Source: a virus (lineage: Duplodnaviria > Caudoviricetes). From it: a stretch of 64,000 nucleotides of DNA. Under the pieces are notes generated by a model. It had not been told where the DNA came from and did no database searches. It saw only the letters and a program-made list of their open reading frames with translations. Shown here one piece after another: positions 1 through 64,000 of this stretch. Position 1 is the first letter of the stretch; each line of letters starts with the position of its first letter. The position numbers and the translations under genes were made by a program. The DNA lies in the IMG/VR virus record IMGVR_UViG_3300010167_001484, positions 64,001 to 128,000 of that record; one strand, written 5' to 3'.

Positions 1-12
1 TTAACATCTGTT

Positions 13-198
13 GTGATTTGGGATATACTTCTTGATAATGGTCTTCAAGAATTGTGTGATATGCAACCTCATAATGATATATATCCTCGTGATGATGAAA
101 TATATGATTTAACATATAATTCAAACGCATCTATACTTGATCCTTATGTTAATTATAAAGAAGATCCAACTATTCTGGATACGCTACAATTGATATAA
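13..198 (+). CDS. hypothetical protein (probably the C-terminal part of a gene starting before the window)
   Basis: ORF at the window edge; ends just before the RBS of the next gene. Confidence 0.5.
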   Translation: MIWDILLDNGLQELCDMQPHNDIYPRDDEIYDLTYNSNASILDPYVNYKEDPTILDTLQLI

Positions 199-213
199 GG
201 AGGTGAATTTGTT

Positions 214-1332
214 TTGATAAAATTTACACAACTAGCAGATAGATTAGATTACCCTCCTATAATTAGGGCAGAATTATCTACACTTCATGCAAGTATTGTT
301 ACTCATGTGATAGATAATTTTCAGAATAATAGTATTTTCAAATCACATGTTATATCAGTTATGAATACTATTTCATATTATATACATGAAGGTGATGCAC
401 TTCCTAGTGATTGGTCAATTGATAAACCTCTTGAAAATATTGATATTATTGATTCATCTATATGTCAATCTACTTTGAATAAATTATTCATAAGAGTTAG
501 AAGTATAAGTTGGGATGTAGATGAGAAATTGAATAAGGATAAGCCTACAGTAGTTTCTGAATATTCTAGATCTGTAGATATACCTATAAAAGCTACTGAA
601 GCTGCTACAATAACAACTAAAGAAGATTTATATATAAGACCCCCTACAATACCTCAATTTGATATCACTAAACCTTGGTTGTATCAAGTGATAGATAATA
701 CTCCGTATGTTATATACAAATCTTTACCTGAAATACCGGTGATCCAGAATCAAATATCTGTAACAACAGATATAAATATGATGACTTCTGCAGATTTGTT
801 GAAATTATATCCAAACTGTTATATAAAAACTAGACCTGCTGTGATGTATGATTCTAATAATGGATTAAAATTAGATTCTAATGTAGGTATATTAATTCCT
901 ATAAAAGGATTCAGTCCTAAACAGGTTAGAGATAATATAATTAAATATCCTCATTGGTTCAAATTATCTCGTGTAGTAGATAATCAATCTGTTAGTTTTT
1001 ATCAAAATATTGAGATAGATGGGGAGCTTCATGATACACTGAAAGTATGGGATACCTTGCCTGATAGTAAGAAGATACCTAAAACGGCTGAATTTATTAG
1101 AGAATATGTAGTTAGAAGATATCTACTAGAACGCGATATAAAAAACATAAAACATAAGTACCCAATGTATGGTGATCTAGGACCATTCCTTATATTATTC
1201 ACTAGTCCTGCAGAATATAAGAAATTAGGTTATTCTAATGCAGTTGAATACGCTAAACAGTGTGTTTCATCAAGAGTAGCTTATAAAAGATCTCGAAATC
1301 CTATAATTCGTCTGACTATGGAGGTTAAATAG
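214..1332 (+). CDS. hypothetical protein upstream of the helicase loader/helicase (possible replication initiator)
   Basis: 372-aa ORF, strong RBS AAGGAGGTG, TTG start; function suggested by position only. Confidence 0.6.
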   Translation: MIKFTQLADRLDYPPIIRAELSTLHASIVTHVIDNFQNNSIFKSHVISVMNTISYYIHEGDALPSDWSIDKPLENIDIIDSSICQSTLNKLFIRVRSISWDVDEKLNKDKPTVVSEYSRSVDIPIKATEAATITTKEDLYIRPPTIPQFDITKPWLYQVIDNTPYVIYKSLPEIPVIQNQISVTTDINMMTSADLLKLYPNCYIKTRPAVMYDSNNGLKLDSNVGILIPIKGFSPKQVRDNIIKYPHWFKLSRVVDNQSVSFYQNIEIDGELHDTLKVWDTLPDSKKIPKTAEFIREYVVRRYLLERDIKNIKHKYPMYGDLGPFLILFTSPAEYKKLGYSNAVEYAKQCVSSRVAYKRSRNPIIRLTMEVK

Positions 1333-1333
1333 A

Positions 1334-1924
1334 GTGCACGATTGCATCTTTTCCGCCCACTGTGTTGAACAGATTTGTGATAAATCCTGCCCAACATATA
1401 CTGAGACATCATATCTGTTGGAGAGAAATAATATATCTTTAAGTAATCCAGTTTTCAATACTGCTGTTCAAGATTTAGATAGAGTGATTTCAATATTGAA
1501 TCAATCTAGTGGAAAATTTAAAGTTATCGTAGGTGATGATACATCTGCTATTGCTATGTTAGTAACTTATTGCGCGATTTGTAATAATTGGCAAGGTAGT
1601 AGACTTCAATGTAATGTATATAATTTGAAATTTTCTAATCATGTAGATGCTATTCAGAAGAGTTGGAATTATAAGAATTCTCCAGAAGCGTTAGAATATG
1701 AACAGATCTGGTCTCAAACTGCAAAAATTCTAATAATATCTAATTTAGATTTTGTACAATTTAAAGATTTTCAAGCACAAACATTATTGAATATAATACA
1801 TAATAGAAAGGATGGTGGATTAACTACAATTCTCGTAATACCTGACCCTGACAAGTTGATAGGTAGTGGAAGTTTTTTCCAGAGAATGAAGATATTATTC
1901 GAGGGATCTATAATGAGGTGGTAG
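1334..1924 (+). CDS. DnaC/DnaI-like helicase loader, degenerate ATPase
   Basis: N-terminal Cys cluster, ILIISNLD Walker-B-like strand, LLNIIHNR...TTILV DnaC-like segment; no intact Walker A; directly upstream of the helicase. Confidence 0.6.
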   Translation: MHDCIFSAHCVEQICDKSCPTYTETSYLLERNNISLSNPVFNTAVQDLDRVISILNQSSGKFKVIVGDDTSAIAMLVTYCAICNNWQGSRLQCNVYNLKFSNHVDAIQKSWNYKNSPEALEYEQIWSQTAKILIISNLDFVQFKDFQAQTLLNIIHNRKDGGLTTILVIPDPDKLIGSGSFFQRMKILFEGSIMRW

Positions 1925-1966
1925 GTTAGCGTACCCCCCAATTAAACTGATTGAGGGTGGACTTAG

Positions 1967-3328
1967 TTGGCAGTTACAAATATAGAATTGCAGATTATTT
2001 CTAAAATTCTAACAAGTGATAATATTGAAGAAATTAATGCACTGTGTAGTTTTGATAATTCTTACTATTCAGTGTTTAAATCACATATTGAATTTATATT
2101 AGATCATGTATCTAAATATAATAATCCTCCCGATGTATTCACATTTCAATCTGAATTTCCTGATATAACTTTAGTAAAAGTATCAGAGAAACTAGATTAT
2201 CTTATAGAAGAATTAAATAGAAATAAGCAACATATTATTCTTCTTGAAACCTTCAATAGATTGAAGGATCTAGGTTCTGCAGATGTTAAAGATGCTTGGC
2301 AGTATCTAAATAATCAATGTGATATTATATCTAGATTAGATACTACACAGCCTTTAGATGTTGTGAAAGATGCTCATAAACGTAGTGCTCAAATTGTTGA
2401 ATTTAATAAACAGAAAAGAATACCTACAGGTTTTGATGAAATAGATAAAGTAATGTATGGAGGGTTATCTACTGTAGAAGAACTTCTAATTATCATTGCT
2501 AGGACCAATTCCGGGAAGAGCTGGTTGGGTATGAAAATGATGGAATCTGCACAGAAACATGGATTTCCTGTATTATATTATTCTCCTGAGATGCAGAGTT
2601 CTTTTCTTGGAACACGATTTGATACTTGGAGGAAGAATTTTCCAAATAATAAATTATATCAAGGAATTTATACAGAAGATTATTTCAGATATTTAGATGA
2701 ATTGTCTGAAGAAGAAACTAGTGCATTTATTGTAGAAGATAAAGATGTAGCTGGAGGAGAAGTAAATGTAAATTCTCTCAAAATTCTTATAAAGAAATAT
2801 AAGATAAAGTTATTAGTTGTAGATGGATTATCTTATATGGCAGATGTTCAAAAAGCTATACCTGATCATATTAAATTCAAGAATATTTGTAATGCTTTAT
2901 TTCGTTTAAGCAAACAGCATGGTTGTGCTGTGGTAGTTATGGTTCAAGCTAGTAGAGATGCTCAAACAACAAAGGACGCGAAGGGCGAGGTCTTTCCTAA
3001 CCTGTATCATGTTGAGGGAAGCGATCATCCAGCTCGTATCGCTACACAAGTTTTTGCAATGAGACAAATATTTGATAAAAATGTTTTAGATATTCGGTTA
3101 GAAAAAACAAGAACAGCAGCTAATACTAAACCTGAATTTTCATATGCATGGGATATCAATACAGGAAATATTAGATTAATTCCTAGTAGTGAATCTGATA
3201 TGGTTACAGCAGCTATAACTCCAACTGTCAATGTTATGCGACCTGGTGGATATGTACCTGAAGGTGTTCCTTTACCTCCAGGTGTGATTGACGATATAGT
3301 TCTAGACGAAGGCGAAATTGAATTTTAG
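1967..3328 (+). CDS. DnaB-like replicative helicase
   Basis: IPTGFDEID, ARTNSGKS Walker A, SPEM, LLVVDGL Walker B, QASR motif. Confidence 0.9.
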   Translation: MAVTNIELQIISKILTSDNIEEINALCSFDNSYYSVFKSHIEFILDHVSKYNNPPDVFTFQSEFPDITLVKVSEKLDYLIEELNRNKQHIILLETFNRLKDLGSADVKDAWQYLNNQCDIISRLDTTQPLDVVKDAHKRSAQIVEFNKQKRIPTGFDEIDKVMYGGLSTVEELLIIIARTNSGKSWLGMKMMESAQKHGFPVLYYSPEMQSSFLGTRFDTWRKNFPNNKLYQGIYTEDYFRYLDELSEEETSAFIVEDKDVAGGEVNVNSLKILIKKYKIKLLVVDGLSYMADVQKAIPDHIKFKNICNALFRLSKQHGCAVVVMVQASRDAQTTKDAKGEVFPNLYHVEGSDHPARIATQVFAMRQIFDKNVLDIRLEKTRTAANTKPEFSYAWDINTGNIRLIPSSESDMVTAAITPTVNVMRPGGYVPEGVPLPPGVIDDIVLDEGEIEF

Positions 3329-3340
3329 CAAGGTGATTTT

Positions 3341-4015
3341 ATGCAAGAAGTAATCTGGAAGGATATAGAGGGATACGAAGGTAGATATCAAATATCTAAT
3401 TTAGGTGAAGTTAAAAGTCTTATTAGGAATATCATATTAAAACCAGGATCTACAAGTGTAAGAAAACAGGGATATAAACTAGTGTTATTATCTGGACCTC
3501 ATCCTTTAACTGGTAATCAATCAGGTGCATATACGGTTCATCGTCTTGTAGCTGAAGCTTTTATCCCTAATCCTGAAAATAAACCTTGTGTTAATCATAA
3601 AGATGGAGATTCAAATAATTGTTGTGTTAAAAATCTTGAATGGGTAACATATTCTGAAAATATGAAGCATTCTTATGCTATAGGTCAACGTGTTGTAACA
3701 GATAAACAGTTAGCTGCCGCTAGAATTAATGGATGTAAAACCTATAAGAATAATTTAAAATTCCCTATTGAAGAAGCTACTAAACTATCTATAGCCGTTA
3801 CATCAAAATCTGTTAGATGTCTTAATAATAATGAAACATATGTAAGTATGAATGAGGCGGATAGACAATTAGGTTTACCTATAGGCTCAGTATCTAGAAG
3901 TATAATATCAGGTAGACCTGTCTATGGATGTTCTTTTGAAAGGGTATATTCAAATAATTCTGAGGGACATTCAAATAATGTGAAAGGTAACATAGAAAGT
4001 ATGAAATTATTCTAA
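3341..4015 (+). CDS. NUMOD4-HNH homing endonuclease
   Basis: [17 protein letters not shown] (NUMOD4); [20 protein letters not shown]...NLEW (HNH). Confidence 0.92.
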
Positions 4016-4024
4016 TTTGAATAA

Positions 4025-4123
4025 TCGTATAAATATACGAAAAAATCGTATAAATATACGAAGTGTGAGTCTTGCCCATATCGCAGCGAGCATTTCAGTG
4101 AAATTTATTAAATAAATATACGA
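4025..4123. repeat. copy 1 of a ~100-bp element with TCGTATA-AA-TATACGA palindromic boxes and a CCATATCGCAGCGAGCAT core
   Basis: boxes at 4025-4040 and 4046-4061, degenerate box at 4108-4123; closely similar to 31206-31303. Confidence 0.9.
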
Positions 4124-4125
4124 AA

Positions 4126-4350
4126 TTGAGGTACAATAAATTGGATGAAAATACAATTACTGTAATAGATCGTGATTTAGCTCAAGTTAAATTTGACGGT
4201 CTAGAAGAACTTCAGAAGCGTAATAATTTGATTGCAGAAATATCATTAAAAGAGTATAATAAAGGATACATGGCTGCTATAGAAGATTGTAAGAAGTATT
4301 TGTCTTATGCACAATTTTTTAAATATATGAAGGAGAAAGAAAGTGAATAA
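4126..4350 (+). CDS. hypothetical protein
   Basis: ORF in operon context; start uncertain. Confidence 0.5.
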   Translation: MRYNKLDENTITVIDRDLAQVKFDGLEELQKRNNLIAEISLKEYNKGYMAAIEDCKKYLSYAQFFKYMKEKESE

Positions 4351-4921
4351 TGAATTAAAGGGAATCCAAAATAAAGAGATAATACTATTTGATTTGAATT
4401 CTGATATATGTGATGCTTGGAGAGAAGTATTTGAAGATGTAGATTGTATTCAAATATGTAATTGTGATTTGAGTGAATTACCTGATGTAAACTGTATAGT
4501 TACTGCAGGTAATAGTTTTGGTGCAATGTCAGGCGGTATAGATTTAGCTGTAAGAGATATGTTTGGTCAAGAACTTCAAGATATCATACAGCTAGAGATA
4601 ATGAAATATCATCCTCATGGAATGGATGTAGGTACAGTATTAACAGTTAAGTTAGAAACCGTTAATATAATGTACGCACCTACTATGAGAGTACCTCAAT
4701 TTGCTAGACCTCTTGATATAGCATATGTGATGTCAGTGATTATAAAAGTATTCATAGATTTTGATTGGGAATCAATTGCTATCTGTGGATTAGGTTCAGG
4801 TACAGGTCAATTAGTTCCTAGTATTTGTGCTAGTATGATGTATACGGGCTATAATACAGCTATAAAATTATTAGAAGATGAGATGAATATGGTAGAAGAA
4901 GTAGAAGGTGAGGTAGAATGA
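4343..4921 (+). CDS. macro domain (ADP-ribose binding/hydrolase) protein
   Basis: IVTAGNSFGAMSGGIDLAV, APTMRVP and GLGSGTG motifs. Confidence 0.85.
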   Translation: MNNELKGIQNKEIILFDLNSDICDAWREVFEDVDCIQICNCDLSELPDVNCIVTAGNSFGAMSGGIDLAVRDMFGQELQDIIQLEIMKYHPHGMDVGTVLTVKLETVNIMYAPTMRVPQFARPLDIAYVMSVIIKVFIDFDWESIAICGLGSGTGQLVPSICASMMYTGYNTAIKLLEDEMNMVEEVEGEVE

Positions 4922-4924
4922 TTT

Positions 4925-5116
4925 TTGGCTAAATTTGTCTGTGATTATATTCACGATTATAGTATTGATGATAAGTGTGGTAATTATGAACCTGGAGGGG
5001 TGACAGATTTTAGATGTGACTGTAAGCATTTAAATCTGGTCTACTGTAATTGTGAGATAGAAATAGCAAATATGTTAAATAGCATTAGAAGAAAGGAGGT
5101 GAAACATAATGGGTAA
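4925..5116 (+). CDS. small Cys-rich hypothetical protein
   Basis: ORF with RBS, tightly packed. Confidence 0.5.
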   Translation: MAKFVCDYIHDYSIDDKCGNYEPGGVTDFRCDCKHLNLVYCNCEIEIANMLNSIRRKEVKHNG

Positions 5117-5309
5117 CAAACCGAATGCAGCTCAAATAACAAGTGGTCTTGCAAAATTAGGTGGAGGTCCTACAAAAGATGGTGGTGGAGGTATATTAGG
5201 TGGATTGAATAACATTGCTAGAGTTATGTATGAAGCAGGTCAGAATCAAAAGAGTATTACAAGTGTTAGTATTCCTATGATAGATTCTAGTGAAGATAAG
5301 AAGGGCTAA
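5109..5309 (+). CDS. hypothetical Gly-rich protein
   Basis: RBS AAAGGAGGTG, ATG start. Confidence 0.6.
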   Translation: MGNKPNAAQITSGLAKLGGGPTKDGGGGILGGLNNIARVMYEAGQNQKSITSVSIPMIDSSEDKKG

Positions 5310-5312
5310 TAG

Positions 5313-6338
5313 TTGGATATAGTCAAGATTGTAGAAATACTAGATCAAAAAGGTATGATAAGGTTACATCGTATCATAGGTAATTATTATCAGATTTATT
5401 GTCCATTTCATAAATCTGGTCAAGAAAGAAAAGCTTCTTTTGGTATATTAATTCAAGAAGAAATAAGGGCAGGTAAGGTGTATCCGCAAGGATGGGCGCA
5501 TTGCTTCACATGCTCCTATGTCAATACTTTACCTGGTATGATTGAAGATATTCTTAAATCTAGATCCATTCAACAATCAGGATTAGATTGGTTAAAGGAT
5601 AATATTGACGGTGTAGATGAAGTATCTGAATTTGATTATCTTATTCCACCTGATATGTCCGAATATATGTTACATGCATGGGATCAATCCAAAATTGCAG
5701 TTCAAAATATTCAGAATATGAATAAACCTAAATATAATTATATAGGTGAAGACGAACTTGCAAGTTATAGATTCACAGTACCATATATGTATGAACGTGG
5801 ATTGTCTGATGAAATAATAGAAAAATATGATATTGGTTATGATGCAAATTTTAAATTACCTGGCAGAAATGAGATCACACCTACATTAACATTTCCTGTG
5901 AGAGATATCGAAGGTCGTACTCAATTCATATATAGAAGAGGGGTTTCTGTAAAATTATTCTATATGCCATCTGGATTGATTAAACCGCTGTATGGAATAT
6001 TTGAATTAGATAAGAATGTAAAACGTCTTGTAATATGTGAAGCTATTTTAAACGCCTTGAAGGTCGTTTCGTTTGGAGAATCTGCTATAGCTTTGATGGC
6101 AACCGGCAATAGTCAGCAGATAGAAGATGTTAAACGTCTAGGAATAAGGGAGGTTATATTAGGTTTTGATGTAGATGAAGCAGGTGAACGTGCTGAAAGG
6201 AAGTGGAAGAGAGCACTTAAAGACGTTGCAATAGTTTGGTCTTATAGAGGTTATCCACAGAAAGGTGATGATAGTGGTGAATTTAAAGATTTGAATGATT
6301 TAGATATTGAAGAGTTTAAATCACTTGAATTAGTGTAA
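5313..6338 (+). CDS. DNA primase (CHC2 Zn finger + TOPRIM)
   Basis: CPFH...CFTC Zn finger; ICEA and FDVDEAG TOPRIM motifs; KDLND. Confidence 0.9.
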   Translation: MDIVKIVEILDQKGMIRLHRIIGNYYQIYCPFHKSGQERKASFGILIQEEIRAGKVYPQGWAHCFTCSYVNTLPGMIEDILKSRSIQQSGLDWLKDNIDGVDEVSEFDYLIPPDMSEYMLHAWDQSKIAVQNIQNMNKPKYNYIGEDELASYRFTVPYMYERGLSDEIIEKYDIGYDANFKLPGRNEITPTLTFPVRDIEGRTQFIYRRGVSVKLFYMPSGLIKPLYGIFELDKNVKRLVICEAILNALKVVSFGESAIALMATGNSQQIEDVKRLGIREVILGFDVDEAGERAERKWKRALKDVAIVWSYRGYPQKGDDSGEFKDLNDLDIEEFKSLELV

Positions 6339-6349
6339 GGAGAGAGATA

Positions 6350-6865
6350 ATGTCAAGCGTATTCTTCACAGCGGATCAACATTTTGGTCATAAGAATATC
6401 TTAGTATATGAGGAGCGTCCATTTGAATCTGTAGAAGAGATGGATGAACATATGATATTGCAATGGAACAAGTCTGTGAATGATAGTGATATGGTATTTG
6501 TAGTAGGTGATTTTAGTTTCTATAATAAACATAAAACAACTGAGATTTTGAAACAACTTAGAGGTGATAAAATTCTAATAAAAGGTAATCATGATAAATG
6601 GAGTAATAGACGGTATATCGAATGTGGATTCGATGAAGTGAGTAATTACTCTATAATATTAGAAGAGTGGATAATTCTTCAACATAAACCACCTACATAT
6701 TTTAATAGTCGCATGCCTTACTTCTACATTTACGGTCATGTGCATTCTACACCTATGTATGAAACTGTAACACAACAATCAGCTTGTGTATCAGTGGAAA
6801 GATGGGATTATAGACCTATAACTATAGATGATATCCAGTATATGATTGAAGAGGAGTTAGTTTAA
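6350..6865 (+). CDS. calcineurin-like metallophosphoesterase
   Basis: ADQHFGH, VGDF, KGNHD, GHVH motifs. Confidence 0.9.
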   Translation: MSSVFFTADQHFGHKNILVYEERPFESVEEMDEHMILQWNKSVNDSDMVFVVGDFSFYNKHKTTEILKQLRGDKILIKGNHDKWSNRRYIECGFDEVSNYSIILEEWIILQHKPPTYFNSRMPYFYIYGHVHSTPMYETVTQQSACVSVERWDYRPITIDDIQYMIEEELV

Positions 6866-7792
6866 TTGATTTCAATACTACAAAATATGTTCGAAAAATT
6901 AATAAATATGATCTCCAGTTTATTCAAAACTAGTAAAGATTCTTCAGAAATTAGTATAGATTATTCCGAAATTGAAGGAATAGCTATATATCCATCTGAG
7001 GGGAATATTGTTAAATATAATTCTTCATTCATGTTAGATTATACTAATAAGGATGAAGGGTATGTAATTGGTACATATTTAGGTAATGATGGTAAGAAAT
7101 GTAAAGTAAGGATCACACATTCTGGAGATGGATTCAATTTCTCAGCATTTTTAGGTAAATCTATGGTATATCCACTTACATATGGTGATGGTAAATATAA
7201 GATAGAGATATTTCAACAAACTGAAGGTACTAAGTATAGAATAATCATGTCATTAACAATCACAGTTGTTTTACGAGATAAATTATTACCTAATCTGTAC
7301 CCTAATACATATGTTAATTATACTGAAAATTCTAAATGTGTAGCTAAAGCACAAGATATATGTATCGGATTGAAAACTGATGTACAGAAATCAAAAGCTA
7401 TCTATGATTGGATATGTAATAATATCAAATATGATTTTAAGAAAGCAGTTATACTTATAGATCAACCTGATGCTTCTCATTGGTTTGTACCTGATCCCGA
7501 TGAAGTACTTCAAGAAGGTAAATGTATATGTTTTGGATATGCATCACTTTTTGCAGCTATGCATCGTTGTTTAGGTATACCTTGTAGGATAGCTATAGGT
7601 AATGTAGATGGAGGAGGTCGTCATGCATGGAATGAAGTATATTGGAGTACCTCAGGGTCTATTAATAAACATCTAGATATACCTGCAAAGAAATTTAAAA
7701 CTATAGATGTCACTTCTGATATATCCAGAGGCAGTAGAGCAATAGCTGATTTAATTAATAACAACAAATATGTAACAGAGTATAGAGGGTGA
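6866..7792 (+). CDS. transglutaminase-like (Cys-His-Asp) domain protein
   Basis: CICFGYASLFAAMHRCLGIPCR..HAWNEV..IDVT. Confidence 0.85.
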   Translation: MISILQNMFEKLINMISSLFKTSKDSSEISIDYSEIEGIAIYPSEGNIVKYNSSFMLDYTNKDEGYVIGTYLGNDGKKCKVRITHSGDGFNFSAFLGKSMVYPLTYGDGKYKIEIFQQTEGTKYRIIMSLTITVVLRDKLLPNLYPNTYVNYTENSKCVAKAQDICIGLKTDVQKSKAIYDWICNNIKYDFKKAVILIDQPDASHWFVPDPDEVLQEGKCICFGYASLFAAMHRCLGIPCRIAIGNVDGGGRHAWNEVYWSTSGSINKHLDIPAKKFKTIDVTSDISRGSRAIADLINNNKYVTEYRG

Positions 7793-7796
7793 TATA

Positions 7797-8006
7797 GTGG
7801 GTAAACTTAATGTTAAATGTTTCACATGTCTTGCTAAAGAGATATGTAAATATAAGGATGATTATGAACAAGGAATACATAATTTAGAAGATGTATTATT
7901 GAAACCTGATATAACTATACGAAATACACAGTGGCTCGATATTGAACTTCATTGTAGATTTTATATGAATATACACGGTGATTATGATAAAAAATCTAGT
8001 AATTAG
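7797..8006 (+). CDS. hypothetical protein
   Basis: ORF with RBS and a CxxC motif. Confidence 0.55.
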   Translation: MGKLNVKCFTCLAKEICKYKDDYEQGIHNLEDVLLKPDITIRNTQWLDIELHCRFYMNIHGDYDKKSSN

Positions 8007-8157
8007 AATTAAACAATACTTTAACATTAGATGCAATAATTCTACTGATTTTATTGTAGAATATTCTTGTAACGGTTGTTTATATAATAGTAAGGATTGT
8101 ATTTATTATCTAGCTTGTGGTCCTGATAGAGAATTATACATACCTGATGAACTTTAA
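7984..8157 (+). CDS. small Cys-rich hypothetical protein (57 aa, not in the ORF track)
   Basis: ATG at 7984 to TAA at 8157 (MIKNLVIRIKQYFNIRC...); fills the gap before the RNR gene. Confidence 0.5.
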   Translation: MIKNLVIRIKQYFNIRCNNSTDFIVEYSCNGCLYNSKDCIYYLACGPDRELYIPDEL

Positions 8158-8165
8158 GGAGATTC

Positions 8166-10781
8166 ATGATGGGTCAAAAACAAAGTGTTCTTGAAAAAAG
8201 GTATTTTAGAGGGGATGAGAAATCTGAAGTTCATATGTTTCATCGAGTAGCTAAGTTTCTTGCTAAAAATGAAAAAGAACGACAACAATTTTTAGAGGTG
8301 ATGGTAAATCATCAATTCTTGCCGAATACTCCTTGTTTAGTTAATGCAGGTGTACCTGAAACAGTAGCAAATTTAATGGCATGTTTTGTTTTAGGTATTG
8401 AAGATTCTATGGAAGGTATATTCAATACATTAAGAGATACTGCACTTATACATAAGACAGGTGGAGGTACAGGATTCAATTTTAGTAGTCTTAGGCCTAT
8501 GAATCATAGAGTATTATCTACAAATGGTGTAGCCTCTGGGCCTATATCTTTTATGCGTGCTTATGATGCAGCTACAGAAACTGTAAAGCAGGGAGGAGTG
8601 CGTCGAGGTGCAAATATGTCTTGTTTTTCAATACATCATCCAGATGTTATGGATTTCATAACATGTAAAGATGATTTAAATTCTTTTAATAATTTCAATA
8701 TATCTGTATTACTTGATGATGAATTCATGGAAGCAGTAAAAGCTGATAAAGATTGGGAATTTTCATTCAATGGTGAAAAATTAGGTATAGGTACAAGTGC
8801 TAGACATCTTATGGATATGATAGTAGAGCAAGCTTGGAAGAATGGTGAACCAGGAATTATCTTCATAGATGAAGTAAATAAAAATCACTCTTTACCTGAT
8901 TTGATTGAAAGTACAAATCCTTGTGTTACAGGTGATACACTTATTGAAACACGAGATGGTTTTAAATATATAATAGATTGTGTTGATAAAGTGGTTGAAA
9001 TCTGGAATGGTTATATATGGTCTAAAGTTGTACCTAGAATGACTCAAGAAAATCAAGAGATCTGGAAGATTGAATTTAGTAATGGTTGTGTATTAAAGTG
9101 TACACCTTATCATAAATTTATATTATCTGGAGGTGTTAGAGTTCAAGCTAGAGAATTAGAGATTGGGCGTATGCTGGAAACATGGTATTCTACTACAGGT
9201 GTTATTCATAAAGGTGAAACTGTTACACGTATAATATCTAATTATAGTTACGAGGATGTGTATTGTTTTAATGAATCTCATAATCATAGTGCTGTGTTCA
9301 ATGGGGTACTAACTTCTAATTGTGGCGAACAACCCTTGTTATCTTATGAAGCATGCTGTTTAGGTTCTATAAATCTTTCAAAATTTGTTTTTACGAATAG
9401 TAGATTTGATTTTAAAGGTTTTGAACGAGTTATAGGTATAGCTGTGAAATTTCTTAATAATGTAATTGATAAAAATGAGTATCCTATTGAGCAAATTAAA
9501 GAAATAAGTGAACAGAATAGAAAAATAGGGTTAGGTGTGATGGGTTATGCTGATATGCTTATCAAGATGGGACTCCGATATGGTAGTGAAGCAGCGTTAG
9601 ATTTAACAGAAGATATTGCAAAGGTGTTTCAATTATATGCTCATAAATCATCTAAAGAATTAGCTGATATAGATGGTTGTTTTCCATCTTGGAGTACTTC
9701 TTCTTATGCTATCACTGATGGTAAACTTAAACAACCAATGCATCAACGTAATGCTACTGTTACAACTATAGCACCTACAGGTACAATATCTATAATTGCT
9801 GAATGTTCTTCCGGTATAGAGCCTATATATGCACCAATTACTATAAATCGTAGAATTGATTCCGAATTTGTTGAGATTCATCCATTATTTGAAGAGATGT
9901 TGAAAGAGCGGAATCTGTATGATAAATTTATTCAACAATACGATAAATCTCAACAAGCGATAAAACCGGGAGATTTTATTTTTCAGCCTCCTAAATTGAA
10001 ATTCTTCTTACCTGATATTGCTGATTGTATAGTAACAACACATGAAATAACTCCTGAAGAACATATAAAAACACAAGCCGTGTGGCAGAAATATACAGAT
10101 AATGCAGTATCTAAAACAATCAATTTATCTGAAAGTGCTACTAAAGAGGATGTATATAATGCATATATGCTTGCTTATGAATTAAAGTGTAAAGGACTCA
10201 CCGTGTATAGAGATGGTTCTAGAATGTCACAAGTTATTTCTACTATTAATACCGTTATTGAAAATAAGGAATTGGAACGAGGTTATGTATTACCTTCAGA
10301 TGATAGTTGGTTCGGTAGAAAACGTAAACTTAAGACAGGTTGCGGTAATCTTCATGTTCAAACATGGTTTGATCCGGATACTGGAGAATTACGAGAAGTA
10401 TTCGCCAGCAAAGGCTCCGAGGGTGGCTGCAATGCTAACTTATCTGGATTATCTCGTGTAGCTTCATTATCTGCAAGATTAGGTGGTAATATGTCTGATA
10501 TAGTTGAACAATTAGAATCTGCACTTGAATGTGCTTCATATCAAGTAAGACGTTCTGAAAGAAAGGATGTTTCACCAGGTAAATCATGTCCTTCAGCTAT
10601 AGGTAAAGCTATTATTGATATGTATAATGAAGCTCAAATTCTATTAGGTTTTAGTAAAGGTGTCAAAGAGTCCTATATTAAAAATTCTAAACATGAGGGT
10701 TGTCGTCAATGTGGAGGAAAACTTAAATATGAATCAGGTTGTTCAATCTGCATACAATGTGGATTTTCTTCTTGTGGTTAA
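8166..10781 (+). CDS. nrdJ: class II (adenosylcobalamin-dependent) ribonucleotide reductase with mini-intein and C-terminal TSCPD-like domain
   Basis: FLPNTPCLVNAG, GGGTG, RRGANM, split TNP-CGE, IAPTGTIS, AVSKTIN, SCPSAIG, C-terminal Zn finger. Confidence 0.92.
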   Translation: MMGQKQSVLEKRYFRGDEKSEVHMFHRVAKFLAKNEKERQQFLEVMVNHQFLPNTPCLVNAGVPETVANLMACFVLGIEDSMEGIFNTLRDTALIHKTGGGTGFNFSSLRPMNHRVLSTNGVASGPISFMRAYDAATETVKQGGVRRGANMSCFSIHHPDVMDFITCKDDLNSFNNFNISVLLDDEFMEAVKADKDWEFSFNGEKLGIGTSARHLMDMIVEQAWKNGEPGIIFIDEVNKNHSLPDLIESTNPCVTGDTLIETRDGFKYIIDCVDKVVEIWNGYIWSKVVPRMTQENQEIWKIEFSNGCVLKCTPYHKFILSGGVRVQARELEIGRMLETWYSTTGVIHKGETVTRIISNYSYEDVYCFNESHNHSAVFNGVLTSNCGEQPLLSYEACCLGSINLSKFVFTNSRFDFKGFERVIGIAVKFLNNVIDKNEYPIEQIKEISEQNRKIGLGVMGYADMLIKMGLRYGSEAALDLTEDIAKVFQLYAHKSSKELADIDGCFPSWSTSSYAITDGKLKQPMHQRNATVTTIAPTGTISIIAECSSGIEPIYAPITINRRIDSEFVEIHPLFEEMLKERNLYDKFIQQYDKSQQAIKPGDFIFQPPKLKFFLPDIADCIVTTHEITPEEHIKTQAVWQKYTDNAVSKTINLSESATKEDVYNAYMLAYELKCKGLTVYRDGSRMSQVISTINTVIENKELERGYVLPSDDSWFGRKRKLKTGCGNLHVQTWFDPDTGELREVFASKGSEGGCNANLSGLSRVASLSARLGGNMSDIVEQLESALECASYQVRRSERKDVSPGKSCPSAIGKAIIDMYNEAQILLGFSKGVKESYIKNSKHEGCRQCGGKLKYESGCSICIQCGFSSCG
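8922..9320 (+). mobile_element. mini-intein (133 aa, no endonuclease) in NrdJ
   Basis: starts CVTGDT, block B CTPYHKF, ends ...NGVLTSN followed by Cys; splits the NPCGE motif. Confidence 0.9.
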
Positions 10782-10793
10782 GAGGTTAGTATA

Positions 10794-11084
10794 ATGCTAA
10801 ATGGTTGTGGATTTTATGGATGTCATGTATTGAATCGGGGCGATTGTGAATGCACTAAATGTAGTATGACTACAGGATGGTGTCAAGATTGTAATGAATT
10901 TCCAGCTCGTGTTAGAAATGATATATTCTTAGGTCAAGCTATGCAAGAAAAATGTGTAATGTGTAGAGATATTCAAGGTCGCAAGCAGGGATATGTTCAG
11001 TTCACTGAATTTGAAGTTTTAAGAGTTGTTTGTGAGGATTGTAAACCTAAAATTAGAGATATGAAGATTATTGATTTAATCTAA
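10794..11084 (+). CDS. Cys-rich hypothetical protein
   Basis: multiple CxxC motifs; RBS present. Confidence 0.6.
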   Translation: MLNGCGFYGCHVLNRGDCECTKCSMTTGWCQDCNEFPARVRNDIFLGQAMQEKCVMCRDIQGRKQGYVQFTEFEVLRVVCEDCKPKIRDMKIIDLI

Positions 11085-11161
11085 ATTTTAAATGTGTGTA
11101 TGAAATTGCTGTGATAGACTTAGAGCATTTCAAAAAATATATAAAATAAGGAGAAATAACC

Positions 11162-11842
11162 ATGAGCGACTTGTTGAGGACACCAAGTAAAAAATCCATC
11201 ATTTCAGACGAGAAACCATTTTCACGTATATTTGTAGTGCTTGCTATGTTGTTTGCTATGTGTATTATCACATCAAATATATTAGCGGCGAAACTTATCC
11301 AAGTAGGTCCTTGGGTCATGCCGTCTGGGGTTCTTATCTTTCCAATTGTATACATATTAGGTGATACTCTTACCGAAGTGTATGGATACGCAAAGATGAA
11401 AATCATTATATGGACAGGTTTTGCTGTTAATGCCGTAGCTGTCGGATTTTTTCAATTAGCTATTGCTATACCTTCACCTATATGGTTTGAGGATAGTGAG
11501 GCTTTCAGTATTATATTAGGGGCAACACCGCGTATACTTGTTGCGAGTTTAGTAGCCTATTTAGTTGGTTCTTTTGCAAATGCTAAATGTATGAAGTATA
11601 TGCGTACAATGTGGAAGAAACAGTTATTCGCTCGCTGTTCAATATCTACTGTGATAGGTCAGTTCTTGGATAGTGCTATATTCATCACAGTTGCTTTTGC
11701 TTTCAGTATGGAGTGGAGTCAGGTAGGTATAATGATAATAACACAATCTGTATTCAAGATACTTTATGAAATTGTTATATATCCATTGACCCGACTTAGT
11801 ATTGTAAAATTTAGATCTTGGGATGATACGGCACAAGATTAA
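11162..11842 (+). CDS. yhhQ: queuosine precursor (preQ0/preQ1) transporter, YhhQ/Vut_1 family
   Basis: SNILAAK, FPIVYILGDTLTEVYG, PRILVASLVAYLVG, STVIGQFLDSAIF; multi-TM protein. Confidence 0.9.
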   Translation: MSDLLRTPSKKSIISDEKPFSRIFVVLAMLFAMCIITSNILAAKLIQVGPWVMPSGVLIFPIVYILGDTLTEVYGYAKMKIIIWTGFAVNAVAVGFFQLAIAIPSPIWFEDSEAFSIILGATPRILVASLVAYLVGSFANAKCMKYMRTMWKKQLFARCSISTVIGQFLDSAIFITVAFAFSMEWSQVGIMIITQSVFKILYEIVIYPLTRLSIVKFRSWDDTAQD

Positions 11843-11850
11843 GTGAATTG

Positions 11851-11883
11851 AGTCGACTGTGCTAGTCTATCAGCCAGTCGACT
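11851..11883 (+). terminator. stem-loop after yhhQ (possible terminator or processing site)
   Basis: AGTCGACTG (11851-59) pairs with CAGTCGACT (11875-83); no strong U-tract. Confidence 0.45.
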
Positions 11884-11902
11884 ACTTCAAGGAGATTCTA
11901 TT

Positions 11903-12208
11903 ATGCGAAATAAATTTAATCAAGAATATATATTGAGTTTATGTAAAGATGTTGATTGTGGGATGCTTACACCTCCCATGGATGCACAAGTAGCATTAGA
12001 AGAGTTGAAGCGATATTTTCTTGGTGATGATTGGTATTTTGTTGGACCTGGAGATGCGGAACAAGGTAATATGGAAATTGTATGTGCAATTCAGCAGAAA
12101 TATAGAGGAATTAGAATTAAAAAATGTTGTAAAGAATCTAAAAAACTTGCAAGAAAAGATGTTAATATGATTTTTTGTTTGAAATGCGGAAATAAGGTGG
12201 TATTATAG
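11903..12208 (+). CDS. hypothetical protein
   Basis: RBS AAGGAG, ATG start. Confidence 0.6.
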   Translation: MRNKFNQEYILSLCKDVDCGMLTPPMDAQVALEELKRYFLGDDWYFVGPGDAEQGNMEIVCAIQQKYRGIRIKKCCKESKKLARKDVNMIFCLKCGNKVVL

Positions 12209-12474
12209 TGAGATTTCTAATAGCAACTGAAACTGGTAGAGATGTGAAAGTTATTAAGTATGAACGTCATTTTATTGTAGATGGTCATGATAGTGATGAA
12301 GCATTAGATAAATATAATAATCTTCACAATGATATTTCCGGAACGGTTATAGCAAAAATAGATCCTTACACTCGTATAAATGTACGTAGTGGTCCTATTG
12401 ATGAAAAGAAGATGCTACATCTGTATAATAATGATGTGCTTCTACCAGTTGCAGATAAGGCAGATTTCTCATAG
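12208..12474 (+). CDS. hypothetical protein
   Basis: start overlaps the previous stop codon. Confidence 0.55.
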   Translation: MRFLIATETGRDVKVIKYERHFIVDGHDSDEALDKYNNLHNDISGTVIAKIDPYTRINVRSGPIDEKKMLHLYNNDVLLPVADKADFS

Positions 12475-12476
12475 AT

Positions 12477-12507
12477 TTCGTATAAATTTATATATAATTT
12501 ATACGAA
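12477..12507. promoter_or_regulatory. perfect 12-bp inverted repeat TTCGTATAAATT-N7-AATTTATACGAA upstream of a sigma-like gene
   Basis: seen directly; shares TCGTATA half-sites with the duplicated element at 4025 and 31206. Confidence 0.65.
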
Positions 12508-12567
12508 TTATTTAAAAAATAATTAAAATTCCTATTTATTTCTTATTTTGGTTATATTATAATCATA

Positions 12568-13389
12568 ATGAGGTGTCAATTCGCCACCTTGCAATTTACA
12601 AATCTTAGTAGAGATTGTGGGGTGAAGTTTATCTTGCCGGATGACGTGGAAATCATAAAGAAGAAAACTCTAGAACTTTACTCACAATTACCTCTTGATT
12701 GTGAAGAAGGTCGTAGATCTAGAATAGATATAAGAGACGAATTATACTCAATGCACACACGGTTCTTACATAAAATGGCTCAGAATACTTATTTAGATAA
12801 TAGAAAATATACATATGATGATATATTTCAAGAAACTTGTTTACAATTCTTAGAGATATGGTGGTGGTTTCAATATCCACCAAGATATAAATCAAATGCA
12901 TCTTTTACATCTTATTTCTTTTTAAGAATAATTGAGCGAACTGTTAGAGCATTAAATGAACTTTCTTATTCAATGTGTCGTTCAACTTATATGAAATGTG
13001 CAGATTTACTCGGATTAGATCATTGGAATCAATTGAAGTTAGAAATGTTATCTAAAATTGAGGGTCATCATGAATTAGTACAACTCTGTATGAGATTGAT
13101 GAATAGTAGATATAAAACATCAATTGATGAGCATTGGGATATAGGTAAAAGTGATAAAATCTCTTCTAGTGATCGATTATTATCTTATTTAAATAATCCT
13201 TCTGACGAGAAACGATTATTGATATCGGAAATGATAAGTAGAGAATCCGATTTATCACCTAGAGAATTAACTGAAATCAGTGAATTATATTCAATACCTA
13301 TTGTAGAGCTTATACCTCATATAGAATTAGCAAGGGTTGAATTGTATCATATTCTAAAAGATGTAGATAATATCAATTACTTGAATTAA
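12568..13389 (+). CDS. phage RNA polymerase sigma-factor-like protein
   Basis: YDDIFQETCLQFLE...SFTSY region-2-like segment and a C-terminal HTH-like helix pattern; start may be further downstream. Confidence 0.6.
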   Translation: MRCQFATLQFTNLSRDCGVKFILPDDVEIIKKKTLELYSQLPLDCEEGRRSRIDIRDELYSMHTRFLHKMAQNTYLDNRKYTYDDIFQETCLQFLEIWWWFQYPPRYKSNASFTSYFFLRIIERTVRALNELSYSMCRSTYMKCADLLGLDHWNQLKLEMLSKIEGHHELVQLCMRLMNSRYKTSIDEHWDIGKSDKISSSDRLLSYLNNPSDEKRLLISEMISRESDLSPRELTEISELYSIPIVELIPHIELARVELYHILKDVDNINYLN

Positions 13390-13433
13390 TTCAAAAAAAA
13401 TCAAAAAAAAATTAAAAATTTTTAAAAAAGGTA

Positions 13434-13462
13434 TTGACTTTTGGAGAAAAATAATATATAAT
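13434..13462 (+). promoter_or_regulatory. host sigmaA/sigma70-type early promoter with A-tract UP element
   Basis: TTGACT (13434-39), 17-bp spacer, TATAAT (13457-62); A/T tracts at 13393-13430. Confidence 0.85.
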
Positions 13463-13562
13463 ATAGATGTAGTATATCATATAGAATATTAGGTTGACAA
13501 AAGTCATCCACCCAATTATCAATGTAATATCAAAATATTATCAAAGAAAGAGGTATAAGGAT

Positions 13563-14309
13563 ATGTCAAAGATTAATCAAGAATTTGCTATCAATCAATT
13601 CGCAAGAACACGGAGAGATTTTTCAGAGTACACAGGTATAAGTAGTCCAATATCCTATGAAGAATGGTCGCAACAATCAGAGGATATGAAGGCTGCTCTT
13701 TTGTTTGTCAATTTCTACGAACAGATAACCTTTGCCTGGTATAAATCAAGCACAGAGTATGTTTATGAAGAAGATGGTGTTGATGAAGCTATAAACATCT
13801 GTTGTAAACTTTGTGGAACATCACTTAAGAGATTACAGAAGGATACTAAATCAGAATCGTCAATGACACCTGATACATTTCAACCTCGATACATGTATAG
13901 AGTCATGAAGAATGCTTTTGATTGTCTAGTATATACAAAGAATGGTACTAAGACAGAGTATCATCCAGATGATAAGAAGAATCCAGAAAATAATAGAAGA
14001 GTCCAAAGTCAGTATTTTGTAGATTCTTCTGGTGTTGAACAAGATATGCTTGCCACAATCAATGGAAGTAAGGATCTATTAGAAACTATCGAGAATGAGA
14101 GACTTTGGTCAGTGATGCAGTCAGAAGATGATAACGAAGATGTTCAATATATTATCGATAGATTGATGAGATATGATGAACGTATGCAAGAAGCTAAAAA
14201 TCTCGAAACACTTGAAAAAGTTAGAGTAAGTAAAGCTAAATTCATTGAAAGGAATTTTGACATTATATCTGATCTAAGAGAAAAATTAAAGGATTTTGCT
14301 CCTGCATAA
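13563..14309 (+). CDS. early protein, possibly a second divergent sigma-like factor
   Basis: downstream of the sigmaA promoter; EDGVDEAI...YMYRVMKNAFDC resembles sigma region 2; ATG at 13563 has an RBS. Confidence 0.45.
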   Translation: MSKINQEFAINQFARTRRDFSEYTGISSPISYEEWSQQSEDMKAALLFVNFYEQITFAWYKSSTEYVYEEDGVDEAINICCKLCGTSLKRLQKDTKSESSMTPDTFQPRYMYRVMKNAFDCLVYTKNGTKTEYHPDDKKNPENNRRVQSQYFVDSSGVEQDMLATINGSKDLLETIENERLWSVMQSEDDNEDVQYIIDRLMRYDERMQEAKNLETLEKVRVSKAKFIERNFDIISDLREKLKDFAPA

Positions 14310-14321
14310 AATTTCAAATAT

Positions 14322-14330
14322 TTCGTTATA
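14322..14330 (+). promoter_or_regulatory. TTCGTTATA phage-specific (middle-type) promoter motif
   Basis: same motif is intergenic at 21890, 22954, 61379 and 63224. Confidence 0.6.
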
Positions 14331-14385
14331 GTAGATACGGAACAATCATATCCAATATCAAAGAATCCAAAAGGAGAAATTAAAA

Positions 14386-14757
14386 ATGACACTCAAATTT
14401 TTTATTTCAAGGACTTATATAGATAAATTAGCTTCGTTAATAGATAGATTAAAGCATCTTAAGGAATTAGATGTACCAGATATAATATTAGATGAAGCTC
14501 AGAAAGGTATAGACATCTACTCTACTGCATTAGGTAATAATACAATCAGCTCAGTCATGGGAGGTAGAGTAAAATATAGTTCTTATATTGATTTAGAGAT
14601 ATTGTATAAAGCTTCTGTAACTTATTGGACCGGTAAATATATGCATAATAAGTTTGCTGGAGTAGGTGTTATTCTTTCAGATGGAACTAAACTCTGGTAT
14701 ATTCCTTCACTTGATATACTTACTAAACCCCAAGTATCTAAAAGAAATGTATCTTAA
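14386..14757 (+). CDS. hypothetical protein
   Basis: RBS AAAGGAG. Confidence 0.65.
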   Translation: MTLKFFISRTYIDKLASLIDRLKHLKELDVPDIILDEAQKGIDIYSTALGNNTISSVMGGRVKYSSYIDLEILYKASVTYWTGKYMHNKFAGVGVILSDGTKLWYIPSLDILTKPQVSKRNVS

Positions 14758-14793
14758 TAAATATATCAAAAAATCCAAAAGGAGATTAAGAAG

Positions 14794-15051
14794 ATGAAAA
14801 CATTAAACAACATGCCGAAAACTTATAATCGTAAAACATGGGACACAGAGATCGAAGGACTCCGCTGGTATGTAGAATGGAAAGAGAATGATATTGAGGT
14901 AACCACTATAGGTAGGCACAGAAAATTGGAAGGTATGGTAAGGTTGAATTATTTTACCACACAGAAAGCGGCTTATGAATTCATTGATCAACTTAGAGGT
15001 GAATCCGTTTATGCTTGGTATAAAGAACCTGGTTGGGAAGAAGAGATTTAG
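14794..15051 (+). CDS. hypothetical protein
   Basis: RBS AAAGGAG; upstream block duplicated from the previous gene. Confidence 0.65.
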   Translation: MKTLNNMPKTYNRKTWDTEIEGLRWYVEWKENDIEVTTIGRHRKLEGMVRLNYFTTQKAAYEFIDQLRGESVYAWYKEPGWEEEI

Positions 15052-15053
15052 AT

Positions 15054-15290
15054 ATGATTCTTATTGATGGTGTGGGGCATATAGTATCTGATAGGTCTAT
15101 AGAAGAATTACATAGCTTTGCATCATCAATGGGCTTGAAACGAGAATGGTATCAAGATAAGCGAATTCCACATTATGATGCAACAACAAATGTGATGAAA
15201 CGGAAAGCTCATATTCTAGGTGCTCAATTTGTGTCGTCTAGAGGTATTGTACGTAGGGCTGTAAGAAATTCATTAAATATTTCATTATAG
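15054..15290 (+). CDS. DUF4031-like protein
   Basis: H.VSD.S.EELH.FA..MGLKREWYQ...PHYD motif. Confidence 0.75.
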   Translation: MILIDGVGHIVSDRSIEELHSFASSMGLKREWYQDKRIPHYDATTNVMKRKAHILGAQFVSSRGIVRRAVRNSLNISL

Positions 15291-15330
15291 TATATAAGGA
15301 AGTAAAAAATCTAACTAGGAGGACAATATA

Positions 15331-16059
15331 ATGGCTTTTAAGAAATCTGAGGAATATAGAAAAGATAAATATGGTGCTATGCTAGTACTACCTAATGATC
15401 AAGATTTTGTTGATCTGATTTTGTTATATCAATCTCAAAGTGATGTACTTCTTGCAGATGTACATTATATCAAATCAGATGAATATTCTGGTTATGTTCA
15501 TTGTTTAGGTCAAGGTTGTCCTGCATGTAACCATATCACACCTGGAGGTCAGAAAGGTATTAGGATTCAACCTAAATTATTTATTCCTATCTATAGTATA
15601 GAATCGAAAGAGATAATGTTCTTTGATAGATCAGTGAAATTTGAGAATCAACTTCAGAACGAAGTATTCACTAAATTCCCTAATCCTTCTGAATATGTTT
15701 TTAGACTTACACGACACGGTGCACCAGGTAGTATGGAAACTTATTATACTTTTGTTGCTGTAGGTAACAATGTTGTTAAATCTTATGAAAAAATCTTCGA
15801 AGAGTTTGAAATCAAATTAGACGAAAATGACACACCTGATTTTTACGAATACATATGTAGAGAAGTTGATGCAATTACAATGCAGCGGTGGTTATCTAAT
15901 TCTAATTCAAGTTCAGGTACAAGTTCTACCAGTGCAATGGTAGATTATGCAGTAACACCTAGGGTGTCATCTGTTGATACATCTACACCCATAGTACCTC
16001 CTCCTGATTTTGTTAGTGATTTGGAGGGAGATGAAATAGGTGATACTCCTGAATTTTAG
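15331..16059 (+). CDS. single-stranded DNA-binding protein (gp32-like)
   Basis: H...C...CPAC Zn site, acidic C-terminal tail ending GDTPEF, directly upstream of the polymerase. Confidence 0.7.
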   Translation: MAFKKSEEYRKDKYGAMLVLPNDQDFVDLILLYQSQSDVLLADVHYIKSDEYSGYVHCLGQGCPACNHITPGGQKGIRIQPKLFIPIYSIESKEIMFFDRSVKFENQLQNEVFTKFPNPSEYVFRLTRHGAPGSMETYYTFVAVGNNVVKSYEKIFEEFEIKLDENDTPDFYEYICREVDAITMQRWLSNSNSSSGTSSTSAMVDYAVTPRVSSVDTSTPIVPPPDFVSDLEGDEIGDTPEF

Positions 16060-16075
16060 CAGGAGGTAGTAAAAT

Positions 16076-19000
16076 TTGTCCCTATTCACCCCAAAACAGG
16101 AATCTATTATAAATGCTCAAGCGGTAAAATCTGAACAACTAATTGAGCCTAAGATTTCTGTGAATTCTAAGAGTATTAAAAATGATTTAAATGTGATGTC
16201 AGCTAAAGTAATTGAATATTTTCAAAATTCAGAAGCTATCTTGATTACAGATGAGATAGAACTTCTGAATTATGTTGATAAGGTTATTGAAGTAGGATAT
16301 TGCGGTATAGATACAGAAACAACTGGATTAGATAGACGTAGAGATTCTATTGTAGGTATATCATTGTATTATCCAGGTGGTAAAGAGTGTTATATACCTT
16401 GTAAACACATGTTACCTATATTCAATGAACCGCGTAAGAATCAGATGACATATGAACAAATTGCTCCTTATTTGAATAAACTCGTTGATAGTAAAGTTAA
16501 ATTGATATTTGCTAATGCCGATTTTGACCTTGCTATGATTTATAATAGTATAGGTGTAGATTTGATTCCGGCATTTCATTATGATGTAATACTTGCGTGG
16601 AGATGCTTGAAGGAGAATGAAAAACGCAACGGTTTGAAGGAATTATATCACAAATATGTTTTAAAGGGTGAAGGTGATGCAGGTAGGTTTAGTGATTTTT
16701 TCACTCCGTCTTTATTTCCTTTCTGTGAACCTGAAGTAGCTAAATTGTATGCTGCTAATGATGCTAAGATAACATATGAATTATTCATGTGGCAATTGCC
16801 TTATATTACAAAAGATAATCCTAAATGTATTAAAAATAATCTACAACAGATTGCTGATCTGATTTGGAATATTGAATTTCCTCTTGTTGCTGTATGTCAA
16901 GAATTTCATAGGTTAGGAATATATATAGATAAATTTGTTTCAACCCAACTTAATAGAAGGTATGAACCTATATATGCAGAAGAATTAGCTAAACTGCAAT
17001 ATATGGTTGGAGAGTTATCAAGTAACCCTAAATATATGACAAAGTCTAAGAAACCTTGGTATAATCCTTCTGATTTTAATCCAGATTCTCCTAAACATGT
17101 TTCATATTTAGTATATGATATGTTGAAGTTAGATGCAGGTAAAACAAGATCTACAGATAAAGAAATACTCAACGCATTCAAATTACCTATAACTAATCAA
17201 ATTTTGAGATGTAGAAGTCTTAATACTCTGATTAATACTTTTGTTAACAAACTACCTAAAGAAGTTTGGAAAGATGGTAGAATTCATTGTCAATTTAATT
17301 CGGTCGGCGCCAGCACTGGCAGGATGAGTTGTATTGGTGAAGGTATGATGATATCTATGCCCGGAGGGGATGTACCTATACAAGATGTTAAATCAGGCAG
17401 TTATGTGTATACTTATACTTCAGATAATAAACTTACACTTGCTAAAGTTAAAACTAGTTGGATGACTGGAATACGCGATTGTGTAAAATTGAAATGGGTA
17501 TCTAAATATAATCCTAAATCTACTTCAGGTGAGCTTATATGTACTCCCGATCATTTTATAAAAACTACAATAGGTTGGGTGATGGCTAAAGATCTTACAC
17601 CTCAACATAGAATACTTCATGTGCATAGAGCTGATTGTAAGAATAGTGTTAGACTCTCTGCATATAATGGACAAGGAGATGAGGAAGAGCATGCATGGAT
17701 AAAACGAGAGTATCTTAAACCTGATAATCTGAGTATGAATGTTCATCATGAAGATGGTGATCGATTAGATAACGATCCAACTAATTTGGTACTATGTACA
17801 CCTGGAGTTCATACAAATTTACATTTATCTGATGGTCTGCCTAGAAATAAACATCATATAGGTAGATGTGGTTATAGTAGGGATGAACTCATTAAAATGT
17901 GTGAGGATGTTAATTGGGAATTATGGAAAGTACCACATGATTGGGGAACAATTATAGGGTGGTTGCAAAATTATAGGGTGAATTATATTCAAGAATATAC
18001 AGCTTCATATTCAAAGCGTAATCATATAAAGAACAGACATGGAACATATCATAAATTAGCTAGACTCCAATTTAATAAAACTCATGTTGTCTATGCTTTA
18101 GAGTTATGTGAGGGTAATCTTGCATTAGGTGGTAGTTATTTTGGAGTTAGTGCAGATAAGTTTAAATCTGCTTGTGATAAATATGAGTTATTAGATAATC
18201 ATAAAGTAATTTCTATCGAGTATCTTGAAGAACCTTTGAATGTATATGATTTAGAGATTGAAGGTACACATAATTTTATAGCTAGTGAATTATGTGTACA
18301 TAATTCTCAGAGTCCCAATATGCAAAATATACCTTCAAGAAATAAAGATATTAGATTGATGTTTAGAGCTTCTCCAGGATATGTTTTATTATCGGGGGAC
18401 TTCTCCGCACAAGAACCTCGGCTTACTGCTTATTGTTCTAATGATGAGAAGATGATACAAGCATTCAAAGATGGTAAAGATATTTATGGTTCTATAGGTG
18501 CTATAGCTTTTGGGGTTCCTTATGAAGAAGCAATCGAACATATGCCGGACGGTTCAATTAATTCAGAGGGTAAGAATCGTAGAGATAGTATAAAGACAGT
18601 GCTCCTGGGAGCGACTTATGGACGTAGTGTTCAAACTATTGCAGAGCAATTATATGGTGAAGATAAATCTTTGACTAATGAAGAAATGTTAGCTAAAGGA
18701 CAAGCTGTATTTGATGCAGTTATGTTTGCTTGTCCTGCATTGCGGTCGTTCATGTTGAATGCACAAAATCATGCAAGAAAGTTTGGTTATGTACAAACTA
18801 TATTAGGTAGACGTAGACACATACCTGAAATGCAATTACCTGAATTTGAATTTAGAGCTATGTCCGGGTACATCAATCCGGATATTGATCCCATGGATAT
18901 AGATACATTATCTAATATAAATGAGATACCAGATAGGGTTATAGAATCTCTCAGAGAAGAGTTTTCAGGTTTGAGATATTTTGGTCAAATTGTTAAACGT

Positions 19001-19567
19001 ACAAAAGAACTTAGTGAAACAGAAAAGATAAGAGTTATAAATAATCGTAAAAGAATTACAGAAGCATCAAGGCGCTGCGTAAATTCGATTATCCAGGGCA
19101 GTGCTGCTGATCAGTTAAAACTTGCTATGTTAGAGGTATTTAACAATCAAGAATGGAAAGATATTAGGGCAAGATTACTGATACCTGTCCATGATGAATT
19201 AATAGCAGAAGTACCTATTGAAAATTATGAACGTGGTGTAGAATTATTGAGCGGTTTGATGTTGAAGGCATCTGAGTTCTTACCATTTCCAAGTAAATGT
19301 GATGTTACAATTAGTTACCGTTGGTATGGGCAAGATTTTCCTTGTCCTTATCCTAAACCTAATTCATTAAATAATCTAACATCTGAAGAAATTCTATGGG
19401 TTCAATATTGTCTATTCGAGATAGGTTATGATGTCAAATTAGATGGGATATGGGATGAAGAATGTATAAATCATGTGAATAATTATATTATGCAACATCG
19501 TATTTCAACTGGTAATTTCATAGAACATATTTGGAACAACGTTCATCTAGGAACTACAAATAAATAA
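16076..19567 (+). CDS. polA: family A DNA polymerase with 3'-5' exonuclease and intein
   Basis: IDTETTGL exo I, YAANDA exo III, TGRMS/S.PNMQNIP, DFSAQEPR motif A, K.VLLGATYG motif B, VHDE motif C. Confidence 0.95.
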   Translation: MSLFTPKQESIINAQAVKSEQLIEPKISVNSKSIKNDLNVMSAKVIEYFQNSEAILITDEIELLNYVDKVIEVGYCGIDTETTGLDRRRDSIVGISLYYPGGKECYIPCKHMLPIFNEPRKNQMTYEQIAPYLNKLVDSKVKLIFANADFDLAMIYNSIGVDLIPAFHYDVILAWRCLKENEKRNGLKELYHKYVLKGEGDAGRFSDFFTPSLFPFCEPEVAKLYAANDAKITYELFMWQLPYITKDNPKCIKNNLQQIADLIWNIEFPLVAVCQEFHRLGIYIDKFVSTQLNRRYEPIYAEELAKLQYMVGELSSNPKYMTKSKKPWYNPSDFNPDSPKHVSYLVYDMLKLDAGKTRSTDKEILNAFKLPITNQILRCRSLNTLINTFVNKLPKEVWKDGRIHCQFNSVGASTGRMSCIGEGMMISMPGGDVPIQDVKSGSYVYTYTSDNKLTLAKVKTSWMTGIRDCVKLKWVSKYNPKSTSGELICTPDHFIKTTIGWVMAKDLTPQHRILHVHRADCKNSVRLSAYNGQGDEEEHAWIKREYLKPDNLSMNVHHEDGDRLDNDPTNLVLCTPGVHTNLHLSDGLPRNKHHIGRCGYSRDELIKMCEDVNWELWKVPHDWGTIIGWLQNYRVNYIQEYTASYSKRNHIKNRHGTYHKLARLQFNKTHVVYALELCEGNLALGGSYFGVSADKFKSACDKYELLDNHKVISIEYLEEPLNVYDLEIEGTHNFIASELCVHNSQSPNMQNIPSRNKDIRLMFRASPGYVLLSGDFSAQEPRLTAYCSNDEKMIQAFKDGKDIYGSIGAIAFGVPYEEAIEHMPDGSINSEGKNRRDSIKTVLLGATYGRSVQTIAEQLYGEDKSLTNEEMLAKGQAVFDAVMFACPALRSFMLNAQNHARKFGYVQTILGRRRHIPEMQLPEFEFRAMSGYINPDIDPMDIDTLSNINEIPDRVIESLREEFSGLRYFGQIVKRTKELSETEKIRVINNRKRITEASRRCVNSIIQGSAADQLKLAMLEVFNNQEWKDIRARLLIPVHDELIAEVPIENYERGVELLSGLMLKASEFLPFPSKCDVTISYRWYGQDFPCPYPKPNSLNNLTSEEILWVQYCLFEIGYDVKLDGIWDEECINHVNNYIMQHRISTGNFIEHIWNNVHLGTTNK
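17330..18304 (+). mobile_element. intein (325 aa) with HNH endonuclease in the DNA polymerase
   Basis: starts CIGEG, block B CTPDH, internal VHHEDGDRLDNDPTNL, ends VHN followed by Ser. Confidence 0.92.
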
Positions 19568-19582
19568 GGAGAATAAAGAATT

Positions 19583-20695
19583 ATGCGTTTCACAATTAAT
19601 ACCACCCCTTTGCAGAGTGTACTAGATCTAGTAGTAGTGTCAAACAATATCTCGAAATTCTATGCTAGAAGTACAGTATTACAGATTTCAGTTGATAAAG
19701 AAAATCAATTGAAATTCAATTCAGAAGCAGATTCGGTTATATCTGAAGCTATTATGAAAGGTCAGATTGAAGGTGTTGTTACCTCTGACTCAATAGCATT
19801 TGTGGATGCTGTATTGTTTAAACAGCTTATAGATACTTTTGATTCTACTACTGTATCTATTGAATTTAAAACAGATTACATCACAGTATATTCAGGTAGA
19901 TCAACATTTAATGTAGCTAATCTTGTAGCTGCTACTGATATGCAATTAAAATCTCCCGTAGAACCTGTGGGTGAAGAGTGTGATCTAAATAGTGATATTT
20001 GGAAACTTGTTAAAGATAAACAATTGTATGCATTATCAGATAACTTTGTTAGATTAGTGTATACATACATATATAATGGCAGTGATAAGATAATCACAGG
20101 AGATTACATTCACAGTTTGTTCACACTATCAAAAAAGGGTGGTTTGCCTTCAAATTGTTTACTTTCTACCAATATCATGAATATCATCTTAAGTGTTGAT
20201 TCTAAAAGTAAGATCTATCATGTAGGTGAATCTTTTGTGATAGTTGATGTAAATGATGCTTTCAAATTCACATCTGAGTTGAAACCTAGGTATGAATCTG
20301 ATTTAGCATTAGGTAGTTATAATTCAGATATAATAATGGATATATTTGATAATGTAGGGGCAGATGGAATAACTATACCATTAGCTAAAATCAAAGTATT
20401 GTTATCTCAAACCAATATATTGTCTGAAGGTGATGTACCGTCTATAAAATGGACATGTGCGAAAGGTAAATTGAAGCTATTATCAGATAATGTCGATGGT
20501 CAAATTGAAGGTAAATTAATCGGTAAATCGTTAAATTGGGAACTTATATTCAAACTTAAGATTATTATAGATGTTATATCTAATTTAGAAGGAGAGAATA
20601 TTAATATATATCCTACATTCCAAGAAGATGTGGTGAATGCGTTAATCTTCAAAGATGAGAGTGTGTCTGTCATTTTAGCAGGTATTCAAGAATAG
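19583..20695 (+). CDS. DNA polymerase III beta-like sliding clamp
   Basis: 370 aa, MRFTINT start, three-domain beta/alpha pattern; next to the polymerase and clamp-loader genes. Confidence 0.7.
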   Translation: MRFTINTTPLQSVLDLVVVSNNISKFYARSTVLQISVDKENQLKFNSEADSVISEAIMKGQIEGVVTSDSIAFVDAVLFKQLIDTFDSTTVSIEFKTDYITVYSGRSTFNVANLVAATDMQLKSPVEPVGEECDLNSDIWKLVKDKQLYALSDNFVRLVYTYIYNGSDKIITGDYIHSLFTLSKKGGLPSNCLLSTNIMNIILSVDSKSKIYHVGESFVIVDVNDAFKFTSELKPRYESDLALGSYNSDIIMDIFDNVGADGITIPLAKIKVLLSQTNILSEGDVPSIKWTCAKGKLKLLSDNVDGQIEGKLIGKSLNWELIFKLKIIIDVISNLEGENINIYPTFQEDVVNALIFKDESVSVILAGIQE

Positions 20696-20708
20696 TGAGC
20701 GGAGGTAA

Positions 20709-21479
20709 TTGATGGCATTTCGTCAATCTACATATAATTTAGCAAGATTCAATTCTGCGGCTAGTAGTGAATTTCTGAATTTTTATCAGAAAACTGTGAT
20801 AGATAGAATAGTGCGTGAAGGTGAAACTAAACCATCTAGATTATTATCACCATCAAGTTTTAGATGTGATCGTAGATGCTGGTTCAAGGTTCGTGGAGTT
20901 GAGCCTGATATAGTGATTAATCCTGATCCAGTCAATCAATTCAAAGCTGATATAGGTACTATATGTCATGAGATCGTTCAAAGAAATCTTGTAGAGTCAT
21001 TGAAAGTTGATTGGATAGATCCGGAGGATTATTTTAAAGAATTTCCACCTCCTTGGAAGTATAAGCTTGAACGAAATTTATTTGAATGTAGGGTTGAAGT
21101 AGAAGATCCTCCGTTTAGATTTTCGTGTGATGGTATTATACGTTGGAAAGATAAATTTTTTCTATTGGAAATAAAGACAATAGAATATTCAGCCTTTGAA
21201 AATATGTCAGATCCTAGAGGAGATCATATAGATCAAGTTCAATGTTATGCTACATTGTTAAATCTTAGTGATGTATTATTTCTTTATATAGATAGAACCT
21301 TTGGTAATACTAAGTGTTATGAAGTAGCCGTATCAGATAAAGATAAGCAGAATATACTAGATAAAGTAAATCGAATATTGTTGATGAAAGAGCAGAATCT
21401 TGCACCTTCAAGATTACCTAAAGGTGATTCTGAATGTGATTATTGTTATTATAAAAGTAAGTGTAAAAAGTATGGATAG
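20709..21479 (+). CDS. Cas4-like PD-(D/E)XK exonuclease
   Basis: SPSSFRC, GTICHE, CDGII..LEIKT, QVQCY, C-terminal CDYC...C. Confidence 0.85.
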   Translation: MMAFRQSTYNLARFNSAASSEFLNFYQKTVIDRIVREGETKPSRLLSPSSFRCDRRCWFKVRGVEPDIVINPDPVNQFKADIGTICHEIVQRNLVESLKVDWIDPEDYFKEFPPPWKYKLERNLFECRVEVEDPPFRFSCDGIIRWKDKFFLLEIKTIEYSAFENMSDPRGDHIDQVQCYATLLNLSDVLFLYIDRTFGNTKCYEVAVSDKDKQNILDKVNRILLMKEQNLAPSRLPKGDSECDYCYYKSKCKKYG

Positions 21480-21488
21480 GAGTTAACA

Positions 21489-21881
21489 ATGAAGAAAGTT
21501 TATTTAGGTGGTACTTGTAATCAAAGTAGATGGCGTGATGAATTAATTGATATGATTGATATTGATTACTATAATCCTATAGTGGACAACTGGACAGAAA
21601 GATGTCAGGAAGAAGAGATTAGACAACAACAATTATGTGATTATCTATTATATGTTATAACTCCTGAAATGACCGGTGTGTATTCTATAGCTCAAGTAGT
21701 AGATGGTAGCAATAAATCTCCAGATAAAACATTATTATGTGTAATGCCCGGATATCATGGATTATCTTTTTCAGAGAGTCAATTACGTTCGTTAAAATCT
21801 GTTGAAAAGATGGTGAAGAATAATGGTGCAAGGGTGTTTGATACGTTAGAATCAGTAGCAGCTTATTTGAATAAAGTATAG
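21489..21881 (+). CDS. nucleoside 2-deoxyribosyltransferase-like protein
   Basis: KVYLGGTCN.S.WR, YYNP.V.NW, GVYSIA motifs. Confidence 0.8.
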   Translation: MKKVYLGGTCNQSRWRDELIDMIDIDYYNPIVDNWTERCQEEEIRQQQLCDYLLYVITPEMTGVYSIAQVVDGSNKSPDKTLLCVMPGYHGLSFSESQLRSLKSVEKMVKNNGARVFDTLESVAAYLNKV

Positions 21882-21902
21882 ATTCTAGATTCGTTATAAT
21901 AT

Positions 21903-22949
21903 ATGAAGGCGGTGGAAAGTTTAGTGAATAAATCGCTCGCAGTTAAATATAGACCTACTCATTTTTCTGATATGGTTGAACAGAATTTAATAGTTACAAT
22001 ATTGGAAAATATATGTAATAATGAACTATACAATAGAAATTTTTTATTCTTAGGTTCAGCAGGTTGCGGCAAAACAACTTTGGCGCGAATCATAGGTAGA
22101 CAATTGAATGGTGGAGAAGACTATGCTATTGAAATTGATGCTGCATCTCATGGTGGTGTTGAAGATGTAAGAGATTTAGTAATACAAGCACAATCTTATC
22201 CTGTTATAGGTGATTATAAGATATTCATTGTTGACGAAGCCCACTGTGTATCTCCTGCGGGATGGTCCTCATTTTTGAAAGTTTTGGAGGAACAACCTGC
22301 TAAGAGTATTTTTGTATTCTGTACGACGAATCCAGAGAAGATACCTGCAACCATAATATCCAGAGTTCAAACATTTCAATTATCTAAGATAAGTACACAA
22401 GGAATATATGATAGATTGATTCATGTATTCAACTCTGAAATTGCTGAAGGTCGAAAACTTGAATATAAATACGATGCAGTTATGTTTATAGCTAAATTAG
22501 CTAACGGAGGACTTCGTGCAGCTTTAACTGATTGTGATAAGTGTTTAGCATTCAGCAATAAGATCAGTATGGAGAATATAACTCAAGCTTTAAATCTCCC
22601 TAATTATGATGACTATTTCTTATTATTGATGGCAATAGCGAAAAAGAATAATGTTCAAATAACTGAGATAATACATAGAGTGTATAATTCTGGTGTTAAT
22701 TTTGTCAACTGGTTTGAAAAATTTCATCAATTTGTAATCAATATTGTTAAATTCATATTTATGAAAGATATATCAGCAACTATGATACCCTCTCATTATC
22801 TAGAAAAGATTCAAAAATATAATGAATCTCATTCTATATTGTGTCTTAGACTCGCAAATAAACTTATCAAATTGAATTCAGAATTAAAATATACTACATA
22901 TCAACAAGAATTGGCGCTAACATATTTGTGTAGCATCAATAATAAGTAA
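21903..22949 (+). CDS. dnaX: clamp loader ATPase subunit (DnaX gamma-like)
   Basis: LAVKYRP, GSAGCGKTT, EIDAAS, IVDEAH, TIISR; true start may be GTG at 21924. Confidence 0.9.
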   Translation: MKAVESLVNKSLAVKYRPTHFSDMVEQNLIVTILENICNNELYNRNFLFLGSAGCGKTTLARIIGRQLNGGEDYAIEIDAASHGGVEDVRDLVIQAQSYPVIGDYKIFIVDEAHCVSPAGWSSFLKVLEEQPAKSIFVFCTTNPEKIPATIISRVQTFQLSKISTQGIYDRLIHVFNSEIAEGRKLEYKYDAVMFIAKLANGGLRAALTDCDKCLAFSNKISMENITQALNLPNYDDYFLLLMAIAKKNNVQITEIIHRVYNSGVNFVNWFEKFHQFVINIVKFIFMKDISATMIPSHYLEKIQKYNESHSILCLRLANKLIKLNSELKYTTYQQELALTYLCSINNK

Positions 22950-22980
22950 AAATTTCGTTATAGTATATGGTAGATGTAAT

Positions 22981-23235
22981 ATGGAAGGTATATGTGGTAT
23001 GGATAATATCTCCGAAGCTGTAAGGCGACTACAAGATTATATAGAAACTAATATAGGTACTTCTTTATATCGTCCTTTAGATATGGGGGATAACACATGG
23101 AGAGCATTGAAGGATTATATAAATCAATTACATTCAGAGAATGAAAATTTACGTACACAACTTGAAGATGCAAGATCTGAACTTATAAAGCACAATATAT
23201 TATCAATCAAGTCATCACCTGATGACCTAAATTAA
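22981..23235 (+). CDS. hypothetical coiled-coil protein
   Basis: ORF downstream of a TTCGTTATA motif. Confidence 0.55.
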   Translation: MEGICGMDNISEAVRRLQDYIETNIGTSLYRPLDMGDNTWRALKDYINQLHSENENLRTQLEDARSELIKHNILSIKSSPDDLN

Positions 23236-23260
23236 TAAAAACAATAAGGAGAATTGTGCA

Positions 23261-23578
23261 ATGGCTAAGAAGGGCGTAAACGTGGATAGAATTGCTGAGT
23301 TGCTAGAAGGTTGTAAATTAGAGGAGGATATGTCCTGGGATAATTTCAATAGATGGGTAGCATCTTCAATTGGTAAAGATGTAACTGTTCAAGAATTTGT
23401 CTCAGAGGTTGAGAAGTTACGTGCGGATCTTGATGAGTGGATGAAAGTTGCTTGTAGATATGCAAATGAAGTTGATCGTCTTAAGCAGGAATTATCTATT
23501 GTAAAAGGTCGATATCAACAACTTGCAGATTATAATATCGATACAATAATAGAAAGTCATAAATTTAAGAAAACTTAG
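23261..23578 (+). CDS. hypothetical coiled-coil protein
   Basis: RBS AAGGAG. Confidence 0.6.
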   Translation: MAKKGVNVDRIAELLEGCKLEEDMSWDNFNRWVASSIGKDVTVQEFVSEVEKLRADLDEWMKVACRYANEVDRLKQELSIVKGRYQQLADYNIDTIIESHKFKKT

Positions 23579-23598
23579 TTTTAAAATGTGGTGATTAT

Positions 23599-24132
23599 AT
23601 GATTGATTTAAATGAATTGAACGAAGAATTTAAAGTTGATATTGATTCTGTAACTAGTTGGTGCAACGAAATCTATTTAGATCAATTTGATGAATTCTTC
23701 GTTGATTATCGTGTGTTATTTAAGCGGTTAAAATCTAAAGAAAAATCTATAACAGATGAAGAATTAGCTCGGATATTGATAGATTTACCTATTCAATTAT
23801 TCGGTATAGCTGAAGCTTTAAATAAGTTTAAAATAAGTCAAGAAGTAGTTAAACTTAAAAATCGTCAACGTGAGTTAGAATTAATAAGGAATTCACTCAA
23901 ATCAACTGTTACAGATAGAAAACAAGATGCTACTGATAAGATGATAGAGTATAAATTACTTATCACTGCGTATTCAAGTATTATTGATAGAGTAACTAGT
24001 GAGATTAGTTTCTGTAGAGAACTTATAATGGGTGCTAAGAAGATTCATGATTCAAGATTAGCTGGAATTCGTTCTAATCCTGTATCAGAGGTAGATGAAA
24101 CTATGTTGCCGGATTATGTAGTAACTGATTAG
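23599..24132 (+). CDS. helical protein, possible recombination mediator (UvsY-like)
   Basis: all-helical 177 aa immediately upstream of recA; function inferred from position. Confidence 0.45.
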   Translation: MIDLNELNEEFKVDIDSVTSWCNEIYLDQFDEFFVDYRVLFKRLKSKEKSITDEELARILIDLPIQLFGIAEALNKFKISQEVVKLKNRQRELELIRNSLKSTVTDRKQDATDKMIEYKLLITAYSSIIDRVTSEISFCRELIMGAKKIHDSRLAGIRSNPVSEVDETMLPDYVVTD

Positions 24133-24142
24133 GAGGATTTTA

Positions 24143-25318
24143 GTGTCAAGTTATGCTGAGATTATAGAGAGAAAAAAGAAAGAATGGAATTCGGAGGGGT
24201 TAATGGATGGTGCAAGAGCTGAAAGGGGTCCAAAGATTCCTTTTAGTTCTCCTCTGATGAATTGGGCTACATACGGCGGCATACCTAGGAATAGAATATC
24301 AGAATTTATGGGGGACCCGGGGGGCGGCAAGTCGACAACGGCTGTAGATATTTGTAAAAATGCTGCTATAATATTCAAGAAAGAATTTGATGATAAAGTT
24401 AATATCGTTAGAGAAAAGATAGCTAAGAATAATAGAAAAGCTGAAGCAGAACTTGAAGATTTATTGGAACAAGGTCCCAGAAATGTTCTGTATATGGATT
24501 TAGAGAATGCATTTGATGGTCCCTGGTCTGAAACATTAGGTATAGATGCTAATAATAAGGGATTTCAGATAATGCAACCTCCTGATGTTGTTGCTGAGGA
24601 TGTATTACAAACTGTAGAAGAAATTATAAATACAGGAGAAGTTGGATTAATTGTATTAGATTCTGTACCATCGTTAGTACCTAGAGCTGAGTTAGAAAAG
24701 AAATATGGTGAAAGAACTGTTGCAGCATTAGCTGGTTTATTAACTATATTCACTCGTAAAATTGTACCTCAATTAACTCGATATAATACAACACTTTTAA
24801 TGATAAATCAAACTAGAGATAATCAAGATAATCCTTATGAAATTAAAACACCCGGAGGTAGAGCTCTCAAGTATTATTCCTCTTTACGTATATTTTTCAG
24901 AGTAGGTTATCCTGTTGATTTTCTTGGTAATGATCTTCCGATGAAAACTGATAATCCTTCTGGATATAAGATAAATGCAAAAATATTGAAGCAAAAAACA
25001 GCTCCTTGGAACAGGAAAGAGGCAACCTATTATCTGATGTGTGATAAGGGTATTGTACCTTTGTTCGATTACACTCAATTAGCTGTGAATAGGTATGGTG
25101 TGATCAAAAAACAAGGAGGTTGGTTCACAATTACTGACCCATTAACTGGTGAGATACTTGTGAATGATAAGAATCAAACAGTTAAGATGAATGGTTTAGC
25201 AAAGGTGTATCAATTTTTACAAGATACTCCTGAATATTATAAGAAATTACAATCATTTATTTTGGAAGATATTAATGGAAAACCTGGTGAAGCGGATATT
25301 GCAGAGGATTCAAATTGA
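24143..25318 (+). CDS. recA: RecA/UvsX-like recombinase
   Basis: GGIPRNRISEFMGDPGGGKST, DLENAFD, LDSVPSLVP, INQTR, TPGGRALKYYSS. Confidence 0.93.
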   Translation: MSSYAEIIERKKKEWNSEGLMDGARAERGPKIPFSSPLMNWATYGGIPRNRISEFMGDPGGGKSTTAVDICKNAAIIFKKEFDDKVNIVREKIAKNNRKAEAELEDLLEQGPRNVLYMDLENAFDGPWSETLGIDANNKGFQIMQPPDVVAEDVLQTVEEIINTGEVGLIVLDSVPSLVPRAELEKKYGERTVAALAGLLTIFTRKIVPQLTRYNTTLLMINQTRDNQDNPYEIKTPGGRALKYYSSLRIFFRVGYPVDFLGNDLPMKTDNPSGYKINAKILKQKTAPWNRKEATYYLMCDKGIVPLFDYTQLAVNRYGVIKKQGGWFTITDPLTGEILVNDKNQTVKMNGLAKVYQFLQDTPEYYKKLQSFILEDINGKPGEADIAEDSN

Positions 25319-25872
25319 TCGAAATTTGGAAAGATATAAAGGGGTATGAAGGAATATACAAGGTGTCAAATTTTGGTAGAGTAAAGAGTATTGATAGAAT
25401 TGGTTCTTATAGAAATCGCAAAGTTAAAGGATGTATAAGAAAGCTAGAAGGTAAGGATTATCTATATGTTTCTTTATGGAATAATAATATATGTAAATTA
25501 GTATTCATTCACAGACTTGTTGCTGAATATTTTGTATCTAATCCTAATAATAAACCTATACCTCACCATAAAGATTTAAATACACATAATAATCATTATA
25601 CTAATTTAGATTGGTTAACACATTCAGAGCATATAAAGCTTCATTGGAAATTAGGTTCTTATGATGCTTGTAAAGATAATATACTTATAGGTTTGAGTAA
25701 TGGTCCTATAGTTAGAAGAAAACCTGTTATATGTGTAGAAACAGGTGGTAGATATGTTAGTAGAATTGATGCTGAACGAGATTTGAATTTAGCTTCTGGA
25801 GATGTATCACAATCTGTAATATATAATGTATCTGTTAAAGGTTATACGTTTGTAGAGGATTCAGGTATATGA
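25315..25872 (+). CDS. NUMOD4-HNH homing endonuclease
   Basis: EIWKDIKGYEG.Y.VSN.GRVKS; HRLVA...HHKD.N..NN...NL.W. Confidence 0.9.
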   Translation: MIEIWKDIKGYEGIYKVSNFGRVKSIDRIGSYRNRKVKGCIRKLEGKDYLYVSLWNNNICKLVFIHRLVAEYFVSNPNNKPIPHHKDLNTHNNHYTNLDWLTHSEHIKLHWKLGSYDACKDNILIGLSNGPIVRRKPVICVETGGRYVSRIDAERDLNLASGDVSQSVIYNVSVKGYTFVEDSGI

Positions 25873-26348
25873 AGAAATCTATAAGTACACAACAGGAAAA
25901 TATGGTAGCTGATTACCTAGGTTGGAAAACTGTAGTAGCATCTGGTGCTAGAGATTTTCATAAAGGTGATGTGGTGAGCAGTGAATGGTTAGGAGAGTGT
26001 AAAACTCATATTAAGAAAGTAGATAAAATTAGTTTTTATCTTTCGGATTACTTGAAAATTTTTAACGAAGCTATGTCAAAGTTTAAGAAACCTATTCTAA
26101 TCTGCGATGATGGTACTCAAACAGTTAAGGGAACTTACGTATTAATTTCATTTAAACATGTACCTGATTGGGTGTATATGTCATTCAAATTTCATATGAT
26201 ATTTGAACCTTCAAGAACTAATATACATATTGTAGGTAAGATGAAAGATGAATTTGATGGATATATATTCACTAAATGGTCTGATTTAGGTCAAATTATA
26301 ATACTTAGATTAGAAATATTCAGAAAAATGATAGAAGGCGAGATATGA
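25869..26348 (+). CDS. Holliday junction resolvase-like PD-(D/E)XK nuclease
   Basis: QE..VA, SGA...KGDV, ECKT motifs. Confidence 0.7.
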   Translation: MKKSISTQQENMVADYLGWKTVVASGARDFHKGDVVSSEWLGECKTHIKKVDKISFYLSDYLKIFNEAMSKFKKPILICDDGTQTVKGTYVLISFKHVPDWVYMSFKFHMIFEPSRTNIHIVGKMKDEFDGYIFTKWSDLGQIIILRLEIFRKMIEGEI

Positions 26349-26578
26349 TTAAGCGACATAGACATCAATATTATGTAGTTTACAAATTTACTGTTAATGG
26401 TATTGAAGCAGGTACACGAAGTTGTATATTGTGTAGAAAACGAAAGTTAAACACTCCTGAGGATATAGAATTGGTTGAAGAATTTCTTAAATCGACAGAT
26501 AAACTTGAAAATGTTTTGATAATTTGGTGGAAGCGATTGAAACGTGAAGGATCAATATTCGAGGAATTTTCATGTTAA
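26345..26578 (+). CDS. hypothetical protein
   Basis: ORF with overlapping start/stop junctions. Confidence 0.55.
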   Translation: MIKRHRHQYYVVYKFTVNGIEAGTRSCILCRKRKLNTPEDIELVEEFLKSTDKLENVLIIWWKRLKREGSIFEEFSC

Positions 26579-27498
26579 CAATTCAAACGGCTGGACAACA
26601 GATTTTAAATAATAATCCAGGTAAATTCTATGTTTTCTGTGGTCTAGAATATGGTGTGAAGGATAGATATCTAACTGCTATAAAGAGCCATTACAATGGT
26701 GTGTATACAGAATACAGTAATTTTAAAGACGTGCGCGATTTAATGCAGGTTAAGAGTATTATTCCCTTGAAACCTCAATTATATATAATACGTTATGATG
26801 ATGAATTCTTAAATTCATTAAAGGATAGAACTGCAAGTGATATTAATAAGTTAAATATAATAGGAACAGTAGTTATTATTTATCAAGATACTAAATCTCT
26901 AACAAAGTGTGATAAATTTCTACCTGATTATACAATATCCTTTAATCTGGTTGCATCGCATTATCTAATTAAGTATCTCGTTAATGATTATCCTGATCTG
27001 GATAAGAACCTAGTTAATCTCGCAATTAAATCTAGGATAGATTATAAAGGCGCTCAAATATTGTCGAGTTTATTTAATATGATACCTAAATCTGATTTAT
27101 CTATATATGACGATTCTCAGATAGCATCTTTATTTTATTGTTCAAATGAATCGTTAGAAGATAATATTAAAATTGGATTTGCATCTCGAAATTTTCACTA
27201 TTTAATTCAAGTGATTGATGATTATCCTGGAGATTTAGATTTCATATTATATATGATGTTAAATACTTTAGTTGAATTAGATAAACTCAAAGTTAAAAAT
27301 TATATAGAATCTCCGTTGAAACCTTATTTAAATGTTTGGACTAAACAAGATATATACAACATGTATATGATTATTTATCAAACAATAGAAGATTTAAGAA
27401 GTATAACAACAGATACGTATGCTAGATTGGTTTATGTATTAGGTATTCTCCAATATAACCCTATACCTATATTAGAATTAATGGATTGGGGATTGTAA
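26572..27498 (+). CDS. clamp loader delta (HolA)-like subunit
   Basis: FYVFCGLEYGVK..Y N-terminus like HolA (Y.L.GEE); 308 aa; context. Confidence 0.6.
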   Translation: MLTIQTAGQQILNNNPGKFYVFCGLEYGVKDRYLTAIKSHYNGVYTEYSNFKDVRDLMQVKSIIPLKPQLYIIRYDDEFLNSLKDRTASDINKLNIIGTVVIIYQDTKSLTKCDKFLPDYTISFNLVASHYLIKYLVNDYPDLDKNLVNLAIKSRIDYKGAQILSSLFNMIPKSDLSIYDDSQIASLFYCSNESLEDNIKIGFASRNFHYLIQVIDDYPGDLDFILYMMLNTLVELDKLKVKNYIESPLKPYLNVWTKQDIYNMYMIIYQTIEDLRSITTDTYARLVYVLGILQYNPIPILELMDWGL

Positions 27499-27499
27499 T

Positions 27500-27724
27500 A
27501 TGTATGATGTTGTATATAGATGCTTATTATGTGATAAGAAAATACGTCTTGGTAGAGAACTAGATGTTCCGGAAAGTGAATTACCTGTGTTTTTAGGTAA
27601 GATTATTAAGAATCAATTATTTGCTGGTAATACTTATCTTCATCAAGCACCTATGCAGATACCTCATAGATGCGATGACGGTAGTGCTGGAATGGCTTGG
27701 TTTGCAGGTTTAGTTAAATTATAG
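27500..27724 (+). CDS. hypothetical Zn-binding protein
   Basis: YRCLLC...HRC.DGS.G.A.F.G. Confidence 0.6.
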   Translation: MYDVVYRCLLCDKKIRLGRELDVPESELPVFLGKIIKNQLFAGNTYLHQAPMQIPHRCDDGSAGMAWFAGLVKL

Positions 27725-27735
27725 TAAGGAGAATT

Positions 27736-28080
27736 ATGATGAGTTTAGATATTAAACATGTTACAAATGGTAAAGAAGTTGTATATGTAGTATTTAATAC
27801 AGGGATATCTCCTCCAACAATGGAAATCTATAAAGAACGTGATGATGTACCTATACAAATACGTGATTATGCAGAAGAGGGCATACCTTCATTCTATGGC
27901 CCAGATATATCACGAATTGTAGGTAGATTTAATGGTGTAGGCAATGCATTACTTGATTATTTATGGCCTAATCATCCTGATTGTAAATTGTTCGGTCGTA
28001 AGAATAATTTCTGTATAGCTGAATCTTGTATACATGCACCTGATAGTAATTGGCAGGAGTGTAAATATTTAGATGTGTAA
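27736..28080 (+). CDS. hypothetical protein
   Basis: RBS AAGGAG. Confidence 0.6.
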   Translation: MMSLDIKHVTNGKEVVYVVFNTGISPPTMEIYKERDDVPIQIRDYAEEGIPSFYGPDISRIVGRFNGVGNALLDYLWPNHPDCKLFGRKNNFCIAESCIHAPDSNWQECKYLDV

Positions 28081-28258
28081 ATTTTGTACTAGTTACACAA
28101 CCAAACATCATTCTCAGCGTAATGAAGGTCAAATGTCAATGTTTGAAGGTTGGTTAGAAGTTATAGTTTGGACTAAGGTTGCATCTTTTCCTATCAATTT
28201 CTGTCCTTTGTGTGGTGAAAAATTAGAATATGAACGAGTAGATGTAGATACTCTGTAG
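28073..28258 (+). CDS. small Zn-ribbon protein
   Basis: MCKFC...INFCPLCGEKL. Confidence 0.65.
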   Translation: MCKFCTSYTTKHHSQRNEGQMSMFEGWLEVIVWTKVASFPINFCPLCGEKLEYERVDVDTL

Positions 28259-28265
28259 GTATTGT

Positions 28266-29048
28266 ATGGATCTAAAATGTCAACAAGAGGTAATTGAAAA
28301 ACTAGAGAGTTGCAAGGATTCTAATATCCATAGTTTAATTATATATGGATCTTCAGGTTCAGGTAAATCTTATCTAGCAAAGAGGTATGCAGATATTTTA
28401 GATGTGTCAGACTTTTATTTAATCCACCCTAAAGTGACTGAGATAAGAGATGTGATTGAAGAGTGTTCTCAAATAAATTCTAATGTTGTTTTGTGTATAG
28501 AAAATTTAGATACAGGTGTATTTGCAGCATCTTCAGCATTATTGAAATTTCTAGAAGAACCTGCTCATAATGTATACATTGTTGTAACTGCTAGAAATTT
28601 AAAATTAATACAAGAAACTATTATAAGTAGAAGTTATGTAGTAGGAGTTAATATTCCAACAAAAGGTGATTTAGTTTTATATGCAGAAGATACATATCCT
28701 GAGGAATATAGATTGTACAATAATCGAGATATCTGGAATTGTGTTCAAACATTTGAAGATGTTAATACAGTTTTAGCTATGAATTCTACTCAGATACAGT
28801 ATATTGAAGAATTGCCGGAACTGTGCCTCAAATCAAAATGTATTTCAGATACATTGTGGTCTTTACAGAAATATCCTGAAAATCTTGGAGATACACCTAT
28901 TAATTTAACAATTCGTTATATTATGTATAAACAACCCAAATTATTATATTCAGGAATTAATTGTATAAGATCTTTAGAACAGAAACGAATTGCAGATTAT
29001 GTTATTCTAACTAAATTCTTATTTGAATTTAAAGGAGTTAGTATATGA
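28266..29048 (+). CDS. clamp loader delta' (HolB)-like AAA+ subunit
   Basis: GSSGSGKS, ALLKFLEEP, ETIISR. Confidence 0.8.
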   Translation: MDLKCQQEVIEKLESCKDSNIHSLIIYGSSGSGKSYLAKRYADILDVSDFYLIHPKVTEIRDVIEECSQINSNVVLCIENLDTGVFAASSALLKFLEEPAHNVYIVVTARNLKLIQETIISRSYVVGVNIPTKGDLVLYAEDTYPEEYRLYNNRDIWNCVQTFEDVNTVLAMNSTQIQYIEELPELCLKSKCISDTLWSLQKYPENLGDTPINLTIRYIMYKQPKLLYSGINCIRSLEQKRIADYVILTKFLFEFKGVSI

Positions 29049-29248
29049 TAATATCTACAAAAATAGAAATATATGATAATTGTTGTGAATGTGAGTATGT
29101 GAGAACTGATTCTGTAGATTTTGCTGAAATGTTTACTTGTGGAGTTGATCCTTCCTTAGATGTTACAGATTTAATAATTCAAAGATCTAAATTTTATCAT
29201 CCATGTTGTCCAATGCAGAGAATATTTATCAAAGGAGGATTGGTATGA
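29045..29248 (+). CDS. hypothetical Cys-containing protein
   Basis: ORF with overlapping junctions. Confidence 0.5.
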   Translation: MIISTKIEIYDNCCECEYVRTDSVDFAEMFTCGVDPSLDVTDLIIQRSKFYHPCCPMQRIFIKGGLV

Positions 29249-30234
29249 AATTATATTTTAGTGGTGCGTCAACTTTTAGAGCATATGAAACATTGAAGAA
29301 AATGCCCGATTATAGACCTTTAACTCTATTACATACTCAATATGAACGTTCATCTATTGATAAGGTAAAACCCTTCATAGATAGTGGTGATGTTGAACCT
29401 TTATTCATAGATAGTGGAGCATTTTCAGTTCATACAGGTAAAGTTGAAGAGAATATTGAAGAATATGTTCATTATTTAAATGAGATTGATGATTATGTTC
29501 ATCTTGCTGCTCAATTTGATGAAATTCCTGGTGAATATCGCAAACCAAAAACTCCTGAACATTATATATATTCAGCTGAAAGAAGTTGGGCAAATTTCTT
29601 ACAAATGTATGATCATATGAAGTCTCCTGAAAAATTGATATATGTATTCCATCAAGGTGAAGATATATCTAATCTTGTTAGAGCACTAGAATGGAGAGAT
29701 AAAGATGGTAAGGGATTAGGTGTAGTAGGAATATCTGGTCAGAATGACTCTTCAGAAAAGATGAAGAATGAATTTATAATTCAAGCAATAGATATTGTTC
29801 AACATTCTAGTAATCCCAAGTGTAAAACACATCTATTTGGTAGTACAAACAAATATGTAGTAAATGCAGTTCAGCCCTATTCAGCAGATAGTACAACACA
29901 TTTACAGATTGGAATATATGGTAAGATATATATTCCCTCAATATATCAACCTGTGATTGTATCAAATATACAAAGACCTAAAGGTCCTGAATCTGATACA
30001 GCTAATAGTGAAGATGAATCTTCGACAACACTAAAAACACTTCCATATAAAGGTGGATCTGATATGTATAAAGAAGTTGAAACATATCTGCACAGCTTGA
30101 ATCTAACTATGAATGATGTAGAAGGCTCTTCTTATTGTAGAATGGCAGTAAATATATATTATTGGCAAAGGCAATTTGATCATATAACTGATCTAAATGT
30201 GATAACTCACCCTAGATCTAAGAAGTTATTCTAG
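29245..30234 (+). CDS. tRNA-guanine transglycosylase-like protein, probable DNA 7-deazaguanine insertase (DpdA-like)
   Basis: FIDSGAFS, FDEIPG, VFHQGE, HLFG, SADSTT motifs; co-occurs with yhhQ. Confidence 0.8.
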   Translation: MKLYFSGASTFRAYETLKKMPDYRPLTLLHTQYERSSIDKVKPFIDSGDVEPLFIDSGAFSVHTGKVEENIEEYVHYLNEIDDYVHLAAQFDEIPGEYRKPKTPEHYIYSAERSWANFLQMYDHMKSPEKLIYVFHQGEDISNLVRALEWRDKDGKGLGVVGISGQNDSSEKMKNEFIIQAIDIVQHSSNPKCKTHLFGSTNKYVVNAVQPYSADSTTHLQIGIYGKIYIPSIYQPVIVSNIQRPKGPESDTANSEDESSTTLKTLPYKGGSDMYKEVETYLHSLNLTMNDVEGSSYCRMAVNIYYWQRQFDHITDLNVITHPRSKKLF

Positions 30235-30235
30235 A

Positions 30236-30307
30236 ATACAAACAAATTGATCTGGACCAGAAATACATTTAGATCTATAATATGTATACTGGTCTAGGTC
30301 TTTGTAT
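30236..30307 (+). terminator. long imperfect stem-loop at the boundary between the replication and late modules
   Basis: ATACAAA/TTTGTAT, GATCTGGACCAG/CTGGTCTAGGTC (two GU pairs), ATACAT/ATGTAT. Confidence 0.55.
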
Positions 30308-30423
30308 ATCAACTATAAACAAATATGCGATAGGTCCTTGATCTAAGTGATAGGTATAGAGATTATGGATAGATATCTATTATAGATAATTGAAGTAGCA
30401 GATGAAGATTCTTGAAAGTATTA

Positions 30424-30436
30424 AACCTTTAATAAT
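30424..30436 (+). promoter_or_regulatory. AACCTT-N-ATAAT phage late-type promoter motif
   Basis: similar motif at gene junctions 43558, 49908, 58812 and 62524, each before virion-module genes. Confidence 0.6.
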
Positions 30437-30472
30437 AGTGTAAAGATCAATCTGATTATATGAGGTGATATC

Positions 30473-30736
30473 ATGGTACCGAAAGAAGAGATAAATGAGT
30501 TAAAATCAGCGTCAGAACTTAGGACAGCGGCATCAGGAGCTTCTGATAGACTTATATTAGAAGCTATTGCAAGAGCATGTAATTTTGCTGCTAATACAGG
30601 AGAATTGACTACTACATGGACTGGTACATTACCTGAACATTTACAGAAAGCGGTTGAAGCTAAAGGTTACACAGTTACAAATGTGAAGATTGGGAATAGA
30701 CCTGTTGATACTGTTTGGAATTTCAGTTGGAAGTGA
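30473..30736 (+). CDS. hypothetical protein
   Basis: RBS GAGGTG, ATG start. Confidence 0.7.
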   Translation: MVPKEEINELKSASELRTAASGASDRLILEAIARACNFAANTGELTTTWTGTLPEHLQKAVEAKGYTVTNVKIGNRPVDTVWNFSWK

Positions 30737-30740
30737 TATT

Positions 30741-31190
30741 ATGCCTTCAGATATAATTTATGATTTGCATTCATATACTAGTACAACAGAAAATGTGAAA
30801 TTAATAAATGTAAGACAACTCGGGTATTCTATATGGTTAAGAATACCTGAAGATATTGCATCGCAATATGTTTTATTCACAGTTGAGGAGTTATTGAGTA
30901 AACGTGAAGAAGTTCAGAATTTTTCATATTTTATTGAAAGGGAGAATCTTCGACCTTGGTTGAAGGTTCGTACAGATCTACTTAATAAGGAAGAAGGATT
31001 TCATAGCTATAAATTCTCTTTTGTACATATCAAGAAACATGATATAATTTCGTTATATTTTACATATAATATGCAGAATGATAATCCTAGTAAGAGTTAT
31101 CTATTTAAAAATCGTAAGAATTTGAATCCTGAGGTTGAACGAGAATTTTTAAATATGGATGATGGTCAGCGTTGGGAAGGGAGATTGTAG
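30741..31190 (+). CDS. hypothetical protein
   Basis: ATG at 30741 just after the previous stop. Confidence 0.6.
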   Translation: MPSDIIYDLHSYTSTTENVKLINVRQLGYSIWLRIPEDIASQYVLFTVEELLSKREEVQNFSYFIERENLRPWLKVRTDLLNKEEGFHSYKFSFVHIKKHDIISLYFTYNMQNDNPSKSYLFKNRKNLNPEVEREFLNMDDGQRWEGRL

Positions 31191-31205
31191 AGTATGAACT
31201 TTAAA

Positions 31206-31303
31206 TCGTATAAATATACGAAAAAATCGTATAAATATACGAAGTGTTTGTGTGCACCATATCGCAGCGAGCATAATTTGATTTCATTCGTATAAATATA
31301 CGA
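31206..31303. repeat. copy 2 of the three-palindrome element
   Basis: TCGTATAAATATACGA at 31206-21, 31227-42 and 31288-303, with the CCATATCGCAGCGAGCAT core. Confidence 0.9.
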
Positions 31304-31331
31304 AATCATATATAAGAAAAGAGGTAGTAGC

Positions 31332-32117
31332 GTGTCTATTCAAGCTATATTTTCATCTAAATTATATAAAGCTAGTCCACGTAAAGTTAAGATTAGGGCA
31401 GCTCTAAATAGTCCTGTTAATGTTGAGTTAGTTCAACAATTGACTGAATATTTAGATGATGATTCAAAAGAATTATTAGAAAATGAGATTGATAAGGATA
31501 CTAATCTTGATACAGCTAATCCAGAAGGTGGAGAGCCCTCAAAAGGAGGTAGTTCCGGAGGATCTGGAGGAGGCGGAGGATCATTTTCTGGTGGGGGTGG
31601 ATCATTCTCTGGTGGAGGTGGCGGTGAATTCTTCACAGCATCTCCTGATGGTGATATTGAGGAGGGGTTTGATGATTCGGAATCTTCTGGTGATGTGTCT
31701 TTTGAAGATGAATCTGAGGCTCCTGATATAGATGATGGTGATGATGTAGACTCTGGTACAAAGATTAAAGGTCAAGCTATTGCAGCTTGTTATGATCCTG
31801 CTCAACTTCCAGGTCAAATAAAGTCAACTTTGAATATGAGAGAAGATACCGCAGGAGTAGAACGAGTTGCTACTAAGGAATGTGAACTCTGGATATATTA
31901 TAATGATAAAGTTAATCTTAACAATGTGATGTCTATGGTAATTGAGGTATTGAATGCTGCAAGTTATAGTTATTTGAATTTTAACAGGTTAGCTCGAACT
32001 GATAATGCGATTGTATTTGATATTGATTTAGTCAATTCAGAACAATTAGTTGAACCTATAGAAGAAAAAGATATAGAACCTATTGGTAATCCGGAAGATC
32101 GTATTGTGAAGGAGTAA
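31332..32117 (+). CDS. hypothetical protein with Gly-rich/acidic disordered linker (possibly head-associated)
   Basis: GGGSFSGGGGSFSGGGGGEFF followed by an acidic tract. Confidence 0.65.
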   Translation: MSIQAIFSSKLYKASPRKVKIRAALNSPVNVELVQQLTEYLDDDSKELLENEIDKDTNLDTANPEGGEPSKGGSSGGSGGGGGSFSGGGGSFSGGGGGEFFTASPDGDIEEGFDDSESSGDVSFEDESEAPDIDDGDDVDSGTKIKGQAIAACYDPAQLPGQIKSTLNMREDTAGVERVATKECELWIYYNDKVNLNNVMSMVIEVLNAASYSYLNFNRLARTDNAIVFDIDLVNSEQLVEPIEEKDIEPIGNPEDRIVKE

Positions 32118-32120
32118 AGG

Positions 32121-32318
32121 ATGAAGAAATTAGTTAAGTCTGATATTGATGAAGAATTAGATCAGAATATAACAGATTTAGTAGATGAATTCAATACTCA
32201 AGTTATGGACCCTGATTCTGAATTACGTAAATTGTTATCTGGTTATGTTGATGATGCTATATTAGAAGAAGCATTGATAGCAGCTATGCAAACATTTAAT
32301 GAAATTATATTAGGATAG
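32121..32318 (+). CDS. leader-peptide array protein (MKKLVKS)
   Basis: basic leader followed by an acidic body. Confidence 0.7.
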   Translation: MKKLVKSDIDEELDQNITDLVDEFNTQVMDPDSELRKLLSGYVDDAILEEALIAAMQTFNEIILG

Positions 32319-32329
32319 GGAGATAAATT

Positions 32330-32551
32330 ATGAAGAAGATAATAAGATCTAATGTTAGGGAAGGGTCTAGAGATATAGTAACATCTGGTTTGAATGTATT
32401 GGCTAGCAAGGCAGATGAAATAATACTTTGGGACAAATTACGTGAATTTGAAGAATTTTTATATGAAATAGAGCATGATGTCAATGTGAAGGATATTCAG
32501 AAAGCTATTGATGTATTCATCAATGATTTTGATTGGACTATAGATAAGTAA
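32330..32551 (+). CDS. leader-peptide array protein (MKKIIRS)
   Basis: basic leader followed by an acidic body. Confidence 0.7.
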   Translation: MKKIIRSNVREGSRDIVTSGLNVLASKADEIILWDKLREFEEFLYEIEHDVNVKDIQKAIDVFINDFDWTIDK

Positions 32552-32572
32552 TTCTAGATGGTTAGGTAAATT

Positions 32573-32935
32573 ATGAAAATTCTTGCTCGTACTCGCGAAG
32601 ATATACCTTTAGAAAACCAAGGTGGAAATTGTTTCAAAGTAGCATTTGAAACAATGCAGAAAGATCCTAAGAAGTATATACTTGTTCACGCAGTAGTAAC
32701 TGGTCAAGGCCCTATAGAAGGTGTTAAATACAGTCATGCTTTCGTTATAGATGATAGTAGAGATATTGTAATTGATAATACACTCAAAGGATCTGAAAAA
32801 GAATTTCCCGTTGGTTTGTATTACAGTATTGGTGAAATTGAGATTTCTAAAGAATACACTTATAGAGAAGCTCTTAAAGCTATTGTAAAATATGAACATT
32901 GGGGTCCTTGGGATTCGGAGATAAGTAGATATTAA
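32573..32935 (+). CDS. leader-peptide array protein (MKILAR) with Cys-His papain/transglutaminase-like motifs
   Basis: GNCF, LVHAVV, HAFV, VID motifs. Confidence 0.65.
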   Translation: MKILARTREDIPLENQGGNCFKVAFETMQKDPKKYILVHAVVTGQGPIEGVKYSHAFVIDDSRDIVIDNTLKGSEKEFPVGLYYSIGEIEISKEYTYREALKAIVKYEHWGPWDSEISRY

Positions 32936-32947
32936 AGGACGGGAATT

Positions 32948-33250
32948 ATGAAAAGATTGATAAGGGCTAATAAAACTCCTGTGGGGGCTATTCTTAGTAA
33001 AGTTGCTAATACTGTTAATAATGAATTTAAAGGTACAAGTCTTCATGTATCTAGAAATGATGGTGGTACTACTTATTCTATAACTGTTGACAATTCAGAT
33101 GATCTTCATCTATTAGACGAAGCTGTAGATTTCATAAATAACAAGTATCCAGATCTTGAAGCATTTACACATAAAAACCGTATGGCTAAATATAATGACC
33201 CAAATACTCGTAGCGGTATGCCTACTAAAGGTGTTATGCGTTATAGATAG
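32948..33250 (+). CDS. MKRLIRA-leader protein
   Basis: shared N-terminus, unique body. Confidence 0.75.
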   Translation: MKRLIRANKTPVGAILSKVANTVNNEFKGTSLHVSRNDGGTTYSITVDNSDDLHLLDEAVDFINNKYPDLEAFTHKNRMAKYNDPNTRSGMPTKGVMRYR

Positions 33251-33307
33251 TAATCATGGAAGTTGTTGTGAAGATAATTTATAGTTTATAATGAGTTATC
33301 ATATTAG

Positions 33308-33384
33308 TACATCAACTCCCACAAGAGTTGTATCAAATATATAAGAAAATTGAAGGTAAAATTTAATGAAGAGGTTGATAAGGG
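33308..33384 (+). repeat. 77-bp cassette-boundary repeat (hairpin + RBS + MKRLIR codons)
   Basis: identical to 34898-34974; 6 substitutions versus 34477-34553; partial copies near 35322, 36579 and 36989. Confidence 0.92.
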
Positions 33385-34193
33385 CGACTGATTATAAACT
33401 GGAAAAACACGAAAGAACTAAATATAAAAGTAAATTAAGGTCATCTACAAGTAAATTATTAAAAGAGCAATTCGGTACGAGTGTAACTATTAATAGTTTC
33501 AAGTATGATTTCTATGGTGAAGATACTATATGTATAACTTTTGAGTCCGATTCATTTGAGGGCCGTGTAGTTCTTGCTATTCTTGGTGATTATAATGGTT
33601 ATAATGCAATTGAAATAAATGGTAATTATTTTGGATCTTGGGGAAATAACAGTCAATTCTCAGAAAATGAGTTTGTGTCAAGTCAAACATTTAAGAATGA
33701 TTTTGTACCTTTATTTGAAGAATACTTTCAATCTATAGGGTTAGGTAAACCAGATAAGCCGGCTGAATTGCGAGTTAATCCTAAGCAAAGTCCTATGATG
33801 GTAGCAGTTGTTAAGGATCTATTGAATGATCTTAGAAGTCAAGTGAATCTACCTTTTAGTGATGCAGAAATAGTTGGATCTATTGGTAGAGAGATAAATC
33901 ATAGTGATTTATCTTTAGATTGGATTGATTTGAGTTATTCGGATGTATGTGGATTATTTTTAGGTTTTAGAGTAACTTATCATTATGTTAATGAGTATGC
34001 TTTCAAATTGTATGATATAGAAAGTGGTAGTTCATGTTGGGAATCATTTGGACGTCGTAGATTAAGTGTACTTCAACGAAAGAAGGATAGTGGTAATTGG
34101 TTTGAGACTGAAAGTATACATGTTAATAAAGAGAGCTATCCTGAGATATTTGAATTACCTGCATATAAGAAATTATATGATGAATATTATTGA
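33366..34193 (+). CDS. MKRLIRA-leader protein (275 aa)
   Basis: shared N-terminus; preceded by the repeat. Confidence 0.8.
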   Translation: MKRLIRATDYKLEKHERTKYKSKLRSSTSKLLKEQFGTSVTINSFKYDFYGEDTICITFESDSFEGRVVLAILGDYNGYNAIEINGNYFGSWGNNSQFSENEFVSSQTFKNDFVPLFEEYFQSIGLGKPDKPAELRVNPKQSPMMVAVVKDLLNDLRSQVNLPFSDAEIVGSIGREINHSDLSLDWIDLSYSDVCGLFLGFRVTYHYVNEYAFKLYDIESGSSCWESFGRRRLSVLQRKKDSGNWFETESIHVNKESYPEIFELPAYKKLYDEYY

Positions 34194-34223
34194 AGAAGTT
34201 TAAGATAGAAAGGTGTAAACATT

Positions 34224-34535
34224 ATGCCTAGAAAATTACCAATAACCGAAGAGCTAAATTTTCATTATTTATTAGGTTTAATGCCTGCTTTGAAGAATGA
34301 ACCAGAATTTGAATGGTTGCCAGAATTATTTTCAATAGTAGGTTATGAATCACTAATAGATCTTTGTAGATTTGCCGGTGGAGAAACAATAAGAATACCT
34401 ACTTTAGATGAATTAACTACAAGTATAGATGTATTACAATGGTATTATGATATCAATGTGAAGCGGTCTAAGAAGCTACATCAACTCCCAATAGAGTTGT
34501 ATCAAATATATAAGAAAGTTGAAGGTAAAATATAA
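34224..34535 (+). CDS. Mor/C-like transcription-activator-family protein; its 3' end carries the cassette repeat in frame
   Basis: ELFSIVGYESLIDLCRFAGGETIRIP resembles the Mor family; C-terminus HQLPIELYQIYKKVEGKI is encoded by the repeat. Confidence 0.6.
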   Translation: MPRKLPITEELNFHYLLGLMPALKNEPEFEWLPELFSIVGYESLIDLCRFAGGETIRIPTLDELTTSIDVLQWYYDINVKRSKKLHQLPIELYQIYKKVEGKI

Positions 34536-34888
34536 TGAAAAGATTGATAAGGGCTGATGGAACACGAAAAGAGTCTTTGCTGAATCAACTTGAACCTGAA
34601 TTGATAACAGTGTTGAAGCAAAATGGGTTGAAACATAAATGGCATTATGGTCAAAGTAGATTCACATCTAGTATATTATCATTCGAAGAGATTGTTGATA
34701 TATTGGTATCTGAAGGGTGTATAATTCTGAAGGCAGTTAATTATCCTTGTAGAGGTGGGGGTCGTACTCAATATACGATATTACAAACTCCTGAAGGTTT
34801 GAAGTTAAGTGTAGAGTATTTCAGCAAAGTGTCTTCATACATAATGGAACATAAAGATACACATCATATGTATGATACAGCGGGATAG
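34535..34888 (+). CDS. MKRLIRA-leader protein (GC..TP.G domain)
   Basis: shared N-terminus; start overlaps the stop of the Mor-like gene. Confidence 0.8.
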   Translation: MKRLIRADGTRKESLLNQLEPELITVLKQNGLKHKWHYGQSRFTSSILSFEEIVDILVSEGCIILKAVNYPCRGGGRTQYTILQTPEGLKLSVEYFSKVSSYIMEHKDTHHMYDTAG

Positions 34889-34955
34889 CTGATTTAATAC
34901 ATCAACTCCCACAAGAGTTGTATCAAATATATAAGAAAATTGAAGGTAAAATTTA

Positions 34956-35282
34956 ATGAAGAGGTTGATAAGGGAGTCAGAAGAATTAATAACAGATATA
35001 TCATCAATAAAAGACTTACTAGATAAGGAGGTTATATCTATATTAATTGATCTTGGTTATGTATATAGACCTAATAATAATGAATATACAAAGAAAAAGA
35101 ATTCAGATTCAAATATATATGATTTATTTTATGCACTTGAATCTGTTGGATGTGTTGTCAAACAAAAACACCGTCAATCTGAAATATATAGTCGAGGAAC
35201 GTCTAAGATTTACACAACTCCTAATGGTGTAGATATTGTGATATATGGTGGAGGCGGAATAGCTGTAAAACTTGCAAATTGA
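34956..35282 (+). CDS. MKRLIRE-leader protein (GC..TP.G domain)
   Basis: preceded by an exact 77-bp repeat copy. Confidence 0.8.
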   Translation: MKRLIRESEELITDISSIKDLLDKEVISILIDLGYVYRPNNNEYTKKKNSDSNIYDLFYALESVGCVVKQKHRQSEIYSRGTSKIYTTPNGVDIVIYGGGGIAVKLAN

Positions 35283-35348
35283 TGTAATTATAAATATTAT
35301 CTAAGTGTGATTTATTATATTAAATAAGAAAATTGAAGGTAAAATTTA

Positions 35349-35909
35349 ATGAAGAGGTTAATAAGGGCTAGTAGATCTAAAGAAGTTACATTAAATCGTG
35401 TAGAACATGATAGAGATTCAGAAGTATATAAGGGAGAAGGTGAACGTATTTACTATGATTATTTTGACTCTCAAGATAATTATTTAGTATCTATATGTTA
35501 TTTTCCTAAGAGTAATGGCTTATTTGTTGACGAAACTAGACTATGGGAAGAGTTAAATTCTGATACTAATGTTATGCCGTTCACTCACAGAAGAAGTAAT
35601 GGTGAAGAATCTATACATCATGTAAATAAAGGTTCATTAAGAACATATTACGATTCCATAGATAAGTTTGAGCGTCAACTTAGGAAGTTATACAAAGCAA
35701 ATTGTATTGATATTAAAGAAGATGATTCTTATGAAGGTGACAGTTATGAGAGTGACGGTGATTCATACCTCAACCAACTCGAAGCCGAAGGATATGAATG
35801 CACTGATCAATCTACACAAGGTGGAGGAAGAGTAGGAACCTACACATATGAGCATCTTGAAACTGGTGATGTGATTGTTGTTGATGCAGGAGACTACAAT
35901 TGGGATTAA
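35349..35909 (+). CDS. MKRLIRA-leader protein
   Basis: preceded by a partial repeat. Confidence 0.8.
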   Translation: MKRLIRASRSKEVTLNRVEHDRDSEVYKGEGERIYYDYFDSQDNYLVSICYFPKSNGLFVDETRLWEELNSDTNVMPFTHRRSNGEESIHHVNKGSLRTYYDSIDKFERQLRKLYKANCIDIKEDDSYEGDSYESDGDSYLNQLEAEGYECTDQSTQGGGRVGTYTYEHLETGDVIVVDAGDYNWD

Positions 35910-35933
35910 TTGATAGAAAGTCGAGAATATGAT

Positions 35934-36536
35934 ATGAAAAGATTGATAAGGACGTCTCAAGAAAATTCTATTCAGAATATTCAAAATAATTGTGAAAATA
36001 TATTAAAATCTCAATTACAGGTTGAAAATTCTACTGTCAAAGTTGATATAAGTGATAATAGGCTTAGACCTGAGATAAATATTAAGTTTTATTTAAACGG
36101 GCGTGCACGACCAATAACAAAAACATATTATCCTTTCAACAGAAGTAAACAATGGGGACTATCATATCATGCTGATGCAAGTGATAGTGATATTAAATTG
36201 ATATATAATTTAGATTATAACTGTATAGTAGAATTAGGTCGTATGTTAACTCGAACTAAATCATTCACAACTAAGTTAGATTCTAATATTAAATCTATGT
36301 TATTAGGTTTAGGATTTAAATATAATGCATCAGAATCATCGTTCAGATTATATGCAGATCCAAATACTATAGATTTATTCAATAAATTACAATCATCCGG
36401 ATGCGAATTAGTATCTAATGATTCTCAATATGATACTGTATATCAAACACCTGAAAATGTCAAAATATCAATATATGTTAGTAATAATCCTCGTTCTTAT
36501 CATGGTGATTACATATCAATTAGCGAAGCATCTTAA
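35934..36536 (+). CDS. MKRLIRT-leader protein (C-terminal GC..TP domain)
   Basis: ATG at 35934 gives the shared leader. Confidence 0.75.
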   Translation: MKRLIRTSQENSIQNIQNNCENILKSQLQVENSTVKVDISDNRLRPEINIKFYLNGRARPITKTYYPFNRSKQWGLSYHADASDSDIKLIYNLDYNCIVELGRMLTRTKSFTTKLDSNIKSMLLGLGFKYNASESSFRLYADPNTIDLFNKLQSSGCELVSNDSQYDTVYQTPENVKISIYVSNNPRSYHGDYISISEAS

Positions 36537-36610
36537 TAATCATACTGGTAAGGATTAGGAGATACAATAAAATTCTATAAAATATATAAGAAAGTTGAAG
36601 GTAAAATTTA

Positions 36611-36910
36611 ATGAAAAGATTGATAAGAGCAGGAAGTAATAACATATATAGTAAATTAGAGCAAGCATTACAAGGACATTTGAATCAGATGTTAGGAGAT
36701 CAAAATTTTAAATTTGATATTAATCTTGAATTTGAAGATGAAGAGATGTGTATAGATATAGATGTTATGGATTCTAATAATGCTATTCTATATACAGGAG
36801 GATTCATGCTTGAGCGTGATCGTTTATCTAAAGCTAATCTCAATGCTTCCGCGTATGGTGTAGTGGAATCTTTGAAAGAGATATTATATGATGAAGAGTT
36901 GATAAAGTAG
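36611..36910 (+). CDS. MKRLIRA-leader protein
   Basis: preceded by a partial repeat. Confidence 0.8.
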   Translation: MKRLIRAGSNNIYSKLEQALQGHLNQMLGDQNFKFDINLEFEDEEMCIDIDVMDSNNAILYTGGFMLERDRLSKANLNASAYGVVESLKEILYDEELIK

Positions 36911-36913
36911 TAT

Positions 36914-37033
36914 ATTAAGAGATTGATAATAGTAAACAGAACATTGGGGTATAGTGATTATGATAATTGGAGTGAATTAAAATTCTTCATAGAGTTTTAT
37001 CAAATATATAAGAAAGTTAGGGATAAGATATGA
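36914..37033 (+). pseudogene. remnant cassette (IKRLII...EFYQIYKKVRDKI)
   Basis: ATT-AAG-AGA-TTG-ATA degenerate leader, in frame with a diverged copy of the repeat peptide. Confidence 0.55.
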
Positions 37034-37260
37034 AAAGATTGATAAGGGCTCAAAGTGAACTCAAGAAGACTGTTAGTGTTAGTTTTCAAGTAGATATTCC
37101 TATAGATATGGAAAATAATTCTTATAGAGATATAGTTAAAGCTAGAGTAGGTCTTAGTAATGGTGTTAATGTAGTTGTTCAAGATGCATTTATTCCTGAA
37201 ATTGCTAATCAAGTAGAGACTGATGAGTTATTAGAATCATTACAGAATAAGGGTTCATAA
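37030..37260 (+). CDS. MKRLIRA-leader protein
   Basis: preceded by a diverged repeat. Confidence 0.75.
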   Translation: MKRLIRAQSELKKTVSVSFQVDIPIDMENNSYRDIVKARVGLSNGVNVVVQDAFIPEIANQVETDELLESLQNKGS

Positions 37261-37460
37261 TGTTAGAAATAATCAAAGAATCTATACAACAGTTATCAAA
37301 TATAACCTTTAATGAATTTTATATGAAGTATGTATTTGATATACAAGATCAGAATATGGAAGCCGAATTTAATCAGATAACAACTGCGGCTACTGCATAT
37401 AGGACTGATGTCAAATTTGTAGATAAATTATTGAATAATGCAATGAAAGGGCTAGTGTAA
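37260..37460 (+). CDS. hypothetical protein
   Basis: start overlaps the previous stop; no leader. Confidence 0.6.
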   Translation: MLEIIKESIQQLSNITFNEFYMKYVFDIQDQNMEAEFNQITTAATAYRTDVKFVDKLLNNAMKGLV

Positions 37461-37463
37461 ATT

Positions 37464-37664
37464 ATGAAGAAGCTGGTTAAAAGTAATTATAGTGGTCAAG
37501 ATATAATAGATCTAGAGAATCGTATCAAGAGTGCTGAAATCTATTTGGAAGATATAGTATCTGCATTTCATAGATTAATTGACGAAGGTAGAATGGTTGA
37601 GATTGATGATGCTTTAGATACAATTATTCCTTCGTTGATAGATGTATGGAAGAAACATTGTTAA
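37464..37664 (+). CDS. leader-peptide array protein (MKKLVKS)
   Basis: same leader as 32121. Confidence 0.7.
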   Translation: MKKLVKSNYSGQDIIDLENRIKSAEIYLEDIVSAFHRLIDEGRMVEIDDALDTIIPSLIDVWKKHC

Positions 37665-37674
37665 AGGGGCTATC

Positions 37675-38064
37675 ATGAAAAGATTGATTAGATCTAATAC
37701 TGCAACACTTAGAAGTTTACCTACAAGTTATTTAGCAGATGCTATAAGAGATTTGTGGAATGGTCCTGAAGAGAGTATACCTACGTGTCAGAAAGAATAT
37801 ATTGAATATTTTAATAATAAGGGTATAGATATTTCTGATGAAGAACAATGGGATCGTGCATGGGATGAAGCATGTGGTCCTGAACCTGAAGAAGAGGTTC
37901 TAAAATTAGGTGGTAGAGAGTTTTATGATAGGCATGACGCTAGTGAATGGTTGATAGAGAAAACTCAAGAATATGGTAATACATATTTCTTTCCAGATAA
38001 TGATAGATATGTATTAAATCAACTTATCGAGAAATTCGGTAATACTTATTTTTGGAATAGATAA
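37675..38064 (+). CDS. MKRLIRS-leader protein
   Basis: ATG at 37675 after RBS AAAGGGG. Confidence 0.75.
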   Translation: MKRLIRSNTATLRSLPTSYLADAIRDLWNGPEESIPTCQKEYIEYFNNKGIDISDEEQWDRAWDEACGPEPEEEVLKLGGREFYDRHDASEWLIEKTQEYGNTYFFPDNDRYVLNQLIEKFGNTYFWNR

Positions 38065-38075
38065 GGATTAAACAG

Positions 38076-38522
38076 ATGATAAGTGCTCAGATATTTAGAA
38101 ATTTATATGTTGATTTATATAAAGAATTGCGTAAATATCTCTGGGATATAGATGCTGTTACATTGATTGTGGATTTAGAAACTGAAACACATAAAGCATT
38201 TCCAGATGTGATTCAACTAAATTCTATATTGGGTAGACTTAAGAGACAAACTATAAGTACATCTCTTGAAGATGAGGAATTGTCAGATGCATTTGATAGT
38301 TTTGAAGAAGCTTTGAAAGATGTAGATGATTTTGTTACATTAATAAAATATCCCACGCCTACACCTTTAGATGTAGAGAAAACTGAAGATGAAGATGAGG
38401 TTTTGGAAGAAGCTATAGATGATAATCTTGAAGATGGATTTGAGGGAGATGTAGAAGAAGAATCGTCTGAAGAAACTGGTTTTGGGGAATTTGAGGAGGA
38501 GGTTGAAAATGAAAATCAGTAA
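38076..38522 (+). CDS. hypothetical protein with acidic C-terminus
   Basis: ORF with RBS. Confidence 0.65.
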   Translation: MISAQIFRNLYVDLYKELRKYLWDIDAVTLIVDLETETHKAFPDVIQLNSILGRLKRQTISTSLEDEELSDAFDSFEEALKDVDDFVTLIKYPTPTPLDVEKTEDEDEVLEEAIDDNLEDGFEGDVEEESSEETGFGEFEEEVENENQ

Positions 38523-38709
38523 AAGTAGTATTAATGCAAATAAACGAGCATCTAATAATGTCAAAGCTACAACAAATAATAGAAGTGAAGCAGTGGAATA
38601 TATCCAATCTGCAATACATTCATTAGGTACAAATGCTAAAGATGATGTAGTTGCGAAAGAATCAATAGCAAATCTTAGTGTTATATTGTTCGATTTGAAG
38701 GGAAGTTAA
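38509..38709 (+). CDS. hypothetical protein (MKISKSSINA...)
   Basis: ATG at 38509 after GAGGAGG. Confidence 0.65.
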   Translation: MKISKSSINANKRASNNVKATTNNRSEAVEYIQSAIHSLGTNAKDDVVAKESIANLSVILFDLKGS

Positions 38710-38713
38710 ATCT

Positions 38714-38899
38714 ATGAAGAAGGTTGTAAAATCAGCATATGATGAATCTAACGAAGGAATTAAACGGGAAATTGTAGATAAATTATCTGAAATTTATGAA
38801 ACTATAGCTAATAATCCAGATTTGTTAGATACACCTGATATATCTGAGAGTATTAATGAGTTGTCTAGTTTATTGTTTGAAATAACTGGTTTAGCATAG
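38714..38899 (+). CDS. leader-peptide array protein (MKKVVKSA)
   Basis: basic leader, acidic body. Confidence 0.65.
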   Translation: MKKVVKSAYDESNEGIKREIVDKLSEIYETIANNPDLLDTPDISESINELSSLLFEITGLA

Positions 38900-38911
38900 A
38901 TATAAAGATAG

Positions 38912-39454
38912 GTGAAATGGATGGCAGGTTCTGAAACCGTCAGTACCGGCGGAAATAATTATTTGAATCCTTTAGTAACTAAACAGAGAGAAAATGTAGC
39001 CAGAATGCGAACCGCATTACTGGCTTCAACTGATGATAATACTGTAACAATGCGTCAAGCTATTCAGAATATTACTGCTATGCGTATCTACCATCAATTA
39101 ACAAGAATAATACAATATACCGAATTGATGACTGAACTTGAAGATAAACTTTATGATTCTATTTCAGATACTGTGAGGACAGCTCCAACGACTGATCCAA
39201 CAACATGGATAGCACTTCTTAATATACAGGAAAGATTACAGAAGAATTTGATTGAAAGTCATAAATTACTTCAGCCTTACCTTAATGTATCAGAATTTAA
39301 TATAGTAGATCTAGTAGATGCACCAGTTAGTGATGAGACGGAAGAAAGTACAGGATTGATAATATCTTCTCAATCTAGGGATAATATTAGAATACGTGCT
39401 CAAGCGATACTTTCGCAAATTGAAATATTAAATAATAATGAAGGAGAAAATTAA
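38912..39454 (+). CDS. helical protein, candidate terminase small subunit
   Basis: size, helical character and position two genes upstream of terL. Confidence 0.4.
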   Translation: MKWMAGSETVSTGGNNYLNPLVTKQRENVARMRTALLASTDDNTVTMRQAIQNITAMRIYHQLTRIIQYTELMTELEDKLYDSISDTVRTAPTTDPTTWIALLNIQERLQKNLIESHKLLQPYLNVSEFNIVDLVDAPVSDETEESTGLIISSQSRDNIRIRAQAILSQIEILNNNEGEN

Positions 39455-39777
39455 TGGAAACTTGTCAATGTGAAGATCACGGTCATGAAGTAATCAAGGA
39501 TACGGCAAAATATATTGCAAAAGTAGATATTATAAATAATATCGATACACAACTCAATCAGTTTATAGCTGAACACGAAGAATTAACAAAACGTTCTGAT
39601 GAATATCTTAATGTTGTTGAAAATATTCGTATTAAATTGTTTGGGATAAAGGGTGCAGTAGACGCTCTCAATTCACTCAAAGATACGTTCAATAATTTTA
39701 TTGAATCAAACCCTAATATAGGTTTTATACCTTCGGAATCTAGTATGATTGAGGATAATGAACACAGTAATAATTGA
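39454..39777 (+). CDS. hypothetical coiled-coil protein
   Basis: RBS; start overlaps the previous stop. Confidence 0.6.
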   Translation: METCQCEDHGHEVIKDTAKYIAKVDIINNIDTQLNQFIAEHEELTKRSDEYLNVVENIRIKLFGIKGAVDALNSLKDTFNNFIESNPNIGFIPSESSMIEDNEHSNN

Positions 39778-41725
39778 AGATGATATATTAGAGAGAATAC
39801 AGAATATATATGATAGTTGTACTGAAGAGGAGCAAGGTTACCTTATACAAATTCTTGAAGAATTTAGTAGTAGAGGTTATTCAGAAACCTATGAAAAAGT
39901 ATGGTTAGCTGATTATAGAGAAATTCCTGTAGATATAAACACTTTTATAGAATCTGATACTTATCTTGGTAGAACCAACAATCAAGGTAAAGCAGTATAC
40001 CCTTTCTGGCGGAAAGAACTTCGTTCATTTTTTGGTGCAGGTAATAAATATCATGAATGGGTTCTAACAGGTGCAACTCGTATAGGTAAGACCTCAACAG
40101 CTATAACAGCTACTTGTTATATGTTGTATCGTATAATGTGTCTTAGAAATCCTCAAGCATTTTTCAAGTTGAAGGATATATCTAAATTTAGTATACTATT
40201 CTTCAATATAACAAAAGATTTGGCTCAAGGTGTTGCTTATCAAGAATTTAATGCTACTTTAGCTGCTAGTCCATGGTTTCAAGCGCATGGTACGATGTCT
40301 CGTAGTATCAAGAATCCTTATTATATTCCCGAGGGTGGAAAGATAGATATTGACTTTGGTTCAGATGCGTCGCACGGACTTGGAAAACAAATCATTGTCG
40401 GGTTCTTGGATGAGGTGAATTTTAGTCAAGCAGGTGTCAAAGATGTAAATAAAGCTAAATCACGTATGAGAGCTACATATAATACCGTATCTACTCGTGT
40501 TAAAGGTACTTTTAGAATAGAAGGAGAGGTATTAGGTAAAGTATTTGCAGTTAGTTCTAAACGTAGTGACTCAGATTTCATGGAAGCTTATGTTCAAGAG
40601 CAAAGGAATGCTGGTGCAGGTGACAACATGTATATCACAGATGCACCACAATGGGAAGTATTTCCTCCAGGTAAATTCAGTAAAGAAACATTCTGTATAG
40701 CTTTAGGTGATAGATATCAAAGAGGGTTTGTTTTAAATGATGATCAGTGTTTTCCCGAAGCTATAAGAGATTTAGAAGCTCAAGGATTCAAAATATTACG
40801 ACCACCTATAGATATGAAGTCGGATTTTCTAGCAGATTTTCTTATAGCACTTCGAGATCTAGCAGGTATAGCTATTGTAGGTATGATGTCATTTATAACA
40901 CAAGATACAATTGATACATGTATAAATAGAACAAGACGAAATCCTTTCTATAGTGAAATATTACAGATTGGTACTAAAGATAGCTATACTATAGAAGAAT
41001 ATTTCCATATAGAGGATCTGCCCTCGAATATAAAAAAAGCACCTCTATTTATACATCTAGATCTTTCTAAGAATATAGATAGAACCGGTTTAGGCGGAGT
41101 GGCAATAACAGGCAGAAAGGATATATTAAGTAATATAGAAGATGAAAAAGGTAATACTAAACAAATTAAGATATCTCAACCTACTTTTACTCATGTGTTT
41201 AGTCTTGCTATAGAAGCGCCGAGGGGTGATAAGATACCTTATGCTAAGATTACAGCTTTTATATGTTGGTTACGGTCTAATCATTTTAATATCCTAGGAG
41301 TTAGTGCGGACCAGTTCCAAAGCGAATACATGCTACAACTCTTAGAAGCACAAGGCTTTGATGTAGATAATATATCGTTAGATAGGACACCTGATGGATA
41401 TATAACAACAAGATCTATTCTAATGGAACAAAGAATTGATTTGTTGAATCATAAATTACTTCAAGATGAATTAATTCATTTACAACGAGATTCTGCTACA
41501 GGGCGCTTGAATCATCCAATAGGACAAACAAAGGATATATCTGATGGGTTGGCGGGAGCTCTTCTAAATGCAACAAGAAAAAACCCTCCTATAGCTTTAC
41601 CTGGTAAAACATTATCTAAAGTAGTAACAACTGTGAATAAACCTGATAGAATGCCTCAAGGTGTAGTTAAAGGTGCAGATCTACCCAGTGTATTTGGTGA
41701 TTTGTATAAGAATTATAGAAAATAA
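39758..41725 (+). CDS. terL: terminase large subunit
   Basis: VLTGATRIGKTS Walker A, GFLDE Walker B, HLDLS and KDISDG RNase-H-like nuclease acidic residues. Confidence 0.9.
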   Translation: MNTVIIEDDILERIQNIYDSCTEEEQGYLIQILEEFSSRGYSETYEKVWLADYREIPVDINTFIESDTYLGRTNNQGKAVYPFWRKELRSFFGAGNKYHEWVLTGATRIGKTSTAITATCYMLYRIMCLRNPQAFFKLKDISKFSILFFNITKDLAQGVAYQEFNATLAASPWFQAHGTMSRSIKNPYYIPEGGKIDIDFGSDASHGLGKQIIVGFLDEVNFSQAGVKDVNKAKSRMRATYNTVSTRVKGTFRIEGEVLGKVFAVSSKRSDSDFMEAYVQEQRNAGAGDNMYITDAPQWEVFPPGKFSKETFCIALGDRYQRGFVLNDDQCFPEAIRDLEAQGFKILRPPIDMKSDFLADFLIALRDLAGIAIVGMMSFITQDTIDTCINRTRRNPFYSEILQIGTKDSYTIEEYFHIEDLPSNIKKAPLFIHLDLSKNIDRTGLGGVAITGRKDILSNIEDEKGNTKQIKISQPTFTHVFSLAIEAPRGDKIPYAKITAFICWLRSNHFNILGVSADQFQSEYMLQLLEAQGFDVDNISLDRTPDGYITTRSILMEQRIDLLNHKLLQDELIHLQRDSATGRLNHPIGQTKDISDGLAGALLNATRKNPPIALPGKTLSKVVTTVNKPDRMPQGVVKGADLPSVFGDLYKNYRK

Positions 41726-41731
41726 TGAGGA

Positions 41732-41953
41732 GTGATTATTATGAATTGTGATAGTCATATCTGTGAAATTTGTAATAGACATGTGAAACCTGATGATATA
41801 CTTTCAATTAAGACTAGGAGTACTAGATGGGATGTAGATCATTGGGAAGAGCTCTTTGCTGATAGAAAAACAATAGGTATTTGTTTTGATTGTTTGAAAG
41901 AAATTGGTGAAAGAGTTAGGAAGAATAGTGAATCAAAAAGTAATATAAACTAA
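41732..41953 (+). CDS. small Zn-finger protein
   Basis: CEIC...CFDC. Confidence 0.6.
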   Translation: MIIMNCDSHICEICNRHVKPDDILSIKTRSTRWDVDHWEELFADRKTIGICFDCLKEIGERVRKNSESKSNIN

Positions 41954-41979
41954 AAACTTTTTAGGGAGGACTATAAAAA

Positions 41980-43569
41980 ATGTATCTTGCGAATGTTCTG
42001 AAAGCTGGGGACTATTTAGTTCCTGTACCTGTGGGATTGCCATTAACATTACAATACAATTTCACAGGTAATTTAGAAAAGGTGTATCTTCGTTTTGGTA
42101 ATGACAGAATAGAAGTGACCGAAGATCTTCTTGAAACTATCAGGAAGAATCATACCGTGCCACATATGGTACATGTTAAGAAGGGGATAACAACTATAAG
42201 AGGTATTCTTTATACAGCAGATCTGGCGTTTGATCCTGGACATCTGCCCTATTGTGTAGAGAGTACACTGAAGCAGAAATTCTTAGATAGTCCTAGTAAA
42301 TTCAATTTCTTTGCAGTGACTTGGGATAGTAGTGAAGCTGTTGTAATTGGACCTACTCCTGCTAAACAGATGTTAACTATGTCTAAATTTAGGACACTTC
42401 CAGGTTGGCTAGTACCTGCAGCTATGTCTGTAGATATATTGAAGAGCTGGACTCATTATCCTTCTTATACATTTCATCCTGATATGATTACTAATTATGT
42501 TATATTCAGAGATGATAAAGTAATTTTCCATGTTACTCAAATGAAACAATTTATTGTAACTATGGTTAAGAAATATACTGATGAAAACGGTTTCATCAAA
42601 GCTCGTATATATCTAGTTGACGCTGTTGATACTAATTTTCCTAATCATATATCTATTGATTACTCTGAATTACTTAAATGGAATATACATTCAGATTCAT
42701 TGGTTGTATTTGATTCTATTAATCAAATTATATTCACTATGTCTACAACTAATAAGAAGCGAGAGAAACGTAGTAATAAATTAGGTTGTACCTTCTGTAA
42801 CAGGGCATTCACTGTGCCTAAAGAGGGGGAAGTTATTTGTCCTGACCCTCATTGTACATCTAGATTAATTCCACATATTCGTCAATTTATAAATGTTATG
42901 GGTCTTGAAGCTAAATCGGCTGAAAAGATATGTAGTTGGATCACTAAAGAAGGTATTACATGTATACCTGATATCTTCAATCTCGAAGACTACAAAGTAG
43001 GTAAAATTGAACTTGAAGTAACATTAGGTAAGCTATTGAGATCTCTGGTTCCATTTAGTTATTTACCAAAAGAAGATGTACTTCGTATATTTGCAAATTG
43101 TTGTACGAATAATATTGATATGTTTTTACATTATTGTGAAAATCCCGAATCAGCAGTAGTAGATTTGCAACTAGTTCATAAAGATTTTGGAAAGTTAGCT
43201 GAGTGGTTGAATGATAATTATAATTTTGCAGATATTCAAACGCTTCTAAGTTTACCTCAGATAGTTATAGAAAAAACTGATAAGAAATTTGAAGGTGCAC
43301 CTATATTTAGAGATAAATGTATCTATTTAACAGGTGATTTTATACGAGGAAATCAATCAGATATTGCAGCTATCTTAACAAGTTATTCTGCAAAAGTTAT
43401 ACATAGTTTTGAAGATAGTGTTGATTGTGTTATAGTAGGTGGTCTAAGAGAAAATATCAATGGTCAAGATGTGAGTAGGGCAAAGACATTAGGAATAAGT
43501 GTCTTTGAAGAAGAGGATTTTTTCTTGAATTATGAAATCGACGAGGATTTAAAATCTAACCTTTCATAA
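41980..43569 (+). CDS. degenerate NAD-dependent DNA ligase (LigA)-like protein with Zn finger and BRCT, lacking the catalytic KxDG
   Basis: PVPVGLPLTLQY in place of EPKxDG.S..L.Y; IRGIL in place of VRGE; CTFC..C....C; C-terminal BRCT (IYLTG...DCVIVG...AKTLGISVF). Confidence 0.75.
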   Translation: MYLANVLKAGDYLVPVPVGLPLTLQYNFTGNLEKVYLRFGNDRIEVTEDLLETIRKNHTVPHMVHVKKGITTIRGILYTADLAFDPGHLPYCVESTLKQKFLDSPSKFNFFAVTWDSSEAVVIGPTPAKQMLTMSKFRTLPGWLVPAAMSVDILKSWTHYPSYTFHPDMITNYVIFRDDKVIFHVTQMKQFIVTMVKKYTDENGFIKARIYLVDAVDTNFPNHISIDYSELLKWNIHSDSLVVFDSINQIIFTMSTTNKKREKRSNKLGCTFCNRAFTVPKEGEVICPDPHCTSRLIPHIRQFINVMGLEAKSAEKICSWITKEGITCIPDIFNLEDYKVGKIELEVTLGKLLRSLVPFSYLPKEDVLRIFANCCTNNIDMFLHYCENPESAVVDLQLVHKDFGKLAEWLNDNYNFADIQTLLSLPQIVIEKTDKKFEGAPIFRDKCIYLTGDFIRGNQSDIAAILTSYSAKVIHSFEDSVDCVIVGGLRENINGQDVSRAKTLGISVFEEEDFFLNYEIDEDLKSNLS

Positions 43570-43606
43570 TATATAGATGTAGCATTTATGTCAAGGAGGA
43601 TTACTT

Positions 43607-45109
43607 GTGGCTAATAGATTATTAGAACGACTTATTCCTAGCGATAAGAAAAATAGAAATAAATTCACATCATTTATTCGCAAAGTTGTAGCTGGTTCAT
43701 TCTATAAATTCAGTGATCTGAGAGGTAATACAAGTTTAGCTGATATAAATACTATGATAGAGATGATGCGAGAACTTGCAAGAGATTCTCAAATAGCTAC
43801 AGCTTTATCATACTATGCAACTGATGCAACAACGTATAATACAGATAATCAAATAATTTGGGCTACTTCTAAAACTAATCCAGACTTAGCTGAAATCATA
43901 AATCAACTCTTTAAGAAATGGAAAATCAATACGTATGCTAGAGATCATATTCTTGAACTTGCAACTATAGGTAATTTATATATTCCTACAACGGAGATGT
44001 ACAAAGTTGAGGGTAGAGCGACATCTCGTAATCTAATTGCATTAGACAACAATACAATACCTGAGGTAGAATTTGATATTGTTCCCTCTTATAAAATCCC
44101 TCCTGAAAATATAGTGCATCTTTGGTTTGAAGGTCAACCTGAAGGTTATATGTATCAACCTGAAGATAATTCTACACAATTTGTAAATTATTCTGAATCT
44201 GCTGTTATACATTTCTCTTTAGGAGGACTTCTAGGTGAATATACTCTAGATACAGTATTACCTGGTGGGGATGTAAAAACATATGATATAATGTTTGCTC
44301 AACCTTTGATGGTAAGAGCTATTCAGCCTACACAAACATTGAGTCTTTTAGAGGATGCATTATTGTTATCCTCATTATCCCGTGTTGTGAGATTTGTAAA
44401 TGTGGAATGTGGTAATGCAGAAGAAGAGGAAATCCGAGCAACACTTCAAGAATTGAAAGATGCTATCGAACAACAACTTGCTATAAATACTAATACGGGT
44501 GATGCACAAAGTTTTGTTAATCCTCAAAGTCCGAATAATCTGATATTCTTACCTAAAATAAATGGTGCTGATTCTATATCTGTAACAGATTTGAATGTAG
44601 CAGATGCAACTGAAGCGGATAATAAACTCCTTCAACATTATATGGATAAGAAATTATCTGTTCTAGGTGTGCCAAAAGAGGCTATGAACTTTTCTTCTAA
44701 TGAAGGTCTTGGAGGTGCAGGTACAGTTCTTGCTCAAAGATCTCAATTATATGCTAATTCATTACAACGTCTAATGACTGCATATAAAGAGGGCTGGAAA
44801 GATGCTTTGAATACAAGGTTTATAGCATTAGGATTCAGCGGATTTGTAGATCAGTTTGAATTAAACATGAACCCAATTTTAACTCAACAATCTACTCTAA
44901 CCTTCGAGAAACGTGATGCAGCATTGAGTCAAGCAACTGCATTATTCACATTACTCAGAGATATGGGTGTAGATGATCCTAATACATTTAGAGATGGTTT
45001 AGTTGAAATATTATCTGAGGTATTCCCACAGATAGGTGCTCAGATAAGTAAATGGAATATCAATGTTGAAGGTGAAGGGGAAGAAGGTGGTGGGTTAGGT
45101 GAATTCTAG
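43607..45109 (+). CDS. portal protein
   Basis: 500 aa near terL; IATALSYYA.D, R.VRFVNV.CGN, KLSVLGVPKE motifs resembling T4 gp20-type portals. Confidence 0.8.
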   Translation: MANRLLERLIPSDKKNRNKFTSFIRKVVAGSFYKFSDLRGNTSLADINTMIEMMRELARDSQIATALSYYATDATTYNTDNQIIWATSKTNPDLAEIINQLFKKWKINTYARDHILELATIGNLYIPTTEMYKVEGRATSRNLIALDNNTIPEVEFDIVPSYKIPPENIVHLWFEGQPEGYMYQPEDNSTQFVNYSESAVIHFSLGGLLGEYTLDTVLPGGDVKTYDIMFAQPLMVRAIQPTQTLSLLEDALLLSSLSRVVRFVNVECGNAEEEEIRATLQELKDAIEQQLAINTNTGDAQSFVNPQSPNNLIFLPKINGADSISVTDLNVADATEADNKLLQHYMDKKLSVLGVPKEAMNFSSNEGLGGAGTVLAQRSQLYANSLQRLMTAYKEGWKDALNTRFIALGFSGFVDQFELNMNPILTQQSTLTFEKRDAALSQATALFTLLRDMGVDDPNTFRDGLVEILSEVFPQIGAQISKWNINVEGEGEEGGGLGEF

Positions 45110-45428
45110 TGTATTCTTTAAAGAATTAAAATCTTTTAATAGTACTAATTATCGTACTTTATTGAATGCAGATCTTTCAGCTGAGGATGCATCTATAATA
45201 AAAGCATTTAGCTCAGCTATAACTCGATTCTTTATATTTGTTGAAAAACATCCTCAAATGAGTGAAACTGATAAAAGGGTGCTATATTTCAAGCTGAAAT
45301 TAGATATGGTGGCAAGTTATTTTGCAGATTTTCCAGAATCTAATATAGATCTTCTAAAAGGGTTTCAACATGAATTATTGAAATATAACAAGTCTGTTAA
45401 AGACGATACTACTAGTTTAAGAAATTGA
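45099..45428 (+). CDS. hypothetical protein
   Basis: ORF overlapping the end of the portal gene. Confidence 0.6.
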   Translation: MNSSVFFKELKSFNSTNYRTLLNADLSAEDASIIKAFSSAITRFFIFVEKHPQMSETDKRVLYFKLKLDMVASYFADFPESNIDLLKGFQHELLKYNKSVKDDTTSLRN

Positions 45429-45434
45429 GGTAGC

Positions 45435-45632
45435 TTGATGGAAGAATATATTATACTTAAATTAACTAATCTTACAGCTGAACAAAGAAATTGGATTGAA
45501 AATAATATGAATCCAACGGTTGAATCTATATGTGAATTCATAAATTGTCCTCCTGAAAAGAGTGATATATGTCGTTGTGATGGTTGTATGTTTGATGGAG
45601 TAGGTCCTACTATTGAGTTAGTTGAGGAATGA
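45435..45632 (+). CDS. hypothetical protein
   Basis: ORF with RBS. Confidence 0.5.
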   Translation: MMEEYIILKLTNLTAEQRNWIENNMNPTVESICEFINCPPEKSDICRCDGCMFDGVGPTIELVEE

Positions 45633-45635
45633 GTT

Positions 45636-46256
45636 ATGATTCAAGAACAAAGAATTCTTAGATATAGTATTTCTAGTTGGAGACAACTTATCTATGCAAA
45701 ATCTAATAATAGTAGTAAGTTATCCATTTCCGTATCTGATTTCTTACAGGATAGAAGACTTTCTGGTACTAGAATACAACTTATTCATAAAGATTTTGGA
45801 GTATTATTTGCATGTGTAGTAGATGTTCAAGGAGATATTATCACAGAGATACAAGAAGATATTATAACAGAGTTAACTCCCGACCAAATTTTATCTGAGT
45901 TGAGAAAATATGGTTATTATATAGAATATAGGGCTGAAACTAAGTTAAAATCAAAACAATTAGAATATCTTTTCAGTATAAAAAATCTAGGATTCGATAA
46001 GATTTCTATTTTATATGTTCATAGTTATAACCACGGTATAAAAGATATCAGATGGTATGTTGTTGCATTCAAAGTTAAGGATAATTCTGATTGGATTAAT
46101 AATTGGTACAGCCCAAGTCATACAGAATTCATGGAAGCAATTAGTAACGGTAGTGCAATAAATATTTCTAAAATCAGTTTCACCGAAAAATTTAGGTGGG
46201 ATTGGTTGATGGGTGCAGTAATGTCTGTTGATGATATCTTAGAGGCTAACTCATGA
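45636..46256 (+). CDS. hypothetical protein
   Basis: 206-aa ORF with RBS. Confidence 0.65.
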   Translation: MIQEQRILRYSISSWRQLIYAKSNNSSKLSISVSDFLQDRRLSGTRIQLIHKDFGVLFACVVDVQGDIITEIQEDIITELTPDQILSELRKYGYYIEYRAETKLKSKQLEYLFSIKNLGFDKISILYVHSYNHGIKDIRWYVVAFKVKDNSDWINNWYSPSHTEFMEAISNGSAINISKISFTEKFRWDWLMGAVMSVDDILEANS

Positions 46257-46456
46257 TTAGAGAAGGTAAGTTATATAAAGATAATAAGAGATTATATATG
46301 ACTACGGATGAAATTGTTTCTAATTTCCGACGTTCTAATAATCCTGAACGTCAAATAGGTGTGTTAGCTCAATTGAATGCAGTTCCGAGAAGTGTGATAA
46401 TATCATTGCTTCATGATAACGGTTTAGCTGAAGCTATTGTTGAGGTAGAAACATGA
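46253..46456 (+). CDS. small HTH-like protein
   Basis: MT..EI......QI.VLAQLN....I..LL pattern. Confidence 0.55.
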   Translation: MIREGKLYKDNKRLYMTTDEIVSNFRRSNNPERQIGVLAQLNAVPRSVIISLLHDNGLAEAIVEVET

Positions 46457-46644
46457 AGATTGCTTGTGATAAGTGTTTAACAGTGAAAAATGCTGACTTA
46501 GGTTTTCCTAAAGGTTGGATGAAGGTTAAAGTAAATTCTTTAGATGTGAATCTTTGTGAAATCTGTAGCGAAGGGTTGTGGCAAGCTATAGATTGTTCCT
46601 ATCCTCCAGTGATATTACAACCGAAAATAGAAAAGGATACATGA
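46453..46644 (+). CDS. small Zn-finger protein
   Basis: CDKC...P.GW...LCEIC. Confidence 0.6.
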   Translation: MKIACDKCLTVKNADLGFPKGWMKVKVNSLDVNLCEICSEGLWQAIDCSYPPVILQPKIEKDT

Positions 46645-47246
46645 TGTCAATTAACCTTATTGGTAAAGATATTGAAATAATGCGTAAATATTATAATGAA
46701 GCTCTTGCTATGCAAGGTATTCCAGCAAAATATCAATACCCTAATTTACCTGATAGTAATTTGCATGGTGAAGCTTTGATTGATTCATATTCAGATATGA
46801 TTGATACTCATGTATTCTTTGATGGTGCCCCTAAAGCTAAAACATATAAGCGATATGGATGGGTAGTTGAGAATGATGATAATCTTCCATTCTTAGTTAG
46901 ATGTAGTTATCATATGGAGAGTCTTCAAAAAGATTGTTTATTTCATATAGGAGGTCAACATGCTAATTTTCCTGATAGAATTTTTCGTGTTACTGAATTA
47001 ACTTGTGATCTTCAAGCTCCTGACCACTATGTATGTCAAGTTGTACCTGTGTATGGTAAAGATAGTAAAGATATAGTCGGTAGAACTAAAGTAGAGGTTG
47101 CACAAACTTACAACAAATCTAATACATTTCTTAAATCTGAAACAGATTATCGTGGCAAAGTGTATTCACCTTTAGCTGAAGGTGGAGGAACAACAAAGAA
47201 ACCGTTGTTACCTGTAATAGGTTTAGAAGTGGATAAAGATGGTTAG
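46641..47246 (+). CDS. probable neck/head-closure protein
   Basis: position between portal and tail genes; beta-rich C-terminus (RIFRVTEL). Confidence 0.5.
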   Translation: MMSINLIGKDIEIMRKYYNEALAMQGIPAKYQYPNLPDSNLHGEALIDSYSDMIDTHVFFDGAPKAKTYKRYGWVVENDDNLPFLVRCSYHMESLQKDCLFHIGGQHANFPDRIFRVTELTCDLQAPDHYVCQVVPVYGKDSKDIVGRTKVEVAQTYNKSNTFLKSETDYRGKVYSPLAEGGGTTKKPLLPVIGLEVDKDG

Positions 47247-47262
47247 ATAGGTGGAATGACTT

Positions 47263-47874
47263 ATTTTACATAAATATGATGAAGCCATAGCTGAAAATCT
47301 TCAAGAATCTTTTAATCAAGATTCTGATAAACGTGTTACTGTGAAGGCTGTTTCTTCTGAAAGTATTTTACAACTTGTTGCTCAGATAAAAGAAGATGAA
47401 ATAGAGTTTCCTGTTGTTGCTCTAGTAAGGAGTCCTAATTACCAATTAGATTCAGCCAGAATGAATTTTACAATGAGGCAACAAGGTATTCAATCTGTTA
47501 TGGATACAGAAACAAATGAGATATTTCAAGAAAGATCTCTTCCAGTTACATTGAGTTACAGTTTAACTATTCTAGCAACTAATACAATAGATATGGATGA
47601 ACTCGAAAGAGAGTTACTCTTCAAATATACATCCATGTATTTCTTAAGTATAAATTTACCTTATGAGGCAGATCGTAAGATTAGATTCGGTATTGAGGTT
47701 GATTTTGATCAAGATATAGATAGATCTTCTACTACAGGTGAATATTTAGCTGAAGGGAAATTGCATCAAACAGTGATACCGTTAAAATGTCAAGGTGCTG
47801 TATTAGTTCATTATACACCATTTAAATTAAAACGTACAGAAGTTGGTTATGAGATAGTCACACCCGGGGAGTGA
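47263..47874 (+). CDS. probable tail terminator/completion protein (gp15-like); start probably ATT at 47263
   Basis: FPVVAL.R and PVTLSYSLTI...DELERELLF motifs; frame is open upstream of GTG 47341 with an RBS before the ATT. Confidence 0.55.
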   Translation: MLHKYDEAIAENLQESFNQDSDKRVTVKAVSSESILQLVAQIKEDEIEFPVVALVRSPNYQLDSARMNFTMRQQGIQSVMDTETNEIFQERSLPVTLSYSLTILATNTIDMDELERELLFKYTSMYFLSINLPYEADRKIRFGIEVDFDQDIDRSSTTGEYLAEGKLHQTVIPLKCQGAVLVHYTPFKLKRTEVGYEIVTPGE

Positions 47875-48518
47875 TTATGGATATAAGATTAAAATTATAC
47901 ACCGGTGATGGTGATAGATTATTACCAGAATTAGATCGTGAATCTATTGTTGATTTAATATATCCAATAGGTAGTATATATTTGACTGTTAATGAATCAC
48001 GTCCTGAAATCTTATTTGGTGGAGAATGGGTAGAATGGGGTCAAGGAAGAGTTCCCATAGGATTAGGGCAAGGTGCAGGATTAACCAATCAATCTATTCT
48101 AGAGTATACAGGTGGATCAGAGACAATTTCTCATACACATACTAGTTCAGCTCATACACATACATCGGTTGCACATACACATACTAGTGCAGCTCATACT
48201 CATGCTGAAGGTACATTGGCTGCAAGTATGAATTCACAAACTGGTGGTATATATGTGCGAGAGAGGTCTGTTAGTGGTAATTGGCCTGCCACTTATTTAT
48301 TTAATATTCCTGGGGCTACAAGATCAAATACCACATTGGGTATGTCTGCAAACAATAATGCACAAGTTTTTGGGGCAACTGGATCTACAACTCCGGGAGC
48401 TACAGGATCTACAACCCCGGGAGCTACAGGATCTACAACTCCAAATGATACAGGAAATACAGTTGTATCCATTGTTCAACCCTATATAGTTTGTTATATG
48501 TGGAAACGGATTGCATAG
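47871..48518 (+). CDS. His-needle tail fibre/receptor-binding module 1
   Basis: YPIGSIY..LFGG.W...GR collar, HTH repeats, TGSTTPGA repeats, QPYIVCYMWKR. Confidence 0.8.
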   Translation: MIMDIRLKLYTGDGDRLLPELDRESIVDLIYPIGSIYLTVNESRPEILFGGEWVEWGQGRVPIGLGQGAGLTNQSILEYTGGSETISHTHTSSAHTHTSVAHTHTSAAHTHAEGTLAASMNSQTGGIYVRERSVSGNWPATYLFNIPGATRSNTTLGMSANNNAQVFGATGSTTPGATGSTTPGATGSTTPNDTGNTVVSIVQPYIVCYMWKRIA

Positions 48519-49168
48519 TGTCTAAGAAGTTAGAATTGAAAACAGAAGAAAGTGAAGAATTATATCCTAGAATACATGTTGATCAGATATATCCTATCGG
48601 TTCAATTTATATGAGTGTAAATAGTATCAATCCCTTTGAATTATTTGGAGGTGTATGGGAACCTTGGGCAGCTGGTAGAGTTCCTGTAGGTATAGAAGAT
48701 TTTGGTAAATTTAATTTATCTGAAGCTGTTGGAGGAGAAGAATCAACGATTTTAACAGTAGATCAACTAGCTCAACACAATCATAGTAATACTAATAATC
48801 CTACTACACTTCCAGCAAGTGGAGTTCCTAGTAATAATACTACAGCTAATCAATCTGCTAATCATAATCATACATATACAACTCCTCCTAGATTATTTGT
48901 TAATGTAGATAATTCAATAGGTTCAACTGAATGTATTAATCCAGCTATTGCAGAAGCTTCTAGAGTTCATGCTCGTGGTGGTCAAACAACTTGTAATCTT
49001 GATACAGGAACTACAAGCCATAATCTTACAAGCCATAATCATACAATGCAGAATCATACACATACGTTACCAAATCCTATACATCCTACAAATAATGAGG
49101 GCGCTAACCAAGCACATAATAATTTACAACCATATATAGTTTGTTATATGTGGAAACGTGTTGCATAA
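48518..49168 (+). CDS. His-needle receptor-binding module 2
   Basis: same framework; GTG start at 48518. Confidence 0.8.
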   Translation: MSKKLELKTEESEELYPRIHVDQIYPIGSIYMSVNSINPFELFGGVWEPWAAGRVPVGIEDFGKFNLSEAVGGEESTILTVDQLAQHNHSNTNNPTTLPASGVPSNNTTANQSANHNHTYTTPPRLFVNVDNSIGSTECINPAIAEASRVHARGGQTTCNLDTGTTSHNLTSHNHTMQNHTHTLPNPIHPTNNEGANQAHNNLQPYIVCYMWKRVA

Positions 49169-49177
49169 TAGAATTAG

Positions 49178-49909
49178 GTGATATATTTGAGAAAAAGATT
49201 AACATTATTTACAGAAGATGGAACAGAATTAATTGCAGGTCTTCCTGCTGATGAGATAGTTGATTTAATCTATCCTGTAGGTGCTGTATATATTTCTGTA
49301 GTTAATATCAATCCTGAAACATTATGGGGTGGAGAATGGGAATCTATAGGTAAGGGTCGTACTCTTGTTGGTGTAGATACTACAGATAATGATTTTAATG
49401 CTGTGGAGAAGATAGGTGGAATAAAGAATTCACCACATACTCATGCATTAACAAATCATGTACATTCTCAAGCTCATACTCACAATATGCCTCACACTCA
49501 TAATTCAGCGGCACATACTCATACAGTAGGAGATCATTACCATAGTTTAGATGCTAATGGTTTCGCTCAGATAGGTGTAAGGGTTGGAGGAAATTCTTTA
49601 GGTTATAATTTTGGTAATACAACATTCACATCTAGACAGTGTGGAGCATTTCAAACACCTGAAGTAGTTGCAAGTATACATGCAACCCCTTTATTTGGTA
49701 GAACTGCTGCTATGACTGCAGCAGCTAATACAGGATCTACTACGCCAGGAGTAACTGGCGCTGTTAATACAGCTGCTACTGCAGGTGTGAATACTGCGAA
49801 TACAGGTGATCCTACAACATTACCTGCAACAGGAAGTTCATCTAATGATAACATTAGTTCAAATCTTCAACCGTACATAACAGTATTCATTTGGAAGAGA
49901 GTCGCATAA
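49178..49909 (+). CDS. His-needle receptor-binding module 3
   Basis: same framework. Confidence 0.8.
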   Translation: MIYLRKRLTLFTEDGTELIAGLPADEIVDLIYPVGAVYISVVNINPETLWGGEWESIGKGRTLVGVDTTDNDFNAVEKIGGIKNSPHTHALTNHVHSQAHTHNMPHTHNSAAHTHTVGDHYHSLDANGFAQIGVRVGGNSLGYNFGNTTFTSRQCGAFQTPEVVASIHATPLFGRTAAMTAAANTGSTTPGVTGAVNTAATAGVNTANTGDPTTLPATGSSSNDNISSNLQPYITVFIWKRVA

Positions 49910-49940
49910 CCTTCTATTATAATAAGGAGATGGTAATAGT

Positions 49941-50366
49941 ATGAATAATCCAGAAATTGTGTTAACCAGTAATATCAAAAGAATAACATCTAATCAAGCT
50001 CCATCTGAGTTAGAGCTTCCTTTAGGTTTTATAGCTTTTGGAGAAGTTATGGGAGAATATAGAATATTTGGTAATTCTGATGGTAATATTGTAGATTTAA
50101 CAAATTTTGTTGTTATATCTCAACCTGATACTGTGAAAGGTAGAATTGGTGGAGAAGGACCTACACAAGATTTACCTTTTGAAGAATTGAAATATTTATT
50201 AGGAATACCTATCTTTGAATTAACTGGTGATTCTCTTAATATAAGAACTATTAAGAAAGATACTAGTTCCGAAGAAGAAGCTCCAATTGAACCTTGTTGT
50301 GAGAATTATCCAGATTGTAATTGTAATGTAGATATTCCAGAAGGTCCTCCTCCTATAGGACCGTAA
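49941..50366 (+). CDS. probable tail fibre anchor/adaptor protein
   Basis: P..L..G.IAF segment typical of fibre N-termini; follows a late promoter motif. Confidence 0.45.
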   Translation: MNNPEIVLTSNIKRITSNQAPSELELPLGFIAFGEVMGEYRIFGNSDGNIVDLTNFVVISQPDTVKGRIGGEGPTQDLPFEELKYLLGIPIFELTGDSLNIRTIKKDTSSEEEAPIEPCCENYPDCNCNVDIPEGPPPIGP

Positions 50367-50387
50367 AATTAGAGGGTGTAATTAAAT

Positions 50388-51860
50388 ATGAGTAATATAT
50401 TATTACAGAATTTTGGGGATGGAGAAATTTGGGTTCCGTGTGTATGTACAGATGCAACATATACAGATAAATTTTCTAAATTTATATTAGTTGAGTACAC
50501 AGTAATCAATAATAGACATGTAGGATTCTGTAAACTTTGTAATCGTAGTCATAGTCATGCTCCTGTATGGAATAGTGTATGGGACGGTAATCCTACATTC
50601 TTTCAACATAAGCGTAGTTGTATATATCCTGGTTGTACTATTCAAGAAAGTAAGAATCATGATATGGTATCTACTACAGTAGGAGTATCTAATCCTACAA
50701 GTTTACATAAAAGTGATTGTAACCATTGTAATGTAAGTTTTGAAAGTAATCATCAGAATTTTACATGGAGTGTTGCTAGTGCAAGTACTAATCCAACTTG
50801 GAGTAATACTATATGTGAATTTAGAAGGTGCACTGATTGTAATAGGCTTGAAACAAATGGACATACTTGGGGATTGCAGATAGTAGATAGAATAGGGGTG
50901 GAACATTGTACTTATGCTGGTGATGGTTCAAATAGTAATCCTCCTTTAGATCCAGCTAATGCTCAACATAGAATTACACACCGTTGTCAAAGATGTAATA
51001 GGTCTAATCACAACATAAGTCCGAACCCTCAAATACAGAATCATACAATGGGACCATGGACTCCTTGGTATAATAATAGTCAACATGGTTGTAGTAGAAC
51101 TCGTACTTGTACTGTTGTAGGTTGTGGCCAAAGTCAATATCAAAATGTTTCACATCAATGGAGTGGTAGTAATTGCACTAGATGCGGTTTAACTAATGCA
51201 CCTCAATGTTATATTACAGGTCAACACAATTTTATTACTCAGACTTATTATTGGAAGCATTGGTCTATACCTGATTTATATTGTTATCAAATAATAAAAT
51301 GTTCATACTGTGGATGTACTGCAAGTAAGGAGTCTCAAACTCATGATTTCACCATAACTGTTCCAAATGCTCCTGCCAGTACAAAAGCTTGTAGAAGATG
51401 TGGTGTATGTAATAAACATTGGAATAATAATGCATGGACCAACAACGGTATCAATGAAAAACAAGCAGGAACATGTTCTTCTCCAAGTTGTACACAACCT
51501 GCACCTATTCATTATAGAGGACATACATGGAGATTAGGATGGGAAAGAAATTCAACACAACATTGGCAGATATGTAATTCTTGTCCTACTAACAATAGAG
51601 CCGAGCGTAATCGTGCAAGTCACGATTTTGGGAATTGGTTTTTCTGGAATCAAGATAATGATATATGTCAAAGAAGATTTGAAAGCTGTATATGTGGTCA
51701 ACCTAATCTAGATGTCATAAGAGAACACATATATGATGAGCATGATAAGTGTACAAGACCTGGTTGTACTTGGAATAAAGAAGTAATTGAAGATGTGATT
51801 GAATGGTGTCCATTCTGTAATGGAACAGGGTGTTCAAGCTGTAAGAAGGATGTGATATAA
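50388..51860 (+). CDS. Cys/His/Trp-rich repeat protein (putative Zn-binding fibre or adhesin)
   Basis: many H-x-W...C-xx-C units over 490 aa. Confidence 0.7.
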   Translation: MSNILLQNFGDGEIWVPCVCTDATYTDKFSKFILVEYTVINNRHVGFCKLCNRSHSHAPVWNSVWDGNPTFFQHKRSCIYPGCTIQESKNHDMVSTTVGVSNPTSLHKSDCNHCNVSFESNHQNFTWSVASASTNPTWSNTICEFRRCTDCNRLETNGHTWGLQIVDRIGVEHCTYAGDGSNSNPPLDPANAQHRITHRCQRCNRSNHNISPNPQIQNHTMGPWTPWYNNSQHGCSRTRTCTVVGCGQSQYQNVSHQWSGSNCTRCGLTNAPQCYITGQHNFITQTYYWKHWSIPDLYCYQIIKCSYCGCTASKESQTHDFTITVPNAPASTKACRRCGVCNKHWNNNAWTNNGINEKQAGTCSSPSCTQPAPIHYRGHTWRLGWERNSTQHWQICNSCPTNNRAERNRASHDFGNWFFWNQDNDICQRRFESCICGQPNLDVIREHIYDEHDKCTRPGCTWNKEVIEDVIEWCPFCNGTGCSSCKKDVI

Positions 51861-53218
51861 TGCCTTTCATATGTGAAGATGTACTTATACCTGAAGTGGC
51901 AGGTAAATTAACATTCAATAATCAACAGTTGATGAAAGTTATATATGATGATGTAGAAGTTTGGTCTGTAACACCTTTCAGAATAGCTACATTAGATATA
52001 TTACCTGTTATGGTAGTAGGTATACAGTTTATTCAAACAATTATTAGTGTTTCGCATACTGATAAGATTGTAGAAAATCTTGATGGAGAAGGGTATATAG
52101 TTGAATATGTATTAGATAGAAAATTCAGTTTAGCGGGTGGTGAGCTTCCTACAGGATTAACATTAGATGAAGATGGAGTTTTATCGGGTATACCTGAGGA
52201 AGAAGGTATATTCACTTTTGAAATAAAATCTGAGATTGTAGATGGTGAATCTGATGTCAAAGAATTCTCAGTGTATGTTAGGCCTGCAACAACAGATTGG
52301 GTTGTAGAATTTCCGATACTTATTGAAACATTGATGAATAAAGGTAGAGTATTCATCACAGAACCTTCACCAGATGTGTTCAGATATTTTATCATAAATG
52401 GGCATCTGAGTGAATATCTAGAAATAGTGCCAGATTATCACAAACATGAGGGTTCATACTCTTATATTGAGCCATTGACAGTTTGTCCGTCTGCTCCGAA
52501 GATTACAAGTATAACTCGTGGAATAGATACTTTAACTATATATTGGGATAGACCTGAATTAGATGGTAACGTACCTATATTATATCAGATTTCTCTAGAT
52601 GGTGGTACAACATGGATGATAGCTAAAGGTCAGAATGAAGATACTATAGCTGATACAGATATATTAACTAAGTATGATATAATTGTTAGAGGTTATAACG
52701 TCTTCTATATTGGTCCAAATAGTGAACCATTTATATCCTATCCATCAATTATAGCAACTGTTATTGATCCTGAAGATAGTGAAACTAGTGAAGCGAGATT
52801 AGGTCAGATAGTATATAATTCATTAGTTGATGGTGTTTCGCATAATATTAAGATCATGGAATTTATACAGACTGAAGATAAGATGACTATGGTATTAGAA
52901 CTTACATCTCTTTGTGATATAGAGGGTCATACATTCAATGAATGGTCTGTTATTGAAGAGCCAACGTGTACAGAATTTGGTGAAGAGCAACGTAGTTGTT
53001 CCAGATGTAAATATATAGAATCACAAGAGATTATAGCTTTAGGTCATATTCCTGGTATAGCTGCTACGTGTGTAGAAGATCAAACATGTGAAGTTTGTAA
53101 TGAAATATTAGTATCTGCATTAGGTCATTCTTTCGGTGAATGGTATATAGATGGTGATCTGGAGCGAAGAGATTGTAAATTGTGTGATTACTATGAAACA
53201 CAGGATATATCTGAATGA
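51860..53218 (+). CDS. Ig-like (He_PIG) + FN3 + Cys/His repeat virion protein
   Basis: GELPTGLTL..DGVLSGIP; PSAPKI...IYWDRP..DG FN3; PTCTE.G...C..C...ALGH repeats. Confidence 0.75.
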   Translation: MPFICEDVLIPEVAGKLTFNNQQLMKVIYDDVEVWSVTPFRIATLDILPVMVVGIQFIQTIISVSHTDKIVENLDGEGYIVEYVLDRKFSLAGGELPTGLTLDEDGVLSGIPEEEGIFTFEIKSEIVDGESDVKEFSVYVRPATTDWVVEFPILIETLMNKGRVFITEPSPDVFRYFIINGHLSEYLEIVPDYHKHEGSYSYIEPLTVCPSAPKITSITRGIDTLTIYWDRPELDGNVPILYQISLDGGTTWMIAKGQNEDTIADTDILTKYDIIVRGYNVFYIGPNSEPFISYPSIIATVIDPEDSETSEARLGQIVYNSLVDGVSHNIKIMEFIQTEDKMTMVLELTSLCDIEGHTFNEWSVIEEPTCTEFGEEQRSCSRCKYIESQEIIALGHIPGIAATCVEDQTCEVCNEILVSALGHSFGEWYIDGDLERRDCKLCDYYETQDISE

Positions 53219-53904
53219 ATAAATTAGAATTAGTCGATAGTGATGGTGAATCTTTATTTCCAATAACAGATGTTGAGTGTGTTAATGGTATTGAAGATTT
53301 AATAGATACAAAAATGATAACTCCTGAGGATATGATAAATTTCATATTTAATAAGATTTATCCGGTTGGTTGTATCTACATGTCAATAAATAATAAGAAT
53401 CCTTCTTTACTTTTTGGTGGTGAATGGTTAGCTTGGGGTCAAGGTAGAGTTCCCGTTGGTGTAGATACTAGTGGTACATTTAATACTATAGAGAAAATAG
53501 GTGGCGCAGAAAATGTTGGACACACGCATACAAGTGCAGCTCATACTCATACAAGTGCTGCTCATACTCATACTGGTCCAAGTCATAGTCATGGACTAGG
53601 TGCAGGGTACGCTTTTGCGGGTCGGGGTGGTACAAATGCGGCATCTCCTACAGCTATAACTATAAATGAAAAGACAGTAGCGCAGTGGGCGTCTACTGCA
53701 CAGTTTGGTGCTGTAGGTACAACGCAAATGTATTCAACGCGTGGTATAGGATTAGGTGGCACTACTGATAATGGAGGTACAGGAGCAACTGGAAGTACGA
53801 CTCCAGGAGCAACTGGAAGTACGACTCCAGGAGCAACTGGAAGTACATCTTCGTCAACAGTACAACCTTATATCACCTGTTATATGTGGAAAAGAGTTGC
53901 ATAA
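53215..53904 (+). CDS. His-needle receptor-binding module 4
   Basis: same framework. Confidence 0.8.
   Translation: MNKLELVDSDGESLFPITDVECVNGIEDLIDTKMITPEDMINFIFNKIYPVGCIYMSINNKNPSLLFGGEWLAWGQGRVPVGVDTSGTFNTIEKIGGAENVGHTHTSAAHTHTSAAHTHTGPSHSHGLGAGYAFAGRGGTNAASPTAITINEKTVAQWASTAQFGAVGTTQMYSTRGIGLGGTTDNGGTGATGSTTPGATGSTTPGATGSTSSSTVQPYITCYMWKRVA
53780..53846 (+). repeat. 24-bp tandem repeat (GATGSTTP) within module 4
   Basis: CAGGAGCAACTGGAAGTACGACTC x2.8; related arrays at 48378-48443 and 57783-57830. Confidence 0.85.
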
Positions 53905-54488
53905 TGTCTATAGAATTAGAATTAAAAACAAATGATAATGAAAACTTATACCCTAATATAAACATTCAAAAAGTAATTGATATAATTTATCCTATAGGTT
54001 CTGTATATATTACAGTTAATGATATTAGTCCGCAAATATTATTTGGAGGTATTTGGGAACAGATAAGTAAAGGTCGTACTCTTGTTGGTGTAGATGATTC
54101 TGATTTTGATTTCAATATTGAAGAAAAATGGGGGGGGGCGAAGTCCCTATCTCATTCACACAATAATCCAGCAATAGGTAGTACAATAGCAACAAATGTT
54201 GCTCACGCTATAACAGTGGCTCAGATTCCTCAACATAATCATACATCTAGAATGTTAACTAGAGGTGTTGCAGATACTCATTCGACAGATGTAGCGTGGC
54301 CTAGGTTTGCATTAGGTCCGACAAATAGTTCGTTTGAAAGTTGGGTATTCACCGGAAATACGGGTTCTGGAAATACACACAATCATACTCAAAATAGTCA
54401 TACACACTCTTTAACTAAAACGGATAATACAGAAATATCTATATTACAACCTTATTTAACAGTATTCATATATAAGAGAGTATCATGA
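53904..54488 (+). CDS. His-needle receptor-binding module 5
   Basis: same framework; ATG at 53904. Confidence 0.8.
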   Translation: MSIELELKTNDNENLYPNINIQKVIDIIYPIGSVYITVNDISPQILFGGIWEQISKGRTLVGVDDSDFDFNIEEKWGGAKSLSHSHNNPAIGSTIATNVAHAITVAQIPQHNHTSRMLTRGVADTHSTDVAWPRFALGPTNSSFESWVFTGNTGSGNTHNHTQNSHTHSLTKTDNTEISILQPYLTVFIYKRVS

Positions 54489-55183
54489 AAGAATTAGAAT
54501 TCAAAAATGATGATGGTCAACGATTAAACCCGAGGACACATTTTTCACAAATTGATGGATTAGATGATCAGTTAAAAATAAATATGCCTCCTGGTGGTAT
54601 TATAATGTGGTCAGGTACAGTGAGTAATGTACCTGAAGGTTGGTTGTTGTGTGATGGTACTAAAGGTACCCCAGATCTAAGGGATAGATTTATAGTAGGA
54701 GCTGGTAGTACATATAATCCAAGTAGCATAGGTGGTAATAACACTGTTGCGATTACAACAGCACAAATGCCTCAACATAATCATGGTAGTACAGGTAGCA
54801 CTACTCCTGGAAATACAGGTAATCCTACAACTACATTAAGTGCTGCTAGTGCTGGAGCTCATGAACATCTTGTTGGTATGAATAGTTCTGGAGCTCCGGC
54901 TGATAGAAGAATATATGGAGATGTATTAGGAGGATCAACCTCAATTTTATTGATGTATCCTTTAAGTAGTTCAAATCATGGTGTATTATCTATAAGAAAT
55001 GGTGCAGGATATACAGGTGGACCTTATGCAATTAGTAATGGTGCACATACTCATACAGTAACTAATAGTGCTCATGTACATACTAGTGCAGCTCATACTC
55101 ATAGTACAGGAGATACTGGTAGTGGTGCTGCACATGAAAATCGTCCACCTTATTATGCGTTATGCTTCATAATGAAAGAATGA
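54485..55183 (+). CDS. tail-collar-type His-needle module 6
   Basis: PPGGIIMWSG..VPEGWLLCDG..GTPDLRDRFIVGAG collar; HENRPPYYALCFIMK. Confidence 0.85.
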   Translation: MKELEFKNDDGQRLNPRTHFSQIDGLDDQLKINMPPGGIIMWSGTVSNVPEGWLLCDGTKGTPDLRDRFIVGAGSTYNPSSIGGNNTVAITTAQMPQHNHGSTGSTTPGNTGNPTTTLSAASAGAHEHLVGMNSSGAPADRRIYGDVLGGSTSILLMYPLSSSNHGVLSIRNGAGYTGGPYAISNGAHTHTVTNSAHVHTSAAHTHSTGDTGSGAAHENRPPYYALCFIMKE

Positions 55184-55184
55184 T

Positions 55185-55892
55185 ATGAAAGAATTAGAAC
55201 TCAAAACTAATGATGATATATTGAATCCTATAACTGATGAAATACTGAATTTCCTCTTCAATAGAATTTATCCTATCGGTTATATCTATATGAGTGTTGA
55301 TGATATCAATCCTGGTGAATTATTCTGCGGAACTTGGATAAGATGGGGTAGCGGTAGAGTACCTGTAGGTATAGATAAGACTGATTCTGATTTCGATGCT
55401 ACTGAGAAGATAGGTGGATACAAAAGTCACACTCACAATCTAAGTAATCATACTCATACAATAAGCAACCATGTACATTCACAAGCTCACACTCACAATA
55501 GTGCAGCTCATTTTCATTCAGAAGGAGCTCATACACATAATCTAGATGAAAATGGAGCAGCAGCAATATTTTGGAGAAATGGTGCTATTATACATGAAAG
55601 AAATCAAAGTATAGGTATAACAGGGTGGGGAAGATATATTATAACAGGAACAGCAGATACTGTGAATGAAAATACCACTCAAAGTACACGCATAAAAGGA
55701 AGAACAGCAGCTATGACAGCAGCAGCAAATACAGGATCTACTACTCCTGGAGTAACTGGAGGAGTTAATACTGATAATACTGGTAATCCTACAGTATTGC
55801 TTGCTAGTGGAGAACCATCAAATAATAATACAAATCAACAATCAAATGTTCAACCATATATAATATGTTATATGTGGAAAAGAGTTTCTTGA
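55185..55892 (+). CDS. His-needle receptor-binding module 7
   Basis: same framework. Confidence 0.8.
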   Translation: MKELELKTNDDILNPITDEILNFLFNRIYPIGYIYMSVDDINPGELFCGTWIRWGSGRVPVGIDKTDSDFDATEKIGGYKSHTHNLSNHTHTISNHVHSQAHTHNSAAHFHSEGAHTHNLDENGAAAIFWRNGAIIHERNQSIGITGWGRYIITGTADTVNENTTQSTRIKGRTAAMTAAANTGSTTPGVTGGVNTDNTGNPTVLLASGEPSNNNTNQQSNVQPYIICYMWKRVS

Positions 55893-55893
55893 T

Positions 55894-56499
55894 ATGAATA
55901 AAGAGTTAATACTTCAAGATACTGAAGATAGTAAATTACATATTAGACCTCATGTTGATTATATTTATCCTATTGGTAGCATTTATATGTCTGTGAATGA
56001 TGTAGATCCTTCAGAATTGTTTGGAGGTATTTGGGAATTATTCAGCAGAGGTCGTACTATTGTCGGTATTGATGAAGGTGATTCTGATTTCGATGAGTCT
56101 GAGAAAATAGGTGGAAATGGGAATCATATACACAATCTTAATTCTCATACTCATACGAGTACATCTCATACTCATACTGTAGGTGCTCATACTCATAATT
56201 TAGATGCTAATGGAGCCGCATGTATTCTAATACAAGCTACTACAATAGCTACTGAAGACGGTGTAACTACTACAGGTTGGAATCGTCGTCGAAATATAAA
56301 TATAAATTCAGCGGTATCTGATGGTGGTGTTTTTGGTCATGGTACACCATTAAGAGGTAGAACAACAGCAATGACTGCAGCAGCTAATACAGGATCTACT
56401 ACTCCTGGAGTAACCGGAGTTCCATCAAACAATAATACAAATCAACAATCAAATTTACAACCATACATAACATGCTATATATTCAAACGTGTAGCATAA
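55894..56499 (+). CDS. His-needle receptor-binding module 8
   Basis: same framework. Confidence 0.8.
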   Translation: MNKELILQDTEDSKLHIRPHVDYIYPIGSIYMSVNDVDPSELFGGIWELFSRGRTIVGIDEGDSDFDESEKIGGNGNHIHNLNSHTHTSTSHTHTVGAHTHNLDANGAACILIQATTIATEDGVTTTGWNRRRNININSAVSDGGVFGHGTPLRGRTTAMTAAANTGSTTPGVTGVPSNNNTNQQSNLQPYITCYIFKRVA

Positions 56500-56514
56500 G
56501 AAAGAGAGGAAATT

Positions 56515-56913
56515 ATGAATTATGACAGAGTAGAGATTGTACCAAAAAGTGGAGATGTGTTCGATATAGAGTTTTATTATGAAGATGAACTGGTTCAAAC
56601 TTATAATAATATTCCTAATAACGATGCACATCAATATGCAGATTTAGTAGGTTCAACGTTTTTACCACCCTCAGAACCTTCTGATCCGTCAGAACCGTCG
56701 TTCTTTGAAGTATTCAAATTAGGTTTAGAATTAATGTCTGGACAGATTGGAGTAGATAGTATACCTGAGCATATGGTAGATCATCCAATCTTGAAGGGAA
56801 TTATAGATAAACAGAAAGTTGAATCTTCTATCTTAGAAGAGATGTCTCAAACAGGTCAAATACTTGAAGCATTATTAGAAGGTTATATGGAGGAGAGTGA
56901 TACAGATGAGTGA
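56515..56913 (+). CDS. hypothetical tail-fibre-associated protein
   Basis: RBS; lies within the fibre cluster. Confidence 0.55.
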   Translation: MNYDRVEIVPKSGDVFDIEFYYEDELVQTYNNIPNNDAHQYADLVGSTFLPPSEPSDPSEPSFFEVFKLGLELMSGQIGVDSIPEHMVDHPILKGIIDKQKVESSILEEMSQTGQILEALLEGYMEESDTDE

Positions 56914-57523
56914 TAAATTAGATAGTTTTCGTCAATTAGGTAAAGAAATTGCTCGTAGTAAACGAGCTGCAGTAAGAATTGAAGGAACAGTAGAAGAAGT
57001 AGAATCAATGATTACAACTGTTTATGAAATCAAAGATACAGTTGATAAATTAGATGATCAAATGACGGTGTTATTACCTTCTATTGTATCTAAACTTAGA
57101 TTTCTTACAGAGAATGATCGTATTACATTGACACAATTTCCTTATGATTGTTTTCCTGAATTTGTTTGGATTCAGGATAGAGATTACGATAGAGGGGAAG
57201 TAATACGATTTAATAATTACAAATATCTTCTTCTAGATGGTGGTCGTATTGATGAAGGTCAAACTCCTGCAACAAGTAATAGATGTCTATTACATCGAGA
57301 TATTGCTAGTTATGATATAGATGGTACTATCCGTAAATGGGTTCGTGAGGAATTCTGTCTGCAAGATTTTTGGCGGTGGTGGGATGCTGACTCAAATAAA
57401 CCTCAGCAACATGGCTGGTATAGAGTTAAAGTGCGTCTTGTAAATGATGCAACAGATCCTCCGAATGCTACAGACCGTTGGGAATTTATGGGAAGCGAAA
57501 TTGATCCACCTGACCATGAGTAA
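56906..57523 (+). CDS. tail-fibre-associated protein with Trp-rich carbohydrate-binding-like repeat
   Basis: W...RDY.RGEVIRFN..KY pattern. Confidence 0.5.
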   Translation: MSDKLDSFRQLGKEIARSKRAAVRIEGTVEEVESMITTVYEIKDTVDKLDDQMTVLLPSIVSKLRFLTENDRITLTQFPYDCFPEFVWIQDRDYDRGEVIRFNNYKYLLLDGGRIDEGQTPATSNRCLLHRDIASYDIDGTIRKWVREEFCLQDFWRWWDADSNKPQQHGWYRVKVRLVNDATDPPNATDRWEFMGSEIDPPDHE

Positions 57524-58154
57524 AGAATTAGAGATAAAAAATCAACAGGATGAAATACTGCACCCAGTGATAAATATGGAAAAAGTATTCAATGCTATAT
57601 ATCCTATAGGTGCAGTATACATCTCTGTATCAAATATTGGTCCTGATATATTATTTGGTGGAACTTGGGAATCTATAGGTCAAGGTCGTACTTTAGTTGG
57701 TATTGATTCATCTGATACTGATTTCGATGTAGTAGAAAAAATCGGTGGTCATAAGAAATTACAAGAACACAATCATGGTAATACAGGATCTACAACTCCA
57801 GGAGCTACAGGATCTACAACTCCTGGAGTTACTGGAAATAATAGTGCAGCTCATACGCATACTACTTATATGCTTTCTCATCCGTATGCCTCTCCAGGAA
57901 CACATTTAAGGACATTTGCTATAACTGATTGGAGAGATGGTCAATTAGCTCCAGCAGGGACAACTCGTGTAGGTCATAATGTTAGTAATAGAGATGGTAC
58001 ATCTGGAAATAATAGTGCTAACCATACCCATACATCTGCAGCCCATACCCATACATCTGCAGCTCACATACACAGTATATCAAATGCAGGAACTGGAAAT
58101 TCTGAAAATTTACAGCCATATATTACAGTTTTCATGTGGAAGCGAGTAGCATAG
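57516..58154 (+). CDS. His-needle receptor-binding module 9
   Basis: same framework; ATG at 57516. Confidence 0.8.
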   Translation: MSKELEIKNQQDEILHPVINMEKVFNAIYPIGAVYISVSNIGPDILFGGTWESIGQGRTLVGIDSSDTDFDVVEKIGGHKKLQEHNHGNTGSTTPGATGSTTPGVTGNNSAAHTHTTYMLSHPYASPGTHLRTFAITDWRDGQLAPAGTTRVGHNVSNRDGTSGNNSANHTHTSAAHTHTSAAHIHSISNAGTGNSENLQPYITVFMWKRVA

Positions 58155-58155
58155 A

Positions 58156-58776
58156 ATGGAAGATTCAGTACTAGAATTTAAAACAAATGATGATAGGATA
58201 CTATATCCTGTTATTAATATGAATAAACTATTTGACGCTATGTATCCTATAGATAGTATTTATATATCAATGAACAATACGAATCCCTCAGAATTATTTG
58301 GAGGAATTTGGGAGTCGATATGTAAAGGTAGAACATTGATAGGTGTAGATGAAGAAGATTCTGATTTTGACGTAGTAGAATTAAAGGGTGGTAGTAAGAA
58401 TCATCTTCACAACTTGAATAATCATACTCATACGAGTACAGCACATACTCATAATATAAGTTCTCATACACATAATTTAAGTACCACAGGTGGAGCTCGT
58501 ATTCGAGCAGATTCTGGGACAGTATATAGTGGGGATTGGTCAGATGTGAATGTACAATCTAATATAACTAGACGTATAGCTGTTACAGGGGTGACTGATA
58601 GTGCAGCGATTCGTCAAGGAACAGGTCTTATGGGTAGAACTGATGGAATAACAACAATAACTAATACAGGTGCTACAACTTCTGGAGCTACAGGTGCACC
58701 TTCAAACAATAATACTAATTTAGAATCAAATCTTACTCCTTTTATTACTTGTTATATGTGGAGACGAGTAGCATAG
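58156..58776 (+). CDS. His-needle receptor-binding module 10
   Basis: same framework. Confidence 0.8.
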   Translation: MEDSVLEFKTNDDRILYPVINMNKLFDAMYPIDSIYISMNNTNPSELFGGIWESICKGRTLIGVDEEDSDFDVVELKGGSKNHLHNLNNHTHTSTAHTHNISSHTHNLSTTGGARIRADSGTVYSGDWSDVNVQSNITRRIAVTGVTDSAAIRQGTGLMGRTDGITTITNTGATTSGATGAPSNNNTNLESNLTPFITCYMWRRVA

Positions 58777-58848
58777 AATAGATATTATTTATTATAAGAT
58801 CAGAATTTACTAACCTTATATAATTTTGTAGAAATGTGGTGATAACTA

Positions 58849-59151
58849 TTGATTTATAAAAATACTGGACCTTCTGTAAAAACTTTTTATGGAGTTACTT
58901 TTGCATCAGGAGAAATAAAAGAAGTAAGCGGTATAATAGATCATCATAAATTTATACAAGTAGATTCGTTACCTAAGGAACCTCCTGTTGTTAACGATAT
59001 TCCAATAGATCCAGCTAAGGTTATTAGAAATAGGGGAAGACCTCCCAAGATAATCCCAGAACAAGAGGTTGTGCTTGATACGCCAGATATAGATTCTGGT
59101 AAAGTCAACGAAGATATCTCAAATGAAAATAATGAACAGGAGGAAATATAA
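58849..59151 (+). CDS. hypothetical protein upstream of the sheath gene
   Basis: YKN.....KTFYGVTF..GEIKEV; RGRPPK AT-hook-like motif. Confidence 0.6.
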   Translation: MIYKNTGPSVKTFYGVTFASGEIKEVSGIIDHHKFIQVDSLPKEPPVVNDIPIDPAKVIRNRGRPPKIIPEQEVVLDTPDIDSGKVNEDISNENNEQEEI

Positions 59152-59153
59152 AG

Positions 59154-61364
59154 GTGGCCCAGATTGTTATAAATGAAATAAGCGCGAATTATAGTTACAA
59201 CATCGGGACAAATTCTTATTGTTGTGTAGCATTGCCAATAACTGCGTGTTGGGGTCCTGCATTTGAAGATGTGAGTAATGAGAATGTTTTGTCCAAAGCA
59301 GAGTGGGAAGAGAGATTTTCAGATCTATATGGTAATAAGATTGAATGGATGCAAGAGAACACAGCTTGGACGAGATTTCCCGCAACTCAAGTAGGTCTTG
59401 AAGCATTTTTATCAGCTTATAGGGGGCCTGCTGCTGGTCATCGTATAGCTAAAGATTTTTCTTATCAGATGGCAATGACATTGCTGGTATCTGGTTATGA
59501 TGTATGGTGTTGCAGACTCAGCCCTGGAGATCGTGCTAGAGGTGTATTTATCACATCTGATGGTGATGATAAGTATACAAATTGTTTGAAAGTTAAAGCT
59601 AAATATCCGGGAACATTTGGTAATAATCTTCGTATTGAGATTAAACCTACATTCCGTAATAGACGGATTGTTTGGACTTATACAGTTCATGTAGTAGATG
59701 TTTCAGGAGTTCAAACAGCTGTTGAACACAGTCCATTCTTGTTTAATGTAACAGATGATCATATTGCCGCATTTGGTGATACAATACCACATATAAAAGA
59801 AATAAACTCTAGATTTATTGACTTCCAAATGATTGGTAAGATTCCAAACGGTATTGATGAATTTGAATTAGTTAAACAAGGTCAAAGAGCTACACAACCT
59901 ATCGATCTAAGATTTGATGATAGTCATACAGAAGTACCTCGTAACGAATTTATTAATCAAAGACGAGCTTTCATGACATTTGCTCAATTATCGGGTGGTA
60001 CTGATAGACGTGCTCTTGAAGATCATGAAGGTAATCCCATTCAAGATGGTGATGGAGATGTTGTAGTTCCTGAAGATACAAATCATCCTGAAGCAAAGTA
60101 TGCTAATGCTCTTATACATCTTGCGATGAAACATGCGATGTCAAGATACAGGTCTTTATCAAGTATATATGATGATTTTAATGGTCTCGGTTGGGAGAAA
60201 GCAATTAATGCTCCTTACTCAGCTTCTAATGATCTACTTCCAGAAACTAAAGGTATAGTAGATTCTATTGAATACATAGGTATAATTTCAGAGAAATTGA
60301 ATGCACCTTCTGAAATTGTGACAGAACAAGATGAAGCAGAGATTATAGAATACAAAGAATGGTTATATACAAATGCGATGTATGTATATGATTTACTCCG
60401 TGATCGTTTAGCATACAATCCAAAGAGAATCATCAGCCCTGGTTGGGATGACCAAGATTTTAATGAACTTGATGGTGAAGGCCCAAGGCGTGTTATTCTC
60501 ATATCTCCGATGCATAAGATGCTAATGGATGCAGCCTATTGGAGTCGTTGCGGTACTGCATTTATTGACATACCTAGATCGGCTGCAAGAAATGCAGTTT
60601 ATAGAGATGATGCCGATAAGCCTGGTGACCAAGGATATGCTCAGATGCTTGCAAGGCTTCCAGCAGGTACAGATGGGTTTGATCAAAATGTAGTAATGTA
60701 TCATACGAACTCGGCACTATTTGCACCTTGGGGCCAATACCAATATGTAGGAACAAACAAACAGAATCCTGCTTCGCCTTCATTCCAAGCATTGATGATC
60801 CAAAGATCTATGATACTAAATCAGCCAATCCAGTATGAATGGTTATTACCGTCAAATAGACGTCATGGTTTAAGACTTGGTACGCTAGATTACAAAGTTC
60901 CGAAGAAACTGTTAGATATATGGCAAAGTCTAGAAGGTGTAGGCGTAAACATCATAACTCAGATACCTGATATGGGTGTAGGATTATGGGGCAACTCTAC
61001 GCTATTTGAAGTACCTCCAGTAACATACAATGCTCTATCGAACTTAAGCACAAGATTTTTGATGAACGCCGTCAAAGATATAGCTTACAGATGTGGTTTA
61101 ACAATAACCTTCAGCTACAACAATCTGCAAGCTTATAACAAATTCTACGCTGGAGTAACCCCAATATTAGATACGATGAAGAATGTAGGTGCGATAGAAG
61201 ATTACTACGTCAGAATGCAAGCAGATATAACCGCCCTAGATTCCGTAAATGCCAATACTGTTGTGGGTAAGATCTATCTTGTGATCAATGGTGTCGTGAA
61301 CGATATTATAATTGATTTGGTAGCTCTTCCACCTGGAGTAGATCTTAATCAGTATAGAGCATAA
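59154..61364 (+). CDS. contractile tail sheath protein
   Basis: I.INE N-terminus, AKYPGTFGN, LSGGTD, GVNII..P..G..LWGNSTL, STRFL C-terminal sheath domain. Confidence 0.9.
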   Translation: MAQIVINEISANYSYNIGTNSYCCVALPITACWGPAFEDVSNENVLSKAEWEERFSDLYGNKIEWMQENTAWTRFPATQVGLEAFLSAYRGPAAGHRIAKDFSYQMAMTLLVSGYDVWCCRLSPGDRARGVFITSDGDDKYTNCLKVKAKYPGTFGNNLRIEIKPTFRNRRIVWTYTVHVVDVSGVQTAVEHSPFLFNVTDDHIAAFGDTIPHIKEINSRFIDFQMIGKIPNGIDEFELVKQGQRATQPIDLRFDDSHTEVPRNEFINQRRAFMTFAQLSGGTDRRALEDHEGNPIQDGDGDVVVPEDTNHPEAKYANALIHLAMKHAMSRYRSLSSIYDDFNGLGWEKAINAPYSASNDLLPETKGIVDSIEYIGIISEKLNAPSEIVTEQDEAEIIEYKEWLYTNAMYVYDLLRDRLAYNPKRIISPGWDDQDFNELDGEGPRRVILISPMHKMLMDAAYWSRCGTAFIDIPRSAARNAVYRDDADKPGDQGYAQMLARLPAGTDGFDQNVVMYHTNSALFAPWGQYQYVGTNKQNPASPSFQALMIQRSMILNQPIQYEWLLPSNRRHGLRLGTLDYKVPKKLLDIWQSLEGVGVNIITQIPDMGVGLWGNSTLFEVPPVTYNALSNLSTRFLMNAVKDIAYRCGLTITFSYNNLQAYNKFYAGVTPILDTMKNVGAIEDYYVRMQADITALDSVNANTVVGKIYLVINGVVNDIIIDLVALPPGVDLNQYRA

Positions 61365-61391
61365 TTATTTAATAGTATTTCGTTATAGTAT

Positions 61392-61453
61392 TTGGGGAAG
61401 GAAAACCCTGGCCAGGGCGGATGTTGCTCACATCAACAACCTTACTTCCTCAA
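61392..61453 (+). ncRNA. candidate three-way-junction structured leader
   Basis: P1 TTGGGGAAG/CTTCCTCAA enclosing hairpins CCCT-GGCC-AGGG and GATGT-TGCTC-ACATC. Confidence 0.5.
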
Positions 61454-61479
61454 TTATTAATCTCATGTGAGGAGAGAAT

Positions 61480-62506
61480 ATGATGAATTCAGTTAAGACG
61501 TGTAAACTCTGTGGAGATACTTTCAGAACTAAACATCCTGATACAATAACTGTATGTGGTAAAAAACATACAGTTATTTGTGTTATATGTGGTACAGAAT
61601 TCATAGCATCTGAATATAGTGATACCAAAACATGTTCTAGAAGTTGTAGAGGTAAGTATGTAGTTAAGTCAGGTATACAAAATAATATCAATAAAGCTAG
61701 AATGCAAGATCCTTCTAAATTTGATAATTTTGTTGAATTTAAATCAGATCCTGCTAAATATATTTTAGATAATTTTGGGACAAGTCGTCCAAATACATAT
61801 ACATTATCTAAGAATATAGGAATAGATATTGCAATTGTGTGTAATTATGTTAATAAGGTTAATGCTCAAAAATCTTGTCACATATTATAGTAGTTATATG
61901 GAGCAGGATGTTGTAGATTTTATACAAGAACTTATCCCAGATAAACAAATAATACGTAATGATAGATCTATAATATCTCCTTTAGAATTAGATATATGGT
62001 TACCAGATTATAACATAGGTATCGAGGTTAATCCTACATCAACGCATAATTCATCTGGTTTATTATATCCAGGACTTCGTAAAGATTATCATGTTGAAAA
62101 GTCGTTATTAGTTAAAGATAATAATATTCAACTATTGCATATATTTGGACATCATTGGACTAATAAACGTGACATTGTTAAATCTATGATAAGGAATTTA
62201 TTTAAACTTAATATCAATAAATACTATGCTAGATCCCTTGAAGTGAGAACTGTAACAAGTGATGATTCTTTAAATTTTTTAAAAAATAATCATATACAGG
62301 GAGCTACTACAGGTAGTGTGAGATTAGGTTTATATACAGATTCTGATATATTAATATCTTTGATGGTATTTTCTCATCCTAGAGGTACAATAGGACATAG
62401 GATAGGTAAAGCTAAAGGATCTATAGATACTTGTAGAGATATGATAACTTATGCTATAAAAACTAATAGTAATTATTTGGGTTATAGATATCGTAGACCT
62501 ATTTAG
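61480..62506 (+). pseudogene. frameshifted, C-terminally truncated homing endonuclease (Zn-finger repeats + PD-(D/E)XK/Hef-like domain)
   Basis: CxxC..TCS..C repeats; ELDIWLP..NIGIEVN; one extra A in the A5 run at 61868-72 splits the ORF. Confidence 0.7.
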
Positions 62507-62660
62507 ATTCTTCACAATCACATAACCTTATATAATATTGAAGTAAAATTTTTTAATACTTCAAATCATATACTTAGTACAACTTATATAAAAGTTTACT
62601 AGAAGAGGGCTTCGGCATCTTTTTCAGTGGTAATGATAGTAACTGAAAGGAGATTTTATT

Positions 62661-63206
62661 ATGTTTTCCCCACTTTATATGGGAACGAATCAAATGCTAG
62701 GTATTGATAATTACGTACCCCTTACAACAAACAATTTCGAAGTCCGTATATATAATATGGACGGCTCCGCACCTACAGAGTTTTCAGATCTGCTGACTCT
62801 GAGTACAGACGAAGTTGGTGCAATCCAAGAGGAACAAGATTCAATTGTAGTACATTATGGTAACGGTCTTATCAAATTCCCGAGTAAGGTAACATTTAGT
62901 GACGTTGATTGGACGCTGAATTGTTTTTGCGAGCCGAATGTGCTGGAAGCTCTTAGAGCTTGGCGCAAACAAGTGTATGATCCTGACACAGAACGTATGG
63001 GCCTTCCAAGTGAATATATGAAGAATGTATTCTTTATACGTTACGATGGACAAGGAGGCGTGCGGGACGTTATTCGCTGCCCAGGTACATGGATAGGCGC
63101 GTTATCTAATGGCAGTCATTCACAAACTGGTGGAGAGATTGTAAAAATTCAAGTTCCATTTATTATCTCTCGTGCCTTGTATCTCAAGAGGTCAGATTTG
63201 CAGTAA
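62661..63206 (+). CDS. tail tube protein (T4 gp19-like)
   Basis: NNFEVRI, YGNG..KFP.K..F.D, W...VYDP.T..MG.P..Y.K; downstream of the sheath gene. Confidence 0.88.
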   Translation: MFSPLYMGTNQMLGIDNYVPLTTNNFEVRIYNMDGSAPTEFSDLLTLSTDEVGAIQEEQDSIVVHYGNGLIKFPSKVTFSDVDWTLNCFCEPNVLEALRAWRKQVYDPDTERMGLPSEYMKNVFFIRYDGQGGVRDVIRCPGTWIGALSNGSHSQTGGEIVKIQVPFIISRALYLKRSDLQ

Positions 63207-63237
63207 AAATTTTTTAAATTGATTTCGTTATTGAATA

Positions 63238-63296
63238 TGTGGTAACGTCCGACGGGACTTCTGGGGAGGTGCTTATCCACTTCCCTGGATACCACA
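63238..63296 (+). ncRNA. candidate three-way-junction structured leader
   Basis: P1 TGTGGTA/TACCACA enclosing GTCC-GACG-GGAC and CTGGGGAGGTG/CACTTCCCTGG. Confidence 0.5.
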
Positions 63297-63333
63297 AATT
63301 AAAAATATCTTTGATAAGAAAGGTTGTTTTGTT

Positions 63334-64000
63334 GTGTATACGTGTTATTTAATTACAAATAATTTAAATAGTAGAAAATATGTAGGTATAACAGATGATA
63401 CAATTGAAAGCAGGTGGTCAGATCATATCTATAATGCAAATTATCTGAAAGATCATGATAGAAATCTACCAGGATATAATGAAATGTATCAAGATATGAT
63501 AGATCAAAATTTCGAATCTTTTGAGATATCAATTATAGAGGGCGATATACCTGCAGAATTAGCTGAATCTAGGGAGCAATATTATATCAATCTGTATGGA
63601 AGTATTGACATTGGTGGATATAATATTAGGTATGGTGGTTCCAAAGGTAATCATCATGAAACTACAAAAGAAAAAATGAGAAATGCTCAACTAGGTAAGA
63701 AACATTCACAAGATACAATTAATAAGATGAGAGCTATTAAATCTGGAGATAATAATCCTAATTATGGTACAAAGTGGACTAAAGATCGTGAAGCTAAATT
63801 TGTTGCTACTGTTGCTGAACGAGGTCATTGGACTACAAGACAAGATGTATTAGCAGAATCTAATATTAAGAGAAGTGAAACACTTAAGAAGCGATACGAA
63901 ACTGAGGACCATAAAAATAGGAAATCTGTTAATCAAGTTGATATAGGAACATTAGAGGTTATACATAAATTTAAATCAGCCCAAGAGGCTGCAGAATATA
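63334..64000 (+). CDS. GIY-YIG homing endonuclease with NUMOD3 repeats (runs off the window; not in the ORF track)
   Basis: GTG at 63334: MYTCYLITNNLNSRKYVGIT...RWSDH...REQYYI...GYN...GG; HHETTKEKMRNAQLGKKHS. Confidence 0.85.
   Translation, partial: MYTCYLITNNLNSRKYVGITDDTIESRWSDHIYNANYLKDHDRNLPGYNEMYQDMIDQNFESFEISIIEGDIPAELAESREQYYINLYGSIDIGGYNIRYGGSKGNHHETTKEKMRNAQLGKKHSQDTINKMRAIKSGDNNPNYGTKWTKDREAKFVATVAERGHWTTRQDVLAESNIKRSETLKKRYETEDHKNRKSVNQVDIGTLEVIHKFKSAQEAAEY

Follow-up and report, generated by a model that had tools for sequence, protein, structure and literature searches.

Why do small, otherwise unrelated phage proteins encoded side by side begin with the same seven residues? In the window, a 64,000-nucleotide (64-kb) stretch from the 214-kb genome of an uncultured phage, nine genes start with MKRLIR(A/E/T/S) (32948, 33366, 34535, 34956, 35349, 35934, 36611, 37030 and 37675) and five with variants (MKKLVKS at 32121 and 37464, MKKIIRS at 32330, MKKVVKS at 38714 and MKILAR at 32573). 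Every one of these 14 starts, listed in an earlier note on this DNA, was recovered at its position, on the + strand (as are all coordinates given here) and at the start of an ORF; a Shine-Dalgarno-like site precedes 13 of them. The window held no further match to the tag and none on the − strand. Written out, the heptapeptide is M-K-(K/R)-(L/V/I)-(I/V)-(K/R)-(A/S), with Tyr in the fourth position in relatives and a small or polar residue next in line; one clade of large uncultured phages most likely uses it as an address tag at the peptide level. No published description of it was found in the literature.

Tagged genes in the packaging operon and across the genome

The operon is headed by three copies of a palindromic element, M2 (TCGTATAAATATACGA, 31200..31305), which occurs at three genome loci only. 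The 14 array genes are lineage-specific insertions between its conserved backbone genes. Backbone gene A (31332..32117, conserved in 13 relatives) is followed by the acidic MKKLVKS (65 aa, 32121..32318) and MKKIIRS (73 aa, 32330..32551) proteins, by a gene with the degenerate leader MKILART (120 aa, 32573..32935) and a Cys...His arrangement (GGNCFKVA / YSHAFV), and by two MKRLIRA genes of 100 aa (32948..33250) and 275 aa (33366..34193), the latter with a junction repeat copy in front. The stop of backbone gene B (103 aa, 34224..34535; no Pfam match) overlaps the start of the next leader gene (TAATG), which encodes MKRLIRA (117 aa, 34535..34888); then come MKRLIRE (108 aa, 34956..35282), the acidic MKRLIRAS (186 aa, 35349..35909), MKRLIRT (200 aa, 35934..36536), the acidic MKRLIRAG (99 aa, 36611..36910) and MKRLIRA (76 aa, 37030..37260). 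Backbone gene C (37260..37460) precedes MKKLVKS (66 aa, 37464..37664) and MKRLIRS (129 aa, 37675..38064), and backbone genes D (38076..38522, acidic C-terminus) and E (38512..38709, small and basic) precede MKKVVKS (61 aa, 38714..38899). Immediately upstream of the terminase stands backbone gene F (38912..39454, conserved in 14 relatives), possibly, going by its position, the small terminase subunit. The terminase large subunit (TerL, 39749..41725) and the portal protein (43607..45109) follow, with no terminators between the array and TerL. Leader genes adjoin the head module in this phage, likewise at the relatives' loci L152 and L153, and at locus L007 they lie upstream of the terminase genes.

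As the earlier note had it, the bodies behind the leader are mostly unrelated and often acidic: 10 of the 14 are acidic, and BLASTP and phmmer related only the genes at 34535, 34956 and 35934, which form the one paralogue group. Across 40 tagged bodies genome-wide, phmmer left 27 as singletons. A Sec or lipoprotein signal peptide was rejected, in agreement with the note, since in each of the 14 genes polar or acidic residues fill positions 8-25 and leave no hydrophobic core of ~10 or more residues.

The array is real, but the tag is not peculiar to it. About 40 genes of the genome, encoding otherwise unrelated small proteins, carry MKRLIRA or close variants, so that the tag stands at the initiation region of ~13% of genes. 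A degenerate DNA pattern of the leader matched the coding strand 27 times genome-wide, the other strand not at all and a reversed control once. Placement is N-terminal: 26 of 33 plus-strand occurrences come immediately after Met, and of the 39 PSSM hits of at least 12 bits, 33 lie at position 2. A fused 823-aa protein retains an internal copy. The second and largest array (~20 tagged genes) lies 85 kb from the one in the packaging operon and outside the morphogenetic modules. The M1-type promoter in front of it is shared with many small-gene clusters and is uninformative about timing; this setting makes early expression possible. A RecU-like gene is embedded in this second array, here and in a sibling phage. 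The location just upstream of terminase and portal is correct for the array under study, which sits in the packaging operon, but the tag is not confined there. Of the suggested link to modified DNA, only a DpdA-like gene nearby was found.

Growth of the array and conservation of the peptide

Six array genes have in common a repeated DNA segment, at most 88 nt long, that begins no more than 62 nt upstream of the ATG and stops right after codon 7. It joins the 3' end of backbone gene B, which lies upstream, to the seven leader codons. One copy, a remnant of the B 3' end with the leader codons, lies at 33304..33391, and further copies at 34473-34560, 34894-34981, 35322-35374, 36567-36636 and 36989-37050; outside these six there is no shared upstream DNA. 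A 36-aa remnant ORF ending in FYQIYKKVRDKI (36923..37033) is a truncated copy of the B C-terminus. Part of the identity within the array therefore reflects recent DNA duplication and not independent selection.

Genome-wide, the same tag positions are encoded by different codon families: Arg by AGR and CGN, Ser by TCN and AGY, Leu by TTR and CTN. With relatives included, the small residue at position 7 is encoded by GCN, TCN, AGY or ACN, and position 4, which is hydrophobic, by TTR, CTN, GTN, ATH or TAY; the relatives keep the peptide with different codons and with Tyr at position 4. Selection on the peptide, claimed from synonymous variation inside the array, is thus borne out by cross-family codons genome-wide and in relatives, but within the array it is confounded by the six duplicated copies.

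The window array grew as cassettes were inserted and duplicated within a conserved packaging operon, by recombination that would have used the repeat of gene-B 3' end and leader codons. An integron-like cassette array was considered and dismissed on the absence of any PF00589 (tyrosine recombinase) match in the genome, where the control matched 14 of 14; attC-type cassette ends were likewise dismissed, the junction repeat being a gene 3' end plus leader codons and not an attC-like palindrome. Because the homology stops exactly after codon 7, the leader codons could themselves have served as micro-homology for capture. We think it doubtful that they play a dual part, as DNA micro-homology that captures and stacks new ORFs and as a peptide that addresses the fused bodies to the prohead. 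If they did, capture alone would turn a gene into injected cargo, and the clade's library of delivered effectors would extend itself.

The head protease and its candidate sites

A 482-aa protease-scaffold fusion of this phage matches phrog_207 (E 3.5e-20), with no match to the Pfam S77/S78 models in the protease search. In Foldseek its structural model retrieved T4 gp21 (5JBL) at ranks 1-3 (prob 1.0) and herpes assemblin, weakly, at rank 5 (E 0.23). The modelled fold identifies a head protease of the gp21/assemblin type fused to the scaffold.

Each protease-scaffold orthologue contains the motif [IVL].A[SG] 6-10 times vs 1.1-1.5 times after shuffling (P<=0.0005 for all six), and permuted control motifs occur 0-2 times. 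In residues 1-75 of the MCP it is enriched in five of six cases (P<=0.014; P=0.2 for the MCP of the phage described here), with no enrichment in the remainder of the MCP. An unbiased pattern search of scaffold and MCP N-termini ranked h.AS first (46 vs 6.7, z ~17). IAAS follows the protease domain in 6/6 orthologues and (I/V)TAS lies ~45 residues from the C-terminus in 5/6, which is where assemblin has its R- and M-sites (PMC4498786). This enrichment and positioning point to (I/V/L)-x-A|(S/G) as the site of the protease.

At its end the leader shows this core too (IRA|S, IKA|S), and the fit is loose. Strict h.A[SG] is found in 20% of this phage's leaders and any scaffold-enriched core class in 30-46%. 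The flanks differ as well, P4 being Leu or Tyr in leaders vs Arg, Ser or Lys in the scaffold sites. Ser is frequent at the would-be P1 of leaders, yet the scaffold shows hardly any enrichment of h.S[SA], which counts against a role in head loading. The earlier note had proposed a search for K-x-(L/I/V)-(I/V)-(R/K)-(A/S) inside capsid and scaffold proteins; the four-residue core recurs there, but the full leader does not: it was not found in the MCP and is weakly detectable at the protease-scaffold N-terminus (empirical P 0.012 to 0.68).

MKRLIRA is the local form of a leader with the consensus MKRYIK[SA][SA], found all through a clade of uncultured phages with genomes of 118-253 kb and capsid proteins 62-65% identical; arrays of the consensus form were present in 16 of 80 loci examined. 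Every complete array-bearing genome has an MCP 63-64% identical to that of this phage, and the closest cultured MCP is 27% identical. Tagged genes number ~40 here vs 0-20 per genome in relatives, and a sibling 219-kb phage carries MKRLIQSS, MRKVITAS and other tags. Extended leaders of relatives, such as MKRTFTKYPSSILAS and MKRKFTKYPSNISAS, retain only I-x-A-S, ~12 residues from Met. Among the tagged proteins of relatives are an S-AdoMet lyase, a GNAT and repeat proteins of the BspA-type LRR, LRV and HEAT kinds. Immediately behind the leader, here and in a relative (L076), lies a DarA_C-like module (PF18789), to be taken as a sub-threshold match: 22.7 bits vs a cut-off of 27, with 7/7 family members matching, all below cut-off (best E 1.5e-5). 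A RiPP-like leader would be expected to have a dedicated modifying enzyme encoded next to the tagged genes; no recurrent enzyme gene was seen beside the arrays in the loci read, in this phage and its relatives.

Possible roles of the tag and comparison with known systems

We give about an even chance to the tag being a head-cargo tag like the T4 CTS. It would mark proteins for incorporation into the assembling prohead, where the gp21/assemblin-fold protease may cut it off behind the small seventh residue; the tagged proteins would then travel in the head and enter the host along with the DNA. They are a set of fast-changing accessory proteins, mostly small and acidic, some with protein-binding repeats or anti-restriction-type domains. 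The capsid-targeting proposal of the earlier note gains from the clade-wide conservation of a strictly N-terminal peptide, from the protease fold, from the enriched site core shared by the leader end, from the packaging-operon setting and from cargo such as the DarA_C-like module, and loses by the loose match (20-46% of leaders) and the differing flanks. Further points count against it. The largest array stands apart from the morphogenetic modules and may be expressed early; T4 internal proteins are basic and most tagged proteins here acidic; one of 97 tagged proteins in relatives matches an IS200-like transposase, an odd cargo; and the restriction of the tag to one clade is equally explained by common descent.

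An address could also lead elsewhere. The tag may be a docking or sorting tag for the virion exterior (decoration, fibre-like adaptor) or for a non-virion assembly, its resemblance to a protease site being coincidental. The relatives' LRR, LRV and HEAT proteins are typical binding modules, the array at locus L095 adjoins baseplate-like genes, the leader-to-site match is loose, and clade restriction would be expected of any phage-encoded receptor. Most tagged proteins, however, are of 60-130 aa, acidic and without adhesin features, no candidate receptor was found, and the tag ends in the very core that the unbiased search ranked first; we consider such a destination unlikely. Slightly less probable still is an N-terminal degron or processing signal acting outside the capsid, through a host AAA+ protease or another peptidase, that would limit the lifetime of takeover or anti-defence proteins or time their activation. 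At N-termini ClpX recognises short strings of basic and hydrophobic residues, such as that of Dps (..AKLVKS); the tag stands strictly at the free N-terminus, and the second array is perhaps expressed from the promoter type common to small-gene clusters. On the other side, position 4 of the tag is Leu or Tyr depending on the phage clade, the tag goes with a single capsid lineage, arrays lie in packaging and head modules, and the core of the extended variants, so far from Met, speaks for a cleavage site more than for an N-end signal.

Two further explanations place the selection on nucleic acid. If the leader codons and upstream segment were a cassette boundary for recombination or gene capture, the peptide would be a passenger. 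The repeats running to exactly codon 7, the truncated copy of gene B, the cassettes inserted into a conserved backbone and the RecU-like gene all suit this explanation. It would account for the growth of the array, but not for a peptide kept by ~40 dispersed genes, whose amino acids stay while codons vary (including Ser TCN/AGY and Arg AGR/CGN) and differ again in relatives; with no upstream DNA shared outside the six copies and no tyrosine recombinase in the genome, we find it improbable. A translation-level feature, be it a favourable codon ramp near the start or a binding site over the start codon for a translational regulator, is a shade more improbable. The codons are A/G-rich, low-GC genomes often have Lys as the second residue, and the tag occupies many initiation regions; but it is missing from highly expressed structural genes (MAIITKRK begins the MCP, MAAKVKSA the protease-scaffold), the codon diversity at positions 4 and 7 would not be tolerable to an RNA-binding factor, and the fused 823-aa protein keeps its internal copy.

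For the reading as a head-cargo tag, the closest model is the CTS of T4 IPI-III, cut by gp21. In both phages a short N-terminal peptide stands on otherwise diverse, fast-evolving proteins, and the two proteases have the same fold; the T4 peptide ends in the form of a head protease site (hydrophobic P3, x, P1), as the tag here may do. The T4 CTS, MKTYQEFIAE, has only Met-Lys in common with MKRLIRA and is 10 residues long vs 7 here; its P1 is Glu, whereas Ala/Ser would be used here. T4 tags a handful of genes vs ~40, and in this phage the cargo is mostly acidic and the protease fused to the scaffold. The T4 CTS is experimentally defined, and the internal proteins that bear it are believed to act against defences of the host (PMC3012670).

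Herpesvirus assemblin (pUL26-type) resembles the protease described here in its protease-scaffold fusion, its related fold and the R-/M-like placement of IAAS and (I/V)TAS; its site consensus, (V/L/I)-X-A|S, has the form proposed here, as in the pseudorabies sites YLQA-T and VQA-S (PMC4498786). Here, by contrast, the virus is a phage, the structural match is weak and the scaffold has many more sites along its length. To our knowledge, herpesviruses do not use the protease site as a cargo tag. [quoted passage not shown] P1 loads head proteins by an N-terminal signal, as is proposed here, and one tagged protein of this phage carries the DarA_C-like module, at its sub-cut-off score.

The leader array in the packaging operon

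The window covers bases 64001-128000 of one 214,046-bp phage contig, which has 33% G+C and every gene on one strand. Fourteen open reading frames in the window, between 32121 and 38899, begin with M-K-(K/R/I)-(L/I/V)-(L/I/V/A)-(K/R), that is with the heptapeptide leader MKRLIRA or a close variant, and each of the 14 leader starts that the earlier note had listed lies where it had been placed. No further match was found elsewhere in the window or on the minus strand, and a Shine-Dalgarno-like site precedes 13 of the 14 genes. The bodies behind the leader had been described as often acidic and mostly unrelated. Both descriptions held, as ten are acidic and BLASTP and phmmer revealed kinship solely between the products of the genes at 34535, 34956 and 35934. 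None of the array proteins matched Pfam or PHROGs. One 120-aa member (32573-32935) carries a degenerate leader, MKILART, together with the motifs GGNCFKVA and YSHAFV, in which Cys20 opens a predicted helix and a His lies in a later strand. This protein may be a small papain-like enzyme; its single-sequence AlphaFold model (pLDDT 41) was too poor for a fold call.

At 20 IMG/VR loci with a terminase large subunit (TerL) 51-65% identical to that of the present phage, homologues of the backbone genes around the array are tightly packed in the same order (window starts 30690, 31332 (A), 34224 (B), 37260 (C), 38076 (D), 38512 (E) and 38912 (F), then TerL), and homologues of the 14 leader genes are absent from all of them. 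The conserved packaging operon has taken up the leader genes as lineage-specific insertions. Six of these genes have in common a DNA repeat, at most 88 nt long, which begins up to 62 nt 5' of the ATG, is made there of the last codons of gene B (34224-34535), and stops precisely after leader codon 7. Neither Pfam nor PHROGs matched gene B at the applied thresholds, and a truncated copy of the gene persists at 36923-37033. This junction repeat explains the growth of the array, and leader identity inside the array is therefore partly the result of recent duplication.

Just 5' of the packaging operon lies a queuine tRNA-ribosyltransferase (DpdA-like) gene (29203-30234), and relatives have a QueC-like gene near the same region; the two are consistent with 7-deazaguanine DNA modification. 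A 529-aa reading frame between terminase and portal (41980-43569) weakly matched PHROGs for NAD-dependent DNA ligase, and three paralogous genes of tail-fibre or baseplate-wedge type (phrog_24267/5717) stand in a row at 47871-49909.

The assignment of the array to the late region just upstream of terminase was borne out insofar as it lies in the packaging operon, without terminators before TerL, but a larger second array of about 20 consecutive leader genes is found elsewhere, at 180.6-195 kb of the genome (whole-contig coordinates). The array in the window is preceded by a rare palindromic element, M2 (TCGTATAAATATACGA), which is present in two to three phased copies at only three loci (window 31200-31305, genome 68026-68070 and 139786-139830). 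Each M2 locus heads a large gene block, the three blocks being replication, packaging plus tail, and one running into the head module, and M2 could act as an operator or as the site of a late activator. The larger array follows a promoter-like motif of the M1 type, TTTCGTTATAGTA (AATTTCGTTATAGTA), of which about 27 copies are present genome-wide, beside small-gene clusters and structural genes alike. M1 copies, for example at window 14322, 22954 and 61379 and at genome 180559, have no -35 element and often come after terminator hairpins; two copies, at genome 557 and 180559, have the same GTATATTGTCATACTTAA..GTATGTGGATT element behind them. Neither early nor late expression could be assigned from the distribution of M1 and M2.

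Distribution of the tag and the proteins that carry it

Genome-wide, the tag is present on about 40 reading frames, roughly 13% (about an eighth) of the genes, including single leader genes that adjoin the head module. Of 39 PSSM matches scoring at least 12 bits, 33 were at residue 2, and the motif is essentially restricted to N-termini. One strong internal copy is due to an 823-aa protein that fuses two leader-bearing modules. In this protein (genome 183168-185639; L028:4169-6640) a module consisting of the leader plus SPEDFLNAL..ELEGG..SA occurs twice, at residues 1-35 and 142-175, and in the 219-kb sibling phage the second half is a separate gene (P0004). A leaderless gene resembling RecU, a Holliday-junction resolvase, is embedded in the leader array of this phage (genome 189363-189842, in L028) and of its sibling (L029:13376-13843). 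A 453-aa acidic protein adjoining the head module (genome 166126-167487; L032:6126-7487) has the leader-like start MKIQVNSS, and its C-terminal domain matches phrog_3636 'DNA binding protein' and looks Dps-like by eye.

The sibling contig carries leaders such as MKRLIQSS, MRKVITAS and MKILIKAT, and many other large contigs have arrays with the consensus M-K-R-Y-I-K-(S/A)-(S/A), the Tyr-type leader; phages with this leader are present in rumen samples. At least three leaders were found in 16 of 80 fetched loci, and one of these loci carries a run of 11-13, with an MKRLIR among them. Matches to a single degenerate DNA pattern numbered 27, 20, 17 and 10 in the largest genomes and 0-8 elsewhere, on the coding strand only, with 0-1 for the reversed control. 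The clade genomes (G000-G012) range from 118 to 253 kb and tend, not strictly, to have more leader genes when larger. A major capsid protein (MCP) 62-65% identical to that of the present phage is encoded by every complete genome with an array and by the fragments covering the region. No cultured member of the clade was found, the best cultured MCP match being Bacillus phage HSE3 at 27%, and a literature search for the leader motif strings returned no paper. When the array-bearing phages were compared for unrelated heads, all fell into one MCP clade, an outcome that cannot tell a head receptor from common descent; the restriction is compatible with a phage-encoded receptor and equally with plain descent.

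About 90% of the clade's 97 tagged proteins are without a Pfam domain. The remainder match LRR_5, LRV and HEAT repeats, a GNAT, an S-AdoMet lyase (the family to which the anti-restriction enzyme of T3 belongs) and, in one case, an IS200-like family, a member that was not located by motif among the 97. In the present phage the leader of a 378-aa protein is followed immediately by a DarA_C-like module. All seven members of its family match the DarA_C Pfam model, every one below the cut-off; the orthologue in a relative (L076) has a Tyr-type leader, and no match to the 378-aa protein was found in cultured phages. DarA of phage P1 lines the inner capsid and exits with the DNA (PMC12810830). The domains of the tagged proteins hint at injected effectors. 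A 136-aa protein with a Tyr-type leader in another relative (L101:4980-5387) contains a HEIGH zinc-metalloprotease motif.

The head protease and its putative sites

Bridging through HSE3 located the head module, in which the gene of a 482-aa protein (genome 161393-162841) precedes that of the MCP. The 482-aa protein joins a head maturation protease, matched to phrog_207 at E 3.5e-20, with a coiled-coil scaffold; the Pfam S77 and S78 models detected no protease, and it was through HSE3 and PHROGs that it was found. The protease domain is encoded from genome 161393 to about 161900, and its Ser120, the invariant Ser of the GISIRG motif, is presumed to be catalytic. [quoted passage not shown] Profile searches of this domain and of the DarA_C-like domain against PDB sequences gave nothing.

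Six orthologues of the protease-scaffold were aligned and compared with composition-preserving shuffles. IAAS stands immediately C-terminal to the protease domain in all six, and (I/V)TAS about 45 residues before the scaffold C-terminus in five. The form (I/V/L)-x-A-(S/G) is repeated along the scaffold, with 6-10 sites per orthologue compared with 1.1-1.5 in shuffles (P<=0.0005 each), and the N-terminal ~70 residues of every MCP contain one to four copies. Enrichment in the first 75 MCP residues was significant in five of six (P<=0.014; P=0.2 for the MCP of G000), the remainder of the MCP showed none, and permuted control motifs gave 0-2. In a proteome ranking by site density the protease-scaffold came first; a 602-aa protein (genome 145783) came second and was set aside, being Gly/Ala/Ser-rich and located among tail/lysin genes. 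Since the site motif had been noticed after the leader, an unbiased search over reduced-alphabet patterns was run, in which h.AS (h, hydrophobic) ranked top (46 versus 6.7, z about 17) and basic-h-x-A was also enriched. Enrichment and position suggest that cleavage would occur at these sites. Layout and site form match herpesvirus assemblin, whose R-site separates the protease from the scaffold and whose M-site lies close to the C-terminal end of the scaffold (YLQA-T and VQA-S in pseudorabies virus; PMC4498786). A putative Ala|Ser specificity of a gp21-type protease with an assemblin-like layout bears in its own right on the common ancestry of capsid maturation in phages and herpesviruses.

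The leader as a candidate head-cargo tag

The 40 tagged genes use both AGR and CGN for Arg, both TCN and AGY for Ser and both TTR and CTN for Leu, while position 7 draws on GCN, TCN, AGY and ACN. The earlier view that the peptide itself is selected thus survives genome- and clade-wide, where synonymous codons vary, but within the array identity owes something to DNA duplication. It is the amino acids that are constrained, and the tag characterises the clade. A purely DNA-level cassette boundary, with the junction repeat ending exactly where the leader does, is improbable; the genome contains no tyrosine recombinase. A translation-level feature we rate as marginally less probable still, the leader codons being so varied.

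The end of the leader carries the core of the scaffold sites (..L-I-R-A|S, ..Y-I-K-A|S), and extended variants in relatives, e.g. MKRTFTKYPSSILAS and MKRKFTKYPSNISAS, retain only I-x-A-S, about 12 residues from the Met. The match is limited to this 4-residue core: strict h.A[SG] is present in only 20% of the present phage's leaders, 30-46% of leaders are in a core class enriched in the scaffold, and Ser is common at the would-be P1. Compared by flanks only, leaders and scaffold sites differ, with Leu/Tyr at P4 in the former versus Arg/Ser/Lys in the latter. A check for the leader motif inside capsid and scaffold proteins, proposed earlier, gave a divided answer: the whole leader is not detectable in the MCP and only weakly so at the protease-scaffold N-terminus (empirical P 0.012 to 0.68), but the 4-residue core is enriched. 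The MCP and protease N-termini, considered as look-alikes of the whole leader, were dropped after the PSSM scan. The capsid-targeting reading thus gains from a protease of gp21/assemblin fold and from a core common to scaffold, MCP N-terminus and leader end, but loses from the loose core match and the differing flanks. A tag for another docking destination is conceivable though unlikely, and a degron or a processing signal acting outside the capsid somewhat less probable than that.

We give about an even chance to the leader being a head-cargo tag that would be read by the phage's own gp21/assemblin-type protease with Ala|Ser-type sites. Were heads loaded in this way, the clade would package tens of different, rapidly exchanged proteins, the tagged set would be a catalogue of candidate counter-defence or takeover proteins from gut phages, and the 7-residue tag with its matching protease would make a compact protein-loading handle. 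The likeness is to the capsid targeting sequence of T4 internal proteins, a short N-terminal tag ending in the head protease's site (PMC3012670); P1 DarB provides a second experimentally defined N-terminal capsid signal (PMC9024508). T4 and P1 are known to package a handful of such proteins, and the set packaged here would then be far larger.

Follow-up and report, generated by a model that had tools for sequence, protein, structure and literature searches.

A repeated block derived from a neighbouring gene end precedes small leader-tagged genes in an uncultured 214-kb phage

What is the short block that recurs between small ORFan genes in this phage genome, where did it come from, and how did it reach its present positions? 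The window analyzed here is a stretch of 64,000 nt (positions 64,001 to 128,000 of virus record IMGVR_UViG_3300010167_001484), in which the phage stacks small ORFan genes with a common N-terminal tag between conserved late genes. A preliminary description had interpreted the block as a cassette boundary copied from the 3' end of a Mor-like gene, and the array as an integron-like stack.

The repeated block and its source gene

Sequences 33308-33384 and 34898-34974 (copies A and C, Table 1) were identical over 77 nt and had unrelated flanks on either side, exactly as previously noticed. The corresponding sequence at 34477-34553 (copy B) is coding, also in agreement with the preliminary description: it encodes LHQLPIELYQIYKKVEGKI followed by a stop, the C-terminus of gene 34224-34535, and this stop overlaps the ATG of gene 34535 (TAATG), whose first 6 codons also lie within the copy. 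Copy B differed from copies A and C at 6 sites in 77 nt: two in the hairpin loop, one producing a Val>Ile change, one synonymous, and two in the leader that are likewise synonymous. An nhmmer search with a profile built from these sequences identified six clear copies in the 214-kb genome (E 4e-22 to 3e-13), preceding genes 33366, 34535, 34956, 35349, 36611 and 37030, and one marginal copy (E 0.06) ahead of gene 35934; these are the seven leader genes of the sub-array, and no further copies were found in the genome. The diverged copies reported earlier before 35349, 36611 and 37030 were thus all recovered, and that before 35934 marginally. The 12-mer ATATATAAGAAA occurred six times on the + strand; five of these occurrences were the block copies themselves, and the remaining one was located just ahead of the operon's first gene at 31308.

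Table 1. Coordinates of the block copies and associated features in the window
Feature	Position	Strand	Description
UvsX/RecA-like recombinase	24143..25318	+	phrog_97, E 3e-58; candidate driver of homology-dependent exchange
Holliday-junction resolvase	25869..26348	+	phrog_2002, E 2e-11
Whole hyperplastic array	32121..38899	+	13 genes starting M-K-[KR]-[LIV]-[IV]-[KR]
Block-preceded sub-array	33366..37260	+	seven leader genes, Mor-like gene embedded among them
Copy A	33308..33384	+	non-coding relic of Mor-like 3' end, RBS and MKRLIR leader; identical to copy C
'Mor-like' gene	34224..34535	+	103 aa; source of the block; core gene of the phage group
Copy B	34477..34553	+	ancestral copy; last 19 codons and stop of the Mor-like gene
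Copy C	34898..34974	+	relic, RBS and leader of gene 34956-35282
Copy D	35298..35368	+	ahead of gene 35349-35909
Copy G (marginal)	35915..35953	+	ahead of gene 35934-36536; strongly decayed
Copy E	36558..36630	+	ahead of gene 36611-36910; relic traceable to about -51; left hairpin arm gone
Copy F	36976..37049	+	ahead of gene 37030-37260; older subtype

Outside copy B the block is a relic of coding sequence in different states of decay. An in-frame remnant (...KK(V/I)EGKI or ...KKVRDKI, followed by a stop) was kept in all copies, while stop codons close the frame upstream, and the recognisable 5' extent of the relic varied by copy (about -58, -51, -47, -37 and -22). Conservation peaked beside the ATG (83-98%). 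Copy D can now be recognised no further than the ~37 nt beside the ATG and the leader, and A and C share precisely one 5' edge. Copy C begins 9 nt past the stop of gene 34535, copy A leads into a 275-aa ORFan (33366-34193), and copy F shows an ATGA stop/start overlap, as does the junction between the Mor-like gene and the first cassette in a relative (L068). Two sequence variants were interleaved along the array, one represented by A, C and D and the other by B, E, F and G. Identity among the blocks was 70-100%; over the first 150 nt of the gene bodies it was 27-38%, which equals the random level, indicating that block and leader were moved or homogenised independently of the bodies. Local alignments hinted at a longer relic in C, E and F (~40 nt further upstream), but their scores lacked significance against shuffled sequence (p 0.03 to 0.9), and an eighth decayed copy was considered at 34163-34200 (74% over 38 nt) and not recovered by the profile search; both were discarded.

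The source gene lies upstream of terminase and portal. Its protein had 597 homologues, in which the C-terminal HQLP.EL...YKKV is conserved, also in relatives free of cassettes, and orthologous 3' ends could be aligned at the DNA level. Since cassette-free relatives conserve this C-terminus and the genome has no copy of the block outside this locus, the block derives from the Mor-like gene, as had been proposed. The name itself is a weak one, for similarity to Mor remained below threshold throughout. Pfam gave no match for the window protein at E<=1 (the Mor/C family being PF08765), and five of 28 homologues matched Mor below threshold (best E 0.043). The sole match of the family profile in the PDB was Mu Mor (1rr7, E 0.39, GG..I.IP region). 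An AF2 model (pLDDT 68) retrieved nothing with Foldseek, and VIA-align scored Mor (1rr7) at Z 3.5 and Mu C (9l0x) at Z 3.4, tied with many other weak matches to helical proteins.

Leader genes and their variation among relatives

The stack of leader-tagged cassettes outlined previously was confirmed, with 13 leader genes in the whole array, seven of them preceded by the block; four core genes that are conserved (34224, 37260, 38076 and 38482) lie among them. The shared protein start comprises 7 residues (basic, M-K-R-L-I-R-A/S), and its peptide is conserved while synonymous codons vary at every position. Genome-wide, 30 genes in several clusters start with M[KR][KR][LIV][LIV][KR], against an expectation of ~0.16; the upstream regions of the 23 outside the sub-array are unrelated to the block and are ordinary RBS regions. 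Genes 34535, 34956 and 35934 (the last in its C-terminal part) encode a common domain of ~100 aa, the remaining bodies being unrelated. Old paralogy links three of the seven bodies (BLAST E 7e-10 to 4e-3), and none is detectable for the other four. Block and leader are therefore younger than the bodies, and the scar becomes a datable trace, the repeated junction having arisen later than the genes behind it. Megablast of the locus against named phages returned nothing, nor did Pfam and PHROGs on ten array proteins.

The loci compared varied widely in how many leader genes lie near the Mor-like gene: nine had none, L070 had 1, L068 about 8 and the window 13. The relatives thus confirm that the locus is hyperplastic. 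The preliminary description had anticipated variable cassette number and order with breakpoints in the repeat; number and order do vary, the boundaries of homology fall at gene starts and stops, and the 77-bp block belongs to this genome alone. Two related loci carry leader-gene arrays in an order differing from that of the window, with homology that begins at the ATG and runs to the stop codon. In L068 the Mor-like gene is immediately followed by the orthologue of gene 37675, whereas in the window gene 37675 lies 3.1 kb downstream of it; the orthologue of gene 38714 is found in L074 on the opposite side of core gene 38482. One cassette body occurs without the leader in other genomes. In a second assembly of the same phage the layout was identical.

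None of the relatives compared is near enough to carry the same block, and no exact match to it was found in viral contigs. The L068 arrays share with the array of the window the leader codons only. Together with the restriction of the block to one genome, this indicates a local scar and not a general recombination site. A 20-mer of the block gave 58 single matches in metagenome contigs, which were set aside as chance matches, as the leader never follows. Copy G has an orthologous counterpart in L074, suggesting that it is an old scar and that such events recurred over a long time. The genome of this phage measures 214 kb and those of relatives without leader genes about 148 kb; the locus shows an uncultured phage enlarging its accessory gene set.

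Spread of the block: recombination, regulation or selection

On balance, the block is probably a duplication scar, spread by homology-dependent duplication together with recombination or conversion, with no site-specific recombinase taking part. Segmental duplications would have had their left end within the closing codons of the Mor-like gene, placing before successive genes its ~19 last codons, the overlapping stop/start with the RBS, and the MKRLIR leader codons, and sub-array 33366-37260 would have been built by such events. The non-coding relic would decay from its 5' side, while ~35 nt beside the ATG, containing the RBS, and the leader would persist. Since then, gene conversion or homology-dependent recombination may have swapped blocks and leaders among the copies or made them uniform, A and C, which are identical, being the most recent case. 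This exchange presumably took place during replication by means of the phage's UvsX-like recombinase and resolvase; the preliminary description had invoked a phage RecA and resolvase, both are encoded (Table 1), and these enzymes of the phage itself would suffice. Across the wider group of phages, the repeated homology on the flanks of every cassette is supplied by the leader codons rather than by the hairpin, and this gives the best account of whole ORFs, from ATG to stop, occupying different slots in different relatives.

In tandem segmental amplification a unit starts within a neighbouring gene and holds paralogous copies; here the left end of the repeated unit lies inside the Mor-like gene, three of the seven bodies are paralogous and four are not detectably so. 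The interleaving of the two sequence variants is what conversion or exchange would produce, whereas plain serial duplication would not. For the four bodies without paralogy, simple duplication is not a sufficient explanation. On the duplication-scar reading, the scar is direct sequence evidence of concerted evolution or exchange at gene starts. Other points also tell against this reading: it has no account of how the block arrived at a gene without upstream homology, the common 5' edge of A and C requires a common origin or a functional boundary, and the layout was the same in the second assembly.

A further proposal, which we regard as possible but rather unlikely, is that the leader codons, which here drag along a scar of the upstream gene, form a portable adaptor of homology: recombination from leader to leader would excise single ORFs (possibly as mini-circles) and reinsert them in frame, behind the same N-terminal tag, at leader sites elsewhere or in relatives that co-infect the cell. 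If true, it would describe a jumbo-phage lineage with integrase-free capture of tag-addressed, possibly virion-loaded accessory proteins.

Equally doubtful is a mobile regulatory cassette resembling the promoter-early stem-loop (PeSL) cassettes of the T4-type phages RB49 and phi1 (PMC2839356, Arbiol et al. 2010; PMC4122927, Comeau et al. 2014), in which selection maintains a functional block and cassettes are excised and inserted through recombination of one copy with another. The block would then serve as promoter, as RNA-stabilising or processing hairpin, or as translation-initiation region, and could travel for example on mini-circles as in RB49 and phi1. There is precedent for such a process (PMC2839356); several copies flank ORFans in a hyperplastic region, A and C are identical direct repeats such as circle integration would leave, the RBS lies within the ATG-proximal part, and ATATATAAGAAA is also present just before the operon's first gene. 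However, no copy contains a sigma-70-like promoter or a terminator-like site, fold z-scores lie between -1.2 and +1.2, and the hairpin, present in 3 of 7 copies only, is missing from orthologues. In addition, the block is coding-derived and private to the genome, related arrays do without it, and 23 other leader genes have unrelated upstream regions. Promoter-like matches in the region numbered 58, below the shuffle mean of 62.5; positions 30000-40000 contained a single terminator-like site, at 36804 inside a gene, and the hairpin of the block has no T-run. The block was accordingly rejected as a promoter or terminator for lack of consensus sites.

Less likely still is that selection alone maintains the pattern, the array being old, the blocks a required translation or regulatory element, and recent recombination absent. 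Conservation is indeed highest beside the ATG, minimum-free-energy folds enclose the RBS by pairing TATCAA in the block with TTGATA in the leader, and both assemblies share one layout. Nevertheless, the distal half of the block is perfect in A and C and fully decayed in D and G, so that constraint is not uniform; the sequence variants are interleaved, folds are no better than those of shuffled sequence, and other leader genes possess ordinary, unrelated RBS regions. Part of the pattern ascribed to a duplication scar could, however, be imitated by a regulatory element that has gone unrecognised and is under strong purifying selection.

Integrons combine an IntI-type tyrosine recombinase with attC, an imperfect palindrome of 55-140 bp with R and L boxes that ends every cassette. 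The array resembles them in its stacking of cassettes in one orientation, with no visible internal promoters and a palindrome, CAACTC-N6-GAGTTG, at some boundaries, which a recombinase might read in folded form like attC and so insert or excise cassettes. Exactly three copies have this palindrome (perfect 6-bp stem, 6-nt loop). The stem had been described as invariant and the loop as variable; this is literally true, but only two distinct sequences lie behind it, and 6 differences spread over 77 nt would spare all 12 stem positions with a probability of about 0.35. The stem consists of Gln-Leu and Glu-Leu codons of the Mor-like gene, to which it is incidental, and the same codons lack it in the two closest relatives (L068 and L070). 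Perfect 6-bp stems of this kind number 67 in the genome (0.31 per kb) and thus occur by chance. The block folded no better than shuffled sequence and had no match in Rfam. Six-frame searches of the complete 214-kb record yielded no tyrosine recombinase (Phage_integrase, PF00589; positive controls matched in 14 of 14 genomes), serine recombinase (Resolvase, PF00239) or reverse transcriptase (RVT_1), with positive controls matching, and hence no member of these families as the hairpin-recognising recombinase that had been suggested to be encoded elsewhere. Integron-like capture is therefore highly improbable, and the analogy should be dropped together with any site-specific recombinase, given a genome with no IntI or other recombinase, a stem at 3 of 7 junctions with neither attC architecture nor attI, and relatives that shuffle cassettes without the hairpin.

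Nearest known systems

The closest known analogues are the T4-type PeSL cassettes and the T4 internal-protein (IP) locus. PeSL cassettes carry a sigma-70 promoter and a terminator stem-loop, are spread genome-wide and are common to related phages (PMC2839356; PMC4122927). As in the present locus, short repeated blocks bound small ORFan genes in hyperplastic regions, and homologous recombination between copies by the phage's own system, with no integrase, is proposed to delete, duplicate or move single genes. In contrast, the present block lacks promoter and terminator, is a relic of a neighbour's coding end joined to an RBS and N-terminal codons, and is restricted to 4 kb of a single genome. 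Were leader-mediated exchange true, the PeSL idea would be extended from regulatory to coding-sequence repeats, and gene shuffling would be linked to a protein-addressing tag. At present the locus offers an instructive, if fairly ordinary, example of recombination-driven plasticity.

As far as the account in PMC3012670 goes (citing Repoila et al. 1994), the T4 IP locus encodes a polymorphic set of otherwise unrelated small proteins with a common short N-terminal peptide, the capsid targeting sequence (CTS) MKTYQEFIAE, which is cleaved by the gp21 protease; it is located beside head genes, and its content varies between related phages. The leader genes likewise place a short N-terminal peptide on otherwise unrelated proteins, and their locus too adjoins head genes and varies in content among related phages; the leader differs from that CTS in being basic and in occurring on 30 genes in several clusters. 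The T4-type prohead protease (PF03420) had no match here, but its positive control matched nowhere either, and PHROGs and Pfam named no protease in 45099-47874.

Finally, tandem segmental amplifications of T4 dmd-tifA arise at microhomologies of 6-10 bp and have boundaries inside neighbouring genes (bioRxiv 10.1101/2022.04.14.488369). Unit ends inside neighbouring genes, phage recombination and junction scars are common to both cases. The T4 copies, however, are recent, identical and formed under selection, whereas the bodies of the present array are unrelated or diverged beyond recognition and their junction blocks are still similar.

A repeated block derived from the Mor-like 3' end

As reported in the preliminary description, positions 33308-33384 (copy A) and 34898-34974 (copy C) were identical over exactly 77 nt, with unrelated sequence on both sides, and a third copy (B, 34477-34553) differed from them at six positions. 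In copy B, the first 59 nt hold the 19 C-terminal codons and the stop of the Mor-like gene (34224-34535), and the final 19 nt open gene 34535 with its ATG and next codons; stop and start overlap as TAATG. A profile built from the copies recovered six clear ones, before genes 33366, 34535, 34956, 35349 (D), 36611 (E) and 37030 (F) (E 4e-22 to 3e-13), so that the shorter or diverged copies already described before the last three genes were all retrieved, together with a seventh, marginal copy before 35934 (G); none was found elsewhere in the genome. Every copy retains the old reading frame, which stop codons close on the upstream side and which reads ...KK(V/I)EGKI* or nearly so. Given the 77-nt match, the third copy, the profile copies and the relic frame in all of them, the repeat is real and far beyond chance.

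The 103-aa Mor-like protein belongs to a large family (597 homologue matches), and its C-terminal H-x-x-P-x-E-L...Y-K-K-V is conserved at protein level even in phages without any cassette, i.e. small gene carrying the common N-terminal leader. At the DNA level, moreover, copy B can be aligned with the orthologous 3' ends of two related loci (L068 and L070). Coding copy B is therefore ancestral and the other copies are its relics, in agreement with the source first proposed. The name Mor-like reflects exclusively sub-threshold evidence: the family profile gave a single match against PDB, Mu Mor (E 0.39), Pfam Mor was reached below cut-off by 5 of 28 homologues, and structural matches were weak and tied. 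The protein is 5-6 residues shorter here and in L068, where its stop overlaps the ATG, than in L070, whose lone leader gene (MKVLIRA) begins 17 nt inside the Mor-like 3' end, in another frame (L070 1820-1836).

The recognisable 5' extent of the copies was variable: -58 in A and C, which share one 5' edge, about -51 in E, -47 in F, -37 in D and -22 in G. The F/G junction subtype (ATGA overlap) recurs in L068, between its Mor-like gene and first cassette, and an orthologue of scar G exists in another relative, L074; taken together, these features indicate that the scars differ in age. Two sequence variants, A/C/D and B/E/F/G, are interleaved along the array. Positions 36915-37034 hold a 39-codon frame with a decayed leader at its start (ATT AAG AGA TTG ATA ATA, IKRLII, ATT replacing ATG) and a Mor-like relic (...FIEFYQIYKKVRDKI*) at its end, as if a cassette had collapsed and become fused to the scar.

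Leaders, bodies and related loci

Across the TAATG-type copies, identity was 65-99% over the block (-58 to +21) and 83-98% over the ATG-proximal 52 nt, whereas the bodies, over the 150 nt that follow, stood at the random level (27-38%) and three demonstrably paralogous bodies shared only 26-32% protein identity. Block and leader are therefore either much younger than the genes behind them or homogenised.

The start M-[KR]-[KR]-[LIV]-[LIV]-[KR] is shared by thirty genes of the genome, every one on the + strand and 13 of them within 32121-38899; the motif's internal frequency predicts about 0.16. Synonymous codons vary at each leader position (AAA/AAG, AGA/AGG/AAA, TTG/TTA, ATT/ATA), so it is the peptide that is conserved. 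The bodies are mostly unrelated to each other, and no homologue of the 275-aa cassette protein was found among 5.8 billion proteins. The body of gene 37675 occurs behind unrelated N-termini in other genomic contexts, so leader and body are separable modules; the shared part is the C-terminal ~85 residues of the 37675-38064 protein (...NQLIEKFGNTYFW.R), in unrelated gene neighbourhoods (P0130-P0132; L075, L076). Three bodies have a domain of ~100 aa in common: those of 34535 and 34956 and, in its C-terminal half, that of 35934. With phmmer this domain weakly and repeatedly matched a 1,227-aa protein at its ankyrin repeats (E about 1e-3 for single alignments and 7e-9 when 8 repeats are summed), and it may adopt an ankyrin-like fold of two repeats.

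The search for relatives yielded 13 related loci. In nine (L004-L009, L071-L073; where the contig was long, genomes reached about 190 kb) the core genes are compactly ordered as c1, Mor-like, c2, c3, c4, c5, terminase, none with a leader gene near the Mor-like gene, and a degenerate leader pattern had no match in the five whole records searched. One leaderless relative (L008, 2907-3158) carries an extra 83-aa gene before the Mor-like gene, whose product starts MVVKRIIAS and resembles the KRLIRAS core of the leader. Leader genes numbered one in L070 (after the Mor-like gene), about eight in L068 (a 218.8-kb contig) and at least six in L074. Cassette order varied as well as number, both as had been anticipated: the 37675 orthologue comes directly after the Mor-like gene in L068, and in L074 and the present genome it is placed between c2 and c3; 38714 lies after c4 here, its L074 orthologue preceding c4. 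Homology of cassettes among relatives runs from ATG to stop codon, with different flanks. Another assembly of this phage, at 219,527 bp, was exactly identical in gene layout through the array.

Hairpin, recombinases and a possible route of shuffling

The block had been proposed as the recombination site of an integron-like system. It is private to this genome, and cassette boundaries in L068 repeat the leader codons only, the Mor-3' relic being absent there; the 77-bp block is thus a private scar rather than the site used by the system. The hairpin (CAACTC-N6-GAGTTG) is indeed present, in three block copies only; its special role was not supported. It derives from codons for Gln-Leu and Glu-Leu in the source gene, and these codons form no such hairpin in L068 and L070. 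Its folding is not superior to that of shuffled sequence (z -0.5 to +0.3), and stems of its kind number 67 in the whole genome; for six differences among 77 nt, the stem would escape all of them with a probability of about 0.35. Neither promoter-like or terminator-like sites inside the blocks nor an Rfam match was found. The recombinase postulated elsewhere in the genome was not recovered: six-frame searches of the whole record, in which positive controls matched, gave no tyrosine recombinase, serine recombinase or reverse transcriptase. Homologous-recombination proteins are encoded by the phage.

In the most economical account, segmental duplications starting inside the Mor-like 3' end would have produced a sub-array, homology-dependent exchange or conversion would then act among block and leader copies, and leader codons would serve as general flanking homology by which whole ORFs move between slots. 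Direct precedents are T4 tandem amplification, which is microhomology-mediated and ends inside neighbouring genes, the modular shuffling with mini-circles of T4 PeSL, and the polymorphic T4 internal-protein locus, whose members share the capsid targeting sequence only. The PeSL repeat consists of promoter and terminator, whereas here it is a coding relic with RBS and N-terminal codons. In L068 (9424-12647), leaders occur in near-identical 24-nt pairs up to the 8th codon (MKRLIRAA, MK[VR]LIKSS and MKRLIKSN, twice each), which hints at pairwise duplication or conversion in that array too.

Genome setting and intergenic motifs

The virus record comprises 214,046 bp (33% G+C), of which the window takes in bases 64001-128000. 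Essentially all genes are on the + strand, and the array sits between replication/recombination genes and head genes.

Coordinates of domains, neighbouring genes and intergenic motifs
Feature	Coordinates	Location
~100-aa domain	window 34535-34888, 34956-35282, 36230-36536	
Family-A polymerase		upstream of array
UvsX-like recombinase	window 24143-25318	upstream of array
Holliday-junction resolvase	window 25869-26348	upstream of array
Terminase	window 39749-41725	downstream of array
T4-type portal	window 43607-45109	downstream of array
TCGTATAAATATACGA sites	window 31207-31304 (three copies), 4026-4060; genome 139786-139820	
AAAATTTCGTTATAGTAT(A/G)T sites	genome, about 2000, 7230, 44020, 63260, 129800, 176530, 180560, 203830, 207230	

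Doublets or triplets of a near-palindrome, TCGTATAAATATACGA, are found between genes; the T4 late-promoter-like TATAAATA forms part of it. One set lies directly 5' of gene 31332, the head of the operon that includes the array, and the motif is a candidate for a promoter or regulator site specific to this phage, perhaps one for the Mor-like protein. A second intergenic motif, AAAATTTCGTTATAGTAT(A/G)T, precedes at least nine genes, with all sites outside the window, and a few further sites carry classical TTGACT-N17-TATAAT promoters, e.g. before window position 13494, suggesting at least three promoter classes in this phage.

Follow-up and report, generated by a model that had tools for sequence, protein, structure and literature searches.

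The locus described here raises the question of why a phage should encode ten small, related, fibre-tip-like proteins close together, and whether these are fixed parts of the virion or a set of alternative receptor-binding subunits. The phage is uncultured and T4-like, with a genome of 214 kb, and the genes belong to an island of 10.9 kb within the window (the whole stretch of DNA analyzed, 64,000 nucleotides long). Based on the ORF listing with refined starts, the ten tip genes (M1 to M10) span positions 47877-58776, all on the plus strand and all intact, and share the island with five other genes (Table 1). The reading favored here, with a probability of roughly 0.6, is that their products form an accessory set of minimal receptor-binding tips, attached to the virion as separate subunits through a peptide, which would widen its specificity and would have originated in this lineage. 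The first-pass annotation had correctly placed ten genes at this position, but its lengths of 195-243 aa have to be corrected to 194-240 aa, in agreement with independent gene calls of 213, 216 and 240 aa; the last of these also agrees with the reassignment of the M3 start to a TTG codon preceded by AGGTGA. The island starts 2 nt past the stop codon of the gp15-like gene. As had been noted from the sequence, the genes mostly abut or overlap, with overlaps of 1 or 4 nt or gaps of 1-2 nt at the M1/M2 (the GTG start of M2 shares 1 nt with the stop of M1), 452-aa/M4, M4/M5, M5/M6, M6/M7, M7/M8, 208-aa/M9 and M9/M10 junctions; the 452-aa gene shares 1 nt with the 490-aa gene and 4 nt with M4, and the overlap of the 208-aa gene with the start of M9 comes to 8 nt by coordinates. 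Since the genes overlap or abut on one strand and a search for terminators between island genes found none, their co-expression is plausible.

Table 1. Genes of the island and its flanks, in window coordinates.
Feature	Coordinates	Strand	Basis
gp15-like tail sheath stabiliser (probable), upstream flank, 177 aa	47341..47874	+	feature similarity in protein atlas, 0.94, to PF16724 T4-gp15_tss clusters (a lead only)
M1, 213 aa, Gp10_C tip module	47877..48518	+	PF21939 E 7.6e-20; RBS GGGGAG ahead of ATG
M2, 216 aa, Gp10_C tip module, mirrored needle	48518..49168	+	PF21939 E 5.5e-25
M3, 240 aa, Gp10_C tip module, 6 HxH	49187..49909	+	PF21939 E 1.3e-23
141-aa protein	49941..50366	+	BLASTP of N-terminus to two other fibres
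490-aa Cys/His-rich protein	50388..51860	+	40 Cys, ~15 CxxC-type knuckles
452-aa protein, Ig-like (He_PIG) domain and 3 C-terminal CxxC repeat units	51860..53218	+	PF05345 E 2.7e-5
M4, 229 aa, Gp10_C tip module	53215..53904	+	PF21939 E 2.4e-22
M5, 194 aa, Gp10_C tip module, mirrored needle	53904..54488	+	PF21939 E 3.5e-26
M6, 232 aa, gp12/C24-type Collar tip, mirrored needle	54485..55183	+	Collar PF07484 and PHROG matches
M7, 235 aa, Gp10_C tip module, 6 HxH	55185..55892	+	PF21939 E 7.2e-23
M8, 201 aa, Gp10_C tip module (modelled one)	55894..56499	+	PF21939 E 1.1e-24
132-aa acidic protein	56515..56913	+	no family match (Pfam, PHROG)
208-aa protein	56897..57523	+	no family match (Pfam, PHROG)
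M9, 212 aa, Gp10_C tip module, mirrored needle	57516..58154	+	PF21939 E 6.8e-25
M10, 206 aa, Gp10_C tip module, last in island	58156..58776	+	PF21939 E 2.2e-24
Conserved 100-aa gene and tail sheath gene, downstream flank	58849..61364	+	phrog_23 tail sheath 3.3e-9

Nine of the ten modules match the Pfam family Gp10_C (PF21939) over profile positions 1-139, with E-values from 7.6e-20 to 3.5e-26, well outside the range of chance, and 72.7-93.3 bits against a curated cut-off of 27 bits. M6, to which a different collar on the same N-terminal peptide had been ascribed, does indeed give no PF21939 match; it falls just below the cut-off of 24 for Collar (PF07484; E 7.3e-5, 23.1 bits), matches the PHROG tail-fibre families phrog_8469 (5.3e-31) and phrog_1800 (2.1e-28) and, among PDB sequences, the C24 tip 6OV6 (E 7.5e-10) and the tail fibre 9QGO (E 2.4e-9), and shares 90% identity with M7 over its first 31 nt. 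Profiles, repeats and identities bear out the common plan described previously for all ten proteins, namely an N-terminal peptide, a conserved collar, HxH motifs opposite Thr/Gly repeats, a central part that diverges and an end of the QPYITCYMWKRVA type. Pairwise identity of the nine Gp10_C modules averages 54% for the N half of the collar and 66% for the C-terminal strand, but 30% for the centre. The PF21939 match falls into two pieces: the N half of the collar covers residues ~25-75, its last strand closes the protein, and 100-146 residues of HxH, TG and tip sequence separate the two, as expected for a collar that would be interrupted by an out-and-back needle in a collar-needle-head plan. 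Each module carries 4-6 HxH motifs. In M1, M3, M4, M7, M8 and M10 they are spaced by 7 residues and lie on the first arm, with TG repeats on the second (four HxH and three TG repeats of 8 residues in M1), and the mirrored order is seen in M2 (HxH mostly on the return arm), M5, M6 and M9 (where TG repeats precede three HxH that lie on the return arm).

By profile, the modules align with the C-terminal domain of T4 gp10 (2FKK, E 1.1e-11) at both the N-terminal strand, which shares IYPIGxIY, and the C-terminal QPYITVY..R.A strand, which shares a QPYITxYxWxRxA end. In the AF2 monomer of M8, pLDDT is ~90 for the collar and 45-51 for the centre (needle and tip), and the collar superposes best on gp10 chains: the best Foldseek matches are 2FKK, 2FL8, 9F4B and 5IV5, with probabilities of 0.99-1.00 (2FKK 1.00). 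TM-scores stay low (0.3), as a single-chain model does not resolve the inserted needle. The match of the Gp10_C modules to 6OV6 is marginal (E 0.6 by profile, E 0.7 by Foldseek), and the gp37 tip 2XGF is absent among their structure and profile matches. These results support homology of the modules to the trimeric head domains known from fibre tips and baseplates, and each module is probably a homotrimer. Collar, needle and head domains are common to the tips of T4 gp37 and of Bizionia prophage C24 (PMC12028318), HxH pairs coordinate iron in gp37 (PMC11705849), and the modules show, at the sequence level, the same succession of collar, HxH needle, distal head and chain returning to the collar. 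Each tip would accordingly combine a gp10/gp12-type collar, a needle in which the HxH arm lies against the Thr/Gly arm and is stapled by metal bound along the HxH motifs, and a divergent distal loop region that would contact the host surface. The differences from the T4 proteins are nevertheless substantial. The gp10 domain lacks an HxH needle and forms the end of a structural wedge protein of 602 aa, whereas here it stands alone in proteins of ~200 aa, in ten copies and with the long insertion, and gp10 D1-D3 were not detected in the genome. The gp37 tip terminates a fibre of 1026 aa and depends on chaperones, whereas here the tip is the whole protein. The kinship with trimeric tips in the first-pass annotation is supported through 2FKK and the match of M6 to 6OV6. 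Its statement that such tips normally form the C-terminus of a single long fibre is too strong, given that 627 stand-alone proteins of 110-352 aa carry the module.

The unusual feature of the island is therefore not the stand-alone state, which is common, but the presence of ten such modules together. Across 50,697 deposited phages and 160 sampled loci, the module occurs once per locus and rarely two or three times. At 14 related loci the entire island is absent, its five non-tip genes included, and the gp15-like gene (found in all relatives, 43-58% protein identity) abuts the sheath region directly and is followed straight away by the conserved 100-aa gene and the sheath gene. A comparison of copy number across relatives, as had been suggested, yielded 14 Gp10_C matches in this genome and none anywhere in 10 relatives, of which five are CheckV-100% complete genomes. 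The nearest relatives lie outside this set; two of them are small contigs whose sheath is 88% identical, and the third, of 218,791 bp, encodes a 62% identical homologue of the 560-aa wedge protein discussed below. Because the block is missing in relatives and the module usually occurs once per locus, the ten genes are, on this comparison, an acquired and amplified accessory set of putative adhesins.

The main structural alternative is that the modules are fixed parts of every particle, such as baseplate pins or neck or sheath decorations comparable to T4 gp10/gp11, with no role in host range. The C-terminal domain of gp10, a structural part of the T4 baseplate and not a receptor binder, is indeed their closest solved homologue, and the location of the island between tail-terminator-like and sheath genes, as well as the apparent co-transcription of its genes, would fit such a role. 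All reachable relatives, however, build the same conserved tail without Gp10_C, which argues that the modules are not essential and form an accessory repertoire, and the centre is their least conserved part, as in adhesins. The location of homologues in other phages also counts for the tip reading. The nearest kin of the module are in Bacillota phages and prophages; in Blautia phage NatCom_2932, for example, it ends the product of the last tail gene ahead of the lysis genes, and elsewhere a stand-alone module gene directly follows a distal tail protein of 590-950 aa, both of which are usual sites for receptor-binding proteins. Fixed structural parts are thus considered unlikely. Two other homologous loci raise the possibility that the proteins act outside the virion, where, set free or exposed in the course of infection, they might for example mask the receptors of nearby cells (superinfection exclusion) or attach to surface polymers of the host for some other purpose: in an uncultured Bacilli genome (L167), two tandem Gp10_C copies with a common N-terminus lead an RHS-like operon, and a Tenericutes MAG (L141) encodes three tandem copies, two with signal-peptide-like N-termini. 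No signal peptide was found on the ten modules, however, and they are translationally coupled to each other inside a late structural block, by the sheath gene, making a non-virion function very improbable.

The shared N-terminal peptide provides the main indication of how the tips could be attached. It is present on all ten modules as h-x-L-x-L-K-T-x-D-x-x-x-L-x-P, roughly (K)ELELKT-D---L-P, and, across all six-frame ORFs of the 214-kb genome, a regular expression for it matches only in these ten genes. Codons differ synonymously between modules, the peptide being kept at the protein level. It is retained on M6 despite a collar of another family: the M6 peptide is 29% identical to the others, compared with 32% among these, while the M6 collar reaches 27% against 54%. 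It is also absent from the three modules that are fused into the 1104-aa main fibre. Since the peptide is kept with a foreign collar and missing from fibre-fused modules, it appears to have a job of its own, linked to the separate-subunit state. It has no Pfam family and is rare on homologues from other genomes, so that its role is read by analogy. In K1-5, G7C, CBA120, KP32 and phiK64-1, second receptor-binding proteins are docked through N-terminal peptides that are conserved (PMC6872550), a mode of docking that has been validated experimentally (PMC13352976). In such anchor-branched systems, which also include KP34, several receptor-binding proteins coexist and the secondary ones carry a short docking peptide of 7-29 aa followed by variable distal parts; jumbo phages phiK64-1/RaK2 and phiKp24 have ~10 or more adhesins (PMC6872550, PMC13352976, PMC9700779, PMC10253068). 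The plug-in character proposed for the modules matches these systems, and the island is probably a compact version of their multi-adhesin trick for widening host range. Their adhesins, however, are long tailspikes or depolymerases, serve against Gram-negative hosts and dock on T4gp10-like D2/D3 domains, whereas here minimal needle tips in tandem carry an unrelated peptide and have their closest kin in Bacillota (pro)phages. Another small adhesin with a gene of its own is gp38, which caps the fibre tip of T2/T6/S16 and has one part for attachment and a second, variable one that contacts the receptor; it differs in its fold and in being present once per phage.

Under the favored reading, the tips would be made separately and fixed to the virion via this peptide of ~20 residues, as in branched multi-adhesin phages, and one virion or virion population would display up to ten binding specificities besides that of the main fibre. 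Of the plug-in repertoire originally suggested, the accessory set and a peptide with a job of its own are supported, but the common docking scaffold is not: a search of the genome for a T4gp10-like socket with the phrog_958 profile found no docking partner, matching only at the C-terminal positions 436-606 and leaving the D2/D3 branching domain undetectable. A more speculative proposal, regarded as rather doubtful, is that the peptide docks all ten tips on a new type of socket, not T4gp10-like. As ten different trimers would compete for a limited number of equivalent sockets, the tips on any one virion would be a random selection, and a single burst would be a combinatorially mixed, bet-hedging population that needs no DNA switch. 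Candidate sockets are the lineage-specific insertions of a gpI/TssG-like wedge protein of 560 aa and of the 504-aa protein next to it, both ~190-200 residues longer than in tip-less relatives, or the Cys-rich rod proteins of the island.

The main fibre bears on both assembly and origin. Its 1104 aa contain three Gp10_C modules (FIB1-3) in one chain, with collagen-like or short linkers between them, and a tree groups these with M1 and M4 (SH-aLRT 90); M4, whose N-terminal part has 47 residues, is the nearest to them. The presence of successive modules in one chain, this grouping and the failure to find a separate socket protein would agree with a beads-on-a-string arrangement, in which the modules chain to each other or to the main fibre, the peptide plugging into the collar or C-terminus of another trimer, and specificity is set by the assembly. 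The fused modules are joined by linkers unrelated to the peptide, however, and ten buried divergent tips would not account for a variable distal region, which renders such chaining improbable. With regard to origin, the favored reading holds that a tip module common in Bacillota phages and prophages was acquired in this lineage alone, inserted between the gp15-like and sheath genes, and then diversified by duplication and by shuffling between collars and needles. Collar groups do cross needle classes: by its collar, M3 belongs with M5 and M9, while its TG arm resembles those of M7 and M8 (83-88% DNA identity over ~80 bp). Together with short blocks of 90-94% identity in common with the fibre gene, this could also be indicative of a cassette store, recombining internally and with the main fibre gene to generate new tips, only some copies of which would act as proteins. 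Against this stand the ten intact genes with their own starts and a peptide conserved at the protein level, the short and mostly low-complexity nature of the shared blocks, which have no long near-identical ends, and the lack of a reverse transcriptase or serine invertase, so that a mere store is quite unlikely. Phages Mu and P1 (invertible segments) and BPP-1 (a diversity-generating retroelement) obtain several fibre specificities per phage through a DNA invertase or a reverse transcriptase. The reported absence of such genes from the window extends to the whole genome, where no reverse transcriptase (PF00078) or serine invertase (PF00239) was found with profiles that did match control genomes; this, and the co-orientation of ten genes with their own starts, sets the island apart from either kind of switch.

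The second fibre cluster of the same genome uses separately encoded heads, a further point in favor of the tip reading. Among the other island genes, the 208-aa protein has no close relative in IMG/VR. The 490-aa protein has no family match in Pfam or PHROG, no close relative in IMG/VR and only weak protein-atlas neighbours; it is probably a rod of zinc-ribbon repeats. The 132-aa acidic protein might, as one guess, be a putative fibre-assembly chaperone. The 141-aa protein gave no Pfam or PHROG match, but its first ~50 residues resemble the N-terminal anchor of two collagen/Collar fibres (BLASTP E 4.7e-11 and 1.7e-9) encoded ~55 kb downstream, beyond the window.

The window, bases 64001-128000 of a 214,046-bp IMG/VR virus record rated 100% complete, contains the module array; the virus encodes a portal of the T4 type (Pfam Portal_T4) as well as sheath and tube proteins of the tail. 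Module starts were refined from ribosome-binding sites and the position of a shared N-terminal peptide, which brings them into agreement with lengths of 213, 216 and 240 aa from independent gene calls. The ten genes noticed in the first-pass annotation (M1 to M10) are confirmed as intact and co-oriented, and the alignment reproduces the common plan it had described: N-terminal peptide, conserved collar half, HxH repeats, divergent centre, Thr/Gly-rich (TG) repeats and QPYITCYMWKRVA-type end. Nine modules match Pfam Gp10_C (PF21939) over the whole profile (E 7.6e-20 to 3.5e-26); their mean pairwise identity is highest in the last strand (66%), lower in the collar half (54%) and lowest in the centre (30%). 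M6 had been singled out for keeping the peptide on a different collar; it does so, with a Collar domain in place of Gp10_C and matches to PHROG tail-fibre families at E 5e-31. The needle, formed by the two repeat arms that run out from the collar, comes in two orders. In M1, M3, M4, M7, M8 and M10 the first arm holds four to six HxH motifs spaced 7 residues apart and the second arm holds TG repeats of 8 residues, and M2, M5, M6 and M9 show the opposite order; the first of the three modules fused in the main tail fibre is likewise mirrored.

Coordinates of the tip-module island and of other tail and fibre genes (window numbering unless marked as genome)
Feature	Coordinates	Description
177-aa gene	47341-47874	possibly gp15-like, a lead from atlas features
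M1-M10	between 47877 and 58776	ten modules, 194-240 aa, + strand
141-aa protein	49941-50366	island protein
490-aa and 452-aa proteins	50388-53218	both translationally coupled to M4-M8
Module junctions	53886-53904, 55875-55893, 58137-58155	W-K-R-V codons before next start
208-aa protein	56897-57523	island protein
100-aa gene	58849	followed by the sheath gene
560-aa distal tail protein	genome 152970-154652 (L092:4970-6652)	speculative scaffold
504-aa distal tail protein	genome 155509-157023 (L092:7509-9023)	speculative scaffold
Main tail fibre, 1104 aa	genome 157035-160349 (L092:9035-12349)	outside window; N-terminal domain, collagen-like GXY repeats, three tandem Gp10_C collar-needle modules
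Second fibre cluster	genome 168641-172454	outside window
151-aa second-cluster protein	genome 172708-173163

The profile of the nine Gp10_C modules matches the crystal structure of the T4 baseplate gp10 C-terminal domain (2FKK, E 1.1e-11). This match comes in two pieces, an N-terminal IYPIG strand and an extreme C-terminal QPYITVY..R.A strand, indicating that the collar is split by an insertion of 100-146 residues. In an AlphaFold2 monomer of M8 the collar reaches a pLDDT of about 90 and the centre 45-51; low confidence there is as expected of an intertwined trimer, whose needle a single-chain model cannot represent. A Foldseek search with this model ranks gp10 chains first (probability 0.99-1.00), and M6 hits C24, the tip protein of a Bizionia prophage (6OV6, E 7.5e-10), and the tail fibre 9QGO (E 2.4e-9). 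C24 and the T4 gp37 tip have collar, needle and head domains in common, and their needles bind metal ions (PMC12028318); in gp37 these are iron ions bound by HxH pairs (PMC11705849). The earlier structural account of trimeric, metal-coordinating needle tips therefore stands for the sequence and the collar fold; trimer formation and metal binding are inferred.

All ten modules begin with h-x-L-x-L-K-T-x-D-x-x-x-L-x-P, and among all six-frame ORFs of the genome a regular expression for this peptide matches only these ten. Its codons vary at synonymous sites among the modules, indicating that selection acts on the protein. The collar of M6 is only 27% identical to those of the other modules, against 54% among the others, whereas its peptide is as similar to theirs as theirs are to each other (29% against 32%); the first 31 nt of M6 are 90% identical to those of M7. 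The three Gp10_C modules fused in the main fibre all lack the peptide. Since it is kept on M6 and missing from the fused modules, the peptide goes with the separate-subunit state and not with the fold. The idea that the peptide belongs to the domain throughout the family was rejected, as the N-termini of foreign stand-alone homologues, 18-150 residues long, are unrelated to it. Peptide-like starts occur on a few of them (database proteins P0053, P0079, P0109 and P0030, and locus L157), and across 4,941 ORFs of 170 fetched loci the regular expression matched one foreign stand-alone module (L157), so the peptide is not a common docking tag. Isolated N-terminal peptides gave no Pfam match at E <= 10, and Pfam holds no model for the peptide.

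Relatives were found by the sheath protein (metagenomes) and the tube protein (IMG/VR). Searches of 50,697 deposited phages with the island (megablast) and with the sheath protein (tblastn) returned no match, and by these searches the phage appears to have no cultured relative. In 14 loci (L083, L084, L087, L088, L089, L174, L175, L176, L178, L179, L180, L181, L183, L188) no more than about 100 nt separate a homologue of the 177-aa gene from a downstream homologue of the 100-aa gene, behind which comes the sheath gene; hence the whole 10.9-kb block, comprising the ten modules and the 141-, 490-, 452-, 132- and 208-aa genes, is absent there. This absence across relatives is the main new result of the comparative genomics. 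In the closest reachable relative, a 2-kb contig (L090) with a sheath 88% identical, an unrelated 299-aa gene (L090:74-973) lies directly upstream of the 100-aa and sheath genes, in the place of M10, which marks a variable spot holding different cargo in different phages. In the comparison of copy number across relatives suggested in the first-pass annotation, PF21939 is absent from the whole records of ten relatives, five of them CheckV-100% genomes of 122-176 kb; the same search matches 14 times here and one to four times in records of unrelated phages. The N-terminal domain of the main fibre is also absent from five complete relatives, and in three complete relatives the fibre slot holds only an ORF of about 115 aa, the whole fibre gene being missing. 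The tip module family as a whole is thus a gain of this lineage, and by this comparison the island set is a recent, lineage-specific gain and a clear case of adhesin gene amplification. Fixed structural parts, as an alternative role for the modules, would be expected neither to be absent from relatives nor to have so variable a centre.

Stand-alone Gp10_C-family proteins are common (627 proteins of 110-352 aa; about 40% of matching frames in IMG/VR loci are <= 300 aa), and elsewhere they typically sit right behind a large distal tail protein, before the lysis genes. The best 80 IMG/VR loci hold, within 10 kb on either side, one copy in 74 cases and two in 6; the best 80 prokaryote-genome loci, nearly all from Bacillota, hold one in 76, two in 3 and three in 1. 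All 126 matching records among the 50,697 deposited phages have a single match. The tip modules have relatives in phages of Bacillota. Ten stand-alone plus three fused copies are well outside the range seen elsewhere. Another small array was noted on an IMG/VR contig (L041:57-5107), where three fibre-like genes of 327-360 aa, each followed by a gene of about 120-130 aa, and a 195-aa Gp10_C gene mostly begin with a common MTNN-IF-GNVGIGT peptide.

A quick collar tree (77 columns, poorly resolved) weakly groups M1 and M4 with the fibre modules, and M3, M5, M8, M9 and M10 together; these groups cut across the needle classes. M3, M7 and M8 have in common a block of the TG arm that is 83-88% identical. 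Taken together, the history is likely one of duplication within the genome with some shuffling. Paralogue DNA is 65-88% identical in blocks, and short stretches of 90-96% lie in repeats, which led to the rejection of a cassette switch or of gene conversion in the recent past; the paralogues are old, as they share no long tracts of nearly identical DNA. The array could also be regarded as a recombination store, but all copies are intact and peptide-bearing, and the blocks they share are short.

The first-pass annotation had seen no invertase or reverse transcriptase in the window, and indeed the genome encodes neither a serine invertase nor a reverse transcriptase, so that diversity-generating retroelement (DGR) and inversion switches were rejected. 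At the listed junctions and similar ones, the codons for the conserved C-terminal W-K-R-V have a GGAAAAGAG-like sequence some 10 nt ahead of the following module's start, so that the end of each module gene apparently also provides the ribosome-binding site for its successor. Scanning for promoters and terminators was uninformative: promoter-like sites numbered fewer than in shuffles, and the coding strand showed no intergenic terminators. Given the missing enzymes, the genes' own starts and their tight coupling, a DNA switch is excluded and co-expression of the ten modules is likely.

By analogy, the best fit would be the anchor-branched scheme of K1-5, G7C, CBA120, KP32 and the jumbo phages phiK64-1/RaK2. 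In such phages secondary receptor-binding proteins attach by conserved N-terminal peptides of 7-29 residues (PMC6872550), a mode of attachment described as experimentally validated in a passage of PMC13352976, and phiKp24 has hyperbranched fibres (PMC9700779). Like these systems, the phage has secondary tips with a conserved N-terminal peptide. Unlike them, it has no detectable T4gp10-like D2/D3 domain, their defining socket: a gp10 profile run against the genome matched only by its C-terminal part. The island may therefore work like an anchor-branched system, but it cannot be filed as a member. The ten-gene observation is confirmed, and its interpretation as a plug-in repertoire is partly supported, by the shared peptide and the accessory set, with the usual socket not detected. 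It is also possible that the modules build a self-chaining composite fibre.

Candidate scaffolds for such docking are speculative and include the 560-aa distal tail protein, its 504-aa neighbour and the proteins encoded within the island. The family of the 560-aa protein includes members with Pfam Tail_P2_I, and its first 180 residues, which are modelled with confidence, are similar in fold to the small wedge or "triplex" proteins found in baseplates such as those of pyocin R2, diffocin and phi812 (probability 0.8-1.0, though with E >= 1.5e-3); judged by modelled fold, one of the two conserved distal tail proteins is probably gpI/TssG-like. Searches with three distal tail proteins against PDB sequences (phmmer) and Pfam gave no match. 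Compared with tip-less relatives, the 560- and 504-aa proteins have gained about 190 and 200 residues here, through several insertions, some Cys-rich, and a Cys-rich C-terminal extension, and may offer docking surfaces for tips. Within the island, about 15 CxxC-type knuckles account for the 40 cysteines of the 490-aa protein, and the 452-aa protein has an Ig domain and ends in three similar units. Apart from this Ig domain, neither has a family match, and neither they nor the 208-aa protein have a close relative in IMG/VR.

Modules of this kind may also serve outside the virion. Such use is seen elsewhere, as in an uncultured Bacilli MAG (L167:9707-17134) where two tandem stand-alone modules with an almost identical N-terminus of about 65 residues precede a 2039-aa RHS-like protein with YD motifs; the modules described here, however, have no signal peptide and their genes sit in the late structural block. 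On an uncultured Tenericutes MAG contig (L141:1-2467), the second and third of three tandem Gp10_C modules have N-termini resembling signal peptides, as would suit proteins that are secreted or exposed on the surface and do not belong to a virion.

In nature, broad or switchable host range is modelled mainly by phages that carry many receptor-binding proteins. To our knowledge, what is understood of them comes almost entirely from Gram-negative systems, where large tailspikes dock on T4gp10-like domains. The island would be the most compact version yet, with ten tips of about 200 residues, each scarcely more than a collar, a metal needle, a binding loop and one short address peptide. If this peptide is a universal plug, the island offers a naturally minimal setting in which to study the mounting of adhesins on the virion, allows a test of polyvalent versus individually different virions, and shows in what way a jumbo phage living in a complex gut community can hedge across hosts. 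The question raised by the ten tips is directly testable.

The second fibre cluster gives this phage another instance of tips encoded by genes of their own. It encodes a 303-aa fibre in which an N-anchor and a Collar precede a head; a 501-aa collagen/Collar fibre that stops exactly where the head of the 303-aa protein begins; and three stand-alone heads of 148, 146 and 140 aa homologous to that head (E 2e-9 to 9e-5). The 141-aa island protein has an N-terminal anchor of about 50 residues in common with the second-cluster fibres (E 5e-11), and, by eye, the 151-aa second-cluster protein looks similar to the C-terminal portion (…GWYRVKV…DPPNATDRWE…) of the 208-aa island protein.
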